Virus record (IMG/VR): IMGVR_UViG_3300045988_116818
Span: 1 to 44,812 of that record
Length of the DNA stretch: 44,812 nucleotides
Reading direction: 5' to 3' (one strand)
From: a virus
Position 1 is the first letter of the stretch. Every line of letters starts with the position of its first letter. The notes beneath the pieces are model-generated. The model saw only the letters and a list, made by a program, of their open reading frames with translations, searched no databases and had not been told where the DNA came from. This document shows, one piece after another, positions 1 to 44,812 of this stretch. The translations under genes were made by a program, and so were the position numbers.

Positions 1-99
1 CAGACCCAAATCCAATACCGCTTTCGGACAGGGTGGGGAGACTTTGAGTTATTTAAACTAAACCGGATGCTCGCTTTCACAGAAGATGAACAAAAAAAG
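1..99 (+). repeat. Terminal direct repeat, left copy (identical to 44714..44812)
   Basis: Base-by-base comparison: cagacccaaatccaataccg...gaagatgaacaaaaaaag occurs at both ends. Confidence 0.97.
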
Positions 100-117
100 A
101 TTATGGGGGCAAGCTGA
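1..117 (+). CDS. 3' end of the junction-spanning HTH gene (5' part at 44576..44812)
   Basis: Position 1 is in frame with ATG 44576. The frame continues ...EDEQKK-IMGAS and stops at TGA 115-117. Confidence 0.7.
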   Translation, partial: QTQIQYRFRTGWGDFELFKLNRMLAFTEDEQKKIMGAS

Positions 118-208
118 TGAACAATTTAACATTTTTCTTTGTGCTGCTAGGAGTATGCACATTTACCAGGGGCCTTTTCTGGGTGGTGGACAAGCTGGAG
201 GGGCGGGT

Positions 209-757
209 ATGAAGCGACGGCTTACCCGCGAGGAGCGACGGCGGCGCAGTAATCGAACGCTGAGGATTCTTACATATCTTTGCTTCGTTGGGCTTCTGGC
301 AATCTGGTTAATTGGATTCCTGGCGCTGAATGTGGATGCGGAGCCTCCGCGCCCGGAACACACAAAAGCCATCATGCCGGAGATCACGTTGGACGAGCTG
401 GAGGCGGCTGAAAATGAGCTGATTGAGGCCGCACTGTTGGCCCGCTCAACCAAAATGGAGGACGCAACCATCACCTTCTACTGCTGCGAGGAGCGCCCAC
501 ACATCTGCGGGACAGGCTCCGGCATCACTGCCAGCGGACGGCGCGTGACTCCGTATGTGAGCTGTGCTGTAGACCCTGCCGTGATTCCGCTGGGCAGCAC
601 CATCATGATCGCGCACAACGGCGAAATGTTGTATCTGCGGGCGGACGATACCGGCCCTGCTATCCGGGGAAATCGTATAGATTTGGCAGTCCAGGGGCAC
701 CAAGAGGCCTTATCACTGGGTGTGAAAACGGCTGATATTTGGTGGTGCGAGGAATGA
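209..757 (+). CDS. Membrane-anchored 3D-domain (MltA-like double-psi beta-barrel) cell-wall-active protein
   Basis: GGAGGGG lies upstream of ATG 209. The N-terminus has RRRRS plus the hydrophobic stretch LRILTYLCFVGLLAIWLIGFLAL. The C-terminus (GTGSGITASGRRV..CAVDPAVIPLGS..YLRADDTGPAIRGNRIDL) matches the 3D-domain pattern. The 86..208 extension in the track was rejected. Confidence 0.8.
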   Translation: MKRRLTREERRRRSNRTLRILTYLCFVGLLAIWLIGFLALNVDAEPPRPEHTKAIMPEITLDELEAAENELIEAALLARSTKMEDATITFYCCEERPHICGTGSGITASGRRVTPYVSCAVDPAVIPLGSTIMIAHNGEMLYLRADDTGPAIRGNRIDLAVQGHQEALSLGVKTADIWWCEE

Positions 758-981
758 GCCTGATTGAGGATTCGGTTTCCGCACGTAAAGCCCATATGAC
801 CTACGGGCAATGGAAATTGCTTCACCCTGGAGACCCACCGCCAAGAAAAGGACATCCATCAATTGGAACCCGGTACTGTGAGGTGTGCGGCGCAGTTTTG
901 AAGCGACGGCAAAAACGATTCTGCTCTGTCGATTGTTCCGGCAGGGTTTGGAAACAGCAAAAGCGGAAGGATGCGAGATGA
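754..981 (+). CDS. Small zinc-ribbon protein
   Basis: ATGA start/stop overlap with the upstream gene. Cys pairs CEVC...CSVDC. Basic C-terminus. Confidence 0.6.
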   Translation: MSLIEDSVSARKAHMTYGQWKLLHPGDPPPRKGHPSIGTRYCEVCGAVLKRRQKRFCSVDCSGRVWKQQKRKDAR

Positions 982-1178
982 AAAAATATCCAGAATGCAG
1001 TCAGTGCACACACACCCTGAACCCCGTTCTGGAAGATGACTGCGAAAAGTATTACATCGTAGACGGGGAGATTTACTGCAAATTTTGTTTCAAAGACTAC
1101 GTTTTAGACTGGATAGACACGAATTTAGATGAGATTGCCGGAATGATGGACATACCGGTAGTCAGAGTGGAGGAATAA
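978..1178 (+). CDS. Small zinc-ribbon protein
   Basis: ATGA overlap with the upstream gene. Cys pairs CSQC ... CKFC. Confidence 0.6.
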   Translation: MKKYPECSQCTHTLNPVLEDDCEKYYIVDGEIYCKFCFKDYVLDWIDTNLDEIAGMMDIPVVRVEE

Positions 1179-1180
1179 CA

Positions 1181-1825
1181 ATGTTGAAACCATACCATGA
1201 GATGGTGCAGGTTGATGTACTGCCTCGCTGCGATTACCGAGAGGCGAAGGACGATAACGGGAAAAAAATCAAGGTTCCTTATCTGAACTGGGCCACCTGC
1301 AAATCTATGCTCCATGAGAACGGAGCAGAAACTGTTTACTTTACACCTTTGAAAACATTGGAGGGCAGCTATCTTTTTACCTCTGCCGATGTGGCAAATA
1401 AAGATGGAAGAAAGACCGGATGCTGGTTTGTGTCTGTTGAGGTACACATTGATGATTTGGTATTCACGATGGATATGCCCCTGATGAATGGGTCATTAGT
1501 AGTGTACGAAGATACACTCAATCAGCTTAGAATCTCCAACGCCCACGCAAGAGCGTTTGTCAAAGGCGTTGCCATCCATACAGGCCTCGGATTTAATCTG
1601 TGGACCACAGAAAAGGACACAGAACGGGATAGTGACGATTTGAGCGGACATAGTATTTGGTCCATCAAAGAACGCATTGAGCGGTTGATTACCGCAAAAG
1701 AGAAAGCTGGATTGGACCATAGAGACCTTTTGTCGACACTGAATCTTAATGATAAGCAATTCCGCACACTGATGTTGCAATTCAACAACATCGCTACCCT
1801 AGAACAGAAACTTCAGCAATTATGA
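1181..1825 (+). CDS. Single-strand annealing protein, Rad52/Sak (DUF1071)-like
   Basis: The segment VPYLNWATCKSMLHENGAETVYF resembles Sak/Rad52-type SSAPs. It sits directly upstream of a YqaJ-type exonuclease. Confidence 0.55.
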   Translation: MLKPYHEMVQVDVLPRCDYREAKDDNGKKIKVPYLNWATCKSMLHENGAETVYFTPLKTLEGSYLFTSADVANKDGRKTGCWFVSVEVHIDDLVFTMDMPLMNGSLVVYEDTLNQLRISNAHARAFVKGVAIHTGLGFNLWTTEKDTERDSDDLSGHSIWSIKERIERLITAKEKAGLDHRDLLSTLNLNDKQFRTLMLQFNNIATLEQKLQQL

Positions 1826-2397
1826 TTCACGATCATGAAAGGTCTGGCTGGTTTGGTGCCAGCGATACAGGAAAAATCGTGGGGAGCTGGGAAACACCCA
1901 CATTTGAAAAGTGGTGGATGGTAAAACTGGGCATTCGACAAGAGGACTTTACCACAGATGCAATGCTGACAGGAACAGCTTTTGAACACAGAATCCTGGA
2001 ACATATCGGCATCCGGAAAATGGACCGTCAAATCAGAATTCCTCGGCTATGTCTTCGCATTAATCTGGATGGCGAGACCAAGGACGAAATCAGCGAGGTA
2101 AAAACTTATGGAAAGGACCATTTTGTAGTATCAAAAGCCTATTGGCAGCAGTGCCAAGCAGAGATGTTCGGCGCAAAGAAGCAATGCCGTATTGTTGCAT
2201 ATCATCTGCTTCCAGAGGACTATCTTAACTGGTTTTCCCCTATCGATGATGCCAGAATTTCTTACTACCCAATCCAATACGACGCGGAATGGGTCAAGAC
2301 AGAATATTTGCCCCGTCTGATTTATTTGTCGAATTGCTTGAAAAAAGGAGTGTGGCCTAATGCAGACGAACAACGTACGCTGGCAACAGGACAGTGA
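1822..2397 (+). CDS. YqaJ-like viral recombinase exonuclease (PD-(D/E)XK)
   Basis: The N-terminal GWFGASDTGKIVG resembles the YqaJ IGGSD motif. An E-x-K motif (EVKTYG) is present. ATGA coupling to the SSAP gene. Confidence 0.7.
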   Translation: MIHDHERSGWFGASDTGKIVGSWETPTFEKWWMVKLGIRQEDFTTDAMLTGTAFEHRILEHIGIRKMDRQIRIPRLCLRINLDGETKDEISEVKTYGKDHFVVSKAYWQQCQAEMFGAKKQCRIVAYHLLPEDYLNWFSPIDDARISYYPIQYDAEWVKTEYLPRLIYLSNCLKKGVWPNADEQRTLATGQ

Positions 2398-2893
2398 TGG
2401 CACCTGGGTTTGTGTTCAAGTGTCCCACCGGCAGGCGTTGGATGTCTGTAGCAGCATCCGCCCTGGAAAGACTTATGACGTAACCATCAAACCCCACAGA
2501 GAGCGCCGCAGCCTGGACGCCAACGCTTATTGCTGGGTGCTGCTAGACAAACTTGCGGAAGTCCTGCAGGTAAAGAAAGAAGACCTTTACCGGGAGTACA
2601 TCCGTGACATCGGAGGAAATTCCGAGACTGTCTGCGTTCGAAATAAGGCCGTGGACAAGTTGGTGGATGGCTGGCGGCACAATGGAATTGGCTGGCAGAC
2701 GGAGACGTTCCCAAGTAAGATCAGTGGCTGCACCAATGTCACACTCTACTACGGCTCCAGTACTTATGACACTGTTCAGATGTCCCGTCTAATCGACCTA
2801 ATTATTGACGACTGCAGAGAGCAGGGAATCGAGATCTTACAGCCAGAGAAACTAGCAGCGATGATGGAGGGATGGGATGAACAAACTCACTAA
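2360..2893 (+). CDS. NinB/Orf-like recombination mediator
   Basis: HRERRSLDANAYCWVLLDKLAE parallels lambda NinB ERNRSLDQNRKLWACLGDVS. The C-terminal YDTVQMSRLIDLIIDDCREQGI parallels MRVGEFAELLELIQAFGTERGV. AAGGAG RBS. Confidence 0.65.
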   Translation: MQTNNVRWQQDSDGTWVCVQVSHRQALDVCSSIRPGKTYDVTIKPHRERRSLDANAYCWVLLDKLAEVLQVKKEDLYREYIRDIGGNSETVCVRNKAVDKLVDGWRHNGIGWQTETFPSKISGCTNVTLYYGSSTYDTVQMSRLIDLIIDDCREQGIEILQPEKLAAMMEGWDEQTH

Positions 2894-3182
2894 GGCCACA
2901 TCCATATCTCCGAAGGTCAAGCGGGCCGTGTGGGAGCGGGACAACCACCTGTGCATTTTCTGCAGGAGGCCCGGCGCCCCCATTGCTCACATTGTACGCC
3001 GCTCTCAGGGCGGTCTTGGCATTGAGAGAAACGTTGTTACGGCCTGCCAGAAATGCCATAGAGAGTTTGACGAGGGCCGCAACCGGGAGACCATGTACGT
3101 ACATGCCATTTCCTATCTAAAATGCTTTTACCCTGACTGGAACCGGGAGGATATGATCTATCGGAAGGGGGAGAACCCATGA
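2877..3182 (+). CDS. HNH endonuclease
   Basis: CIFC...HIVRRSQGG...N.VTACQKCH matches the HNH/zinc-finger pattern. Confidence 0.85.
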   Translation: MNKLTKATSISPKVKRAVWERDNHLCIFCRRPGAPIAHIVRRSQGGLGIERNVVTACQKCHREFDEGRNRETMYVHAISYLKCFYPDWNREDMIYRKGENP

Positions 3183-3400
3183 CCCAATGTGAGCGCGTTT
3201 TACAGTACATGCAGGACTTCGGTTCCATCAACCCCATGCAGGCGCTAGGCGACCTGGGCTGCTACCGTTTAGGGGCCCGCATATACGACCTGCGGCAGGG
3301 CGGACACCACATCACCCGCCGCATGGTCTCCGCAAAGAACCGTTACGGCGAGAGCGTCAGCTACGCCGAGTACAGATTGGAGGACAACAATGCTCAATAG
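3179..3400 (+). CDS. Winged-helix/HTH_39-like small DNA-binding protein
   Basis: The pattern MQALGDLGCYRLGARIYDLRQGGHHI is typical of the phage helix-turn-helix 'RLaaRI.eLr..G..I' family. ATGA overlap. Confidence 0.65.
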   Translation: MTQCERVLQYMQDFGSINPMQALGDLGCYRLGARIYDLRQGGHHITRRMVSAKNRYGESVSYAEYRLEDNNAQ

Positions 3401-3806
3401 AATCATTTTGCAAGGGCGTCTTTGCAAAGACCCGGAGCTGCGCCGCACCGGAAACGGCACCGCCGTGACGTCGTTTTCCCTTGCCGTGGACCGGGACTTC
3501 AAGTCCCAATCCGGCGAGAAGGAGACGGACTTCATTGATATTGTGGCCTGGCGCTCTACCGCTGAATTTGTCAGCAAGTACTTCTCCAAAGGCCGCATGG
3601 CTGTTGTGGAGGGCCGGCTTCAAATCCGGGACCGGACGGACAAGGACGGCGGTAAGCGCCGCAGCGCCGAGGTGATCGCGAATAACGTCTACTTTGGGGA
3701 TTCCAAGAAAGATGACCAGGGCTCCCGTCCTGTCTCCCACGGTGTGGACGTTTCCGCCTCCGACTTCGCAGAGATCAGCGAGGAAGACGGCGAGCTACCG
3801 TTTTGA
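3390..3806 (+). CDS. ssb: Single-stranded DNA-binding protein
   Basis: MLNRIILQGRLCKDPELRRTGNGTAVTSFSLAV is an OB-fold signature. The acidic tail EEDGELPF is present. Confidence 0.95.
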   Translation: MLNRIILQGRLCKDPELRRTGNGTAVTSFSLAVDRDFKSQSGEKETDFIDIVAWRSTAEFVSKYFSKGRMAVVEGRLQIRDRTDKDGGKRRSAEVIANNVYFGDSKKDDQGSRPVSHGVDVSASDFAEISEEDGELPF

Positions 3807-3820
3807 TGGGAGGGCTATCA

Positions 3821-3985
3821 ATGAAATATACACTGTTTGTTATTGATGGTGGTTATCTGGACGATGCAAACGATACGGTAACTATTCAAGGGGTGCGTGA
3901 ATGCGAACTTCCCGCTTTGCTCCGGTTGTTTACCGCAGGAAAGAACAACTTTGACGTTGTAGTTCGACGCTCCGAAGAGGAGTAA
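3821..3985 (+). CDS. Hypothetical small protein
   Basis: GGAGGG RBS lies 7 nt upstream of ATG 3821. Same-strand operon packing. Confidence 0.55.
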   Translation: MKYTLFVIDGGYLDDANDTVTIQGVRECELPALLRLFTAGKNNFDVVVRRSEEE

Positions 3986-3989
3986 GGCA

Positions 3990-4706
3990 ATGGCGGAAAA
4001 AAAGGAATATGTCAAGCTTTGGATGAGCTACGAAAGCTATTTCGAGCCGTACAGTGACGGTGAAGTGGGGCGTCTGGTGCTGGCCATGATGAAATATCGT
4101 GCGTCGGGAGTGGAGCCAGAATTCAACGGGAATGAACGGTACGTTTGGCCAGCCATCAAAAGGGACATCGACGAATCTTTGCAGGCGCAAGAGGCAACCG
4201 CCACAACCAACCGGGAAAATGGTAAAAAAGGCGGAAGACCACCTAAGGGAGAAAAACCGAATTGGTTTACTGAAAACCCAAAAAACCCAATGGGTTTTGA
4301 AGAAAGCGAAAAAAGCCATGGACAAGGTCAAGGACAAGGTCAAGGACAAGGTCAAGGACAAGGTCAGGGTTGTCCCCCCCTACCCCCCCCACTGCCAACA
4401 GGAGCGGAAGCGGAGGTAGTGTCTGACTATCTGAACCGGGTAAACCCATCCGCGTCCCCGTCCTCCCTTGACGAACTGCGCGGGTTTGCAGAAGTCATGG
4501 GCGCAGAAGTATGCCGGAGGGCCTTTGACATCGCTCTGGACAGCAAAGCGGCCACATGGCCGTATATCCGCAAAATCCTGCAGGACAAGCAATCGCGCGG
4601 CGTCCGGTGCCTTGCGGATTGGGATGCACTGGAGAAAAAGCGGGAATCCGGCAAGAATTCCTCAGCGGAGAGCGTGAATAAAAGCGCCTGGGGGTATGTG
4701 AAATGA
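3990..4706 (+). CDS. Replisome organizer, DnaD/DnaB_2 C-terminal domain-like, with a (GQ)n-Pro linker
   Basis: The C-terminal LDELRGFAEVMGAEVCRRAFDIALDSKAATWPYIRKILQDKQSRGV fits the DnaD-domain pattern. The central part is low complexity: HGQGQGQGQGQGQGQGCPPLPPPLP. Confidence 0.7.
   Translation: MAEKKEYVKLWMSYESYFEPYSDGEVGRLVLAMMKYRASGVEPEFNGNERYVWPAIKRDIDESLQAQEATATTNRENGKKGGRPPKGEKPNWFTENPKNPMGFEESEKSHGQGQGQGQGQGQGQGQGCPPLPPPLPTGAEAEVVSDYLNRVNPSASPSSLDELRGFAEVMGAEVCRRAFDIALDSKAATWPYIRKILQDKQSRGVRCLADWDALEKKRESGKNSSAESVNKSAWGYVK
4320..4367 (+). repeat. Tandem 12-bp repeat (ggacaaggtcaa x4) encoding (GQ)n, followed by C7 and C8 homopolymers (4374-4390)
   Basis: Read directly from the sequence, inside CDS 3990..4706. 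Confidence 0.95.
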
Positions 4707-5035
4707 ACAGCAAGCGCAAGGGAAAAGAGGGAGAGCTTCGCCTGGTCCACTTCCTGCGGGAGCACGGCTATGAGTGCCGCAGAACGGCACAGTACTGTGG
4801 AAAAACCGGAGAGGCGGCGGACGTGATCGGGCTTCCAGGCCTACATATCGAGTGCAAGGCCGTCGAACGGCTGAACGTTCGGGAGGCATTGAAGCAGGCG
4901 GTTAGAGACGCGGCTGCCGCCTTGATTCCCGTGGTGTTTCACAGGCACAGTCGGGAGGAGTGGCTTGTCACCCTTCGGGCGGAGGATTTCATGACCATTT
5001 ACCGAGAGTGGGAGGCCGGACGACATGACCAGTAA
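4703..5035 (+). CDS. PD-(D/E)XK nuclease, Holliday-junction-resolvase-like
   Basis: KGKEGELRLVHFLREHGYECRR...DVIG...HIECK fits the G..E....L...G ... D ... E.K resolvase-type motif arrangement. Confidence 0.6.
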   Translation: MNSKRKGKEGELRLVHFLREHGYECRRTAQYCGKTGEAADVIGLPGLHIECKAVERLNVREALKQAVRDAAAALIPVVFHRHSREEWLVTLRAEDFMTIYREWEAGRHDQ

Positions 5036-5354
5036 GACACTGCTGCGGCTGCTCGAAATGGCGCGGAGCGGATGCACAGACAGAGAGATCGGAAAAGCGG
5101 TGGGCGCTGCCCCAGCGACGGTCAGCTACCACAGGAAGAAAGCCGGAATCGAGAGGGCCCGCGGTCAAACATACCACACTCTGTACACGCTCTATGACCG
5201 GGATGGGCAGTACCTGTTTGAAGGCAGCGTGAAGGAATGCGCAAATTTCCTGGAAATTCAGGAGCACACGGTCCGGGAATATCTGTCCAGATTCCGCGCT
5301 GGAAAGAAAACGCCTGTTGAGATTTACGCAGAGCCAGTCAGGAGGATGACATGA
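5025..5354 (+). CDS. HTH DNA-binding protein (LuxR/sigma region-4-like N-terminus)
   Basis: LLEMARSGCTDREIGKAVGAAPATVSYHRKKAG is a helix-turn-helix pattern. Confidence 0.6.
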   Translation: MTSKTLLRLLEMARSGCTDREIGKAVGAAPATVSYHRKKAGIERARGQTYHTLYTLYDRDGQYLFEGSVKECANFLEIQEHTVREYLSRFRAGKKTPVEIYAEPVRRMT

Positions 5355-5626
5355 CAGCCGAAAGGCGCGCCCTGCTGGGCGACCACGAGGCAAGTAAAAG
5401 ACTGAGCGAGGCGGGGGTGCTGCTGCTATGTCCTATGTGCAGAGGAAAGGCAAGGGTGCGGAGCGAACGCTACTATCAGCCAAATGTCCGCAGAAATGTG
5501 ATCTGCACGAAATGTTTTACAAACAGCGGATGGTATAAGACGGAATACGAAGCCCGCCTCGCCTGGAACACCCGCGCGCCGATTTTGAGTGCGGAGGAGA
5601 TGGAGATACTGGAGGGGATGGAATGA
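5351..5626 (+). CDS. Lar-family restriction-alleviation-like zinc-ribbon protein
   Basis: CPMCRGK...ICTKC...EYEARLAWNTRAP matches the Lar pattern CPFCG...C..C...eAi.aWNrR. Confidence 0.6.
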   Translation: MTAERRALLGDHEASKRLSEAGVLLLCPMCRGKARVRSERYYQPNVRRNVICTKCFTNSGWYKTEYEARLAWNTRAPILSAEEMEILEGME

Positions 5627-5874
5627 AGAACCCAGGAGAATATGTTGACATTGGGGACCCAGCCTTGCAAGTCAGAACAGACGAGAATGGAAACACTGTA
5701 GCCTCTGCAACGATACAGGCGGTTGTCCTCTGGAAAGAAGATATCAAAAACCACATCATGGACGAGATCATCAAGATGTGCAAGGAGCACGGAATTACGG
5801 ACCTGTATGTGCTGAACCGGGATTTCATCCTGTCGGCTATCAAGGAGAAGATGGAAAAGGAGGCCCACCAATGA
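5623..5874 (+). CDS. Hypothetical protein
   Basis: ATGA-coupled ORF in the early operon. No motif recognised. Confidence 0.6.
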   Translation: MKNPGEYVDIGDPALQVRTDENGNTVASATIQAVVLWKEDIKNHIMDEIIKMCKEHGITDLYVLNRDFILSAIKEKMEKEAHQ

Positions 5875-6242
5875 CGCGGGAAGAAGCTGCCATCAAAAGC
5901 TGTGAGGATAGAATCAAGCACCTGAAAAGCGCGCCAACTCACCATTATGGGAAACGGCAGCGGGAAAGAGCCATTGAGCTGGAAAAGGTAAAAATAAAGG
6001 CCCTCCGCCCCGTCAGCCGGGAGCAGGTGGAGAAGGTGTTTCCTGGGTGCCCGGCATGTAAAAACGGGCCGCCGAAACTTCACATCCCAGCGTTTAGAGC
6101 TATGGCGGTATGTAATCAACACATGGATCACGAGGCTTTTGACATAGAGCTGAACAGTAAATTTTGCCTGAATTGCGGGCGGCCGTTGACGGACAAGGCC
6201 GTGGACATGGTGATGGAGAGGATGGAGGCGCTGCATGATTGA
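5871..6242 (+). CDS. Hypothetical zinc-ribbon protein
   Basis: ATGA overlap at 5871. Cys pairs CPAC ... CLNC. The 5778 start in the track was rejected. Confidence 0.6.
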   Translation: MTREEAAIKSCEDRIKHLKSAPTHHYGKRQRERAIELEKVKIKALRPVSREQVEKVFPGCPACKNGPPKLHIPAFRAMAVCNQHMDHEAFDIELNSKFCLNCGRPLTDKAVDMVMERMEALHD

Positions 6243-6549
6243 TTTGTATAAAATTCTCCCCGAAGAATGGTTTGAACAAATAGGAGATTTATCAGAAGAT
6301 GACGAGAAGTTTGCTCCCATCGATTATGACCTTGTTACATCATCCATATACTGCGGGAATTCGTTTTTTGGGCCTGAATTTGTTGACTTGCTTGTAGATG
6401 ATTACTTGAAGATATATTACATCAGGTCAGCAATAAGACAGCCTATCGGAGATTACGCATGGACGACTGTTTGGTCATGGCACAAGGCAAACGCAAGTAA
6501 ATACGATGAAATCAAAAACATTGTATTGGAGGCACTGAAAGATGGATGA
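6235..6549 (+). CDS. Hypothetical acidic protein (AT-richer segment)
   Basis: ORF overlaps the upstream stop. Its composition is visibly AT-richer than the neighbouring genes. Confidence 0.55.
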   Translation: MIDLYKILPEEWFEQIGDLSEDDEKFAPIDYDLVTSSIYCGNSFFGPEFVDLLVDDYLKIYYIRSAIRQPIGDYAWTTVWSWHKANASKYDEIKNIVLEALKDG

Positions 6550-6712
6550 AATTGTGGTCTTAGCCCTGTTTGGGGCAATACTGCTACTGATGCTATGTTG
6601 CTGTTGTTATTTGGCGGGGTACAAAAAGGGAACGCAAGACATAGCCCGATTCCATAATAGCGTTTGGAAAATGGCAGAACGGGAGGCGATGAAAGATGGC
6701 AAGGGCGATTAG
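6542..6712 (+). CDS. Small Cys-rich membrane protein (56 aa; below the ORF-track cutoff)
   Basis: Manual translation: MDEIVVLALFGAILLLMLCCCCYLAGYKKG.... It overlaps both neighbours in the way coupled genes do. Confidence 0.4.
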   Translation: MDEIVVLALFGAILLLMLCCCCYLAGYKKGTQDIARFHNSVWKMAEREAMKDGKGD

Positions 6713-7079
6713 GGAATACCAAATAAGGCCGATGGTCTGTGACTGGGCATTGGATATCCCGATGGGGAATACAACATTTGTCCTGCATTTTAACAGCCGG
6801 AACAATGCCGAGTTGGTCAAGGCCATCCTGGAATGGGAGGACTCACACCCGAACGAGGCGATTCCATATCAGCCCACCCTCACCCCGCCGAACGAGGCGC
6901 TGACGATGGAGGAGTTGCAGGAGATGGATGGGGAGCCGGTGTGGGTTGACACTATAAAGCGGTGGGGAATTGTTAGGGTGTGCGGTTATGGAATTTCTGT
7001 TCTCACAAAGAGTGGAGAATACGATGTTACAAGAATGAAATTTTACCGCCACCCGCCGGAGGGAGAGGAGTACACCTGA
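6696..7079 (+). CDS. Hypothetical protein
   Basis: Same-strand ORF; its stop overlaps the next start (TGATG). Confidence 0.6.
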   Translation: MARAIREYQIRPMVCDWALDIPMGNTTFVLHFNSRNNAELVKAILEWEDSHPNEAIPYQPTLTPPNEALTMEELQEMDGEPVWVDTIKRWGIVRVCGYGISVLTKSGEYDVTRMKFYRHPPEGEEYT

Positions 7080-7384
7080 TGGACTACGAAAAGCTTGTGG
7101 CTGACTTAAGAGATTGGTTGCCACCGGAAAGTGAGAAAATCCCATACGGAGAACTAGTCGGCGCGCCATATCCATACAACCTGCAAGGTCCATTGGTGTA
7201 TTCTGATGGGGTATGTAACTTAGTGGAAGAAGCTGCGGATGCTATCACTGCCCTGTTGGATGAAAACGCTAGACTGAAAAACAGGAAATCAATGTGGAGG
7301 AAACTGTTGGAGGCGATTAAAAGCGCCTTTGGCTGGGGGGACAAAGGAGAGAAGAACCCTGATGGACTACGAAAAGCTGATTGA
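7079..7384 (+). CDS. Hypothetical protein, paralog A (MDYEKL...)
   Basis: Starts MDYEKLVADL. Shares the 21-nt start context and the DAADA(I/L)TALL motif with the next gene. Confidence 0.6.
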   Translation: MDYEKLVADLRDWLPPESEKIPYGELVGAPYPYNLQGPLVYSDGVCNLVEEAADAITALLDENARLKNRKSMWRKLLEAIKSAFGWGDKGEKNPDGLRKAD

Positions 7385-7655
7385 GCAATTAAAACAAAAA
7401 GACGGGCTGTGGTGTTCTGTGCCTACAGGAGAAAAACTTGTCACTGACGCTGCCGACGCCCTCACCGCCCTGCTGGCAGAAAGCGAGAAGCTGCGGGACG
7501 AGCTGGAGCAGAAATCAAAACTGATTGCTCAGCAGGCCGCAGAATTGGAACGGCGGGACAAACTGCTGAAAGAACAAGAGACCGAGTTGGATCAGATGAA
7601 GCGGGAGAATGAGACCCTAAAACATGCATTACAAAATTGGCACGAGGAGGTCTGA
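7362..7655 (+). CDS. Hypothetical coiled-coil protein, paralog B (MDYEKL...)
   Basis: Starts MDYEKLIEQL. Heptad-like C-terminus LRDELEQKSKLIAQQAAELERRDKLLKEQETELDQMKREN. Confidence 0.6.
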   Translation: MDYEKLIEQLKQKDGLWCSVPTGEKLVTDAADALTALLAESEKLRDELEQKSKLIAQQAAELERRDKLLKEQETELDQMKRENETLKHALQNWHEEV

Positions 7656-7656
7656 C

Positions 7657-8013
7657 ATGAAGCGGCTGAGTGATATTACTTCTGATATTGTCAATGATCT
7701 GTATGAAAACTCTGATTGGTACGGCGACTACTCTTTGATAGAAGCTGCCATTAATCGCCTTGCCGCCTACGAGGACACCGGCCTAGAGCCGGAAGGCGTA
7801 GTCCATCTTGCGGAATGCTGGCAGCAGGAACACGAAACACTATGCCAATACCTCGCTCTCGGTTCCATTGACCGCCTCCGCGAACTGGCCCAAGCGCACA
7901 AGGAAAATCGGGTATTGCCTGAGGGAAGTGGCTGGTTTGTTACATGCAATGGAAAGAAGCTAACTATTGTTATGGATATTGAGGCCGCAATACGGAGGGA
8001 GCAGGATGGATAA
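7657..8013 (+). CDS. Hypothetical protein
   Basis: GAGGAGG RBS lies upstream of ATG 7657. Confidence 0.6.
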   Translation: MKRLSDITSDIVNDLYENSDWYGDYSLIEAAINRLAAYEDTGLEPEGVVHLAECWQQEHETLCQYLALGSIDRLRELAQAHKENRVLPEGSGWFVTCNGKKLTIVMDIEAAIRREQDG

Positions 8014-8308
8014 ATACGTTTCTGTCGCTGAGATTCGGGCAGACGTTGAATGGTTACAAAGCCAAGGAGTCCGAGACTTGGATTTGAGAGAAGTTTTGGA
8101 GCGCATAGAGTTATTGATCCCCGCCGCCGACGTTGCGGAGGTGCGGCACGGGAGATGGGAAAAGTTTGTAACTGCAAGCGGAATTATTTCAAGAGTTAGG
8201 TGTTCTGTTTGCGCTGGAACACAATCGCTGAAATTTGAGAGTATGCCATACTGTCCGACGTGCGGCGCTCGCATGGATAAGGAGGCCGACCATGAAGTTT
8301 CGGAGTAA
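8006..8308 (+). CDS. Hypothetical zinc-ribbon protein
   Basis: Cys pairs CSVC ... CPTC. The start overlaps the upstream stop. Confidence 0.6.
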   Translation: MDKYVSVAEIRADVEWLQSQGVRDLDLREVLERIELLIPAADVAEVRHGRWEKFVTASGIISRVRCSVCAGTQSLKFESMPYCPTCGARMDKEADHEVSE

Positions 8309-8933
8309 GACGGGGGAAGTGCTTGAAACTCATTGCGAAATCTGCGGAGCTGGGAGCTCTCCCTGCAAATTAGAGTACCTTGGAGCACCATGTGGGATGC
8401 TTAGGGGCAAATCAGCATACTTTGTTGCCCGCCTGATGGGCTATGAGGTGGTGGAGGATGATGAACCATCCGGAAATCCCGGACAGTTGGAGGAAGCTTG
8501 CATAATGGAATGCCCTGTTTGCGGAAAAGAGTTTGACATTCATTTGGAGGAGGCCAACATGGACAAGCCGTTGAAGGAGTGGACACTGGGGGAACTGAAA
8601 GAGTGGTGTTATCAATACAGAAAGTCCCACACAAATAAGCCGTGCGAACAGATCTGCCCTATCTATCAGAGAGGGATTTGCTGTCGTGAATGGGTACATG
8701 AGTGGGATTTGGAGGAAAAGCCCCGCTGGACGGAGCAGGAGGTGGAACTTTTTAGGGCAATTCAAGTGCTTTACCCTAAAGCGGAGTATGTAGAAAGGAT
8801 TAAGGATAGCGGAGTAATCGGATTGAGTAACAATACATGTGGATGGATAACGGACATTGATAAAGACTTGTTCCCGGCCATCCGTCCCGGCGAATCCGTC
8901 AAGCTGGACGAGATCATAGGAGGTGCCAAATGA
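8292..8933 (+). CDS. Hypothetical Cys-rich protein
   Basis: Cys pairs CEIC, CPVC and others. ORF in the early operon. Confidence 0.6.
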
Positions 8934-9277
8934 GCAACAATGACCAGCAAGCCAAAGCCGACGCGTGGACTCTCTCAAAGAATGGGATGATCTCTACCAA
9001 CAAGGAAGGCGGGCAACAGCATGCAAGACCTTATCGCTCTGAATGGCTCCCGCCCCGTGCCCTCTTGGCGGTATCACATGTGCGCTGGGAATCCGAGGCG
9101 GTGCATGGTTACAGTGAGGAGAACTATAAACTCATTCCGGCAAAGGAGCATGTTGGGCGGGCGATCACGCATCTTCTGGCGTGGCTGGCAGGTGACACCT
9201 CAAATGACCATCTGTCGCACGCTGCCACACGGGTATTGTTCGCACTGGAAATGGAGGAGGAAAGCAAAGATGAATAG
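8930..9277 (+). CDS. DUF5664-like protein (related to the N-terminal domain of dATP/dGTP diphosphohydrolases)
   Basis: The pattern [12 protein letters not shown]...[10 protein letters not shown]...[34 protein letters not shown] resembles that family. Recalled by eye only. Confidence 0.45.
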
Positions 9278-9704
9278 AGAAATCCTTTTCAAAGCCAAGC
9301 GGCTGAGTGATGGCGAATGGGTAGAGGGAAACATTGTGAATGTCCCGGCAGATGCCGACTTTATGCCGGGAGCGTACATTCTGCCACGGTTGGTTTCAGC
9401 CAGGGCAGACCCGCCCACAAAAGGTATTATGCTTGGTGGGTTCTTTGAGGTTGCCCCCTCCACGGTATGCCAGTATACCGGCCTGACCGACAAGAATGGG
9501 AAAATTTTTGAGGGAGATATCATCCGCTGGACGAACTGGAAGGGCGAACAAAAAGAAGCCCCTGTATGCTATGACCCAGAGTGGAATAGATTTTGCGTTT
9601 GGCTGAATGGCGCTGAAAGTATGGGCGTAAATAAGCATCTTTCAACTGGCGGAATTGAGATCATCGGCAACATCTACGACGGGGAGGGCGGCAATGATGA
9701 TTAA
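9270..9704 (+). CDS. YopX-family protein
   Basis: [20 protein letters not shown] ... [22 protein letters not shown] ... IEIIGNIYD is the classic YopX pattern. Confidence 0.85.
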
Positions 9705-9900
9705 ACTGCTCCTTTTCCTGGGCATCATCCTGTCCATTGTCAAAGCAAATGGATGGTTTGTGGTGCCGATGCCTGTCTTGGTTTTCTGCTGGGTAGGAAG
9801 CTTCGTTTGCTGGCTGATTTATTCCTATGCCCTTGGTGTGGGTGAAGGAGCTGCAAAAGAGATGAAAAAGAAAGTCCACGGCGGGGAGGGCGGGCAATGA
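9694..9900 (+). CDS. Small two-TM membrane protein
   Basis: Two hydrophobic stretches: [16 protein letters not shown]...VVPMPVLVFCWVGSFVCWLIYSYALGV. Confidence 0.55.
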   Translation: MMIKLLLFLGIILSIVKANGWFVVPMPVLVFCWVGSFVCWLIYSYALGVGEGAAKEMKKKVHGGEGGQ

Positions 9901-10304
9901 CAAAAGAAGAATCACTGGCATGGGTGAAATCGTTAAAGCCGGGAGATATCGTGATATACAGCGGGTTTGGGGTTGCGGGAAGGATTCAAACTGCCAAAGT
10001 AGAAAAAGTCACTCCATCTGGTATTGTCAGGACCAATCGGGGCAGTTTTAAAGAATCTCCATGGAGCTGGTCTGGAAGAGTAGGCGGCTATGGGAAAACA
10101 CCTGGAGAGATTAGCCCGCCAACGGCAGAATTGCTTATCGAGGCAGAGCTTCAAGAAGCGGAAGATGCTGCTGAGAAGAAGCGGCGAGACACCATCTACA
10201 AGGCGCGGAACCTGATTTCCGAACTATATTATAATAGATTCCGTATCGACTATGACACGGCAGTTGAGATAATCAATGTGTTAGAGAGGTGGCGGACAGC
10301 ATGA
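9897..10304 (+). CDS. Hypothetical protein
   Basis: ATGA-coupled ORF. Confidence 0.6.
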   Translation: MTKEESLAWVKSLKPGDIVIYSGFGVAGRIQTAKVEKVTPSGIVRTNRGSFKESPWSWSGRVGGYGKTPGEISPPTAELLIEAELQEAEDAAEKKRRDTIYKARNLISELYYNRFRIDYDTAVEIINVLERWRTA

Positions 10305-10546
10305 GTGAGTGGATTCGCGTCAAGGAGAGGCTTCCGGAAAAGGATGGATGGTATTTGGTCTATGCCCCTAGATATTGGGGTAACAGCAAAATTTATGGAC
10401 TTGATGGCCTTGCATATGCCAACTTTAAACACAACTACAAAGATCACTGGGGAATCGAAAGAGGAACGGGGAGAGGATGGCCTGGGATTGTCACCCACTG
10501 GATGCACCTCCCCGAACCACCAAAGGAGAATCAGCAGCATGAGTAA
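10301..10546 (+). CDS. DUF551-domain protein
   Basis: SEWIRVKERLPEKDGWYLV...THWMHLPEPP matches the DUF551 pattern W.....LP....V.....W..LP.PP. Confidence 0.7.
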   Translation: MSEWIRVKERLPEKDGWYLVYAPRYWGNSKIYGLDGLAYANFKHNYKDHWGIERGTGRGWPGIVTHWMHLPEPPKENQQHE

Positions 10547-10820
10547 AAAAGTCAACCCCCGCAGACAGCCGGCGTCAAAGGCAGATGTAAAACGGGCTGA
10601 GCTTCGTGGGCGGGATGATGGCATCAAATTCGCAAGCGCTCTATTTTTGATGGCCCTGCGCGATAAGGAGGGCTTTGATCTGGAAGCTCTGCAAAAGGTC
10701 TGGAAAGAGGTTGGAGACTTGGCGGACAGCATTGCGGAAGGCTATTGCAGCATCGAGGATTTACATACCGTCTTAGAGTCCGAAGCGGGCGCTAGAATTG
10801 TGGGAGGGATAGCCACATGA
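10539..10820 (+). CDS. Hypothetical protein
   Basis: ORF overlaps the upstream stop. The 10305 start in the track was rejected. Confidence 0.55.
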   Translation: MSKKVNPRRQPASKADVKRAELRGRDDGIKFASALFLMALRDKEGFDLEALQKVWKEVGDLADSIAEGYCSIEDLHTVLESEAGARIVGGIAT

Positions 10821-10954
10821 CCGAATGGTGTCTTGCCCATCCGTGGATGACCTTTTTCTTGCTGACTTTTGCTCTGCTCGTCATCGACGAAATAGTATGC
10901 GCGATTGCTAATGCCATTGCAAGCAAGAACAGAGACAAGCATGAGGAGGGATAG
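10817..10954 (+). CDS. Small membrane protein (45 aa)
   Basis: Manual translation: MTEWCLAHPWMTFFLLTFALLVIDEIVCAIANAIASKNRDKHEEG. ATGA overlap. Confidence 0.4.
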   Translation: MTEWCLAHPWMTFFLLTFALLVIDEIVCAIANAIASKNRDKHEEG

Positions 10955-10957
10955 CCC

Positions 10958-11188
10958 TTGAATGAGTTCCCGGATAGGCTGAGGAGGCTGAGGGAGAGTA
11001 TGCGGCCAGTTCGGAGTATGACAGTTACATCACAGCTGATGGGGCTGCACCCTGATATGTTAAGACGATATGAGCGGGGAGAAGTAGAGCCCTCAATGGA
11101 TGCGCTTTACAAGATCGCGGATTACTATGGAGTCAGCACTGACTATCTGCTGGGGCGGACAAATTTCCCGTTTGTACACAGGCTATAA
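10958..11188 (+). CDS. XRE-family HTH protein (TTG start), last gene before the terminase region
   Basis: The pattern RLRRLRESM...LMGLHPDMLRRYERGEVEPSMDALYKIADYYGVSTDYLLGR is typical of HTH_3. Confidence 0.75.
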   Translation: MNEFPDRLRRLRESMRPVRSMTVTSQLMGLHPDMLRRYERGEVEPSMDALYKIADYYGVSTDYLLGRTNFPFVHRL

Positions 11189-11344
11189 CTTTTCATCATC
11201 TCAAAAATATAAGGCGGTAATTCCCACAAAAGTGGGAGCAGAAAAGTCAATGTATGGGAAAATGGGAGTGTGGGGGCGTATCTCTGCACTCCCACTCCTT
11301 TTCCCCTCTGCCCGGAGGTTCACCTCCGCCTCCGGGCCTCCTAT

Positions 11345-11423
11345 GCCCTTGTAGCCCAGTAGGTAGAGCGGCCCAGGAATATGGGTGATTGAAGCGTCGC
11401 CGGTTCGAGTCCGGTCAAGGGCA
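11345..11423 (+). tRNA. tRNA-like cloverleaf with an aberrant anticodon arm (possible pseudo-tRNA or part of a larger ncRNA)
   Basis: Acceptor GCCCTTG/CAAGGGC is a perfect 7 bp. The D arm GCCC-AGTAGGTA-GAGC and T arm GCCGG-TTCGAGT-CCGGT are canonical. The anticodon stem GCCCA/TGGGT closes only 6 nt (GGAATA) with no U33. The variable region is 12 nt. Confidence 0.4.
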
Positions 11424-11746
11424 AATTTATACCCTTTTGGGGAACTAGATAAGCTGCTCCAAAGGCCACGGAGCTGGCAGTGGAAAGACACTATACCGGT
11501 AAGCCTACAGCGTCTGATGGAACCGGAGAAGAGACATGACGCCCGCCTGTCATGGAGGCGGAAGCGGTGGCAGCTATGACCTGCCCCGAAATGCGGGGTC
11601 GCTCCCATCCGTGGAAGCCGGACGCTTGTGTAGGGCGATAACTACCAGCGCTATCCCGCTGAAAACTGCCGTAGGACAGTGAAACTCCGAATGGAATGTA
11701 GCTGACTGATTGATGGTGTGACAATTTAAGCGAGAAGCGCACATAT
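11424..11746 (+). ncRNA. Structured spacer between the two cloverleaves (candidate core of a large phage ncRNA)
   Basis: There are no credible ORFs. Hairpin CATGAC/GTCATG (11535-11554) has loop CCGCC (11543-47) complementary to GGCGG (11557-61). A second hairpin is CCCCG/CGGGG (11584-98). Confidence 0.35.
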
Positions 11747-11820
11747 ACGGGTGTAGCTAAATGGAGAGCGCCGGTCTCCAAAACCGGAGGTTGGGGGAAC
11801 AGAGCCTTCCACCCGTGCCA
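11747..11820 (+). tRNA. tRNA-Trp(CCA)-like gene with a non-canonical T loop
   Basis: Acceptor ACGGGTG/CACCCGT is a perfect 7 bp. Anticodon arm CCGGT-CUCCAAA-ACCGG gives anticodon CCA at 11778-80. A 3' GCCA is encoded. The T arm GGGGG-AACAGAG-CCTTC has two G-U pairs and no TTC. Confidence 0.5.
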
Positions 11821-11962
11821 GGGCGCAAGTCCTTACAGAATTTCTTGGCGAAAGGCAAGTGAGAAAAGCCGAAAAACTCACAGCTCCCCCGCAAAGGGGG
11901 ATATGCCGCCCCGCAGTTGCGCGAGACGGGGGCGGGGCAAAAAATGACCGAGAGGTGGTGAC

Positions 11963-12352
11963 ATGCCGAATGAACAGAACCTTATACCGATGGACCGGCG
12001 AAGCAAGAGTGAAGCAAGAGAACTTGGGCGAGAAGGTGGCCGTGCATCCGGCGCGTCACGACGGCGAAAGCGTAGCCTGAGAGAAGCGGCAGATTTGTAC
12101 CTCTCTCTCCCGGTAGCGGATAAGCGGGCATGGAACAAGCTGGCCCGTGATGGCGTAGAACCGGAGGACGTGGATAACCAGATGGCAGTTATCGCTGGCC
12201 TGACCCTAAAGGCGGCCAAGGGCGACGCAAAGGCGGCGAAGGTGCTGTTTGACTTGTTGGGAGAGCAGGGGGCGGCGGGTGTCGGCAGTATGCAGGACAT
12301 GGACGACCCCATCACAAAAAGTCTAAAAGAGGAAGCACAGAATGGGATTTAG
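11963..12352 (+). CDS. terS: Terminase small subunit
   Basis: RSKSEARELGREGGRASGASRRRKRSL plus a C-terminal helical region. It overlaps the large subunit start. Confidence 0.8.
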   Translation: MPNEQNLIPMDRRSKSEARELGREGGRASGASRRRKRSLREAADLYLSLPVADKRAWNKLARDGVEPEDVDNQMAVIAGLTLKAAKGDAKAAKVLFDLLGEQGAAGVGSMQDMDDPITKSLKEEAQNGI

Positions 12353-13556
12353 CGAAAAACAAAAAGAGATCATGAGATTTCCGTACTCAAAATATGACGC
12401 ATTGATCTGCGACGGCGCGGTGCGAAGCGGGAAAACCTCTATCATGTCCCTGTCTTTCTTCCTGTGGGCGATGGGTAATTTCAACAACTGCGCATTTGCA
12501 TTCTGTGGAAAATCCGTGGGAGCGGTGGAGCGGAACATTGTGACGCCGCTGCTATCTGTGGTTTACCTGCAACAGAATTTTGACATTCGATACAACCGGG
12601 GTGATCATGTGATTATTGCCCGGCGCGGACACCGGGAGAACCGTATTTACCTGTTCGGCGGCAAGGACGAGAGCTCCTATACCCTGGTGCAGGGCGTGAC
12701 GCTGGCCGGGGTGCTGTTGGACGAAGTGGCGCTGATGCCGCGGTCTTTCGTGGAGCAGGCCCTTGCTCGGTGCTCTGTGAAAGGGGCCAAGCTGTGGTTC
12801 AACTGCAACCCGGAGAACCCGCAGCACTGGTTCCGACAGGAATGGATTTTGCGACCAGAGAAGCACAACGCACTGCATTTGCACTTTCTGATGGATGATA
12901 ACCCGGCGCTGGATGAGGCCACCAAAGAGCGCTATCGATCTATGTACAGCGGTCTATTTTACGAGCGTTATATCATGGGGCGCTGGGTCATGTCTGAGGG
13001 CTTGATCTACGATATGTTTGACCCGACGGAAAACGTGTACCGAGATCGGCCCGTTGGTATGTATGACCGCTCTCAACGATATATAGCCTGCGACTACGGA
13101 ACGACCAACCCGACGGTGTTTCTGGACATTTATGACGACGGAGAGATCATCCGGGTAGATCGGGAATATCGGTGGGACAGCCGGAAAGAGCGGCGGCAGA
13201 AAACAGATCAGGAGTACGCCGATGATTTCCTGGAGTTCATGGGGGAGAGAGATGCAACTGTGCTAGTAGACCCTTCCGCGGCGTCGTTTATCGTGGCCCT
13301 GCGGCAGCGCGGGGTTTATGTCCGAGAGGCAAACAATGATGTGTTGGACGGCATTCGGCGCATGAGTGTATTAGTAAAGCGTCGGGAATTGCTGGTGCAT
13401 GAGGAATGCAGCGGCTTTTTGGATGAGATCGGAACTTATATGTGGGACGACAAGGCGGCCATGCGCGGCGAGGAAAAGCCAGTCAAGCAGTGCGACCATG
13501 ACATGGACAGCTGCCGTTATTTTTGCAACTATCTTCCGAACTGGAGGTTTGAGTAG
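12342..13556 (+). CDS. terL: Terminase large subunit (PBSX/XtmB type)
   Basis: Walker A-like CDGAVRSGKTS, Walker B LLDEVALM, and a C-terminal nuclease region (ACDYGTTNPT...DHDMDSCRY). Confidence 0.93.
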   Translation: MGFSEKQKEIMRFPYSKYDALICDGAVRSGKTSIMSLSFFLWAMGNFNNCAFAFCGKSVGAVERNIVTPLLSVVYLQQNFDIRYNRGDHVIIARRGHRENRIYLFGGKDESSYTLVQGVTLAGVLLDEVALMPRSFVEQALARCSVKGAKLWFNCNPENPQHWFRQEWILRPEKHNALHLHFLMDDNPALDEATKERYRSMYSGLFYERYIMGRWVMSEGLIYDMFDPTENVYRDRPVGMYDRSQRYIACDYGTTNPTVFLDIYDDGEIIRVDREYRWDSRKERRQKTDQEYADDFLEFMGERDATVLVDPSAASFIVALRQRGVYVREANNDVLDGIRRMSVLVKRRELLVHEECSGFLDEIGTYMWDDKAAMRGEEKPVKQCDHDMDSCRYFCNYLPNWRFE

Positions 13557-15310
13557 TGTCCAGGCGAAACAGAAACCGCCCCAGAGGCGAACAACCGAAC
13601 ACAGAGGCGGTGACCATCCAAGACGCATTCAGCAATCCCTTGTTCCGCCTTGGTTGGGGAAGTCAGTCCCCACTAGAGGCCACGGAGTACCCGCTGACCC
13701 GCATGACAGACAACTATGCTTTGCTGAATAGCCTGTATCGCGATAATTGGGTGGTACAGAACGTGGTGGGCCTGATGGTGGATGACATGCTGCGGGAATG
13801 GTACGCCCTGAAAGGCAGCTACACCCCGGAAGCAACAAACGCATTAGAGCGTGTGGAGCAGGAGACACGCATCCGGGACCGCATCAACGAGGGCCTGCGG
13901 TGGGGACGCTTGTACGGAGGTGCCGCTGGACTGATCATGATTGATGGTCAGGACGACCTCTCCAAGCCCTTGGACATGGATATGATCTATCCCGGCAGTT
14001 TTAAAGGACTGTACATTCTCGACCGCTGGCAGGGGATTACGCCCAATATGAACTTAACCTTTGAGGGCGGAGACCCGGTACCGGAGAGCTATTCCATCAC
14101 CGATGCCCATGGGAATACGGTAGTCCATGTTCACCACTCCCGCGTAGTTCGATTTACCGGCCGGGACCTGCCGTATTTGGAGCGGGTAGCAGAGATGTAC
14201 TGGGGAGAGTCCGAAGTAGAATCGCTGTACAAGGACGTGACAGCCCACGATAACGTATCGGCCAACATGGCGGCTCTCACTTTCCAAGCTAACATCAACA
14301 CAATGGAGGTCAAGGGGCTGGAACAGCTGTTCTCAATCGGCTCCAGTCAGGCCCAGCGACGGTTCTGGAATGTCATGCAGGCACAATCCGTTATGAGGTC
14401 CAACTTCGGCACTCAGCTCGTGGAACAGGGCAATCAGATCAAGAATACTCAGTACACCTTTACTGGACTGCAAGAGGTCTACGAGTCCATGTGCCTGAAC
14501 TTGTGTGGTGCCTCTCACTACCCCATGACAAAACTGTTCGGGCGGTCTCCGGCGGGCATGAACGCCACCGGGGAAAGCGACCTGAAAAACTACTACGACT
14601 ATGTGGACAGCCAGCGAGAGGCCAAGCTGCGGCCCGCCCTGCAAAAGATATTGCCAGTGCTGTGTATGAGCGCATGGGGATTTGTACCGGACGATTTAGA
14701 TTTTACATTCCCACCCCTGTGGACCCCCACGGCCACCGAGACGGCAGAGATTGCGCTGAAAAAGGCCCAGGCCATCCGGGACACCTTCCAGGCCGGGTTG
14801 TTCCAGGCGGACACCGCCATGAAGGAGCTGAAAAAGCTGGAAGAGGAAACCGGGATGTTCGGCAGTATCAGCGACCAGGAGATCGCCGCCAACGCGGGGA
14901 AGACCTACCAGGATGTGACGGCCCTGCGGGACCCATTGATGGGACTGGGATATGAGTCGCCCGAAAGGGAAACAGGAGGAGAGGAAGCCACCCCTTTTGA
15001 GGGGACCGTCCAGGACGCGGCTGCGCAGGACTACAGCCCAAACCAGCCCCGGGACAAGAATGGCAGATGGACAAGCGGCGGCGGGAATGGTAAAATAGGA
15101 AAGACAAAGTACGCGCCGTCTCCCCAAAGGAAGCATGGGGGGATTCAGTTGAAGCCCAAAACCTACGCCCGGCTGACGGGGGTACTGAACACCAGGTTCC
15201 CCAATTTGCCAGAAGGTGCGATCCGGCAAATACGAGATGCGAAGCATGTATACCAAATCAGAGCAGACGGATATGGCGGATTTGAATTGCTGTCTAAGCG
15301 GAAGATATAG
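13556..15310 (+). CDS. Portal protein (DUF1073 family), GTG start
   Basis: The N-terminal FSNPLFRLGWGSQSP...DNYALLNSLYRDNWVVQNVV is typical of DUF1073 portals. It sits immediately after terL. Confidence 0.88.
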   Translation: MSRRNRNRPRGEQPNTEAVTIQDAFSNPLFRLGWGSQSPLEATEYPLTRMTDNYALLNSLYRDNWVVQNVVGLMVDDMLREWYALKGSYTPEATNALERVEQETRIRDRINEGLRWGRLYGGAAGLIMIDGQDDLSKPLDMDMIYPGSFKGLYILDRWQGITPNMNLTFEGGDPVPESYSITDAHGNTVVHVHHSRVVRFTGRDLPYLERVAEMYWGESEVESLYKDVTAHDNVSANMAALTFQANINTMEVKGLEQLFSIGSSQAQRRFWNVMQAQSVMRSNFGTQLVEQGNQIKNTQYTFTGLQEVYESMCLNLCGASHYPMTKLFGRSPAGMNATGESDLKNYYDYVDSQREAKLRPALQKILPVLCMSAWGFVPDDLDFTFPPLWTPTATETAEIALKKAQAIRDTFQAGLFQADTAMKELKKLEEETGMFGSISDQEIAANAGKTYQDVTALRDPLMGLGYESPERETGGEEATPFEGTVQDAAAQDYSPNQPRDKNGRWTSGGGNGKIGKTKYAPSPQRKHGGIQLKPKTYARLTGVLNTRFPNLPEGAIRQIRDAKHVYQIRADGYGGFELLSKRKI

Positions 15311-15322
15311 GGGGATATAAGG

Positions 15323-15580
15323 ATGGAGCAATCGATTGTAGATGAATTATGGGAAGCATTACGCCCGTTCATCAAAGAACACTCATTGAAAAAAGACACT
15401 GTTTTAGAAGAAGATGTGGAAATGCTTATCGGCAGTGCAGTCGCGTTCCATGTGGAAGACAGACTGCTGGATGAGGTAAGAGCCCATCCTGACAGCGTGT
15501 TTTGGGATTTTCTGAGAACGATTCCAGAGGGTGTTCCCCCGGGGCAGGAGGATATTCTGGAAGACGACGAGGACGACTAA
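15323..15580 (+). CDS. Hypothetical acidic protein
   Basis: Same-strand ORF after the portal gene. Acidic C-terminus EDILEDDEDD. Confidence 0.55.
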   Translation: MEQSIVDELWEALRPFIKEHSLKKDTVLEEDVEMLIGSAVAFHVEDRLLDEVRAHPDSVFWDFLRTIPEGVPPGQEDILEDDEDD

Positions 15581-15683
15581 ATGCCCACCATGAGGGAAGT
15601 GTTCGCATTGCAGAGGTACACTGGTTTCAAGAACCAAGCGTTGGGATTGTGTCCCCGTTTGTAAAGAGATGGAGGTAATTCAC

Positions 15684-15884
15684 ATGAAAATTGAATATCT
15701 TGCTGAAGATATCCCCATGGCATTGACCAAAGGAAAGATATATGAAGTGATTGCCTTAGAAAAAGGCCCCGACCTAGTCAAGGGGAAAGGGGAAATCGAC
15801 TGGCTTCGTATTGTGTGCGACAGTGGGGAGGATTACTTGTTTCAACTGATGGAAAACCAAGATTATAGACTTGTAGAGGCCTAA
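15684..15884 (+). CDS. Hypothetical protein
   Basis: GGAGG RBS lies 8 nt upstream of ATG 15684. Confidence 0.5.
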   Translation: MKIEYLAEDIPMALTKGKIYEVIALEKGPDLVKGKGEIDWLRIVCDSGEDYLFQLMENQDYRLVEA

Positions 15885-15930
15885 AAGCGGTTGGAATGAT
15901 ACAGGCAAGAGTGAAGAGGCGGAGATAGCT

Positions 15931-15999
15931 ATGAGAGTAAAGTATACAGGAGAAGATTACCTGTACCATAGTGCGAACCTTGAGAGCGTAACCAAGTAA
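15931..15999 (+). CDS. Possible 22-aa ORF abutting the MuF gene start
   Basis: Manual translation: MRVKYTGEDYLYHSANLESVTK. TAA is followed directly by ATG 16000. Weak evidence. Confidence 0.25.
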   Translation: MRVKYTGEDYLYHSANLESVTK

Positions 16000-17406
16000 A
16001 TGTCGAGCCTGAACCGCGCCCCCAATGGACGGGAGCTGGAAAAACTCATCTCCATCTTTTTGAAAGCTGAGACGGACATCATCAACGAGATCGGGCGGCT
16101 ACACTCCCAGGGGTTGGTAGACTACCACACTGTGGCCGCGCTGGAACGGGTTCAGGCCATCCTTCGCAAGATGGAGAGCGACAGCTGGACTTATGCGCCC
16201 CGAATGATCGAAAAGATGTTCTATGTGCGTGTCCCAGAGGCCAGGCGCATTGAGGGCGATACCCCAGCAAAACACCGTATGGGCTATATCAATGCCATGT
16301 CGCTGACCGGAGAGCAGACGGCCATTGTGGACACGCTGGTGCAGAACCTCATGGGAGAGATTACGGACGCCGCGATGGTGGCGATGGCAACTGTCCAGAG
16401 CGCCGTTGTGGGCCGCACAGAACCGGACGTCTACCGCCGGGTGGGATTGGAGCAGGTAGCCAATCTGCAGGCCGCGGGGCGCGGCGTAAATGCCGCTGTG
16501 CCTGGTTTTGTGGAGGCCTTGCGCCGGGAGGGAATCACGGCGTTTGTAGATAGAGCGGGGCGCAGCTGGAGCCTGCACACATATTGTTCTATGGTGACCC
16601 GCACCACGTCCCGGCAGGCGGAAGTGATGGCGGTGCTGACGGCAGACCCGGAGCAGGACCTGTATCAGATCAGCAGACACGGCACCACCTGCGGCCTGTG
16701 TGCCCCTTATGAGGGCCGGGTATACTCCAAAAGCGGAACCAACCCGGATTTCCCACCCCTGGCGGACGCATTTGGGAAAGTGGACCCCAACGGGCCGAAC
16801 ACACTGACAAACACCTATTTGAACTTGCATCCCAATTGCCTACATTCCCTCCTGCCGTGGACGCCCACGGGAAGATCGGAGGAAGAAATCCAGAAAATCA
16901 AGGACTTTTCCAATCCCGCCAAGAACCCGTACAGCGTAGACCCTCGAACCCAAAAGCAGATTGACGCCTACCGGGCAAAAGAAACGGCCCGCCGTCGGTA
17001 TCTTGCGGATTACCGCCAGTGGGAGCGGTATCGGATGACGCTGGGCGATTCTGTCCCAAAAACCTTTCAGACTTGGCAGACGCATAAGAGCGCCGGTGAT
17101 GCCAAATACAAGGAATGGAAGAGGTTGTATCGTTGGGAGAACAAGCGCCTCAGTTTACAACCACTGATCGGGCAAAGGACATCGACTGGAATAGAGATTA
17201 CGGGTATCTCAAGACACGCTGTTGACAGGGCTGTTTCCCGTGGATTTGATATGGAAAGTGCATTAGAAGCCTTGCGGAATCCTATGAAAGTTGGTACAAT
17301 CAAAATAGACGATGATGGTATGCCAAGTCAAAAATTTCGCGGAGCAAATGCTGAAATTGTTGTGAATCCAGAAAACGGCAATATCATTAGCGGATGGAGG
17401 AAGTAA
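16000..17406 (+). CDS. MuF/SPP1-gp7-type head morphogenesis protein with a C-terminal DUF4258-like (RelE-fold) toxin-like domain
   Basis: The core motif ISRHGTTCGLCAPYEGRVYS is typical of minor capsid/MuF proteins. The C-terminal ~75 aa (GISRHAVDRAVSRGFDMESALEAL...AEIVVNPENGNIISGWRK) resembles DUF4258. Composition drops in GC from about 17150. Confidence 0.8.
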   Translation: MSSLNRAPNGRELEKLISIFLKAETDIINEIGRLHSQGLVDYHTVAALERVQAILRKMESDSWTYAPRMIEKMFYVRVPEARRIEGDTPAKHRMGYINAMSLTGEQTAIVDTLVQNLMGEITDAAMVAMATVQSAVVGRTEPDVYRRVGLEQVANLQAAGRGVNAAVPGFVEALRREGITAFVDRAGRSWSLHTYCSMVTRTTSRQAEVMAVLTADPEQDLYQISRHGTTCGLCAPYEGRVYSKSGTNPDFPPLADAFGKVDPNGPNTLTNTYLNLHPNCLHSLLPWTPTGRSEEEIQKIKDFSNPAKNPYSVDPRTQKQIDAYRAKETARRRYLADYRQWERYRMTLGDSVPKTFQTWQTHKSAGDAKYKEWKRLYRWENKRLSLQPLIGQRTSTGIEITGISRHAVDRAVSRGFDMESALEALRNPMKVGTIKIDDDGMPSQKFRGANAEIVVNPENGNIISGWRK

Positions 17407-17408
17407 CC

Positions 17409-17621
17409 ATGCGTTTAAAATTAACCGCTCAACAATGGGATTTTCTAAAATCTCTTGGAATTGAGGATAGGGACTATTTACAGAACGAAATAGACGATAT
17501 TGTCATTGAAGCCCTGTCTGATGAGCTCATGCGGCATGGCTTTATTGCAAAACAGGAAAACGTCAACGAAATTGGCGCCGCCTGCGAGAGCATCATTGAT
17601 GCGATTGAGGAACAGCGATGA
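17409..17621 (+). CDS. Putative immunity protein for the MuF C-terminal toxin domain
   Basis: GGAGGA RBS. A small acidic protein in the same AT-richer block immediately downstream of the toxin-like domain. Confidence 0.5.
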   Translation: MRLKLTAQQWDFLKSLGIEDRDYLQNEIDDIVIEALSDELMRHGFIAKQENVNEIGAACESIIDAIEEQR

Positions 17622-17740
17622 CCAAAGAATTGATGGATGCAATTCAAAAGGCGCTTGATCATGGATTCCGAGTAGAGATCATAAAGCTCAAGAGCGGGGA
17701 GATACAGGTCAACACCGTGTCCCGGAAATTGCTGAAATAA
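17618..17740 (+). CDS. Small ORF (40 aa), ATGA-coupled to the immunity-like gene
   Basis: Manual translation: MTKELMDAIQKALDHGFRVEIIKLKSGEIQVNTVSRKLLK. Confidence 0.4.
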   Translation: MTKELMDAIQKALDHGFRVEIIKLKSGEIQVNTVSRKLLK

Positions 17741-17782
17741 ATACCGAACCCACGCCCGGAACGACGGGCGGGAAGGACCGAA

Positions 17783-17826
17783 CGAGGTCAGTTATTGCAG
17801 GTTTTGCAATAGCTGGCCTCGTTTTT
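17783..17826 (+). terminator. Rho-independent terminator closing the toxin/immunity insert
   Basis: cgaggtcagttattgca-ggtt-tgcaatagctggcctcg forms a 17-bp stem with two U-G pairs, followed by TTTTT. Confidence 0.75.
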
Positions 17827-17847
17827 GTTTGTTTGCGAGGTGAAGAT

Positions 17848-18081
17848 ATGGACTACAACCAGGAATACATCGACCTGCTCAAACGCTCCCTTGCGAGCGA
17901 AAATGAAACCGTCCGCCTATATCTGGCAGTCATGGCCCTGGCCCCAGATAACGCAATTCCGAAACTGCTGGAAGTGCAGGCCGATGAGACAGACCACATT
18001 GCTATCCTGAGTGATCTGCTCCTGGAGGCGGTCGCCGGGCAGAGCGCCGACCAGGAAGAACTTGTACCGGGGGTGGAGTGA
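17848..18081 (+). CDS. Hypothetical protein upstream of the scaffold gene
   Basis: GAGGTGAAG RBS precedes ATG 17848. Confidence 0.55.
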   Translation: MDYNQEYIDLLKRSLASENETVRLYLAVMALAPDNAIPKLLEVQADETDHIAILSDLLLEAVAGQSADQEELVPGVE

Positions 18082-19274
18082 TGGCGATCGCATACTATGG
18101 CTCAACGATCAGCCCCCATATGGACGTAACGCCGGAGGGATTTCTGATCTGCAGAGATGTACCCATCGCCCGGACGGGGCCGCAGAACTATCTAGCTCGG
18201 GAGATGCAGATGGACGGAGACCCGGAGCGGGTTGTCACCGTGCAGCGGTACCCGGATGACGTATTTGAAGCGGCTGCGCTGGCCTCGTTTGAGGGGAAGC
18301 CGGTGACGGATGGACACCCCCCGGAGAATGTGGGGCCGGAGAATTATGCGGCGTACACGAAAGGCCATGTCCAGAATGTGCGTCGGTCCGGGGAGCACAT
18401 GGTGGCGGACCTGTACATCAACGACGCTAATCTGGCGGAGGAAATCCGAAACAACGTCAAGCGGGAGGTCTCCTGCGGGTACCTCTGCAATTATGTGCTG
18501 GACAGAGCCGGGTACCGGCAAAGCAACATTCGCGGCAATCACGTGGCGGTTGTACCGAAAGGCAGAGCCGGGGCCACGGTTGCAATACAAGACACCGCCC
18601 CAGAGGCGGAGAAAGGCAGGAAAAATTGCATGAGTAAATTTTCAGAAGCCATCCTGACCGCCCTCGGTATGGCGGCAAAGGATGCCCAGAGTGAGGACGA
18701 GCTTAACTCTCTGGTAACAACAGCGGCGACTGCGCTGGACGCTGAACCCGCCGAAAAGGCGCCGGAGGCGGCACCCGTGGAGACCAAGCCCGCCGAGGAC
18801 GAAATGACCGAGAAGGCACCCAAGGGTGACGACCTGGGCAGCAAGCTGGACCGGATTATCGCCATGCTGGAGGCCAAGAGCCGCGGCGGCGAGGGCGAGC
18901 ACCGGCTACACGACGAGGGTGACATTGACGAAGAGATCAAACGACTGCTGGGCAAGGAGGAAGAGGGCAAGTCTATCACCATTCCCGTGGAAAACGACAC
19001 CTGCATGGACGCCGCGACAAAGGACGCCGCCGTGGCACTGCTGCGGAAAGTGCGTCCCGCCGTCGCCTCTATCGAGGACAGGCAGACCCGTGCGAAGGTC
19101 ACAGACGCATTGCTGTCCGCCGTCCGAGGCAATGACGTGATGGGCGAAATCGCCAAGGCCGCCCAGGACAGCGCCAAGGCTACCCAGAACCAGAAAAATA
19201 CCTATGACACCATGTGCACGGAGTCCGAGGCATCCTATGCTGCCCGGAATCCACACAAGAAGAAGGAGGACTAA
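18081..19274 (+). CDS. Scaffolding-type protein (DUF2213-like N-terminus, Ala/Glu-rich C-terminus)
   Basis: YYGSTISPHMDVTPEGFLICRDVPIARTGPQNY...FEGKPVTDGHP resembles DUF2213. It lies between the portal/MuF genes and the capsid gene. Confidence 0.7.
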   Translation: MAIAYYGSTISPHMDVTPEGFLICRDVPIARTGPQNYLAREMQMDGDPERVVTVQRYPDDVFEAAALASFEGKPVTDGHPPENVGPENYAAYTKGHVQNVRRSGEHMVADLYINDANLAEEIRNNVKREVSCGYLCNYVLDRAGYRQSNIRGNHVAVVPKGRAGATVAIQDTAPEAEKGRKNCMSKFSEAILTALGMAAKDAQSEDELNSLVTTAATALDAEPAEKAPEAAPVETKPAEDEMTEKAPKGDDLGSKLDRIIAMLEAKSRGGEGEHRLHDEGDIDEEIKRLLGKEEEGKSITIPVENDTCMDAATKDAAVALLRKVRPAVASIEDRQTRAKVTDALLSAVRGNDVMGEIAKAAQDSAKATQNQKNTYDTMCTESEASYAARNPHKKKED

Positions 19275-19276
19275 TC

Positions 19277-19813
19277 ATGGCACTGAATCCACAGGTAATC
19301 GGCACCAATATGCCCCACGGTTTTGCAGGATGTTATGCGAGGCAACCAGATATGATCGTGGAGACCCGCCCTGCCGGCGGTATCGCGAACATCGTGTTCG
19401 GTACGCCTCTGAAATATGACGAGAACAAGAATGTAGTGGCTTTCTCCGGCACCGGCACCACCGCCGCGCAGTTCGCCGGCGTGGCAGCTGCGGAGATCAA
19501 GTCCGCCATGACCTATCTGGACCCCAGCAACGGTCAGTTCGCCCCTGGAGAGGCCGTAGGCGTGTTTCAGAGGGGCAGCATCAACGTGAAGTGTTACGGC
19601 ACCACGGCCCCCGAGCTGGGCGGCGCGGTGTATGTGCTGCTGAACACTACGGAGACCGCAGGTTTGACCAATGTGCCCGTCGGTTCTTTTACGGCCATGG
19701 AAGACGGTACCACTTCTGCCAACACCGTGCAGCTGACAAACTGTCAGTGGGGCGGCCCTGCTGACGCGAACGGCGTGGCCGAGCTGGTCATTCTGACCAA
19801 GGCCAACGCCTGA
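19277..19813 (+). CDS. Head decoration/cement-like protein
   Basis: GGAGGA RBS. Located immediately upstream of the major capsid gene. Gly/Ala/Thr-rich and beta-type. Family not confirmed. Confidence 0.5.
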   Translation: MALNPQVIGTNMPHGFAGCYARQPDMIVETRPAGGIANIVFGTPLKYDENKNVVAFSGTGTTAAQFAGVAAAEIKSAMTYLDPSNGQFAPGEAVGVFQRGSINVKCYGTTAPELGGAVYVLLNTTETAGLTNVPVGSFTAMEDGTTSANTVQLTNCQWGGPADANGVAELVILTKANA

Positions 19814-19828
19814 GAGGAGGATTAACAC

Positions 19829-20863
19829 ATGAGCTTTACTAATGTTGGAACTACCAACGCCGGCGTATTCACCGCCCAGACTCAGGGCGCGATGATCGGC
19901 GTACCTACCATGGACGCAAATGGCATTCAGTCCGGCGGCGCGTTTCTGGTGAGCGAGCTGGAAAAACGGGACCCGCTGATTCGCAAGCCCCTGACCAGCT
20001 TTACTTATCCCCGTGATATTGTGATTCAGTCCGGCGGCGGCTGGGTGGATTATGTGTCCGCCATGTCCGTGGCTTACGGTATGACCGGCGGCGCGGGGGC
20101 GTCCCCCGTGGCAGCTGGCAGCGCCAACGGCATCCCCATCGTGCAGGCCAGCGTGGACAAGGGCGTGTTCAAGGCGCACACCTTCGCTGCGGCCCTGCGG
20201 GTCATGTGGCAGGATATGCAGCGGGCCAACTACATCGGCCGGTCTCTGGACAACCTGCTGCAAGACGGCGTGCGGATGGCCTATGACAAGCACATGGACC
20301 AGAATACCTATACTGGCATCACTGAGTACGGCACCACCGGCATCGTGAACAACGCCGTCGCCACGGAGACGACGGCGGCCGCTACTGGCACCAGCTCCGG
20401 CACCAAGTGGAGCACCAAAACGCCGGAACAGATTCTGAACGACGTGAACACCGCCCTGTTGACGGTGTGGGCAGCCAACGGCTACGACCTCTCCGCTATC
20501 CCCAACCACATTCTGCTGCCCTATGAGCAGTACAACTACATCATGACCACCAAAGTCACCGACCTGGCAACCGAGACCATCTACGACTTCCTGATGAAGA
20601 ACAACGTGGCGGCCAAGAACGGCGGCGACCTGTTCATCGGCGCTACCCAGTGGTGCAAGGGCGCGGGGACGAGCTCCAGTGACCGCATGGTGGTGTATGT
20701 GAATCATGAACGATTCATCAAGGAGGATGAACTTGTGCCGCTGGCCAGGATTATGTCTCAGCCTAATGTAGAGAATGTCTGCTATGACACCGCGTATATG
20801 GCAAATATCTCTGAGGTACAGATTTTCTATCCAACCTCCATCCTCTACATGGACCAGATTTGA
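19829..20863 (+). CDS. Major capsid protein (DUF2184-type)
   Basis: GAGGAGG RBS. The N-terminal AFLVSELEKRDPLIRKPLTSFTYPRDI and the position after a DUF2213-like scaffold match the DUF1073/DUF2213/DUF2184 gene trio. Confidence 0.85.
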   Translation: MSFTNVGTTNAGVFTAQTQGAMIGVPTMDANGIQSGGAFLVSELEKRDPLIRKPLTSFTYPRDIVIQSGGGWVDYVSAMSVAYGMTGGAGASPVAAGSANGIPIVQASVDKGVFKAHTFAAALRVMWQDMQRANYIGRSLDNLLQDGVRMAYDKHMDQNTYTGITEYGTTGIVNNAVATETTAAATGTSSGTKWSTKTPEQILNDVNTALLTVWAANGYDLSAIPNHILLPYEQYNYIMTTKVTDLATETIYDFLMKNNVAAKNGGDLFIGATQWCKGAGTSSSDRMVVYVNHERFIKEDELVPLARIMSQPNVENVCYDTAYMANISEVQIFYPTSILYMDQI

Positions 20864-20873
20864 GGAGGAAGCC

Positions 20874-21110
20874 ATGTTCGTGCTAAGCAAGCGCAACATC
20901 ATCCTTACCGCTCCGGATGGCTCTGCGGTCATCCAGCTGCGGGCGGGCATGATGGAGACCATTCCGGACTGGGCAGCGAAGACGTCTTATTTCCGGGCCC
21001 TGGTAGCCGACGGTAAGATCGTGCCCTCCGGCACCTCTGACAAGGAGACGCAGCGAGCGGTGGAAAAGACGGTTAAGACCCGCCGAGGCAAAGAAGTAAC
21101 GGAAGAGTGA
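20874..21110 (+). CDS. Hypothetical head-associated protein
   Basis: GAGGAGGAAG RBS. Same-strand packing. Confidence 0.55.
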   Translation: MFVLSKRNIILTAPDGSAVIQLRAGMMETIPDWAAKTSYFRALVADGKIVPSGTSDKETQRAVEKTVKTRRGKEVTEE

Positions 21111-21127
21111 GAAAGGAGACTGCGGGG

Positions 21128-21613
21128 ATGTTTTACGGGAAACCACAATTTTTCGGTGTGCGGGCTGCTGCGGCCAACATCGGGCACAGTGCGGGCAACT
21201 ACACGGTGAATGATTTCCGGACGGACTACCCGCAGTTTTTTAATGCTGATAGGGATTTCCTTGGTTCTCTCCCTATGCTGGAACAGATCATCCAGATGGC
21301 CAATGTCTCCATCCAGCCGGACAAGTGGCTGGAGACATGGAGATATGCCGTGGGGCTGTATGCGGCCCACTATGCGACCCTGTTCCTGCGTGGGTATGCG
21401 TCCAGCAACAAGACGCCAGAGCAAGCGGCGGCCTCCGGGGAGCTGGTGGGCGTGGTGAAGTCCGCCACCCTGGGAGACGCCTCCGTTCAGTACGACACAA
21501 CGGCGTTGACGGCCGGCACGGAGGACTGGGGAGACTTGAACTCCACCACCTACGGGCAGATTCTGGCGAACCGGGCGAAGCTGATCGGCATGAGCGGGAC
21601 ATACGTCATCTAG
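21128..21613 (+). CDS. DUF4054-like head-tail connector protein
   Basis: FRTDYPQF...W...AVGLYAAHYATL...SATLGDASVQY...TTYGQ fits the DUF4054 pattern. AAGGAG RBS. Confidence 0.6.
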   Translation: MFYGKPQFFGVRAAAANIGHSAGNYTVNDFRTDYPQFFNADRDFLGSLPMLEQIIQMANVSIQPDKWLETWRYAVGLYAAHYATLFLRGYASSNKTPEQAAASGELVGVVKSATLGDASVQYDTTALTAGTEDWGDLNSTTYGQILANRAKLIGMSGTYVI

Positions 21614-21623
21614 GAGGCGCGGC

Positions 21624-22007
21624 ATGAATTGGAACGATTGGTACACCGACACCATGAGCATTTACCGGACGCAGGAGGTCATGGACGGAAGTCTTACCCG
21701 GCACGAACGAGCGCTGGTGTCCGAGAACATCCCCTGCCGCATCTACCAGAGCGACAACAGGACTATCAACATGACCGAGACGGCGTCCAACGTGGACCAG
21801 AGCGACCATCTGGCTTGTGATATCTCTGTAGATGTGCGGGCCGGGGATGAGATCATCGTCAAGCGTGGCGGCAGACTTGGGAGACAGGGCCCCACTATCC
21901 GGGCTTTCGCCGGGGACCCAAACCTCTACTATGAGCCGTTCGGGGCCATCATCCCAGGTCTGGCCCACCAGGAAATTCGGCTGTTGCAGCAGGAGCGTGT
22001 GACATGA
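21624..22007 (+). CDS. Head completion/adaptor-like protein
   Basis: Position and size within the connector block. GGAGG RBS. Confidence 0.55.
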   Translation: MNWNDWYTDTMSIYRTQEVMDGSLTRHERALVSENIPCRIYQSDNRTINMTETASNVDQSDHLACDISVDVRAGDEIIVKRGGRLGRQGPTIRAFAGDPNLYYEPFGAIIPGLAHQEIRLLQQERVT

Positions 22008-22525
22008 CACTAGAAGAGCGGATTGCACAGCTGCGGGATGTGTATGCCAGATTCCCCAATGAAGTAGCCAATATTGCAAAAGGGGCTACGATTCGGGCCG
22101 TGGAAAAGGCAACGGAGCTGACGCCGCCTACCGCAGGCGAAGAGGGTGACGAAGAAGGCGGCGAAGAGGGCGGCGACCTCTCCGGCACCAACACCCGGTC
22201 CGGTGGGATGAAGCAGCACTGGGCGTCGGACTCCAAGGTGACCCCTGTCAAGCACGGCAGGAGCTACGTAACACACCTGAACAACGACAAGGGCTATGCC
22301 TCCTATATCAACGACGGACACCGAATGAAACGGCATTTCGTGCCGGGATTGGTCATCAACCCGGAGTCCGGGATGCTGGAATACAACCCGAACGGCAAGG
22401 GCGGCATTGTGGTGGGCACGAAAACCCAGTATGTGGAGGGCCTGTTCATGGAGGAGGCGGCCCATGAGGAATATCACAGGATTATCCGCACAGAGGCGGC
22501 GCGGCTGCGGAGGGCGCTGGAATGA
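22004..22525 (+). CDS. HK97-gp10-like tail completion protein
   Basis: N-terminal FPNEVANIAKGATIRAVEKATELTPP. Position upstream of the sheath gene. Confidence 0.65.
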   Translation: MTLEERIAQLRDVYARFPNEVANIAKGATIRAVEKATELTPPTAGEEGDEEGGEEGGDLSGTNTRSGGMKQHWASDSKVTPVKHGRSYVTHLNNDKGYASYINDGHRMKRHFVPGLVINPESGMLEYNPNGKGGIVVGTKTQYVEGLFMEEAAHEEYHRIIRTEAARLRRALE

Positions 22526-22971
22526 ATTTCACAATTTCCACAATCGCAAAGAGCCTGGCGGACTATCTGACCCCGTCGTTCCCTGGCGTAACCTTCTACG
22601 AGGACCCCAACCAACAGGACAGTAAACCGCCGATGATGTTTTTACAGCAGCGGTACGCCCACATCGAGCCCCGGCGGAACAACGGGTATTATCTGCGGCG
22701 CATCGGGCTGGACCTGACCTATCTTTTGGACTACAACCTGCCCAACATGCAGCAGTTGTATCAGCAGGCGGCGGAACGGCTGGACCTGCTGATGGAGACC
22801 TTTCCGTATTCGGATGGGACGGACACCACCCTGCTGCGGACCTATGACCGGGAGTGGCGGATTGATCTGGATGCTCTCCACTACAAATTCGAGCTGCAGG
22901 TGTTTGTGGAAATTCAGGAGACGGCTGTGAAGATGCAGACCATGGACTATAACGAGGAGGTTGTCAATTGA
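22522..22971 (+). CDS. Tail terminator-like protein
   Basis: ATGA-coupled ORF located just before the sheath gene. Confidence 0.55.
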   Translation: MNFTISTIAKSLADYLTPSFPGVTFYEDPNQQDSKPPMMFLQQRYAHIEPRRNNGYYLRRIGLDLTYLLDYNLPNMQQLYQQAAERLDLLMETFPYSDGTDTTLLRTYDREWRIDLDALHYKFELQVFVEIQETAVKMQTMDYNEEVVN

Positions 22972-23126
22972 GCGCACAGAAATTTACACGCGAGGCGTTG
23001 TTGAAGGACCCTCGCTTTTCCGAGTATCAACGGGATTTCCTGGGCGTGGTCCTGTGGAAAGACGAATACACTTTGGCCGAGGCCGAGAAGACGGTCAAGG
23101 CATTTTTCAAAAAGGAGCGTGATTGA
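22968..23126 (+). CDS. Small ORF (52 aa, TTG start) before the sheath gene
   Basis: Manual translation: LSAQKFTREALLKDPRFSEYQRDFLGVVLWKDEYTLAEAEKTVKAFFKKERD. Confidence 0.35.
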   Translation: MSAQKFTREALLKDPRFSEYQRDFLGVVLWKDEYTLAEAEKTVKAFFKKERD

Positions 23127-23128
23127 GC

Positions 23129-24466
23129 ATGGCCGGTGGAACTTTCACCAGCGAGAACAAAGTTAGACCCGGCGTCTATATCCGGTTTACAAGCTCTCGC
23201 AGCTTAGAGCTCACGGTAAGCGATCGGGGAACCGTGGCGATTGCCGAGGCTTTGAGCTGGGGGCCGGTGGGGACCGTGCAGACCATTGAAGCGGGCGCGG
23301 ACATGACCCCGTACACCGGGTATGACGCGACCAATACCAAAAACCTGTTCTTGCAGGAAATCTTCAAGGGCACCAACCGCACGGCTGCGCCCAGAACTGT
23401 CCTGCTGTATCGGCTGGGGGCGACCGGGCAGGCGCAGGCCACGGCGACCGTAGAGCCTCTGACGGCGACAGCCAAATATCCCGGCACGCGGGGCAACGAT
23501 ATTTCCATTGTGATTACCGCGCTGACCACCCCGGAGAACACCTTCACTGTGTCTACGGTGGTAGATGGTGACATTGTGGACCAGCAGACCGCAAGGACCG
23601 TGGCGGATTTAGTGGCCAACGACTGGGTCAACTGGAGCGGCACCGGTGCATTGAATGCCACTACGGGTGCTAACCTGGCCAACGGCGTGGACGGAACCCC
23701 CGCATCCAGCAATTACTCCAACTTCCTCACCGCCATTGAGCCATACAAGTTCGATGTGCTCATCTACGACGGTTCCGACGCCACCGTACAGAATGCGATG
23801 GTGGCTTTCGTGAAGCGGATGAACGAGGAGGCGGGGACCTATACCCAGCTGGTGGCAGCGGGCCTCACCAATCCGGACAGCCGATATGTGATTAACGTCA
23901 ACTCCGGCGTGGTGTTGAGCGACGGTACGAATCTGCCCCCCCAGCAGGTGACTTGGTGGGCAGGCGGCGCGACGGCGGGGGCCAAGTATAACGAGGACCT
24001 GACCTATGCCACCTACCCCGGCGCGGTGGATGTGACGGCCAAGCTCACCAACAGCGGCTATGAGCAGGCCATCCAGAACGGCGAGTTTGTATTGTGGGCG
24101 GATGACGGCGCGGTGAAGGTGGAGTACGACATCAACTCTCTGGTGACGTATACCCCGGATATTACCGACGTGTATCACTTCAACCGCACCATGCGTCTTG
24201 TGAACACCGTGGCCAACGACATCTACCGGCAGTTCTCTGATGGGTACATCGGAGCTGTAAACAACAATGAACAGGGACGCATGATGTTCAAGAGCGCGAT
24301 TGTGGGCTATCTGCTGACTATCCAGGCCAACAACGGCATTCAGAACTTCACGGCGGACGACGTAGAGGTCCTCCCCGGCGAGGCAGTGGACGCGATTCTG
24401 GTCAACCTGGCTATTCAGGTGGTCGGAAGCGTGAACAAAATCTACGTGACCCTGGAAGTCAATTAA
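23129..24466 (+). CDS. Contractile tail sheath protein (XkdK-like)
   Basis: The MAGGTFTSENKVRPGVYIRF N-terminus is typical of sheath proteins. Its size fits, and it is followed by a tube gene. Confidence 0.92.
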   Translation: MAGGTFTSENKVRPGVYIRFTSSRSLELTVSDRGTVAIAEALSWGPVGTVQTIEAGADMTPYTGYDATNTKNLFLQEIFKGTNRTAAPRTVLLYRLGATGQAQATATVEPLTATAKYPGTRGNDISIVITALTTPENTFTVSTVVDGDIVDQQTARTVADLVANDWVNWSGTGALNATTGANLANGVDGTPASSNYSNFLTAIEPYKFDVLIYDGSDATVQNAMVAFVKRMNEEAGTYTQLVAAGLTNPDSRYVINVNSGVVLSDGTNLPPQQVTWWAGGATAGAKYNEDLTYATYPGAVDVTAKLTNSGYEQAIQNGEFVLWADDGAVKVEYDINSLVTYTPDITDVYHFNRTMRLVNTVANDIYRQFSDGYIGAVNNNEQGRMMFKSAIVGYLLTIQANNGIQNFTADDVEVLPGEAVDAILVNLAIQVVGSVNKIYVTLEVN

Positions 24467-24479
24467 GGAGGTGGAATAG

Positions 24480-24953
24480 ATGGCTTATCTGCTTGCGAAA
24501 GACACGCTGAACGGCGCAGAAGGCTCTGTTGTTGTCACCCGTGACGGAAAGAACTATGTGGTTGCGGGAATGCGGAACATCACCACCAACGCGGAGATGC
24601 AGTCCAGCGATATGCGGGTCATCGGTACCCGGACGATCCAGGACAAGCCCAACGGGGCCAAGCTGACCGGCAGCGGCAATATCTATTACGGCACCAACCT
24701 GTGGACGGACATGGTGCTGGAGTACATCAACACGGGCGTGATGCCGGAGTTCAACATCCAGATCACCAACGACGACCCAACCACATCAGTAGGCTCCCAG
24801 GTGATGGCCTATTACGGTTGTCACCTCACCGGCACCATCCCGCTGTCCATCCTCAACGACGAGGAGGCCATGCTGAACTACGATTTCAACTTTGCTTACA
24901 CCCGGGTTGCCCGGCTGCAGGCGTTCAACGACCCGGCGGAGCTGGGAAGCTAA
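24480..24953 (+). CDS. Tail tube protein (XkdM-like)
   Basis: AAGGAGGTGG RBS. LNGAEGSVVVTRDGKNYVVAGMRNITTNAEM...TGSGNIYYG resembles XkdM. Confidence 0.88.
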   Translation: MAYLLAKDTLNGAEGSVVVTRDGKNYVVAGMRNITTNAEMQSSDMRVIGTRTIQDKPNGAKLTGSGNIYYGTNLWTDMVLEYINTGVMPEFNIQITNDDPTTSVGSQVMAYYGCHLTGTIPLSILNDEEAMLNYDFNFAYTRVARLQAFNDPAELGS

Positions 24954-24962
24954 GGAGGAGCT

Positions 24963-25373
24963 ATGAGCAATTTATCCGCATTCCTGCATCCCGTGACGAC
25001 GCAGGAGGAAAAAGAAGTCATCCTTTCCAAGCGGTTTTTGGATGAAACCGGGGAACCGGCAAAGTTCAAGATTCGCTCCATCACCCAGGAGGAGGCCGAT
25101 GCACTGCTGAAACAGTCCACCCGGTCCGTAAAGCGCCGGGATGGTAGCGTGGACCAAAGCGTGGACGGGCAAGACTTCAACCGGCGTCTGATCGTGGCGG
25201 CCACGGTGGTGCCGGACTTCAAAGCGACGGAGATGTGCAGCGCCTACGGCGTCATGGACCCGCTGCTGGTGCCAGGGAAGATGCTGTTCTCTGGAGAGTT
25301 TTCCAATCTGTTGCGGGAAATCCTGGACCTATCCGGTCTAGATAACTCCGTAGAGGACGAGGCAAAAAACTAA
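24963..25373 (+). CDS. Tail assembly chaperone (XkdN-like), zero-frame product
   Basis: FLHPVTTQEEKEVILSKRF...FKIRSITQEEADAL matches the XkdN pattern. Located between the tube and tape measure genes. Confidence 0.85.
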   Translation: MSNLSAFLHPVTTQEEKEVILSKRFLDETGEPAKFKIRSITQEEADALLKQSTRSVKRRDGSVDQSVDGQDFNRRLIVAATVVPDFKATEMCSAYGVMDPLLVPGKMLFSGEFSNLLREILDLSGLDNSVEDEAKN

Positions 25374-25552
25374 TTGCCGGAGACGCCTGGGAGGTTGACA
25401 CGCTGGTGGCTTACTACTGCTTTGTCAACCTCGGGTGGACTCCGGGACAGTATGACGCCCTGCCTCTGCGGGAAAAGGCTCTGGTGCGGGTTTTTGCCCT
25501 GCGGAGCATGGAGGAGAATAAGCGGCTGCAAGACAGCTTGAAAAAGAGGTGA
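24963..25552 (+). CDS. Tail assembly chaperone, -1 frameshift-extended product
   Basis: The slippery heptamer A_AAA_AAC (25364-25370) is in the correct zero-frame phase just before TAA. The -1 frame is open to TGA 25550-52 (LIAGDAWEVDTLVAYYCFVNLGWTPGQYDALPLREKALV...). Confidence 0.75.
25364..25370 (+). promoter_or_regulatory. -1 programmed ribosomal frameshift slippery site A_AAA_AAC
   Basis: The zero-frame codons are GCA AAA AAC TAA, so X_XXY_YYZ is in phase. Confidence 0.75.
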
Positions 25553-25556
25553 GACT

Positions 25557-27395
25557 GTGGCGACGATTCGAGATACGCTGGTTCTGGAAGACAGATATTC
25601 CACTATCGTCCGGGGCTATATCCAGAATTTAAATCGTGCCGGGAATGCGGCTAAAAACGCAGGAAACAGCACACGCCGTTTCGGTAATGAGGCGGCGATC
25701 ACGGCGCAGCACACATCCGGTCTTGCAAGAAGCCTTAGAAGCGCTGCCAGTGCGTTTATCGGCATCCAGGGGATTAAGACGCTAACAGGTTTGTCAGACT
25801 CCATGACCTCCATCACGGCCCGTCTGAACATGATGAACGATGGGCTACAGACCACGAAAGAGCTGAACCAGATGATTTACGAGTCCGCTCAGCGGTCACG
25901 TGGTTCCTATCAGGAGACGGCAAATCTTGTCGCCAAGCTGGGTACCCTGGCGGGGAATGCCTTTTCTAGCAATCAGGAGATCGTGACCTTCGCGGAGCAG
26001 CTGAACAAGCAGATGGCCCTGTCCGGCACCACCACCCAGGAGGCCCAGGCGGCCATGCTGCAGTTGACTCAGGGCCTTGCTTCCGGCACCCTGCGGGGCG
26101 AGGAGCTGAACTCCGTGTTGGAGCAGACACCCATGATTGCGCAGAGTATCGCAAAATACATGGGGGTCAACACCGGCGAGATGCGGGAGCTGGCCTCTGA
26201 GGGAGCCGTCACCGCTGATGTGGTAAAAAACGCCATGTTCGCGGCGGCGGATGAAATTAACGTCAAATTTGAGCAGATGCCCATGACCTGGAGTCAGGTG
26301 TGGACCTCTATGAAAAACACAGCCATCCAGGCGCTGCAGCCTGTGCTGGACGCCGTCAACTGGCTGGCAAATAACCTGTCTATCATTGGGCCGCTGGTGC
26401 TGGGATTGGGTGCTGCATTTGTAGTTTTTCAAGTGGCGGCCCACTGGACGCAGATTGCGGATGTCGCAGCCGGAGCCTATCATTTTGTGGTGAATCTGCT
26501 GACGATTGGGTTCGGCGTTTTGCGGGGCAGTACAGCGGCGGCATCGGCGGCGGTGATGACCTTCAACAGCACTTTGTTCGCCTCCCCCATCACCTGGATC
26601 ATCATGCTGGTAGGAGTACTGATCGGACTGCTGTATGCAGGCGTGGCAGCATTCAACAAAATCACGGGCGCGAGTGTTTCTGCCACCGGTATCATCACGG
26701 GAACACTGGCAACATTGGTGGCATTTGTGTTTAACAGTGTGATCGTTCCGCTGCAAAACGGGTTTGCGGCATTTGCTAATTTCTTAGCCAACCTTTTCAA
26801 CGACCCCGTTGCGGCAATACAGATGCTGTTCTTTAATTTCATGCTTACTGTTTTGGGGTATATCCAGAATGTTGCGCATGGATTGGAGGATTTGATTAAC
26901 AAAATTCCTGGTGTCGAGGTAAATCTCACGTCCGGGATTGACAGCATGTACCATGATGTAGCTGCTGGGGCGCAGAAGGTCAAAAACGAATCTGAATGGA
27001 AAGAGTATATCAAGGCATGGGAATACAAGGACTTGGCAGATGCGTTTTCCAGCGGATATAACCGGGGAAGCAACCTGTTCGGGGGCGGCACCGCGTCGGA
27101 GCTGTTCGCCCAGTCCACGGCCTATGACAACATCGCTAGCATCGCTGACAGCGTGAAGGGCATCGAGAAGTCCGTCTCCATGAGCGGGGAGGATATCAAG
27201 GCCCTGGCGGATGTGGCGGAGCGGCGGTATGTGAACAACGTCAATTTGACGGCGCAGACACCGGTTATCACCATCAACGGGGCCAACACGGGGAATACTC
27301 CGGCAGACCGGCAGGCCATCGCTGACACCATCCGGGACATCCTGATCGAGCAGGTGTCCTCCGGCTCCACCAGAACTACGGCCAGAGCGTTTTGA
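25557..27395 (+). CDS. Tail tape measure protein (GTG start)
   Basis: 612 aa with an N-terminal helical region, TLRGEELNSVLEQTPMIAQSIAKYMG, and central hydrophobic segments. Located after the chaperone gene. Confidence 0.9.
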   Translation: MATIRDTLVLEDRYSTIVRGYIQNLNRAGNAAKNAGNSTRRFGNEAAITAQHTSGLARSLRSAASAFIGIQGIKTLTGLSDSMTSITARLNMMNDGLQTTKELNQMIYESAQRSRGSYQETANLVAKLGTLAGNAFSSNQEIVTFAEQLNKQMALSGTTTQEAQAAMLQLTQGLASGTLRGEELNSVLEQTPMIAQSIAKYMGVNTGEMRELASEGAVTADVVKNAMFAAADEINVKFEQMPMTWSQVWTSMKNTAIQALQPVLDAVNWLANNLSIIGPLVLGLGAAFVVFQVAAHWTQIADVAAGAYHFVVNLLTIGFGVLRGSTAAASAAVMTFNSTLFASPITWIIMLVGVLIGLLYAGVAAFNKITGASVSATGIITGTLATLVAFVFNSVIVPLQNGFAAFANFLANLFNDPVAAIQMLFFNFMLTVLGYIQNVAHGLEDLINKIPGVEVNLTSGIDSMYHDVAAGAQKVKNESEWKEYIKAWEYKDLADAFSSGYNRGSNLFGGGTASELFAQSTAYDNIASIADSVKGIEKSVSMSGEDIKALADVAERRYVNNVNLTAQTPVITINGANTGNTPADRQAIADTIRDILIEQVSSGSTRTTARAF

Positions 27396-27404
27396 AAAAG
27401 AAAA

Positions 27405-27426
27405 GCGGCACCTAAGGCGGCACCGC
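27405..27426 (-). terminator. Strand-specific terminator of the antisense gene 27432..27740
   Basis: The minus-strand RNA GCGGUGCC-GCCUUA-GGUGCCGC forms 8 bp, including 2 G-U pairs that would be mismatches on the plus strand. It is followed by UUUUCUUUUUC. Confidence 0.5.
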
Positions 27427-27431
27427 GTTTC

Positions 27432-27740
27432 TCACTGGGCTTTTTTCAATTCCTTGATCTGCTGGGTGTGAAGGTCCACGGCCTTTTCCAGATCGTCCAC
27501 ACGGTCTTCGATGATGTCCACGGCTTCTTTTGGAACAGGATTGATCTGCTCGCTGAGGGCTTGGAATTTTGGGTCAAAATAGGATTCCATGAGCACCATA
27601 GTTTCACTAATAATTTCCCTCTTCTGCTCAGTCATCATATCCTTGACCGTGCCGATGATCTCTTGCTTTTGCTGGGTCATTTTAGAGTCCATTAACTGCG
27701 CAATGGCTTGCAGGTCCTTTTCATCGAGCATTTTCATCAC
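27432..27740 (-). CDS. Coiled-coil protein encoded antisense to the tail operon (moron)
   Basis: 102-aa ORF MMKMLDEKDLQAIAQLMDSKMTQQKQEII... with heptad-like character. It has its own near-consensus promoter and terminator. Confidence 0.7.
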   Translation of the reverse strand: MMKMLDEKDLQAIAQLMDSKMTQQKQEIIGTVKDMMTEQKREIISETMVLMESYFDPKFQALSEQINPVPKEAVDIIEDRVDDLEKAVDLHTQQIKELKKAQ

Positions 27741-27766
27741 TCCTCATCATTTTAGATGACAGCACC

Positions 27767-27795
27767 ATTATACAGGAGGCAAACATGAGCGTCAA
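27767..27795 (-). promoter_or_regulatory. Near-consensus sigma-A-type promoter for the antisense gene (TTGACG-17-TATAAT)
   Basis: The minus strand reads TTGACG (27795-27790), a 17-nt spacer, then TATAAT (27772-27767). It overlaps the start of the XkdP-like gene. Confidence 0.6.
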
Positions 27796-28528
27796 CAACT
27801 TCGGATTGTTTTTTACAAGGGATGGGACGGTCATCCGCCTCCCGGTCAACCCGGAAAAATTGCCCGTGACAAGAGGCACAGAGAATGGGGATTACAACGT
27901 TCTGGGCATTGGCCAGATCGTGGTGCCCCGGACGCCGAACCTGAGAGAAGTTGCGATTTCTTCCTTCTTTCCTGGGCGTCCATTCTCTGGTGTGCTGAAC
28001 TCCGGAGGGTTCCAGCCACCGGAGTTCTACATCCAGTTTTTTGAAAGTGCCATGAACGATAAGGCCCCAATCCTCTATACACCGGTGCGGTATTATGAAA
28101 ATGGGGAGCCGTTTATGACTGGGGACCCTGGCATGACCTGCGTGGTGACTACGTTCAACACCGAAGAGCGTGGTGGAGAGACCGGAGATTTCTACTATGA
28201 TTTAACGCTGACAGAGTACAGGGATTACACGCCCGGGACCATTCAGGTGCAGTCCCAGATCAGCGGAACGCCTGCAGTGGCGACCACAGAACCGTCCCGG
28301 GAGATTCCGCAGGGACAGCTTGTGGTGGGGGCAAGATGTATTGCTAACGGACCCTATTATTACACCTCTTATGGAGACGAGCCCCACGGAGACGGAAATG
28401 GGCGGACGGTCATTGTCTCGCGGATTGTGGACGCGTCCAGAGCCTATCCCATCCATGTGACCAATGAGAGTGGCGGGGCGCTGGGGTGGATGAGGAAGGA
28501 GGCGCTGCAGGTGGTGAGTACCGCATGA
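27785..28528 (+). CDS. XkdP-like tail/baseplate protein
   Basis: The N-terminal FTRDGTVIRLPVNPEKLPVTRGTENGDYNVLGIGQIVVPR is typical of XkdP-position proteins. Located after the TMP gene. Confidence 0.7.
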   Translation: MSVNNFGLFFTRDGTVIRLPVNPEKLPVTRGTENGDYNVLGIGQIVVPRTPNLREVAISSFFPGRPFSGVLNSGGFQPPEFYIQFFESAMNDKAPILYTPVRYYENGEPFMTGDPGMTCVVTTFNTEERGGETGDFYYDLTLTEYRDYTPGTIQVQSQISGTPAVATTEPSREIPQGQLVVGARCIANGPYYYTSYGDEPHGDGNGRTVIVSRIVDASRAYPIHVTNESGGALGWMRKEALQVVSTA

Positions 28529-29493
28529 AATGCGAGCTTCTGATCGCCAACAAGCGCAGCGGGAAGGTTTGGGATGTGGTGAACTGCACACAGACAGCTT
28601 CCTGGACCACCAACCGGACAGGAAGTCCGGGGACATTCAAGTTTACGCTGAACAAGTGCGCGGACATCGCGTTTCTAGAGGGCGACGTGGTGCGGTTTTC
28701 CGTGGATGGACAGCTGCAGTTCTACGGCTGGGTATTCACCAAAGTCAAAAACCGCTGGGACGAGATCGAAGTCACCTGCTATGACCGGCTGCGATACCTG
28801 AAAGCCAACGCCTCCTATGCCTTCTATGATTACAAGGCAGGGGACATGATCGCACAGATCGCGGCGGACTTCCAGCTGGATGCGGGGGCCGTTGCGGACA
28901 CCGGCTACGCCATTCCCTCCTTTATCAAGGAGGACGAGACGGTGCTGGACATGATCGGGGAGGCGGTGCAGCAGACCCTTTTGAACACCGGGAAAATCTA
29001 TGTGTTTTACGACGACGGCAACGGTTTGGCACTGACCGAGGCAGCCAGCATGATTTCCAATGTTATGATTGGTGAGCGGTCCTTGCTGACAGAGTACGAG
29101 TACAAGACCGACATTGACGAGCAGACGTACAACTCCGTGAAACTGGCCAGACCTAACGAGAAGACCGGTCGGTGGGAAGTAGTGATTGTGGAGGACTCCG
29201 CCAACATCGGCCAATGGGGGCTTTTGCAGCTCTACCAGACCGTGGACGGAGACGTAAATGACGCGCAGATGAAAGCTCAGGCGGAGGCGTCGCTTGCCTA
29301 CTATAACCGGCGCATGAGAACGGTCAAGGTCAACGCCTTGGGGGTTCCTGGCCTCCGGGCGGGCCAGATGGTTTTAATGAAGGTTCCCGGCCTGGGAGAC
29401 ATCAACCTGGACCAGTATGTGCTGCTGGAAAAGGTGACGCACACCTGGGAGAACGACGTACACACCATGGAATTTGAGACGATGGCGATTTGA
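28525..29493 (+). CDS. XkdQ/YqbQ-like baseplate hub protein
   Basis: ATGA overlap. MKCELLIANKRSGKVWDVVNCTQTASWTTNRTGSPGTFKFTL matches the XkdQ pattern. Confidence 0.75.
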   Translation: MKCELLIANKRSGKVWDVVNCTQTASWTTNRTGSPGTFKFTLNKCADIAFLEGDVVRFSVDGQLQFYGWVFTKVKNRWDEIEVTCYDRLRYLKANASYAFYDYKAGDMIAQIAADFQLDAGAVADTGYAIPSFIKEDETVLDMIGEAVQQTLLNTGKIYVFYDDGNGLALTEAASMISNVMIGERSLLTEYEYKTDIDEQTYNSVKLARPNEKTGRWEVVIVEDSANIGQWGLLQLYQTVDGDVNDAQMKAQAEASLAYYNRRMRTVKVNALGVPGLRAGQMVLMKVPGLGDINLDQYVLLEKVTHTWENDVHTMEFETMAI

Positions 29494-29919
29494 ATGGAAC
29501 TAAAAGACATTTTACAACAGATGATGCAGGAGAATATCCGGGCGGGACAGCCAACGGACATCCGCATCGGGACTGTGACAAAGGCGGCCCCGCTGGAAAT
29601 TACCATCAACACGCAGATGGCGCCGCTACGGGCCTCTGTCCTGTATCTGACGGAGGCGGTTGTGGAGAAAAAAATTCCGATTGTGGAACACAGGCACACC
29701 ATCAGCGTACAAGACACCTATACCGGGGGAGGCACCGCTGTATGTTCCGTCGAGCTTTCTGACATTGTATGTCAAGAATTCGGAAAGCAGCTGCCGGTGG
29801 AGGATGGCTATATCATTCTCAACCGCGCGTTAGCGGTGGGGGACGAGGTGATTTTGCTCCGGGTGCAGAACGGACAGAAGTTTATCGTGCTGTCCAGAGT
29901 CTTTAAGGAGGCGAGCTGA
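29494..29919 (+). CDS. DUF2577 (XkdR-like) baseplate protein
   Basis: IRIGTVTKAAPLEITINTQMAPL... is typical of DUF2577. Synteny supports the call. Confidence 0.7.
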   Translation: MELKDILQQMMQENIRAGQPTDIRIGTVTKAAPLEITINTQMAPLRASVLYLTEAVVEKKIPIVEHRHTISVQDTYTGGGTAVCSVELSDIVCQEFGKQLPVEDGYIILNRALAVGDEVILLRVQNGQKFIVLSRVFKEAS

Positions 29920-30329
29920 TGTCCACATTACCGACAAGCTCCATTGATATCTCCGCCGGCGTGACCTTCCAGCAGCAGCCTTCCCGCACATGGTATATCA
30001 ACAAGGAGACGGGCCGCATCCAAGGAGAGTGCGACGGTGGGAGGTCCGTGAAACAGGCTGTGGAGATCATCCTGAACGTGGAGCGGTTCCGGTGGCAGAT
30101 TTACAGGTCTTACTCCGGGATGCAGTGGGAAGGATTGATCGGCCAGGACCCGGGGTATGTGGCCTCCGAATTGCAGCGGCGAATCACGGAGGCCCTGACC
30201 ATGGACGACCGGGTACGCGGCATTTCGGATTTTACCTATTCCATAGAGGGAAACACCCTTTCGGCCTCCTTCACGGTAAATACCGTGTACGGGAGCGAAC
30301 CGACCAGTGTGGAGGTGAATATCAGTTGA
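29919..30329 (+). CDS. DUF2634 (XkdS/GpW-gp25-like) baseplate wedge protein
   Basis: Synteny plus QAVEIILNVERFRWQIYRSYSGMQWEGLIG. Confidence 0.7.
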   Translation: MSTLPTSSIDISAGVTFQQQPSRTWYINKETGRIQGECDGGRSVKQAVEIILNVERFRWQIYRSYSGMQWEGLIGQDPGYVASELQRRITEALTMDDRVRGISDFTYSIEGNTLSASFTVNTVYGSEPTSVEVNIS

Positions 30330-31468
30330 TGGATTTTACGCAGGACACGTATCAGAATCTTTTACAGGCCATGTTGAACCGGGTACCGGACACCTATGAC
30401 AAGCGGGACACGGCCCCCATTCCAACGGCTCTGGGGCCTGCCGCTTGGGCGCTGGAAGGGTTTTATCTGAGCCTGGACCAGGTGCAGCGGCAGGCATTCG
30501 TGCAGACGGCCTCTGGAGTCTCGCTAGACATGTTGTCCGTCATCGGCGGCCTTACGAGATACCCGGCGTCGGCGGCGATACGGCTAGGGGTATTCAATGA
30601 GGAGGTTGCCGTCGGGGCGCGATTCTCCACCATCAACGGGGAGAGCAGTATCAACTTCATCGTGACAGCTCCGGACACTCCGACTGACCCGACGGAAGGG
30701 TTCTACTACTACCAGCTGACAGCGGAGACACCGGGGACCATCGGGAACGAATACACCGGGCCCATCCTTCCGATCACCACCATTCCTGGGCTGACGAGCG
30801 CGGAGATGACGGAAATTCTCATCCCCGGTGATGACACGGAGACAGACGAGGCGCTTCGGGCAAGATTGGTGGAGACTTTGAACGAGCGGCCTTTCGGCGG
30901 GAATATTGCCTCGTACCGGTCCTATGTGCTGGGGATGGACGGCATTGGCGCGGTGCAGGTCTATCCCACCTGGAACGGCGGAGGAACTGTGAAGCTGTCT
31001 ATTCTGGGCGCGGACTGGCTGCCGGCCAGTGAAGAGCTGGTGGAGCGTGTGCAGAACGCCGTGGACCCACCGCCAAACCAGGGACTAGGGCTTGGCATGG
31101 CTCCCATCGGGGCGCAGGTGACGGTGGTTTCTCCGGAGAGCCTGACGGTGAATGTGTCTGCCGCGCTGACCCTGCAGGCGGGCTATCAGATCGGGCAGGT
31201 GCAGCAGCCCATTGAACAGGCCGTTGAGGCATACCTGCTGACCATCCGGAAGGAGTGGGACACCAACACCAGCACCAACAGTGTGGTGTATGCGGCGGAC
31301 GTGTACTTGGCGAGAATCACCGCCGCCATGATAGGGGTGACTGGAGTGGTCAACGCCACCAACGTACAGCTCAACGGCGCTGCGGCGGACATGACTCTGA
31401 CGGAGGATGGGACCACGCAGCAGGTTCCGGTAATTGGTACTGTAACACTGACGGAGGGCGGCGCATGA
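30329..31468 (+). CDS. Baseplate J-like protein (XkdT-like)
   Basis: The start MDFTQDTYQNLLQAMLNRVPDTYDKRDTAPI is typical of baseplate J. TGATG overlap at 30329. The 29990 start in the track was rejected. Confidence 0.85.
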   Translation: MDFTQDTYQNLLQAMLNRVPDTYDKRDTAPIPTALGPAAWALEGFYLSLDQVQRQAFVQTASGVSLDMLSVIGGLTRYPASAAIRLGVFNEEVAVGARFSTINGESSINFIVTAPDTPTDPTEGFYYYQLTAETPGTIGNEYTGPILPITTIPGLTSAEMTEILIPGDDTETDEALRARLVETLNERPFGGNIASYRSYVLGMDGIGAVQVYPTWNGGGTVKLSILGADWLPASEELVERVQNAVDPPPNQGLGLGMAPIGAQVTVVSPESLTVNVSAALTLQAGYQIGQVQQPIEQAVEAYLLTIRKEWDTNTSTNSVVYAADVYLARITAAMIGVTGVVNATNVQLNGAAADMTLTEDGTTQQVPVIGTVTLTEGGA

Positions 31469-32373
31469 ACCCGATTAAACTGGACACAGAACTGTGCAAG
31501 CAGCTCCCGCCCTGGTACCGGGAGGTGCTGGATTATCAGCAGATGTGCCGGACGGAGACGGCACAGTTTGAGTCTCTGGCCGCTGAAATCACCGGCGTAG
31601 CGGAGAACTTTTTCTTCCAGACGATGGATTTGAGCGGTGTGGAGATGTGGGAGCAGATTTTTCGCATCGTGCCGAACCCGCAGACGGAAGGCCTTACTTT
31701 CAGGCGCTACCGCGTGCTGAATCGGATTACCACAAAGCCGCCCTATACGCTGGGCTTCCTGTATCAGAAGCTGGACGAGCTGATTGGGCCGGGACTGTGG
31801 GAGGTCACGGTGGACTATCCCAATTACACCCTGTATATTGAGAGCTCCGCCCAAAATCAGAACTACGCACAGGAAGTGGCTTTCACCATCAACCGCATCA
31901 AACCGGCGCACATCGTCTATGTGAATACGCCGTTTATCCAGTCAGGGCTTCTCCTGTCTGAACAGATTGAGCGGCTGAACCGGGTATACAACTATCAATT
32001 GGGCCTGTGGGAGCTGGGGAGATTCCCCTTCGCCGCGGACCAGGACAGTGAGGTGATCAAATTGCCGGAAACTCCATCCATCCAAACAGCCCTCCTGACA
32101 GGGGTCGCAGACTTTGTCAGCGGCGACGTGGCCTCGGCCAGAATCAACGGGACGATCAGCATTACAAATCTGTCAAAGAGCGTGGAGAACAGTGTTTTGA
32201 CTGTGACATACACCGTCTCCGGCAGTCAGACCACGGAGATTACCACTGTGGAGCTTCTGGACGCGGAGGAAAACGTTCTCACCAGTTCCGCAGTATACGT
32301 CCCCGTGGAAAACACCGTCGTCATGAAACATACGATTCCCGTTGAGGAAGGAGTGATATCCAATGGCGAATAA
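31465..32373 (+). CDS. DUF2313 (XkdU/YmfQ-like) tail protein
   Basis: LPPWYREVLDYQQMCRTETAQFESL...FFFQTMD...GVEMWE matches the DUF2313 pattern. ATGA overlap. Confidence 0.8.
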   Translation: MNPIKLDTELCKQLPPWYREVLDYQQMCRTETAQFESLAAEITGVAENFFFQTMDLSGVEMWEQIFRIVPNPQTEGLTFRRYRVLNRITTKPPYTLGFLYQKLDELIGPGLWEVTVDYPNYTLYIESSAQNQNYAQEVAFTINRIKPAHIVYVNTPFIQSGLLLSEQIERLNRVYNYQLGLWELGRFPFAADQDSEVIKLPETPSIQTALLTGVADFVSGDVASARINGTISITNLSKSVENSVLTVTYTVSGSQTTEITTVELLDAEENVLTSSAVYVPVENTVVMKHTIPVEEGVISNGE

Positions 32374-32650
32374 ACCGATTCCAACCCCTTTGATCGCTGA
32401 TCTTCCTGAGGATTGGGAGATCAACGACACTGTATCTCCCAGCGGCACGGACGTGGGGCTGACGGAGCAGCATGGCTATAACTACTTGATGGGCAAGGTG
32501 AATGAGGCCGTGGAGGCGATCAATACCCTGAACGACGGATTTGAGAATACGGGAGGCTTCACTTTGATGGAGACATCCATTCCCACGGCAGACCGGCAGC
32601 CAAATACCTTGTATGGGCTGATTTTAGGGAATTATGGGGGTGAGAGCTGA
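32363..32650 (+). CDS. Small tail-fibre-associated protein
   Basis: ORF lies between the DUF2313 gene and the large fibre gene. HGYNYLMGKVNEAVEAIN resembles fibre N-terminal helices. Confidence 0.55.
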   Translation: MANKPIPTPLIADLPEDWEINDTVSPSGTDVGLTEQHGYNYLMGKVNEAVEAINTLNDGFENTGGFTLMETSIPTADRQPNTLYGLILGNYGGES

Positions 32651-35169
32651 TGGCACAGACATTAGGCAGTGTTGCGGCGGGGACTGTTGTCAAACTCAAC
32701 GAGAACAACAGCCCGGTTAATTACATCGTGGTGCATCAGGGTCTCCCCAGTTCTCTGTATGACGCCAGTTGTAGCGGGACGTGGTTAGTACGGCAGAGTA
32801 TCGCAGAGAACAGAATTTGGAAAAGTACCAATATAAGTACTTACGGAAATTCGGATATCAACACTTATTTAAATGGGACCTGGCTTGAGCGCTACGATAC
32901 CAACATCCGAAATGCTATCAAGACAGTGAAGATTCCGTATTGCGCGGATGTTACTGATAGAACCATCAACAGCGGTGCCAATGGACTGTCATGCAAGGTT
33001 TTCTTGCTGTCCTGTTATGAAGTTGGCTGGACCAAGGATATGAATTCCGGCATGGTGGAAGATGGTGCAAAGTTGGATTACTTCGTGCTAGGCACAAGTA
33101 CTGAGGCAGAAAACAAACGAATTGCGACGCTGAATGGCAGTGCTGCAGACTGGTGGCTCCGCTCACCGTATTTAATCAACACCTATACTGTGTATGGTGT
33201 ATATTTCAACGGTCAAGGGATGCCAAAGTCTCCAACCCAGTCCAATGGTGTCCGCCCCGCTATCATCATGGACGGAGCGACAACCTATGTTCTCGACGAC
33301 GGAACAATCACATTGAGCCAGCCACCTACAGCCCCCGGCAGTATTACCGTACCCCCAGTAGCGGCCGGACAGCAGGCAGCCATCACATGGATGGCGGCCA
33401 CGGACCCGGACGGGACCATCGCCAGCTACACCCTGGAGCGGAGCGTCAACGGTTCAGGGTGGACGCAGATTTTCAGCGGCAGCGCCCTGACCTATACGGA
33501 CACCATTGGCAGCGATTGGGCCACGATTGCCTACCGGGTATGCGCGGTGGACAACTACGGCGTGTCCGGTCCTTATACCTTGAGTGAGACGCAGACGGTG
33601 CAGGATGGGATTCTATATATCTCCGGACCAGCAAGCTCTATAGGCGGCAAGACGGCGCCCTTTGCGTTTACAGTGAGCACGGGCGTGTCGGGGGACACTC
33701 AGATCGTCAATGTCAATCTGGAGATATCTCTGGACGGAAGCCAGCTCTACAGCGGCACGGTTTCCACAGGGCAGGAGGTGTCTGTTACGATAGACACCCG
33801 CGTGATCGGCGGCGGCAATCACGCTATTGAGGCCAGCGCCAGCGCGGAGGACTACATCGAGGCCAATGAGAGCTACACCTTCACAACGCCGTCGATTGTT
33901 CTGCCCTCTGGGGGACTAGGGGTGCAGTTGCAGGATGACCAGGGGAGGCCGATGTTCCCGCAGTCTGTGGCAAGCCTGATCGCGGGGATGGACGGAAAGA
34001 GTATCGCCGGAAATTTGCAGGAGATGCTTTTCGCCGTTTCCAATGTATTTACAAAGGAACAGACCCTCCGTGAAGAGACGGCGGAGATGTATGGACTGAA
34101 CGAGACGGCGGTTCCGGATGATGTGTTTATCATTTTGGCATTGGGAGCCGGGAAATACGGCTATGGCATCACGGTCAAATACCCAGATGGGACACCGGCG
34201 GCGGGGCTGTCAGTAACCGGAGTAACAGGCCGGCTTGGTGAGGCCATCATCACAGATGAAAACGGTTATTTCCTGGCGGTTAGCGAAAACAACAAAATTT
34301 CTTTTTCCATCAAATCCCCCTATTTTGACATTGCAAACATCTCTAATCAGGCAGTAAACGCCGCTGGAGTCCTGACCAGGCAGACAGTGGAGTTTGCCTA
34401 TAAGACCTATGAGGACTATATACTGCTTACTACTTCCCAGGTTATGAAGTTCTCCAGGGCTTACAAATTAGACTTGACCGCTGTAGGAGGGGGCGGTGGA
34501 GGAGCAGCTGGTGTAAGCCAAGCTTCTGCTGGTGATTTTGGTGGCGGCGGAGGCGGAGGCTATGTAAACACTGTTTTAGATGTGCAAATAGATAAAGATG
34601 AAAGTTTGCAATTGAACATCGGTTCTGGTGGTACTGTAGGAACATTTTCTGGCTCTTCTGCACAAAAGTACTATGCGGGTAGTGGCGGATATACACAAGT
34701 TGTACGAAATAAAGATCAAAGTGTAATTGTAACCGCAACAGGAGGAAATGGGGGACAAGGATCATATAGAGAAAATAATACAAGTCTCAATTTTGCTTCT
34801 GGAAATGGTGTTGGTGGTGGCTATACATATCAAGGAGCACCAACATATGCTGGAAAAGGAGCATCCGGAACTGCTGGTACAGGTTTTATTTTTAATGATC
34901 AAAGCTTAGGGCTAGCAGGTGGCGGTGGTGGAGGATCAAGCAATCCAAATGATTATTCATCTTTTGCTGGAGGAACTCCACATGGAGCAACAGGAGGATA
35001 TGCTAGTGCTAGCTTTACTTTTGTTAATGCTGCATCACCAGGTGTTGGCGGCGGCGGTGGTGGAGGATTTTCCAATTCAAATGGAATAGCAAAAGGTTCA
35101 GCTGGTGGTAATGGAGGTTTATATCTTAGGTTAAAAAACGAAACAACAGCCAATATTGTTGAGGGATGA
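32650..35169 (+). CDS. Tail fibre/receptor-binding protein (N-terminal WWLRSP-motif domain, FN3, Ig-like repeats, C-terminal glycine-rich domain)
   Basis: 839 aa. The N-terminal domain carries FLLSCYEVGW...ADWWLRSP...GVRPAIIM. An FN3-like segment reads PTAPGSITV...ITWMAATDPDGTIASYTLERS...YRVCAVDNYG. The C-terminus has poly-Gly blocks GGGGGGAAG and GGGGGGGY. Confidence 0.8.
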   Translation: MAQTLGSVAAGTVVKLNENNSPVNYIVVHQGLPSSLYDASCSGTWLVRQSIAENRIWKSTNISTYGNSDINTYLNGTWLERYDTNIRNAIKTVKIPYCADVTDRTINSGANGLSCKVFLLSCYEVGWTKDMNSGMVEDGAKLDYFVLGTSTEAENKRIATLNGSAADWWLRSPYLINTYTVYGVYFNGQGMPKSPTQSNGVRPAIIMDGATTYVLDDGTITLSQPPTAPGSITVPPVAAGQQAAITWMAATDPDGTIASYTLERSVNGSGWTQIFSGSALTYTDTIGSDWATIAYRVCAVDNYGVSGPYTLSETQTVQDGILYISGPASSIGGKTAPFAFTVSTGVSGDTQIVNVNLEISLDGSQLYSGTVSTGQEVSVTIDTRVIGGGNHAIEASASAEDYIEANESYTFTTPSIVLPSGGLGVQLQDDQGRPMFPQSVASLIAGMDGKSIAGNLQEMLFAVSNVFTKEQTLREETAEMYGLNETAVPDDVFIILALGAGKYGYGITVKYPDGTPAAGLSVTGVTGRLGEAIITDENGYFLAVSENNKISFSIKSPYFDIANISNQAVNAAGVLTRQTVEFAYKTYEDYILLTTSQVMKFSRAYKLDLTAVGGGGGGAAGVSQASAGDFGGGGGGGYVNTVLDVQIDKDESLQLNIGSGGTVGTFSGSSAQKYYAGSGGYTQVVRNKDQSVIVTATGGNGGQGSYRENNTSLNFASGNGVGGGYTYQGAPTYAGKGASGTAGTGFIFNDQSLGLAGGGGGGSSNPNDYSSFAGGTPHGATGGYASASFTFVNAASPGVGGGGGGGFSNSNGIAKGSAGGNGGLYLRLKNETTANIVEG

Positions 35170-35171
35170 AA

Positions 35172-35405
35172 ATGAACTATTGCATTTTGAACGACAAAAA
35201 GACTATCGAAAACATGATTGTCTGTGAGAATGATGCCACGGCGGAGCTGTTTGGCGCGGTTCCTGCCTATGAGGGGGCAAGGATTGGAGACCCATACGCC
35301 CCGCCTTCCCCTGCGCCTCCGGAACCGACAGCGGAGGATATTACCCTGGATATGCTGGCAGACCACGAGGAACGCCTGTGTATGCTGGAACTCACCGCCC
35401 TATGA
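35172..35405 (+). CDS. Hypothetical protein after the fibre gene (XkdW position)
   Basis: ORF directly follows the fibre stop. An alternative ATG exists at 35166. Confidence 0.55.
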   Translation: MNYCILNDKKTIENMIVCENDATAELFGAVPAYEGARIGDPYAPPSPAPPEPTAEDITLDMLADHEERLCMLELTAL

Positions 35406-35423
35406 TGTGAAAGGAGAACCCCT

Positions 35424-35579
35424 ATGTCTACTGTGTACAATCTTTGCAAGCTGCTGATTGACCGAGGCCGGACGGAAGGCCTGCAGGAGAAGATGGATGT
35501 GTATCTGGCGGCGGACAGGCTGACCCCGGAGGAGTACAGCGCCCTCAGTGAAATGCTAACTGCGGAGGCGGCTGAGTAA
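35424..35579 (+). CDS. XkdX-family small protein (51 aa; below the track cutoff)
   Basis: Manual translation MSTVYNLCKLLIDRGRTEGLQEKMDVYLAADRLTPEEYSALSEML fits the XkdX pattern. AAGGAGAA RBS. Confidence 0.65.
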   Translation: MSTVYNLCKLLIDRGRTEGLQEKMDVYLAADRLTPEEYSALSEMLTAEAAE

Positions 35580-35592
35580 GGAGGTCCGCGTA

Positions 35593-35901
35593 TTGAACAC
35601 GGAGATCATTTGCGCCCTGATTGCGGGCGGGGCTTCGGTGCTGGCGGCACTGGCGGAGCGGCGCAGCCGGCAGAGCGCCAAGCGGACAGAGGCACGGGCC
35701 CAGCGCCGGGAGAAGGAGAGCCGCCTTGCCATGGAGCTGATGTACGCGAATTGCGCGCTCTCCCTCACCACTGCCAAGAAGCTGGCGGGGATGCATACCA
35801 ACGGCGATGTGGAAGAGGCCATGGAGGCAGCGCGCAGCGCGCAGGAGGCTTATGTGGATTTTGTCAGAGATGAGGCGGCCCGCAACATCAGCAAGGTCTG
35901 A
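35593..35901 (+). CDS. N-terminally anchored coiled-coil protein, possibly holin-like (BhlA/UviB-type topology), TTG start
   Basis: AAGGAGGT lies 8 nt upstream of TTG. A TM segment IICALIAGGASVLAALA is followed by a charged helical region. Confidence 0.45.
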   Translation: MNTEIICALIAGGASVLAALAERRSRQSAKRTEARAQRREKESRLAMELMYANCALSLTTAKKLAGMHTNGDVEEAMEAARSAQEAYVDFVRDEAARNISKV

Positions 35902-36117
35902 CGCCAGGCGCCGCGAAAAAGAACGGCGCCCTCTCCAGTAAGAGGACGCCGCCGTGCCCGCAGTCACCACATATGAAACATCCGCTTGGTTGAGAGACAA
36001 AACGTTTCAGAAAAAAGAAAGGAAAAAACGCGGGCACAGCTTCACCTTATCACGTTTGATAGGATTTGACCAGTCAAAAACCGGCACAGCCGGAAATTTA
36101 GAAAGGAAGTATCTATC

Positions 36118-36708
36118 ATGAACAAGACCATCAACGAGATCATTAACAATTACACCAGTGGCAAGACTCCCGTGGGGGACACCAACAAGGCACTGAAAGA
36201 GGCCGGTGCTGGATTTTCCTTTCAGCCTGGAAAGAATGCCCTGACGGCTGAGGAGATCGCCGCCACCAAGGTCGGCGCCCGGCCCGGCGACGTGACCGGC
36301 TATGGCCTGATGTCCAGCGGCACCGGTACGATGGACAAGGTACATGTCGTAAAGGGAAAGCTGCAGGGCGGCGCTATCAACATGGTTGGCTCCGATGGTA
36401 TGCCTAATGAATGCGATATTGTCTATATTGGCGGTCAGGTGTGGCAGGTGTACGGTGACGAGCTGGGCAACCTTGCGCCTGAGAAAGCTCCCTGGTGGGC
36501 CTCCATGCACACCTTCACCGGCGCTGTCGCGTGGCAGGAGGAGATCGACAAGTACATCCCCGAACAGGATATGGTGTACAACCGGCCCAAGTATCACGGC
36601 CAGGAAGTGGTGAAGGGCGCTCTGCGGTACATCTACGCTGAGGACGGCTCCTGCAAGTATCAGCCCAAGTCTATGGCGGATTACGACAAGGACCACGGCA
36701 GGAACTAA
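36118..36708 (+). CDS. Hypothetical protein between the tail and lysis modules
   Basis: 196-aa ORF with a GAAAGGAAG RBS. The overlapping 296-aa minus-strand ORF is judged a shadow. Confidence 0.6.
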   Translation: MNKTINEIINNYTSGKTPVGDTNKALKEAGAGFSFQPGKNALTAEEIAATKVGARPGDVTGYGLMSSGTGTMDKVHVVKGKLQGGAINMVGSDGMPNECDIVYIGGQVWQVYGDELGNLAPEKAPWWASMHTFTGAVAWQEEIDKYIPEQDMVYNRPKYHGQEVVKGALRYIYAEDGSCKYQPKSMADYDKDHGRN

Positions 36709-36715
36709 TTGAAAA

Positions 36716-36733
36716 GCCGCCCATCCAGGCGGC
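36716..36733 (-). terminator. Hairpin GCCGCC-catcca-GGCGGC with a U-tract only on the minus strand
   Basis: The minus strand reads GCCGCCtggatgGGCGGC followed by TTTTC. This is a possible distal stop for the antisense RNA from 37023-37050. Confidence 0.4.
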
Positions 36734-36738
36734 GAAGA

Positions 36739-36767
36739 TTGACACAAAGCGGCGCTTTTGGTAGAAT
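36739..36767 (+). promoter_or_regulatory. Near-consensus promoter TTGACA-17-TAGAAT driving the peptide mRNA/leader
   Basis: TTGACA at 36739-44, a 17-nt spacer, TAGAAT at 36762-67. Confidence 0.6.
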
Positions 36768-36844
36768 AAACCTGCCCTGAAAAGGGCCCTGGGCGCTGTT
36801 GTATACGGCGGTTAGCTACTCCCCCAAGAAAGGGGGTGAGGCCG

Positions 36845-36919
36845 ATGGGACATGGGCGCTGGATGAAAGTCTGGCGGTTCCTGGTGTGTTTACTCATAGT
36901 CCTTTGGATTATGATTTAA
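36845..36919 (+). CDS. 24-aa hydrophobic peptide, candidate type I toxin
   Basis: Manual translation: MGHGRWMKVWRFLVCLLIVLWIMI. The SD-like GAAAGGGGGTGAG lies 9 nt upstream, and its GGGGG (36831-35) can pair with CCCCC (36821-25). Confidence 0.4.
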   Translation: MGHGRWMKVWRFLVCLLIVLWIMI

Positions 36920-36924
36920 TATCC

Positions 36925-37016
36925 CCAAAAGCGTGTTAGCCGCTCGGATGGTCCCCGAACGGCTAACGTGAGTTAGTTATGCAGAGGGGCTAACCGTCAA
37001 ACAACAGCGCCCTTGT
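36925..37016 (-). ncRNA. Candidate antisense (antitoxin-like) sRNA convergent with the peptide mRNA
   Basis: Predicted from the minus-strand promoter 37050-37023 and the hairpin 36932-36970, which is followed on the minus strand by CTTTTGGGG. Confidence 0.4.
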
Positions 37017-37022
37017 ACATTC

Positions 37023-37050
37023 ATTATACCAAATCAAGCCGCTTTGTCAA
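37023..37050 (-). promoter_or_regulatory. Consensus extended -10 promoter on the minus strand (TTGACA-16-TGgTATAAT)
   Basis: The minus strand reads TTGACA (37050-45), aagcggcttgatttgg, then TATAAT (37028-23) with TG at -15/-14. Confidence 0.6.
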
Positions 37051-37069
37051 GCACGACAGGGCGGCTTTT
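37036..37069 (+). terminator. Plus-strand-specific intrinsic terminator just upstream of the holin RBS
   Basis: AAGCCGCTTTGTC-aagcac-GACAGGGCGGCTT forms a 13-bp stem, including 2 U-G pairs that would be mismatches on the minus strand. TTTT follows. Confidence 0.55.
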
Positions 37070-37092
37070 GTGCTGCCCGGAAAGGAAAACAC

Positions 37093-37296
37093 ATGGAGCT
37101 TTTGAAGAAACGGCTGTCAAACCTGCTGGCCGTCAAGAGCATTGTCACGGTAATTCTCACGGCGGTGTTCGCCTACCTGACCTGTACCGACGGCGTGACG
37201 GCAGAGCAGTTCCTCACCGTATTCACCGTGGTGATCGCATTCTACTTCGGTACCCAGGCCGAAAAGCGCAACTCCGGGAGTGATGGAAATGCCTGA
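37093..37296 (+). CDS. Holin (two-TM)
   Basis: 67 aa with two hydrophobic helices (VKSIVTVILTAVFAYL, FLTVFTVVIAFYFG) and a charged C-terminus. It overlaps the endolysin start. Confidence 0.8.
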   Translation: MELLKKRLSNLLAVKSIVTVILTAVFAYLTCTDGVTAEQFLTVFTVVIAFYFGTQAEKRNSGSDGNA

Positions 37297-38632
37297 CCAT
37301 CTGGCGGTAACAATCCCCCTGAAAGATATCCAGCGCATCCAGCTCTACATCAACACCGCTCGCCGGTCTCTCTCTCAAATTCAGAGGGAGACCGGGGCGG
37401 ATTACATCCTCAACGGCACGCTCTACAACATGAGCACGTTTGTACCTAATTGCCACTTGAAAGCAGATGGGAAGGTACTCTGCAAACCGGCTTACACAGT
37501 CTCCGGCTACTCCTGGAATGATGGGCCGGACATTTCTATGGACACGCTGCCAGACGCCTCTCAGCGCAATTATATCACTTGCACACCGCTGATTGTTTCC
37601 GGAAAGCCAGTCTCCAAATTGATCTATGACGTGGGGCAGGGCGGCAAACGGGGACGCTCTGCCATTGGCGTCAAGGGCGGCTCTCTGGCCCTGTACTGTA
37701 CGAGGGACGGAGGGAGTATGACCCGGACGCCGGAATCGCTCAGGGACGATCTGACAGCGGCAGGATGGGATTCCGCGGTTATGCTGGATGGCGGCGGCTC
37801 CAGCCAGTGTTATTTCAAGGGCGCGGTCATCCAGAGCAGCAGAGCCGTGCATGATTTGATTCTGGTCTATCTCAAGAAAGGGGAGACAACTGTGGAAAAG
37901 AAGAAGGTGGTCCTGGACCCGGGCCATGACGCGGGAAACCTCGCCAACAAAAGCCCGGACGGAACCTATTATGAGCATGAGTTTGCCCTGGACATGGGGA
38001 AACGCATTCAGAGCATCCTGGAGCGGCATAGCGTTGCTGCCACCATGACCAGGACTGGCGGCGGGGAAGTCAGCCTTGCGCAGCGGTGTACGATTGCAAA
38101 CGCCATCAAAGACCTGGATTTGTTCGTGAGCCTGCACAGCAACGCCGCTGGAAATGGAGGCTGGTCCTCTGCCTCCGGTTGGAGCGCATATGTCTACAAG
38201 ACCAGCGGGAGCGGCTATAAGGCGGCAAAGGATATCCTGGAGGCCGTCAAAGACGCCGGAATTACTGTCAGGTCTACACCGATTGTGGCGGACTCGTCGC
38301 TGTATGTCTTGAAAGGCACCGTGGCTCCGGCTGTTCTGATCGAGCATGGCTTCCACACCAATCAAACAGACACCGCAAACCTCAAAAACTCCGCATACCG
38401 GCAAAAACTGGCAGAAGCGGAAGCAAAGGGCATCCTGAACTATTTGGGGATTGCCTGGAAGGAGGAAACTGTGGACAATCCTTCTGAAAGTGATCTGGCG
38501 GTCCAGTGGGTGCAGGAGAACGGCATTATGCTGGGCAACACGAACGGCGACATGATGCTGGACCAGCCCGTTACCCGCAGACAGTTTGCCGTGATGCTGT
38601 ACAGGTATCATCAGAAATTCGGAAAAGCCTGA
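37280..38632 (+). CDS. Endolysin: phosphodiester-glycosidase (NAGPA)-like domain, Amidase_3 domain, SLH-like C-terminal wall-binding module
   Basis: The NAGPA-like region reads DYILNGTLYN...RGRSAIGVKGGSLALY...AVMLDGGGSSQ. The amidase region reads VVLDPGHDAGN...FVSLHSNA...LIEHGF. The C-terminus reads AVQWVQENGIMLGNTNGDMMLDQPVTRRQFAVMLYRY. Confidence 0.85.
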   Translation: MMEMPDHLAVTIPLKDIQRIQLYINTARRSLSQIQRETGADYILNGTLYNMSTFVPNCHLKADGKVLCKPAYTVSGYSWNDGPDISMDTLPDASQRNYITCTPLIVSGKPVSKLIYDVGQGGKRGRSAIGVKGGSLALYCTRDGGSMTRTPESLRDDLTAAGWDSAVMLDGGGSSQCYFKGAVIQSSRAVHDLILVYLKKGETTVEKKKVVLDPGHDAGNLANKSPDGTYYEHEFALDMGKRIQSILERHSVAATMTRTGGGEVSLAQRCTIANAIKDLDLFVSLHSNAAGNGGWSSASGWSAYVYKTSGSGYKAAKDILEAVKDAGITVRSTPIVADSSLYVLKGTVAPAVLIEHGFHTNQTDTANLKNSAYRQKLAEAEAKGILNYLGIAWKEETVDNPSESDLAVQWVQENGIMLGNTNGDMMLDQPVTRRQFAVMLYRYHQKFGKA

Positions 38633-38656
38633 ACACCTGAAAGGACATGAACCAAT

Positions 38657-38704
38657 GAGCGCAAGAGTGAAATTACCTCCGCCTCTGGATAAACTCTTGC
38701 GCTC
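38657..38704. repeat. Perfect 12-bp inverted repeat (gagcgcaagagt / actcttgcgctc) with a 24-nt spacer
   Basis: Read directly from the sequence. Lies between the endolysin stop and the att region. Confidence 0.9.
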
Positions 38705-38797
38705 TCAGTTTGAGAAGGCTATCTATGAATCCGCCCTGGACCAAGACCCGCTCCAGACAAGCTTGCTCGGTACTATGGGTTTGCCGTGAAACGGTGA

Positions 38798-38818
38798 AAT
38801 TTCACATGGAATTTCACA
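38798..38818 (+). promoter_or_regulatory. Left arm-type repeats AATTTCACA x2 (12-bp phasing), candidate integrase arm sites
   Basis: AATTTCACA at 38798-806 and 38810-818. The same 9-mer pair recurs at 39027-39047. Confidence 0.55.
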
Positions 38819-38867
38819 CAATGGCGTTAAAAGCCTATAATTCTAGTGATTTAATAAGAAAACTATA

Positions 38868-38894
38868 GGGGTTCAACTCCCCCCACCTCCACCA
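38868..38894 (+). other. attP core: mimic of the 3' end of a tmRNA (ssrA) or tRNA-Ala gene
   Basis: GGGG-TTCAACT-CCCC(C)-CACCTCC-A-CCA comprises a T arm, a 3' acceptor strand with the ..CTCCACCA alanine-type end, and an encoded CCA. No matching 5' half exists anywhere in the window. Confidence 0.65.
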
Positions 38895-38934
38895 AATCCC
38901 GGAACCTTGATTTTATATGGTTCCGGGATTTTTC
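38895..38934 (+). terminator. Rho-independent terminator following the tRNA/tmRNA-like 3' end
   Basis: AATCCCGGAACC-ttgattttatat-GGTTCCGGGATT forms a perfect 12-bp stem followed by TTTT. Confidence 0.8.
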
Positions 38935-39026
38935 CTACTCCTATAACGGTTTTTCCGCGATTAGCTTGAGTATAAATTGCACGAAAAAACTGTTGTTTAA
39001 TGATTGTGTGTAAAAAATAAACCTAG

Positions 39027-39047
39027 AATTTCACATAAAATTTCACA
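39027..39047 (+). promoter_or_regulatory. Right arm-type repeats AATTTCACA x2 (12-bp phasing)
   Basis: AATTTCACA at 39027-035 and 39039-047, in the same orientation as the left pair and adjacent to the int stop. Confidence 0.55.
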
Positions 39048-39059
39048 TGAAAAACCGGC

Positions 39060-40076
39060 TTACTCGTCCGGCAACAAGGTCTCTATATAATCCTCAATTT
39101 TTTTGTCATATTCTTTTTCTTTTTCCTTAATCGTATGTTGATAAGTAGTTTTTAACATATTGTTTGTGGCATGTCCCATGCGCTTCATGGAATATTTGTC
39201 AGGAACACCTACGGCAAGCATTGCAGAAGCATTCACATGGCGGAGATCGTGGAATCGGAAGTGTGAGAGACCTTGCTTGGCGCAGATGCGGGAAAAACCG
39301 CTATATATAGCTTTCCCGGATGCATTTATAATGTGATCTCCTTCGTGCGGATGTTTTCTGAATAGAATCTGGATATAATTTGGAAGATGTACCCGTCGTG
39401 TTCCACTGTATGTTTTTGTACCTTTTTCAATGGGACCATCCTCGCCCATTACAATAGCACGACGGATATTTAGATAATCGCCATCAATGTCTTTCCACTC
39501 TAAACCTAATATCTCAGATTGGCGCAGTCCAAGACAAATGGCCAGCATGATCGGGAGTTCATATTTTGTGCCTCTACAGCCTGCTATGATCGCTTTGAGT
39601 TCTTCTTCCGATGGGATTTGAATTTCGTGTTTAATTTTTGCAGGCAGAGTAGTTCTAAGAGCCATTGACGGACGATACTCTTTAAGGACTGCACTTAGAA
39701 GCCCATGAGCGTTTTGTATGGTTTTTGGCGCTTTAGATTTTGACAGTTTGTTGACCCAGCGTTGGACCTTTTCCTGCGTTAAATCGTTTAGGTTTGTTTT
39801 TTCAATATCCCCCAACATCGACTGTAGAGTTCTATACCCTTTGATTGTAGATGGAGACAAAATGGAGGACTTGCTTTCAATGTAACGATCAACAGCAGCG
39901 GTAAGTGTTAAAGATGTCGGGTCACGGTTATCTTCAATGGCTTTTGTTTTCAACCCCGCAGCCCAATATGCTGCTTCTTCCTTCGTATGAAAGGTTTTAT
40001 TGCTCCTCTTTCCGTCAACCATGATTTGGACATACCATTTTCCAGACGGAAGTTTCTTTGGCTCTGGTATTCGCAT
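39060..40076 (-). CDS. int: Tyrosine recombinase/phage integrase
   Basis: An N-terminal SAM-like domain (KKLPSGKWYVQIMVDGKR). The catalytic region has LRQSEILGLEW..., HDLRH, MGHAT and a Y in LKTTYQH. GGAGG RBS precedes ATG 40076. Confidence 0.92.
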   Translation of the reverse strand: MRIPEPKKLPSGKWYVQIMVDGKRSNKTFHTKEEAAYWAAGLKTKAIEDNRDPTSLTLTAAVDRYIESKSSILSPSTIKGYRTLQSMLGDIEKTNLNDLTQEKVQRWVNKLSKSKAPKTIQNAHGLLSAVLKEYRPSMALRTTLPAKIKHEIQIPSEEELKAIIAGCRGTKYELPIMLAICLGLRQSEILGLEWKDIDGDYLNIRRAIVMGEDGPIEKGTKTYSGTRRVHLPNYIQILFRKHPHEGDHIINASGKAIYSGFSRICAKQGLSHFRFHDLRHVNASAMLAVGVPDKYSMKRMGHATNNMLKTTYQHTIKEKEKEYDKKIEDYIETLLPDE

Positions 40077-40098
40077 TATAAAACCTCCTAAGATCACG

Positions 40099-40129
40099 CC
40101 GCCAGGGGATTCCTGACGGCGGTTTTTTT
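40099..40129 (+). terminator. Hairpin plus T7 tract oriented for plus-strand transcripts (antisense to int)
   Basis: CCGCCAGG-ggatt-CCT(gac)GGCGG is followed by TTTTTTT. No U-tract is present on the minus strand. Confidence 0.35.
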
Positions 40130-40130
40130 A

Positions 40131-41066
40131 TTAGATCGACAAAGCGTCTGTGAAAGCACCCATCGCATATCTGATGTTCTCCGCCGTTGCAAGGCCGAAA
40201 GGATTTTCGGAAGAAACTGTCCTTTTAAAAAACGACAACAACTGTTCAAGGGAAAAACCCATGGATTGTCCTTTTTCCTCCAAATGCTTTGCCATATAAT
40301 AATTTTGCACAGTGGCGCTATCTCTCAACAATGTATCAACCTGCCTTGTCCACATGAAAAAGACAAGGCAATAACAAGCTAAGGATTGTTTATATTCTCC
40401 AATGCTTTGAAAGAATGTAGAAGCATTTGAAAGCACCGCCGGATATTTTGCCCTATCGTTTTCCCGATAGCAAGTTTTCATGTCCTCTTCCAATAGGCTC
40501 TTTATCAGATCTTCGGGAGAAGCGTTCGGATTTTCGTTTTTCTTCTTGATGAGGCGGTAGTGAGAGATACCCAAACTATACCGCTTATTTATGTCGAAAA
40601 CTTCATAGGGAACTAAAGCAAATTTTCCTTTTTCTGTAAGCTTGTATTTTCCTACAGGAAAGATTGCTTCCAACTCATCAATCGGGATATTGTTTAAAAT
40701 CCGTTGTACCAGTTCTCCCTTTTTTCCAGTTGCTTTTAGTTCGTGTTCTTCCAGTATGGCCTTTAGATCAGGAATAGTTTTCAAAGAAATATTGGTTTCT
40801 ATATCTGATATTTCCAGATACCCGCCGTCCAAAAGGCGGTGGAGAGCAGGCAGCACGTTCCTTCCAAATTCGCTTTGACTATAATAAGATGGAATTTCAT
40901 AGTCGGTCTGTTTCTTGGCCCAAAATCGGAGCGCCTCGGAATCTAAGTATGATATTTCAGCGCCGGCTAGGCGGTCGTCTCCCTGCTCGGACGCAGAAGG
41001 AACACCATCTCTAGATGGAGGACTATCTGTTCCTCGGTTTCTTCTTAAAAAATCCAGTAAACCCAT
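40131..41066 (-). CDS. SAP-domain-containing protein (accessory, AT-rich)
   Basis: LKTIPDLKAILEEHELKATGKKGELVQRILNN is a SAP motif. The rest of the protein was not recognised. Confidence 0.7.
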   Translation of the reverse strand: MGLLDFLRRNRGTDSPPSRDGVPSASEQGDDRLAGAEISYLDSEALRFWAKKQTDYEIPSYYSQSEFGRNVLPALHRLLDGGYLEISDIETNISLKTIPDLKAILEEHELKATGKKGELVQRILNNIPIDELEAIFPVGKYKLTEKGKFALVPYEVFDINKRYSLGISHYRLIKKKNENPNASPEDLIKSLLEEDMKTCYRENDRAKYPAVLSNASTFFQSIGEYKQSLACYCLVFFMWTRQVDTLLRDSATVQNYYMAKHLEEKGQSMGFSLEQLLSFFKRTVSSENPFGLATAENIRYAMGAFTDALSI

Positions 41067-41419
41067 CAGAACATCCTTTGCACAATGGCCTTGTAGATTT
41101 TATCGTCAACCTCCAACAAAGACCGCTTTCCGTCTTTGAACATGACCGCAAGTGTGATAGTGCCTTTACTTTTGGCTGACAGGCTCCCAGCCAGCATTCC
41201 GACCGGTCCCAGCAGGGCGCCGCCGACAATGCCGCGGGCCACGCCGGAGGTAGCACTTTTGCTGATCTCCTCAGTGATGACCTCGTAGGAGTCAATGGCG
41301 GCCTTATCCAGGAATACGTTCTCGCTCCAGCGACTACTGACCATGATCTGCGGCTGTCCGCCTAGATTGCCGACAGGCTTTCCCATGTAATCTCCTGCAA
41401 TAACCATGTTTTTTGCCAT
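41066..41419 (-). CDS. Small protein with a glycine-zipper hydrophobic segment
   Basis: GGAGG RBS precedes ATG 41419. A glycine-zipper-like TM segment reads GVARGIVGGALLGPVGMLAGSL. ATGA-type overlap with the SAP gene. Confidence 0.6.
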   Translation of the reverse strand: MAKNMVIAGDYMGKPVGNLGGQPQIMVSSRWSENVFLDKAAIDSYEVITEEISKSATSGVARGIVGGALLGPVGMLAGSLSAKSKGTITLAVMFKDGKRSLLEVDDKIYKAIVQRMF

Positions 41420-41563
41420 AGTGCATGCCTCCTTACCACCCACCGGTGGCTTTTCACTTAAATGGAAATCCATTATCAAAGTAAAATTGTGGTATAAAAG
41501 TAAAGACTACTAGATATAGGTCAATACAAAATATAAATGGAAAGAATTGTGAAAATCTGCTGA

Positions 41564-41592
41564 TTGCCTTATATTCTCCTCGGTGCTATGAT
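41564..41592 (+). promoter_or_regulatory. Promoter TTGCCT-17-TATGAT for the small plus-strand operon
   Basis: TTGCCT at 41564-69, a 17-nt spacer, TATGAT at 41587-92. Confidence 0.5.
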
Positions 41593-41606
41593 ATTATCAA
41601 ATCACT

Positions 41607-41620
41607 AGAACAAATGTTCT
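41607..41620. promoter_or_regulatory. Gram-positive LexA/DinR (Cheo-type) SOS box AGAAC-AAAT-GTTCT
   Basis: GAAC-N4-GTTC with perfect 5-bp arms lies 15 nt downstream of the -10 element. Confidence 0.55.
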
Positions 41621-41644
41621 CAAACGAGGAGGGGCAACTGGAAT

Positions 41645-41800
41645 ATGGATGAACGAGATATGACCTGCGGTGAATTGCTCAAAGAAAAAGAATTAAAAAC
41701 AATTCTCAAATTTGCTATAATGAATCTTACAAAGGAAGAAAAAGAAACTCTTTTGCGCTGGATTAAAGAAATGAAATCAAGTAAGGAGAAAGATCAATGA
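41645..41800 (+). CDS. Small Lys/Glu-rich protein (51 aa), first gene of the SOS-box operon
   Basis: GAGGAGGGG RBS. Manual translation: MDERDMTCGELLKEKELKTILKFAIMNLTKEEKETLLRWIKEMKSSKEKDQ. Confidence 0.45.
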   Translation: MDERDMTCGELLKEKELKTILKFAIMNLTKEEKETLLRWIKEMKSSKEKDQ

Positions 41801-41828
41801 ATATCAGCTACCAGTAATTGACCCAGAT

Positions 41829-42098
41829 ATGATTTTTACAAACAACCGAGCGGAAGTAGTTGAACGCATTCAGACCGGAGAGTGGGATTGTTCGCTCTGT
41901 CCGCAAATGTTCGGTTATGAGTCTGGGTGCTATGGGCTTTTCGTCCAAGATACGACCACAAAGAGAACGCGAGAGGAAGCCGAAGTGTGGCTTTCAGGTA
42001 TTGAGCGGTCTGGCCGAAAAGCGTTCAACAGTGAGCCATTCAATCCCGATGACTTTTTGGATAAACTGCCGGAGTCTCTTTATCCCAATCAAATCTGA
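41829..42098 (+). CDS. Hypothetical protein, candidate antirepressor
   Basis: 89-aa ORF downstream of the SOS-box promoter. Contains CSLCPQ...GC. Confidence 0.5.
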   Translation: MIFTNNRAEVVERIQTGEWDCSLCPQMFGYESGCYGLFVQDTTTKRTREEAEVWLSGIERSGRKAFNSEPFNPDDFLDKLPESLYPNQI

Positions 42099-42222
42099 GG
42101 ATATAGCCATTACCAAGCTCCGAAATCCCGGTATAAGCCCAACCAAGATCAATAAAACTCTGGATGATTTTGGAGGTCGATTCCTCGTCTCGATTTTTTG
42201 TAACTACTCGTTCAATTTTCAT
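42040..42222 (-). CDS. Small protein co-transcribed with the repressor
   Basis: ATGA overlap with the stop of the CI-like gene. Its 3' end overlaps the convergent ORF 41829..42098 by 59 nt. Confidence 0.45.
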   Translation of the reverse strand: MKIERVVTKNRDEESTSKIIQSFIDLGWAYTGISELGNGYILRFDWDKETPAVYPKSHRD

Positions 42223-42533
42223 TCTCTGGACTCCTTAATCTTTTTGATTCGCTCTTTAACTAAAAGCAATTCAGCATCGCTCATTCCTTCAAGTTCACTT
42301 AAAATATCCTTTGTCAAATCGTCCATCCCGGCCTCCGTTTGGAGGTCGGGATTTTTTTCGGCCCTGAACTGTTCTATAGCCGCTCTCAGTTTCTTTTCTG
42401 TTGTACCATGAGGCTTTCCTCCATTCAAAATATTTGCGATTGTGGTTTGGTGGACAACTGCTTTCTTGGACAACTCATAGTTTGTGATTTCTAATTCCTC
42501 GATCTCGCGCTTAAGCCATTGTGAAAAGTCCAT
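42219..42533 (-). CDS. CI-like XRE-family repressor (HTH only, no peptidase domain)
   Basis: ITNYELSKKAVVHQTTIANILNG is an HTH motif. The gene is divergent from the Cro-like gene and encodes only 104 aa. Confidence 0.8.
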   Translation of the reverse strand: MDFSQWLKREIEELEITNYELSKKAVVHQTTIANILNGGKPHGTTEKKLRAAIEQFRAEKNPDLQTEAGMDDLTKDILSELEGMSDAELLLVKERIKKIKESRE

Positions 42534-42587
42534 AGAAATTACCTCAAAAATTGGTCTAAATTTAATCTAGAAATAATCTAAAAAAGA

Positions 42588-42616
42588 TTGACATTACTCT
42601 AAAAATACTCTATAAT
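42588..42616 (+). promoter_or_regulatory. Perfect consensus promoter TTGACA-17-TATAAT (early rightward)
   Basis: TTGACA at 42588-93, a 17-nt spacer, TATAAT at 42611-16. The spacer and -10 element contain two TACTCTA(A/T) motifs. Confidence 0.7.
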
Positions 42617-42683
42617 TAGTCTTGCAATAGGGCGCAAAAACCCGTCCACCCCGAGATACAGAAGGGTGAATATGAAAGGCGTG

Positions 42684-42711
42684 TACTCTAACTTGTAGCA
42701 AAATTAGAGTA
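42684..42711. promoter_or_regulatory. Candidate operator palindrome TACTCTAA-N12-TTAGAGTA
   Basis: The half-site TACTCTAA also occurs at 42595-602, 42606-613 (TACTCTAT) and 42740-747. Confidence 0.5.
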
Positions 42712-42763
42712 TCACAGTTTGGAGTAGTTGTCAACGGAATACTCTAATTTAGGAGGTGATATT

Positions 42764-42991
42764 TTGTCGTTTGCTGAAAATCTCTCTGTCTTGCAAGCCA
42801 AGCACAGGGAAACAAACTACCGGTTAGCAAAGGAAATTGGCGTACATCAATCCTCTATTGCCAACTGGAAATCCGGAGTAACCCCGCACCCCAGGCATAT
42901 TCGTATAGTGGCAGAGCATTTTGGCGTAACTGTAGACGAGCTTCTTTCAGAAGACAGCAGCACCAACGGAGAAAAGGAAGCCCTCCAATGA
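42764..42991 (+). CDS. Cro-like XRE-family HTH protein (TTG start)
   Basis: AGGAGGTG lies 5 nt upstream of TTG 42764. NYRLAKEIGVHQSSIANWKSG is an HTH motif. Confidence 0.8.
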   Translation: MSFAENLSVLQAKHRETNYRLAKEIGVHQSSIANWKSGVTPHPRHIRIVAEHFGVTVDELLSEDSSTNGEKEALQ

Positions 42992-43054
42992 TAGAGGGCA
43001 GCAGAATCAAATCCAAAAATAACTGCGCACGCAAATAGAGTGAGGGGAGTGAGA

Positions 43055-43234
43055 ATGATGGACACTTTTAGAGTAACAAAAGACAAAATGTTTCTTGGAG
43101 AAAAAGAGATCGTGTGTTGCACTGGGTTCAAAATCATCGCAAAAGCAGGCGAAGACCCGGAGGTGGAGCTCCGAGTCATCGTTGAAAATGTAGATATTGA
43201 GAATTACGGTGCAGTCCCTATGCAAACGGAATAG
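43055..43234 (+). CDS. Hypothetical small protein
   Basis: GGGGAG RBS precedes ATG 43055. Confidence 0.5.
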   Translation: MMDTFRVTKDKMFLGEKEIVCCTGFKIIAKAGEDPEVELRVIVENVDIENYGAVPMQTE

Positions 43235-43553
43235 CGGACTTGATTTTGCCGAGCCAATCAAGGATTTGAGAAATACCGCCCGGAAATCTCTGTTCCATGT
43301 AGATGATTCCTTCATCTTCAAGTTGGAAGCCTCCGAGGACAAATCTCTTCACGAACCCCTTCGACTTGAGTTCGTTTAGCGATTCTAAAAAGTCCGGTAA
43401 TCCAGCATCTTTCGGAAAAGATTCAGGCCATTGGTCGCGGGAAGAAAAATCTTTTGCAGTCTTCTTCGATGCCCCGGATTCTCTCCTTGCGAGATATTCC
43501 TTATAAATCAAACAAATAGCCTTATCTGCATCTTTTGTTAGGTTAATTTCCAC
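43218..43553 (-). CDS. Hypothetical protein, possibly YjcQ-like winged helix (GTG start)
   Basis: GGGAGGTGAAA RBS precedes GTG 43553. LTKDADKAICLIYKEYLARR. Confidence 0.5.
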   Translation of the reverse strand: MEINLTKDADKAICLIYKEYLARRESGASKKTAKDFSSRDQWPESFPKDAGLPDFLESLNELKSKGFVKRFVLGGFQLEDEGIIYMEQRFPGGISQILDWLGKIKSAIPFA

Positions 43554-43679
43554 AGTTTCACCTCCCTTCTTTCTGGATTGTAACACAGAAAAGCATGGAG
43601 GGAAAAGCTAAATTTCAAAAAAACGTGAGCTGTTTGCACATTCTGAAGATCAAGGTGTATGAGGGGGGGGTAAGCATCA

Positions 43680-43862
43680 GTGCTGACAGTGCGCTTACTG
43701 ATTTATCTAATCATGTCATTAGCGTTTATGTTTTCTTCTCTAATATCATGCGACATTATAAAGCAACATCCGGAGAGCAACAAACCTTGGCTCATTGCGC
43801 TACCGTCACTGATACTGACGGTCATGCTCTTGGTGGTCATGGTACATGACTTACTTTCTTAA
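43680..43862 (+). CDS. Possible small two-TM membrane protein (GTG start)
   Basis: GAGGGGGGG lies 8 nt upstream. Two hydrophobic helices. Convergent with the next gene. Confidence 0.35.
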   Translation: MLTVRLLIYLIMSLAFMFSSLISCDIIKQHPESNKPWLIALPSLILTVMLLVVMVHDLLS

Positions 43863-44282
43863 ATCTTTTTGCATAGAGATTACCAAATTTTCTGTAATTT
43901 CTTCATATTCAGAAAGTAACTTTGAAAAATTTGGGGGTGGATTCAATTTCATAGTGGAAATAAGTGTGATGCTATCTTTATATGAGCGTATCAGTTCAGC
44001 AGATCCAGGTGACGCGAATAGAAGCGCTTTTGTATAAGCGTCCATAAATCTGGTCACCTGTTGTTGATTGAAGGTATCAGAAAATTCACCGCCTACTTTC
44101 AGCAGTTCGTAATAGGCAGAAATCGTCTCCTGAAGTATCAATTCTGCCTGTTTTGATTTCCGTGCTCCACGTTGGGTTATAAAAGCCGAAAGAACGGAGC
44201 AAATAGAAACGGCAGCAATAGAAACTACAGATGCAATGATAGTGGTGTTAATAGATATCGCATTAACTAATTCATTTTCCAT
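43851..44282 (-). CDS. N-terminally membrane-anchored protein (accessory; superinfection-exclusion/Abi-type candidate)
   Basis: AAAGGAGGT RBS. A TM segment TTIIASVVSIAAVSICSVLSAFI is followed by a helical domain. It has its own promoter. Confidence 0.65.
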   Translation of the reverse strand: MENELVNAISINTTIIASVVSIAAVSICSVLSAFITQRGARKSKQAELILQETISAYYELLKVGGEFSDTFNQQQVTRFMDAYTKALLFASPGSAELIRSYKDSITLISTMKLNPPPNFSKLLSEYEEITENLVISMQKDLRK

Positions 44283-44303
44283 TTTTATACCTCCTTTGCG
44301 GCT

Positions 44304-44332
44304 ATTCTACCAAAACAGAAAGAAGGTGACAA
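44304..44332 (-). promoter_or_regulatory. Promoter TTGTCA-17-(TGg)TAGAAT for gene 43851..44282
   Basis: The minus strand reads TTGTCA (44332-27), a 17-nt spacer ending in TGG, then TAGAAT (44309-04). Confidence 0.55.
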
Positions 44333-44575
44333 TGGTATGCCAGCAAAGTGGACTGCTGACCTTCTTGGCGAGACGCACTTGATCGGGCGGCACATGACCC
44401 TGGCATTCATTTGATGGAACTGAAGGAGCTGGTGTCCAGTGCATACCCGGAGGATGCCTAAAAAATCCCCCGCCGTGTTCGCAGCACGACGAGGGCAAGG
44501 GTTGAGGCACCACACGACAATCCCTTTGAGAGCAGTATACAGCCTCCAAAGGGAAAAAGCAAGGGGGAGGATTTT

Positions 44576-44812
44576 ATGCCAAGAACAAAATTAGACCGGC
44601 TATCCGACAACCCGGAGACATACCGGAAAACGGTGAACCGTGTTGTGAGGTCAGCAATGGCAAGGAATGATATGACATCAATGGCGGTGCTTGGACGTTC
44701 TCTGGGATTATCACAGACCCAAATCCAATACCGCTTTCGGACAGGGTGGGGAGACTTTGAGTTATTTAAACTAAACCGGATGCTCGCTTTCACAGAAGAT
44801 GAACAAAAAAAG
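44576..44812 (+). CDS. HTH DNA-binding protein, 5' part (continues at 1..117 across the genome junction; about 84 aa in total)
   Basis: AAGGGGGAGG RBS precedes ATG 44576. The candidate HTH is MAVLGRSLGLSQTQIQYRF. There is no stop before the window end. Confidence 0.7.
   Translation, partial: MPRTKLDRLSDNPETYRKTVNRVVRSAMARNDMTSMAVLGRSLGLSQTQIQYRFRTGWGDFELFKLNRMLAFTEDEQKK
44714..44812 (+). repeat. Terminal direct repeat, right copy (identical to 1..99)
   Basis: Same 99-nt string as 1..99. Confidence 0.97.

Follow-up and report, generated by a model that had tools for sequence, protein, structure and literature searches.

To our knowledge, no large RNAs other than ROOL and GOLLD are tied to phage tRNA islands; cryo-EM structures exist, yet their role is still not known. 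Stable non-tRNA RNAs are also co-transcribed with the tRNA cluster of phage T4, but these are smaller and we know of no pseudoknotted family of the present kind among them. Processing that is punctuated by tRNAs occurs elsewhere, in mitochondrial transcripts and in MALAT1/mascRNA, where RNase P and RNase Z set the ends. A different type of structured phage RNA is represented by the put-type antitermination RNAs, which lie ahead of a long operon and contact RNA polymerase through conserved unpaired bases; the put RNA of HK022 has a length of ~65-70 nt and two stem-loops, with neither flanking tRNAs nor tandem copies. Phages and prophages of Firmicutes encode ROOL, in many cases within a tRNA island or next to one; it contains pseudoknots and has neither an associated protein gene nor a known function (PMC5737381, PMC12286853). 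GOLLD is likewise phage-borne and located near tRNA islands, with tRNAs sometimes present in its linker (PMC12286853).

The DNA analysed here (the window) is the complete viral record IMGVR_UViG_3300045988_116818 of 44,812 nt. Between an HTH_3 gene (10958-11188) and terS/terL it features a gap of 774 nt (11189-11962) for which a first-pass annotation had proposed one large RNA, possibly of the ROOL or GOLLD class, or an aberrant tRNA pair. This gap marks the border between early/replication genes and packaging genes and is best described as a phage 'RNA-gene island', in a genome that runs from recombination genes through small genes and the regulator to the island and the late genes. On the + strand the HTH gene is followed by a terminator-like hairpin, a probable tRNA fossil, a non-canonical tRNA, a 272-nt RNA, tRNA-Trp, a 118-nt module and terS. 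Since different phages have different pieces of this arrangement in common, the gap is, judged by its homologues, a mosaic of separately exchangeable, independently shuffled + strand modules and not one RNA of 774 nt; only ~272 nt belong to the conserved RNA. The absence of genuine reading frames was confirmed: codon-usage scores of the overlapping ORFs within the gap ranged from -0.39 to +0.05, in comparison to 0.30 for terS and 0.40 for terL, and a protein-coding reading was rejected because of these negative or near-zero values, the lack of family matches and a conservation that is not codon-like. The hairpins 11222-37, 11263-94, 11310-37, 11584-98, 11886-900 and 11905-38 exist. Support for a heavily structured region comes from the comparison of homologues and not from folding energy: the z-scores are -2.2 (+ strand) and -2.8 (- strand) over the full 774 nt, and the core RNA 11475-11746 by itself has an unexceptional -0.95. 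A sigma-70-like promoter was not detected in the gap on its + strand.

The core of the island is a 272-nt structured RNA encoded on the + strand (11475-11746). According to the alignments, members of its family start with an invariant 5' strand, continue with an H-type pseudoknot and a pair of hairpins, and lead through a linker that varies into a 3' domain. The near-invariant, single-stranded 5' segment UGGCAGUGGAAAGACACUAUA (11475-11495) corresponds to a family consensus UGAC-N-GUGGAAAGACACUAUA, and those of its positions that were free to vary are conserved in all distinct sequences. The core GUGGARAGACACUAYRCY was the search pattern, so that its invariance is forced by the selection of loci; the same core is also present in all of the first 73 loci, which had been found by a different 24-mer. 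A search of the window for sites complementary to the invariant segment yielded none beyond chance. The pseudoknot (11496-11542) consists of H1 (11496-11499/11523-11526) and H2 (11510-11514/11538-11542) and has a purine-rich loop 3, AGAAGAGACAU. It is followed by hairpin H3 (11543-11561; CCGCC/GGCGG, loop UGUCAUGGA), with UGG before the last base in 5 of 7 distinct loops read, and by hairpin H4 (11565-11588; CGG-U-GGCAG/CUGCC-CCG, loop CUAUGAC). The first-pass annotation had instead drawn a hairpin at 11535-54 whose loop pairs downstream as a pseudoknot. This hairpin is not conserved, its 5' arm varying without compensation across homologues; the CCGCC/GGCGG pairing exists and is conserved, but as the plain hairpin H3, and the real pseudoknot lies upstream of it.

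Covariation among homologues supports the pseudoknot and both hairpins. In a MAFFT alignment of 21 diverse members that was not fitted to the structure, 93.5% of the cells pair, compared to 36-46% in slid controls, and 14 of 22 pairs are altered on both sides; shuffles gave 4.1 +/- 1.5 and none of 500 reached 14, a statistic that overstates independence because many members are close relatives. In this alignment pairing is complete (100%) in H1, where 2 of the 4 pairs are altered on both sides, and reaches 93.6% in H2, where 3 of the 5 pairs are so altered; the corresponding counts are 4 of 5 for H3 and 5 of 7 for H4. Among the variants are GCGUC/GACGC, GUGCC/GGCAC, GCGCC/GGUGC, GUUUGG/CCAGGC, CCUUG/CGAGG and UUGCAAUU/AAUUGCAA for H2, CCGUCC/GGACGG, GUCGC/GCGAC and CCCCU/AGGGG for H3, and CGGUGG/CCACCG, GGCGGCAG/CUGCCGC and CGUGGGAG/CUUCCCACG for H4. 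A model-fitted alignment of 68 distinct rows has 18 of 35 pairs altered on both sides (121 cells versus 28.9). G.U and U.G pairs are frequent, which fits an RNA transcribed from the + strand. Two further ideas were discarded: a tertiary pairing of GUCA in the H3 loop with UGAC of the 5' segment or the 3' loop (divergent H3 loops have no GUCA), and a tmRNA-like tag frame after the pseudoknot (by eye, the frame has no stop in the minimal member L068). A possible pairing between the 5' GUGG and the CCRC that precedes UGAAAAC was set aside, as it would compete with the closing helix of the 3' domain, which has better support.

The linker, of 0 to ~230 nt across the family, is here a 59-nt module (11589-11647) composed of a hairpin CCCCG-AAAUG-CGGGG, which shares the 3' strand of H4, and of GGGGUCGCUCCCAUCCGUGGAAGCCGGACG...ACCA. 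This module is also present in 31 other loci and in a distant Vescimonas copy; in L003/L047 a tRNA-Met is located inside the linker. The 3' domain (11648-11740) is closed by the helix GCGCUAUCCCGCU/AGCGAGA-AGCGC and contains two internal loops that are conserved, GAAAACU and GUGACAAUUUA, as well as an apical hairpin (11668-11717) that varies. The closing helix appears in single-sequence MFE folds of many members and reaches 95.5% pairing in the MAFFT alignment, where its only changes are wobbles; double changes were noted by eye in L102 (GUGC/GCAC) and L068 (UGU/ACA). At the base of the apical stem, 3 of 6 pairs are altered on both sides. The most conserved parts barely vary, and their predicted pairing, especially that of the closing helix, rests on few compensatory changes. 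The tail ACAUAU (11741-11746) is identical to the usual 5' leader of island tRNAs, about 30 of 68 distinct ones having AUAU or AUAC at positions -4 to -1. The spacing to neighbouring tRNAs is short: tRNA-Thr and tRNA-Trp begin 6 nt and tRNA-Gln 8 nt past the closing helix, and in five loci a tRNA-Arg ends 1 nt 5' of UGAC. Possibly the 5' domain and the 3' domain are distinct RNAs, since two types of interior 5' domain join the same 3' domain, some loci (L117, L103) have the 5' domain only, and a linker tRNA, if processed, would split the molecule.

The exact core 24-mer was found in 73 IMG/VR contigs and a degenerate 18-nt 5' motif in at least 120. A covariance model built here (R1) detects the window copy as a single match on the + strand only (164.5 bits, E=6e-42) and recovers ~150 viral loci (IMG/VR contigs) plus 8 Oscillospiraceae genomes, with lengths of 187-434 nt. 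As far as searched, the family is limited to phages of gut Oscillospiraceae. Copies from five named genera keep the pseudoknot and the hairpins with different stem sequences and an unchanged 5' segment. All 124 tRNAs located within 1.5 kb share the strand of the RNA, minihelices with ACCA ends lie 3' of it in ~25 loci, and tandem copies occur in L006 and L194. Downstream, terminases of at least three kinds are present: an HNH gene with a 557-aa TerL in phage Castelnaud (ON453903, where the element lies at about 22.4-22.6 kb of the record), a 404-aa TerL in the window and another terS in L216. Chenonceau and other related phages have the same HTH gene and late genes and lack the core RNA, which is thus dispensable.

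Rfam 15 at E<=10 gave no family match to the RNA in window positions 10900-12300 or in two further members, L008 and L091. No match was obtained in the three members with the GOLLD model (RF01998), and none of them reached the gathering score of 99.1 bits for ROOL (RF03087). The same tool at gathering threshold found a true ROOL in another contig, L124, with 338.4 bits. As the search that recognises ROOL so readily is silent here, the RNA is not ROOL or GOLLD, and the suggested membership has to be given up; what stands is the broader notion that a structured, conserved ncRNA of a phage occupies the kind of site beside tRNAs in which both are typically found. A match to our 5' motif beside the ROOL of L124 scored 18.9 bits only and was treated as chance. 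tmRNA, RNase P RNA, 6S, Y RNA and riboswitches were rejected from the search at E<=10 on the three members; neither the Rfam models nor ARAGORN found tmRNA or RNase P RNA in the window, and tmRNA was detected in L124 by the same tool. A likeness of GGAAAG...ACAAU to RNase P CR-I/CR-IV is superficial; the flanks form no P4-like helix by eye. With ROOL the RNA has in common the location in phage tRNA islands, the strand of the tRNAs and a pseudoknot. However, at 272 nt in the window and 187-434 nt across the family it is smaller than ROOL with its ~580 nt (about half the size or less), its supported structure has one pseudoknot and none of the multistem junctions of ROOL (PMC5737381), and the primary sequence of its single-stranded segments is far more conserved. 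GOLLD resembles it in combining a conserved with a variable part and, given the tRNA-Met of L003/L047, in a tRNA-bearing linker, but exceeds 800 nt and has its conserved part in the 3' region, whereas here the 5' segment and the pseudoknot domain are most widely kept. The motifs int-alpA (RF02996), DUF3800-VIII (RF03075) and gut-2 (RF02990) of Weinberg et al. 2017 are orphan structured RNAs of the same islands that adjoin or sit within family members; these are single motifs of 48-71 nt and none overlaps the window copy. A description of the family was not found in the literature, and overlap with an unnamed candidate in a catalogue of 10,006 viral csRNAs (PMC10690425) is possible.

The XRE-type HTH gene (10958-11188, + strand; 76 aa; Pfam HTH_3, 2.3e-10; phrog_8 transcriptional regulator) is context outside the RNA and the most constant neighbour of the island: in 89 of 160 loci a homologous ORF of 72-76 aa ends ~250 nt before the RNA. 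It is followed by a hairpin with a 14-bp stem and CTCCTTTTCC (11263-11304, + strand), terminator-like by pattern match and among the two strongest + strand candidates in the 20 kb scanned from the left end. Phage Chenonceau and L216 have this module too, the latter with a better and longer T tract, and it probably ends an early/middle transcription unit; another strong terminator-like hairpin is located within the late region (17780-17824). Next comes a 9-bp hairpin GCCCGGAGG...CCTCCGGGC (11310-11337, + strand), whose inner pairing is alternative, as had been seen for 11311-18. It aligns to GGAGGTTCGATTCCTCCCGGTGGCTCCA of Chenonceau, and in L055/L067 the same sequence forms the 3' terminus of a tRNA-Thr that is intact; it is probably a fossil of a tRNA T-arm and acceptor. 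Directly 5' of the core RNA, alignments place a hairpin GCUCC-AAAGGCCAC-GGAGC (11456-11474, + strand), the position of which is taken by a tRNA-like stub or tRNA-Arg in other loci.

Both cloverleaves of the earlier description exist on the + strand, with scores of 41.5 bits (11345-11423) and 49.8 bits (over 11747-11817) for the Rfam tRNA model RF00005 (gathering score 29), and both are aberrant rather than ordinary tRNAs. ARAGORN called the first alone, as 'tRNA-???(aa)', that is with a 6-nt anticodon loop. In agreement with what had been noted, it has a GGAAUA loop without U33 on an anticodon stem GCCCA/UGGGU, and so lacks the 7-nt loop with U33 of a functional decoder; its variable region is 12 nt long and CCA is not encoded. 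Of the three arms previously regarded as perfect, acceptor and T arm are intact, but the D stem has a C.A mismatch flagged by Rfam. A set of 8 related contigs keeps both gene and loop, the acceptor stem showing changes from U-A to U.G, and a relative in L156 has an 8-nt loop, UUAAUAGG. The second cloverleaf (11747-11820) is a tRNA-Trp(CCA) that ARAGORN did not call. Its anticodon loop CUCCAAA (7 nt, U33, anticodon CCA), the encoded CCA and the T-loop AACAGAG, which departs from the canonical UUCRANY, are all as first described; it also has A1-U72, G73 and an A.G mismatch in the D stem, flagged as non-standard by Rfam. The CCA anticodon, G73 and A1-U72 are the identity elements of E. coli-type tRNA-Trp and would be compatible with charging by TrpRS and use in translation. 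The gene is present in 17 loci at ~98.6% identity, with the T-loop AACAGAG read in two relatives, and is 78% identical to a tRNA-Trp of a Ruegeria phage. Since both tRNAs have D-stem mismatches that are absent in relatives (D arm GCTC in relatives, GCCC in the first and GCTA in the second cloverleaf of the window), the island of the window may be decaying. As to the proposal of a novel RNA that uses tRNA-like modules, the structured RNA has no Rfam match, and tRNA-like parts as its structural modules are unsupported; they look like neighbouring genes or processing signals. tRNA-Trp is followed on the + strand by a 118-nt hairpin module (11821-11938) of GGGC-GCAA-GUCC, GUGAG...CUCAC, CCCCC-GCAAA-GGGGG, AUAU and an GCCGCCCC...GGGGCGG helix. 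This module is 90% identical to a Chenonceau copy that lies 3' of a CCA-ended minihelix and occurs in 11 viral loci and in Muriventricola aceti, where two stems have G.U to A-U and C-G to A-U changes and a different terS follows. In the window the next gene is terS (129 aa; phrog_2412), which together with its ribosome-binding site GAGAGGUGG occupies 11950-12352 on the + strand; terL and the portal gene lie downstream as context.

We consider the best explanation to be an RNA-gene island whose core RNA is co-transcribed with tRNAs and released as a stable trans-acting RNA, with a probability of roughly 60%. The island would be transcribed rightward, downstream of the terminator-like hairpin 11263-11304, as a single precursor that probably includes late genes and is punctuated by the tRNAs and the tRNA-like stubs. 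Cleavage by RNase P would be expected at 11746|11747, the AUAU|A junction, because the tail of the RNA is identical to the usual leader of island tRNAs, and processing 3' of the tRNA-like elements that precede the RNA would fall to RNase Z or to a 3' trimming enzyme, freeing an RNA of ~270 nt as a discrete, stable, trans-acting molecule. We infer such punctuated processing purely from geometry, namely the gaps of 1 nt and 6-8 nt and the shared AUAU leader; the likeness to the T4 cluster and to tRNA punctuation elsewhere consists in a non-tRNA RNA between tRNA genes, with processing presumed. Action in trans as a free RNA is assumed by analogy to what has been proposed for ROOL and GOLLD in the same niche, and the invariance of the single-stranded segments suggests that the RNA binds a conserved host or phage macromolecule. 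A more specific version, which we regard as unlikely though still worth stating, would see in the family a third, smaller class of 'ornate' tRNA-island RNA beside ROOL and GOLLD, derived from a tRNA-punctuated precursor and acting directly on tRNAs or the translation apparatus. The conserved GUGG and the loop-UGG motifs might then hold the CCA ends of the phage's tRNAs and minihelices, in the way of T-box and RNase P RNAs, or else the RNA might assemble into an RNA-only multimer. If either role were true, phage tRNAs could be protected or delivered in late infection.

Alternatively, the RNA could serve the late operon as a leader acting in cis, which as a nascent structured transcript would modify RNA polymerase (antitermination) or control late transcription together with the HTH regulator. 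The place of the RNA is fixed, with the regulator gene and its terminator-like hairpin on one side and the start of the late genes on the other, whichever terminase type follows, and the gene order of this genome recalls the Q region of lambdoid phages; the second strong terminator-like hairpin, 17780-17824, lies within the late region, and invariant single-stranded segments suit contact with a conserved host enzyme. The common ground with HK022 put is a structured phage RNA ahead of a long operon. The present RNA, however, is flanked by tRNAs and in places tandem (L006, L194); tRNAs abut both its ends and sometimes lie inside it, so that processing would sever it from the transcript. Moreover, the terminator-like hairpin precedes the RNA instead of following it, related phages with the same HTH and late genes do without the RNA, and its 272 nt with swappable domains are much larger and more modular than put/EAR. 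We see in the leader an improbable account, if one to be taken seriously. Rather doubtful is the view of the gap as a graveyard of decaying tRNA genes and selfish recombining modules, with a core conserved by recent spread and devoid of phage function. The mosaic layout with fossil T-arms and stubs, the D-stem mismatches of both window tRNAs, the unusable anticodon loop of the first cloverleaf, the many nearly identical copies and the absence of the core from related phages are all in line with it. Yet the divergent copies of the five genera retain pseudoknot and hairpins despite different stems, with the 5' segment unchanged, which indicates selection on the fold and not recent spread.

That the conserved entity is a DNA signal with incidental RNA structures, i.e. 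a cos or pac site for terminase or an attP/recombination site at tRNA genes, appears very unlikely to us. Many phages have cos or pac directly upstream of terS, where the element is located, and tRNA genes are common integration targets; the element is moreover G+C-rich and has inverted repeats. But the same core precedes unrelated terminase types and is always oriented with the tRNAs, compensatory and G.U changes keep its helices, which is a strand-dependent property of RNA, and the integrase is encoded 27 kb away (39060-40097), a distance for which the attP reading was dismissed. Hardly conceivable, finally, is that the RNA belongs to ROOL or GOLLD as a divergent or miniature form. Both are found in the same niche (tRNA islands of phages, on the strand of the tRNAs), the layout of conserved part, variable linker and occasional embedded tRNA is GOLLD-like, and a real ROOL does reside in the tRNA island of L124; against this stand the search result at E<=10, the size difference and the single pseudoknot described above.

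These findings add a third fold, unrelated to ROOL and GOLLD, to the same niche, and suggest that the niche itself, co-transcription with tRNAs ahead of late genes, selects for structured RNAs. tRNAs, tRNA stubs and CCA-ended minihelices may be processing punctuation in bacterial viruses. PHANOTATE-style calls in deposited phage genomes place 'hypothetical proteins' on top of these RNAs. The family is small, modular and abundant in phages of the human and animal gut, and one of the phages that carry it, Castelnaud of Flavonifractor plautii, has a host that can be cultivated; for these reasons it represents a more tractable system for the roles of such RNAs.

The gap at 11189-11962 is bordered upstream by an HTH_3 (XRE-type) gene of 76 aa (10958-11188), with recombination and replication genes (RecE-like, NinB, SSB, RusA) also on that side. 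The packaging block lies downstream and comprises a putative terS (129 aa, 11963-12352), terL (12342-13556) and the portal gene (13556-15310). Codon-usage scores of the gap ORFs range from -0.39 to +0.05, compared with 0.30 for terS and 0.40 for terL. The first-pass annotation proposed a candidate large ncRNA here, and something real does exist in this neighbourhood, namely a covarying RNA in a tRNA island; the object, however, is not the single 774-nt RNA that was envisaged. The gap is a mosaic, and the structured core RNA occupies only 272 nt of it (11475-11746). This core RNA, which lies between two non-canonical tRNAs, is a pseudoknotted phage tRNA-island RNA and belongs to a family without a match in Rfam that we did not find described in the literature outside the 10,006-candidate viral csRNA catalogue.

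The modular nature of the island is seen in isolated phages, whose matches cover only pieces of the gap. Flavonifractor phage Chenonceau has the hairpin 11259-11304 and 11818-11935 (90% identity) in common with the window, and Flavonifractor phage Castelnaud shares the middle of the gap (11480-11588, 11645-11672 and 11715-11743). The matches of both phages are located 3' of a small 'transcriptional regulator' gene and 5' of the terminase genes, which are of different types in the two phages. When the gap modules were searched one by one with BLAST in the full set of collected loci, each had a distribution of its own. Deposited PHANOTATE 'hypothetical protein' CDSs overlie the non-coding RNA island in Chenonceau (2750-3233) and in Castelnaud (2857-3357).

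The core RNA starts with a near-invariant, single-stranded 5' segment, UGAC-N-GUGGAAAGACACUAUA (11475-11495), which is followed by an H-type pseudoknot formed by H1 (11496-99 with 11523-26) and H2 (11510-14 with 11538-42), with a purine-rich loop 3. Two hairpins complete this 5' domain: H3 (11543-61), whose loop has UGG before its last base in most members read, and H4 (11565-88). The subsequent linker varies from 0 to about 230 nt across the family; the window copy has a 59-nt module there that is also present in 31 other loci and in a distant Vescimonas copy, while the linker holds a tRNA-Met in L003/L047 and a tRNA-like element in L030/L048. The 3' domain (11648-11740) is formed by a closing helix, GCGCUAUCCCGCU / AGCGGGA(A)GCGC, that encloses two internal loops, both conserved (GAAAACU and GUGACAAUCUA), as well as an apical hairpin that varies, and the RNA ends with the tail ACAUAU. 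In a second interior type the pseudoknot-hairpin region is replaced and the 5' segment and 3' domain are kept; from its sequence the same pseudoknot topology can be drawn, with CUGGC/GCCAG crossing GGUCGC/GCGGCC. Possibly the 5' domain and the 3' domain are two RNAs rather than one, given the swapped interiors, the loci with a 5' domain only (L117, L103), the embedded tRNA and the abutment in L194, where upstream of 2085 a 3' domain runs directly into the next 5' domain. L006 carries tandem copies (1137-1513 and 1754-2030), and near 984 in L148 a copy is apparently truncated past the first helix by an unrelated long ORF-like sequence.

Covariation among homologues, named as a check when the large RNA was proposed, was indeed found. 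When 21 diverse 5' domains were aligned with plain MAFFT, 93.5% of cells were paired and 14 of the 22 pairs had both-side changes, against 4.1 +/- 1.5 after shuffling (0/500), and pairing fell to 36-46% when the structure was slid by 1-3 columns. H1 was 100% paired in this alignment, and two of its positions showed changes from G-C to A-U. The first MAFFT alignment, of 20 full-length members, contained 27 both-side cells versus 11.3 in shuffles (0/500). In a model-fitted alignment of 68 distinct rows, which is biased towards the structure and includes split hits, 18 of 35 pairs changed on both sides (121 cells versus 28.9). H2 occurs as GCGUC/GACGC, GCGCC/GGUGC, GUGCC/GGCAC, GUUUGG/CCAGGC, CCUUG/CGAGG and UUGCAAUU/AAUUGCAA, and the frequent G.U pairs are consistent with + strand transcription. 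Support is weaker for the 3' closing helix, which is 95.5% paired with wobble changes only (MAFFT); a few double changes were noted by eye, in L102 (GUGC/GCAC) and L068 (UGU/ACA). Folding energy says little about the gap (z of -2.2 on the + strand and -2.8 on the - strand) or the core RNA alone (-0.95).

A 24-mer taken from the Castelnaud-shared part was present without mismatch in 73 IMG/VR contigs, and a degenerate motif of 18 nt, taken from the core RNA's 5' end, in at least 120; nhmmer matched the element in 72 of 86 new loci. R1, a covariance model built from 20 short members, has its sole match in the window at 11471-11748 (164.5 bits, E=6e-42, + strand). It also matched about 150 viral loci and, among bacterial genomes sampled at one per species, Muriventricola aceti, Flavonifractor plautii ATCC 29863, Colidextribacter sp., Vescimonas sp., Dysosmobacter sp., two Oscillospiraceae MAGs and one MAG labelled Collinsella. 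The core RNA is not of the suggested ROOL or GOLLD class: for the window, L008 and L091 alike, Rfam 15 gave no relevant match at E<=10, whereas in other loci the search, run with the same tool and gathering thresholds, detected ROOL (338 bits), tmRNA, int-alpA, DUF3800-VIII and gut-2. Our confidence in the reality of both the family and its fold is about 0.9. The family is a strand-specific, covarying RNA of tRNA islands at the early/late boundary of Oscillospiraceae phages, and it occurs independently of terminase type.

All 124 tRNAs that ARAGORN called within 1.5 kb of family members are on the strand of the core RNA. Upstream, the common tRNAs are Ile(GAU), Gln(UUG), Arg(CCG) and the odd one called '???'; downstream they are Thr(UGU), Gln, Met and Trp. 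The junctions are tight: the tRNA-Arg 3' end is 1 nt from UGAC in 5 loci, and the closing helix is separated by 6 nt from tRNA-Thr and tRNA-Trp and by 8 nt from tRNA-Gln. AUAU or AUAC stands at -4..-1 in ~30 of 68 distinct island tRNAs, so the tail ACAUAU matches a general leader. Where no tRNA follows, a 36-nt hairpin, GCCGCUCCUCGCCGCAUGAGGCGGGCGGUGGC+ACCA, is often next (~25 loci, e.g. directly 3' of the RNA in L038 and just before 3001 in Chenonceau). It folds into an acceptor/T-arm-like minihelix of 12 bp that ends in a discriminator and CCA and has no T-loop signature in its loop. The minihelix might serve RNase P, the CCA-adding enzyme or a synthetase as a substrate, or act as a decoy for one of them. 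Upstream, tRNA-like stubs (T-arm plus acceptor 3' strand) can replace the 5' hairpin. Among the protein-coding neighbours, conservation is highest for the small HTH gene (89/160 loci). About 100-250 nt 5' of the RNA in F. plautii ATCC 29863, a tRNA-Arg-like gene lies between ...GGAGCUGAC and UGACUGUGG; with UGAC on both sides it resembles an insertion that left a short duplication at its junction, a hint at how tRNA modules move within islands.

The two imperfect cloverleaves described from the window sequence are confirmed as the only tRNA matches to Rfam at gathering thresholds in the whole window (11345-11423, 41.5 bits; 11747-11817, 49.8 bits), and both are non-canonical. ARAGORN, proposed as a further check, called cloverleaf 1 as 'tRNA-???' and did not call cloverleaf 2 (11747-11820). 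The two-base anticodon call for cloverleaf 1 reflects its 6-nt anticodon loop; the arm is one base below canonical and lacks U33, and the variable region has 12 nt. Each cloverleaf has one non-standard D-stem pair that is absent from relatives (GCCC in cloverleaf 1 and GCTA in cloverleaf 2, against GCTC in the relatives of either), and the D arm of cloverleaf 1 is therefore not perfect as had been stated. Cloverleaf 1 has a body like tRNA-Ile and is near-unchanged in 8 contigs, its acceptor pairing being kept via A/G changes (U-A to U.G); in other loci tRNA-Ile(GAU) has a similar upstream place (59 versus 50 nt before UGAC). We infer that it is a tRNA derivative without normal decoding that keeps the acceptor/T-arm surface for RNase P and RNase Z. 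A relative 174 nt 5' of the RNA in L156 has an anticodon loop of 8 nt, UUAAUAGG (ARAGORN 'aata'), and a variable loop of normal, short length, and L196 has a non-canonical 'tRNA-???(gcaa)' at 2621-2695; four-base anticodon loops in phage tRNAs might merit separate attention. Cloverleaf 2, a tRNA-Trp(CCA) whose CCA end is encoded, carries A1-U72 and G73 and has the E. coli-type set of Trp identity elements. Its T-loop AACAGAG lacks the UUC signature; 17 loci carry this tRNA variant at about 98.6% identity, with the T-loop unchanged in the two relatives read.

The islands of the family accumulate several orphan RNA motifs. Int-alpA RNAs are present in Chenonceau (3177-3246, 49.6 bits), ~60 nt beyond the 3' module and upstream of an anti-repressor gene, and in L008 (7124-7193, 51.8 bits), ~1.1 kb beyond the core RNA, both downstream of the same non-coding island. 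DUF3800-VIII lies within or right after divergent family members of two Oscillospiraceae genomes (L194 2198-2261, L196 3073-3137), and gut-2 RNA occurs twice in L139 (8717-8764, 14290-14338). The 17-tRNA viral contig L124 carries a full ROOL (338 bits) beside a tmRNA (4773-5438 and 5658-6081) and was used as a positive control; its 5'-motif match at 6555-6599 reached 18.9 bits with R1 and is probably due to chance.

A + strand scan for sigma-70-like promoters found none in the gap. Of the + strand terminator-like sites in the first 20 kb scanned, one of the two best is the hairpin at 11263-11294, which has a T tract. The strongest such hairpin of 40 kb scanned (17780-17824, a 20-bp stem, then TTTGTTTGTT) lies within the late region, downstream of a 468-aa ORF (16000-17406), and late transcription must either end there or read through it. 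The most serious rival reading, that the core RNA is a cis-acting antitermination leader, draws on its position; junctions with tRNAs, tandem copies and related phages that lack the RNA speak against it. A DNA site (cos, pac or attP) is unlikely in view of the RNA-type covariation, the terminase independence and the distance of the tyrosine integrase (39060-40097, - strand) from the gap. The integrase and a SAP-domain gene (40131-41066, - strand) are contained in 39000-44812, where G+C drops from ~0.55 to ~0.42; this region is probably the prophage lysogeny end or the beginning of host DNA. Functionless decay of the island is likewise unlikely, since the fold persists in divergent genera whose stem sequences differ, while the 5' segment is unchanged.

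In the reading that we favour over these rivals, the island would be transcribed into a single precursor and the core RNA would be freed when tRNA-processing enzymes cut it, to act in trans; for this model we see roughly even odds. Co-transcription with tRNAs has been proposed for ROOL and GOLLD (PMC5737381), and GOLLD sometimes has tRNAs in its linker (PMC12286853). The relation to tRNAs proposed for both RNAs is the same as the one that the core RNA would have in its phage islands.

Follow-up and report, generated by a model that had tools for sequence, protein, structure and literature searches.

The segment at 36712-37072 of the window (the whole stretch of 44,812 nucleotides that was analysed) probably constitutes an unannotated type I toxin-antitoxin (TA) cassette, a new family of a known kind, in which the roles of toxin and antitoxin are assigned from sequence features. 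It lies in the gap at 36709-37092 upstream of the phage holin gene, where all the elements described in an initial annotation of this DNA were present, and it would be a horizontally mobile "moron" that a temperate Oscillospiraceae phage carries as an insert between its last structural-region gene and its holin. The type I TA-like module proposed in that annotation is supported by the conservation of its ORF, by covariation of its RNA helices, by its antisense promoter and by a layout similar to that of bsrG/SR4.

As summarized in Table 1, a near-consensus promoter would yield an mRNA of about 300 nt, with a predicted start near 36774 on the plus strand, whose 5' segment would pair with its 3' segment to form the clamp helix P1. 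The Shine-Dalgarno (SD) sequence would be locked in a hairpin within the clamp, which would hold basal translation low, and a small hydrophobic peptide would be encoded inside the clamp, with the stop codon of the family located in hairpin SL3. From the minus strand, a second promoter would launch an antisense RNA over the P1 3' strand, the linker and SL3, and terminators at both outer edges would insulate the unit. The antisense RNA would act as antitoxin and, as the analogous bsrG/SR4 and txpA/RatA suggest, would anneal to the 3' region of the mRNA over about 90 bp, which would lead to RNase III-dependent decay. After loss of the prophage or an end to antisense synthesis, the stable, clamped mRNA would outlive the antisense RNA and the membrane peptide would harm the cell, the outcome of which would be prophage maintenance and/or abortive defence.

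Table 1. Predicted elements of the cassette, given in window coordinates.
Element	Position	Strand	Description and basis
Intrinsic terminator, left edge of the cassette	36712..36733	-	Hairpin GCCGCCTGGATGGGCGGC then UUUUC; program scan
Peptide (toxin) mRNA promoter	36739..36767	+	TTGACA-17-TAGAAT, TG upstream; 11/12 consensus
5'-terminal hairpin	36774..36787	+	GCCCUGAAAAGGGC, at predicted mRNA 5' end; minimum-energy fold
Clamp helix P1, 5' strand	36791..36817	+	Outer arm GGGCGCUGUUGU, inner arm CGGUUAGC; fold, complementarity, covariation
SD-sequestering hairpin	36819..36840	+	CUCCCCC (36819-25) pairs with GGGGG (36832-36) within the SD GAAAGGGGGUGAG (36828-40)
Small ORF, 24 aa	36845..36919	+	MGHGRWMKVWRFLVCLLIVLWIMI; translation; allele truncated relative to the family-A peptide of 31 aa
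Predicted antisense (antitoxin) RNA, short form	36923..37016	-	About 94 nt; start inferred from promoter 37023-37050; 3' ends predicted
Hairpin SL3	36935..36967	.	In the mRNA, 5' arm contains the ancestral stop; on the minus strand, proximal terminator-like antisense hairpin, then ACGCUUUUGG
Hypervariable linker	36968..36988	.	Middle of the antisense RNA; repeats part of the SL3 5' arm (GTTAG, 36972-76)
Clamp helix P1, 3' strand	36988..37012	+	GCUAACCG ... ACAACAGCGCCC; fold, complementarity, covariation; within the antisense RNA gene
Antisense promoter	37023..37050	-	TTGACA-16-TGgTATAAT; 12/12 consensus; inside the mRNA 3' UTR
Peptide mRNA terminator	37036..37072	+	13-bp stem enclosing the antisense -35, then UUUUGUG; minimum-energy fold

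Both promoters claimed in the initial annotation were borne out. The antisense promoter is nearer to consensus than the toxin promoter and is kept in relatives: its -35 box, which formed part of no search pattern, was invariant in 33 of 33 non-redundant elements, and of the 19 elements that were retrieved by their 5' half only, a perfect antisense promoter was present in 16 and a single -10 mismatch in the other three. At sequence level, these data and the overlap point to a putative cis-encoded antisense RNA that would be transcribed from its own promoter against the toxin mRNA. The toxin promoter is also present in relatives and is more variable, with TTGACA, TAGACA or TTGACT as -35 and TAGAAT, TATGAT and TAAAAT, among others, as -10. 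Over the 44.8-kb window the pattern TTGACA-N16-18-TANAAT gave three matches, against 0.03 expected, two of which are the cassette promoters. The cassette is present in a single copy; a second candidate near 42588-42830, with a consensus promoter and the word CGGTTAGC, was rejected as an unrelated HTH-type regulator gene.

The plus-strand terminator, first placed at 37036-69, appeared in the fold (arms 37036-48 and 37055-67) and was kept in relatives, although a simple scan did not flag it. Pairing of its stem is maintained across variants such as GCCGC/GCGGC, CCCCG/CGGGG and CCUCCG/CGGAGG, with 86% standard pairs in relatives. As for the two suggested ends of the antisense RNA, the distal one was flagged by the scan, whereas in the proximal hairpin (claimed at 36932-70) the U-run (ACGCUUUUGG) begins 4 nt past the stem, so that the antisense terminator of the peptide family found in the window (family A) is non-canonical rather than textbook. 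A leaky proximal hairpin would give a longer antisense RNA of about 305 nt, ending at 36712. At that left edge, an A-run and a hairpin occupy the same position in every relative inspected, and the plus strand has no U-run; this terminator would halt antisense read-through ahead of the phage late genes.

The plus-strand fold of 36772-37075, practically the segment singled out for folding at the outset (36770-37075), had an energy of −137 kcal/mol (z = −7.2), which was equalled by none of 100 shuffles, and its minimum-energy structure included every named helix, among them the claimed 5' hairpin. For the minus strand of the same region z was −5.5, and the predicted energy of the antisense RNA/mRNA duplex was −211 kcal/mol. 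The long-range helix of 12 bp (36791-802/37001-12) proved to be 100% complementary, and its proposed extension (36809-16/36989-96) forms part of a wider inner helix, 36809-21/36984-96, with 85% complementarity over 13 nt. The arms of SL3 (36935-47/36955-67) also pair. Sequestration of the SD by CCCCC was recovered in the fold, but the GGGGG run lies at 36832-36836 and not at 36831-35 as first stated; across relatives this hairpin is kept as CCCCC/GGGGG, CCUCC/GGAGG or UCCC/GGGA variants.

Across elements, 95% of the helix pairs were standard and double-sided changes occurred at 18 pairs, compared to 5-9 in shifted controls. Covariation in the outer P1 arm, SL3 and the 5' hairpin was above all or nearly all of 300 shuffles. 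Double-sided changes affected 7 of 9 pairs in SL3, a value that no shuffle reached, and 5 of 5 pairs in the 5'-terminal hairpin (96% standard pairs), which is probably an mRNA stabiliser and is missing from some family members. In elements found without fixing the arms, compensatory changes converted TTAGC/GCTAA into TCAGC/GCTGA or TTGGC/GCCAA. The G-U pairs were compatible with the plus strand only. Some search patterns prescribed the antisense -10 and the 3' arms GCTAACCG and CAGCGCCC, so the conservation of these parts in the corresponding subsets derives partly from selection, and control scans lacking those fixed parts were run against this effect.

Modelling of 33 elements gave a mean unpaired probability of about 0.22 for the SD and AUG, consistent with a structured mRNA with restricted ribosome access. 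When the antisense target was blocked in the model, no systematic shift in SD/AUG accessibility was detected in these 33 elements (0.22 free versus 0.24 blocked), although the SD stem did become extended in the window copy. Because of this, the translation-control half of the bsrG/SR4 mechanism is unsupported here, and an antisense-tightened SD lock was dropped as a family-wide mechanism; unlike in bsrG/SR4, an antisense-induced extension of the SD stem is not predicted across the family.

A small ORF was called automatically at the expected place in 118 of 124 distinct full elements, about 17 of these calls being in the wrong frame (in L083, for instance, inspection by eye revealed a GTG-started family-B ORF). 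Among the six elements with no call, four have no toxin half, one is frameshifted and one has an altered SD. Most calls fall in three unrelated families, A, B and C, and one RNA chassis carries at least three families. The 29 distinct family-A peptides share the pattern M-G..LRF.VC...YI.PKAC, whereas family C is a peptide of non-transmembrane appearance (...TVTIRVKSRNRHS.K). The peptides, of 24 aa in the window and 24-33 aa in relatives, have a basic N-terminus and a hydrophobic core, which agrees with the small (<60 aa), usually hydrophobic peptide, encoded on its own mRNA, that is expected of a type I TA system. Membership of the module in a large family with exchangeable ORFs had been missed by the initial annotation.

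Length differences within family A are whole codons (in-frame indels), and the stop codon switches between TAG, TAA and TGA but never to TGG, with compensation by the paired base in SL3. The SD was at the correct spacing in every element examined. The dN/dS ratio in family A (about 0.7) is weakly informative for peptides so short and was set aside as coding proof, so coding status rests on ORF integrity, in-frame indels and stop-codon switching. On those grounds, the small ORF is considered to code for a peptide, conserved across more than 100 distinct elements and three unrelated families; an ORF open in related loci and covarying structure were also what the initial annotation had expected relatives to reveal. 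No relevant match for the window peptide family was obtained in Pfam, NCBIfam (including its type I toxin models) or PHROGs, exact look-ups of related peptides in databases returned only "hypothetical protein" names, and family A had no similarity to known toxins detectable with family models or hhalign.

The ORF first reported at 36845-36919 is present, but its nature as a truncated allele had been overlooked. A 1-nt deletion shortens the peptide from 31 to 24 aa by creating a TAA at 36917-19, ahead of the ancestral TAG at 36937-39; relatives have one extra C (TTTACATATCC versus TTTAATATCC) and encode a 31-aa peptide that ends in YISPKAC. The window allele keeps only about 13 uninterrupted hydrophobic residues and may be attenuated or dead as a toxin, with the RNA elements all intact. 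It is conceivable, albeit doubtful, that the family is type I TA and the window copy a disabled remnant, composed of an antisense gene and an inert mRNA with a non-killing peptide, in which the leftover antisense RNA might still give immunity to related toxins. Loss of the conserved C-terminus by the deletion agrees with such decay, as do the distribution of the alleles (the deletion in the window and in metagenome contigs L112, L160 and L189, the intact 31-aa form in about seven independent contigs), an independent 2-nt frameshift within the same ORF in L015, and toxin-less halves that keep only the antisense gene (L091, L109, L124 and L168), which were retrieved with search patterns that required the antisense -10. 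On the other hand, the truncated peptide still has its basic N-terminus and the greater part of the hydrophobic segment, and known type I toxins can measure 18-30 aa. Moreover, the deletion allele recurs across several samples, and the intact state of the RNA control elements suggests that they are still needed.

Among 33 related phages that share the upstream gene, the cassette was present in 10, and in the other 23 the holin directly abuts that gene. We found the family in 42 contigs of IMG/VR and in at least 120 metagenome contigs, mostly from human gut, as well as in one GenBank phage record, where it is unannotated, and in one Dysosmobacter MAG, recovered from a genome collection with a strict pattern that is too narrow to define host range. 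Elsewhere the cassette is located before a holin, endolysin or tail gene, or between the tail tube and tail chaperone genes, and it can run either with or against its neighbours. Judged from this distribution, it is a mobile, optional insert, and the family looks common in human-gut Oscillospiraceae prophages. A prophage location is typical for Gram-positive type I TAs (PMC6563280).

Location also bears on whether the peptide could be an antisense-controlled small membrane protein outside any TA pair, expressed from the prophage for superinfection exclusion or as a modulator of holin or lysis timing. The hydrophobic nature of the peptide and the placement of the cassette just 5' of the holin (the window and L203) or 5' of the endolysin (L127) would suit such a role, which we regard as unlikely: the cassette is also located between tail genes, facing either way, three unrelated peptides on one regulatory chassis fit "any toxic payload" better, heavy translational locking and a convergent antisense promoter that is the stronger of the two are together the signature of type I TA, and family B resembles BsrG/TxpA. 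A structured non-coding RNA or a MITE-like inverted-repeat element with an incidental ORF is very improbable. The very stable fold, the quasi-palindromic ends of the cassette and its mobility agree with it, whereas the ORF is kept in three sequence-unrelated families with in-frame indels, switching stops and a correctly spaced SD, the window holds one copy, and Rfam gave no match over the window at gathering thresholds and only chance-level matches at E <= 10 in 36600-37200. Least credible of all is the alternative raised together with the TA proposal, a PR'/tR'-style antitermination or transcriptional-interference gate for the lysis cassette, or a read-through leader: a constitutive-looking promoter, a structured RNA of about 300 nt and a terminator do stand immediately 5' of the holin, and late transcription must cross that terminator to reach the lysis genes, but the cassette is missing from 23 of 33 close relatives, occupies non-lysis positions in both orientations instead of the obligatory, fixed and co-oriented site upstream of a late/lysis operon of a lambda-type PR'/tR', and its conserved ORFs have no role in that model. 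The lysis gate, MITE and pure non-coding RNA readings were consequently rejected on context, orientation and ORF conservation.

The type I TA reading can be compared with characterised systems. In the 296-nt bsrG mRNA of the B. subtilis SPbeta prophage, the structure of which was probed, P1 is made up of nt 1-35 and nt 232-262, the SL1 stem contains the SD, the stop codon falls within the 5' part of SL3, a terminator follows, and the antisense RNA SR4 covers SL3 and the 3' half of P1 (PMC3834814). The predicted structure of the cassette fits this TxpA/BsrG-type architecture: it shares an mRNA of about 300 nt, a P1 closing a multi-branch structure, an SD in a short stem, a stop in the 5' part of SL3, a terminator directly after P1 and a convergent antisense RNA complementary to SL3 and the P1 3' half. 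The match in stop position concerns the family stop codon, since the window allele stops earlier, at 36917-19. Both bsrG/SR4 and txpA/RatA (skin element) are likewise prophage-borne (PMC3834814; PMC6563280).

At the peptide level, family B shares an N-terminal (V)TYEEL motif and a KKK end with TxpA/BsrG toxins. It scored 19.8 and 18.2 bits against Pfam PF16935 (Hol_Tox), below the 23.3 cut-off and compared with 34.5 for BsrG and 31.3 for TxpA, and hhalign gave a probability of 61% (E = 8e-5), which suggests a weak similarity to these toxins. By contrast, the window peptide and family A did not match PF16935 (hhalign probability 0.6%), and family A (31 or 24 aa) is shorter than BsrG/TxpA (38 or 59 aa) and unrelated in sequence. 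The cassette further differs from bsrG/SR4 in its host, Clostridia (Oscillospiraceae) rather than Bacilli, in the length of the predicted antisense RNA (about 94 nt versus 183 nt for SR4), and in the antisense promoter, which, unlike that of SR4, lies between P1 and the terminator loop, so that the antisense RNA would leave the terminator of the mRNA uncovered.

Prophage-borne type I TAs of C. difficile (CD0977.1/RCd11, CD0904.1, CD0956.2/RCd10 and others) also belong to Clostridia and also pair small hydrophobic toxins with antisense RNAs encoded in cis; they have been proposed to stabilise their prophages (PMC6563280; PMC7699646). Their toxins, of 34-59 aa with a charged C-terminus, differ from the cassette peptides, and the likeness drawn here is one of description. 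The 5'-3' clamp and SD sequestration are common to the cassette and to hok/sok and AapA1/IsoA1. In those two systems, long-range 5'-3' pairing would hold the full-length mRNA in a stable, little-translated state, with its SD sequestered, and the antisense RNAs target the 5' or translation-initiation region of the 3'-processed mRNA. Unlike them, the cassette antisense RNA targets the mRNA 3' region including a clamp strand, and the toxins are unrelated; neither did the peptide match Hok in Pfam, and the antisense promoter sits at the 3' end. Of the analogues named at the outset, bsrG/SR4 is a close one and hok/sok a loose one.

A broader proposal, which we advance tentatively and at somewhat less than even confidence, is that the family represents a "plug-and-play" type I TA chassis, that is, one RNA frame with swapped unrelated payloads, specificity in the antisense core, a switch in the linker and an ancient Firmicutes-wide origin of the scaffold. 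The frame may consist of the two mirrored promoters, the P1 clamp, the SD hairpin, the antisense gene and the outer insulating terminators, and the payload may have been swapped repeatedly among at least three unrelated peptides (family A, the BsrG-like B, and C). The antisense core (SL3 and linker) diversifies fastest, even between cassettes with near-identical toxins, which suggests specificity or incompatibility groups among co-resident prophages. In addition, the linker retains a co-varying copy of the SL3 arm; through this copy a different hairpin could arise in competition with the antisense terminator and so determine how much short relative to long antisense RNA is made. If this proposal is true, the bsrG/SR4 architecture would be an ancient Firmicutes-wide scaffold and no peculiarity of Bacillus.

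To our knowledge, annotation pipelines hardly ever detect type I TAs, and characterised examples come from only a handful of model species. For Clostridia, a 2019 review lists C. difficile examples only (PMC6563280). By its sequence, the cassette family described here can be identified in well over 100 phage and prophage contigs of human-gut Oscillospiraceae, including Dysosmobacter. Its more than 100 natural variants provide comparative data on the evolution of mRNA clamps, SD locks and antisense specificity, and its pieces are compact parts that could serve RNA-device engineering. For the phage itself, late transcription must read through a terminator placed ahead of the lysis genes, and in gut prophages the module may serve stabilisation or defence.

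Both promoters that the initial annotation had placed in the gap upstream of the holin gene, the perfect extended -10 promoter on the minus strand facing the one on the plus strand, were confirmed by reading and by a scan of positions 36400-37500. Of the 3 matches to TTGACA-N16-18-TANAAT in the 44.8-kb window, where 0.03 would be expected, two are the promoters of this unit, hereafter the cassette. An inverted-repeat search recovered the 12-bp perfect long-range helix proposed to tie the two ends of the peptide mRNA together (here P1), its inner extension, the hairpin SL3 and the hairpin of the plus-strand terminator. The plus-strand segment 36772-37075 folded at -137 kcal/mol (z = -7.2, none of 100 shuffles as good), with all four helices present in the minimum-energy structure, and translation of the ORF returned the 24-aa peptide. 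Some details had to be corrected: the GGGGG of the ribosome-binding site (SD) is present at 36832-36836 and not one position upstream; the plus-strand terminator stands as a 13-bp stem followed by UUUUGUG and was missed by a simple scan; and the antisense hairpin stands, with a U-run that begins 4 nt past the stem. The same inverted-repeat search showed the cassette ends, 36712-36770 and 37020-37069, as near mirror images (AAAAGCCGCCC = GGGCGGCTTTT; ACAAAGCGGC = GCCGCTTTGT; TTTGGTAGAATAAA = TTCATTATACCAAA), and the pair of promoter-terminator units resembles an inverted duplication.

Features of the cassette and of its surroundings in the window
Feature	Position	Remarks
tRNA-like gene	11344-11424	plus strand, within phage region; Rfam 41.5 bits; called by ARAGORN, odd anticodon loop
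tRNA-like gene	11747-11817	plus strand, within phage region; Rfam 49.8 bits; not called by ARAGORN
DUF6273/glycine-rich structural protein		near cassette
Small conserved phage ORFs		near cassette
196-aa phrog_23092 protein	36118-36708	before cassette
Minus-strand terminator	36733-36712	conserved
Plus-strand promoter	36739-36767	TTGACA-17-TAGAAT
P1, outer arms	36791-36802/37001-37012	12 bp, perfect
P1, inner extension	36809-36821/36984-36996
Small ORF	36845-36919	24 aa
SL3	36935-36947/36955-36967
Linker	36968-36988	SL3 to P1 3' arm
Minus-strand promoter	37050-37023	TTGACA-16-TGgTATAAT
Plus-strand terminator	37036-37072	stem 37036-37048/37055-37067
67-aa membrane protein, phrog_13256	37093-37296	holin position, after cassette
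Amidase_3 endolysin		near cassette
Integrase		near cassette, opposite strand
Third consensus promoter	42588-42616	TTGACA-17-TATAAT; AT-rich stretch beyond integrase
87-aa ORF	42728-42991	downstream of third promoter; HTH/Cro-type look (translation read by eye)

Conservation of the RNA structure was analyzed in an alignment of 33 non-redundant elements (<95% identity), whose consensus fold recovered the outer and inner arms of P1, the SD hairpin and SL3. Standard pairs filled 95% of cells, and double-sided changes occurred in 18 pairs, compared with 5-9 when the partner column was slid by 1-3 positions. The changes in the P1 outer arm (5/9 pairs), SL3 (7/9) and the 5' hairpin (5/5) exceeded all or nearly all of 300 per-helix shuffles. 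Because the first search pattern fixed part of the 3' arms, an extra scan was anchored on the end of the family-A ORF (see below), and it yielded nine new loci with compensating arm changes: CGGTTAGC/GCTAACCG to CGGTCAGC/GCTGACCG or CGGTTGGC/GCCAACCG, TTGT/ACAA to TTGC/GCAA, and G-C to A-T at pair 36795/37008. Several G-U pairs in these loci are viable on the plus strand only, which together with the compensating changes identifies P1 as a helix of the mRNA. Longer 5' UTRs were seen in five loci (L083, L110, L111, L181 and L207), with a 60-80-nt insertion separating the outer from the inner P1 arms and/or an additional SD-like hairpin before the real one.

A small ORF after the SD was called automatically in 118 of 124 distinct full elements, about 17 of these calls being in the wrong frame; the ORF of L083, read by eye, is a GTG-started member of family B. 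The six elements without a call comprised four toxin-less halves, one frameshifted copy and one with a changed SD. The ORFs form three mutually dissimilar families: A, to which the window ORF belongs (M-G-x-G-R-W..LRF-x-V-C...Y-I-x-P-K-A-C; 24-33 aa, 29 distinct peptides), B (M-V-T-Y-[DSE]-x-L-F...C-K-R-K; 28-30 aa) and C (M-P-I-T-L-T-F-H-I...T-V-T-I-R-V-K-S-R-N-R-H-S-x-K; 25-30 aa). Length in family A varies by whole codons. The stop codon sits in the 5' arm of SL3 as TAG, TAA or TGA, never TGG, and the opposite base changes in step: pair 36938/36964 is G-C in 19 elements and A-T in 14, and pair 36939/36963 is A-T in 26 and G-C in 7. Lys codons immediately before the stop supply the U-run past SL3 on the antisense strand. 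The small ORF is thus real and its payload exchangeable, with a dN/dS of only about 0.7, which would not be surprising for a membrane peptide this short. A few of the peptides are present in databases, where their sole name is "hypothetical protein". The motif GG[GA]CGC[TCG]GG recurs among long family-A members, and ORF codons 3-6 (ACATGGGCGCTG, 36850-36861) were found by the inverted-repeat search to be 92% complementary to the P1 3' arm (37005-37016), so they could serve as an alternative partner for the clamp strand.

The window carries a truncated allele. In relatives the ORF ends ...ATG ATT TAC ATA TCC CCA AAA GCG TGT TAG; in the window the C of TAC is missing, which creates TAA and removes YISPKAC, while all RNA elements of the cassette are intact. 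Three metagenome contigs share this allele and about seven hold the intact one; L015 has an independent 2-nt frameshift. Toxin-less remnants (L091, L109, L124 and L168) have the 5' half, with the promoter, clamp 5' arm, SD and most of the ORF, deleted or replaced and keep SL3, linker, P1 3' arm, antisense promoter and terminator; our search patterns were blind to the opposite type, a toxin half without its antisense half.

The antisense -35 (TGTCAA on the plus strand), which no pattern required, was invariant in 33/33 elements, with a freely varying spacer. In order to remove ascertainment via the -10, a scan was run with a pattern of the 5' half only; among 20 new hits, one matched a coding region by chance and 19 were real elements, 16 of them with a perfect TTGACA-N16-18-TATAAT antisense promoter and three with one -10 mismatch. 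By comparison, the toxin promoter varies more and departs further from the consensus. The predicted antisense RNA would start near 37016, its 5' end mimicking the mRNA 5' arm as complement of the P1 3' strand, and would then cover linker and SL3. It may end as a form of about 94 nt at SL3 and its U-run, a terminator of canonical form in family B that is weaker in A and C, or as one of about 305 nt at the conserved minus-strand terminator; the predicted duplex energy with the mRNA is -211 kcal/mol.

No part of the cassette varies more than the linker (also in L001, L043, L202, L203, L208 and others): between the window and L001, 6/22 linker positions are identical against 82/84 in the ORF. Part of the SL3 5' arm is still repeated in it (GTTAG, GTTAA or GTTGA), and this copy changes in step with SL3. 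An exact SL3-arm 5-mer occurred in 10/33 linkers compared with 2.9 in partner shuffles, and the duplex energy of the SL3 3' arm with its own linker was -6.8, compared with -5.1 +/- 0.28 for shuffled partners. The pattern points to an alternative hairpin, which on the antisense RNA would compete with the terminator stem. In one host genome (IMG genome 2919961391), two prophage contigs with a cassette each (L001/L037 and L026/L040) encode an identical 31-aa peptide and differ in SL3 and linker, which fits antisense specificity diversifying between co-resident prophages.

The window comes from a temperate phage with a Clostridia host, and its cassette stands before the lysis genes, where it had alternatively been read as a PR'/tR'-style gate for them. 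Among 35 IMG/VR loci fetched via the 196-aa protein, the downstream region was readable in 33: the holin directly follows the 196-aa gene in 23, and 10 carry the cassette (L001, L002, L015, L021, L026, L027 and L029-L032). Pattern scans on conserved cassette DNA found it in 42 IMG/VR contigs, at least 120 metagenome contigs, mostly from human gut, one Dysosmobacter (Oscillospiraceae) MAG and one GenBank record of a human faecal "Bacteriophage sp." that lacks annotation. It lies before the holin in L203, the endolysin in L127, a tail protein in L202 and a phrog_23092 homologue in L049, and between tail tube and XkdN-like chaperone genes in L067 and L208. Its orientation was compared with that of the longest flanking ORFs: the two agree in 18 loci and are opposed in 13, and in 9 the cassette lies between convergent genes. 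The cassette is therefore optional and mobile, and its varied neighbours and mixed orientation are those of an autonomous module and not of a lysis-gene leader, which speaks against the gate. The plus-strand terminator separates phage late genes from holin and endolysin in the window, and in L067 and L208 the cassette is co-oriented amid tail genes, so late transcription must read through, via antitermination or a leaky terminator. The region 42588-42991 is probably a lysogeny-switch region of this or a neighbouring element, unrelated to the cassette.

The type I toxin-antitoxin-like reading held at the sequence level, given the conserved ORF, P1 covariation, the conserved antisense promoter and the predicted fold, which matches the probed plan of B. 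subtilis bsrG/SR4 almost point for point. In the 296-nt bsrG mRNA, nt 1-35 pair with nt 232-262 as P1, which branches into SL1-SL3, with the SD in a short SL1 stem, the stop codon on the 5' side of SL3 and the SL4 terminator after P1; SR4, complementary to SL3, the P1 3' half and SL4, both promotes decay that depends on RNase III and lengthens the SD stem (PMC3834814). Family-B peptides scored 19.8 and 18.2 bits against Hol_Tox, the Pfam family of BsrG and TxpA, below the 23.3 cut-off (BsrG 34.5 and TxpA 31.3), and hhalign linked family B to the BsrG/TxpA family with 61% probability and found no link for family A. Rfam, NCBIfam and PHROG models gave no match, and literature searches returned no description of the cassette family; the only type I systems that a review lists for Clostridia are those of C. 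difficile, whose toxins have 34-59 aa, and many of these systems are prophage-borne (PMC6563280).

We conclude that the cassette probably represents a family that is new, unannotated and widespread, follows the bsrG/SR4 plan and belongs to a known kind of system, and that the window carries a truncated toxin allele. Judged by sequence and comparison, the cassette is an insulated two-promoter unit with a clamped mRNA, a locked SD and a conserved small ORF, and its conserved antisense promoter is aimed at the clamp 3' strand and SL3. Tightening of the SD lock by antisense binding was seen in the window model and not across the 33 elements, and hence is not claimed. The clamp and the 5' hairpin would give a long-lived mRNA, the antisense RNA would act as antitoxin, mainly via duplex-triggered decay, and the peptide would damage the membrane; the module may serve prophage stabilisation or abort infection.
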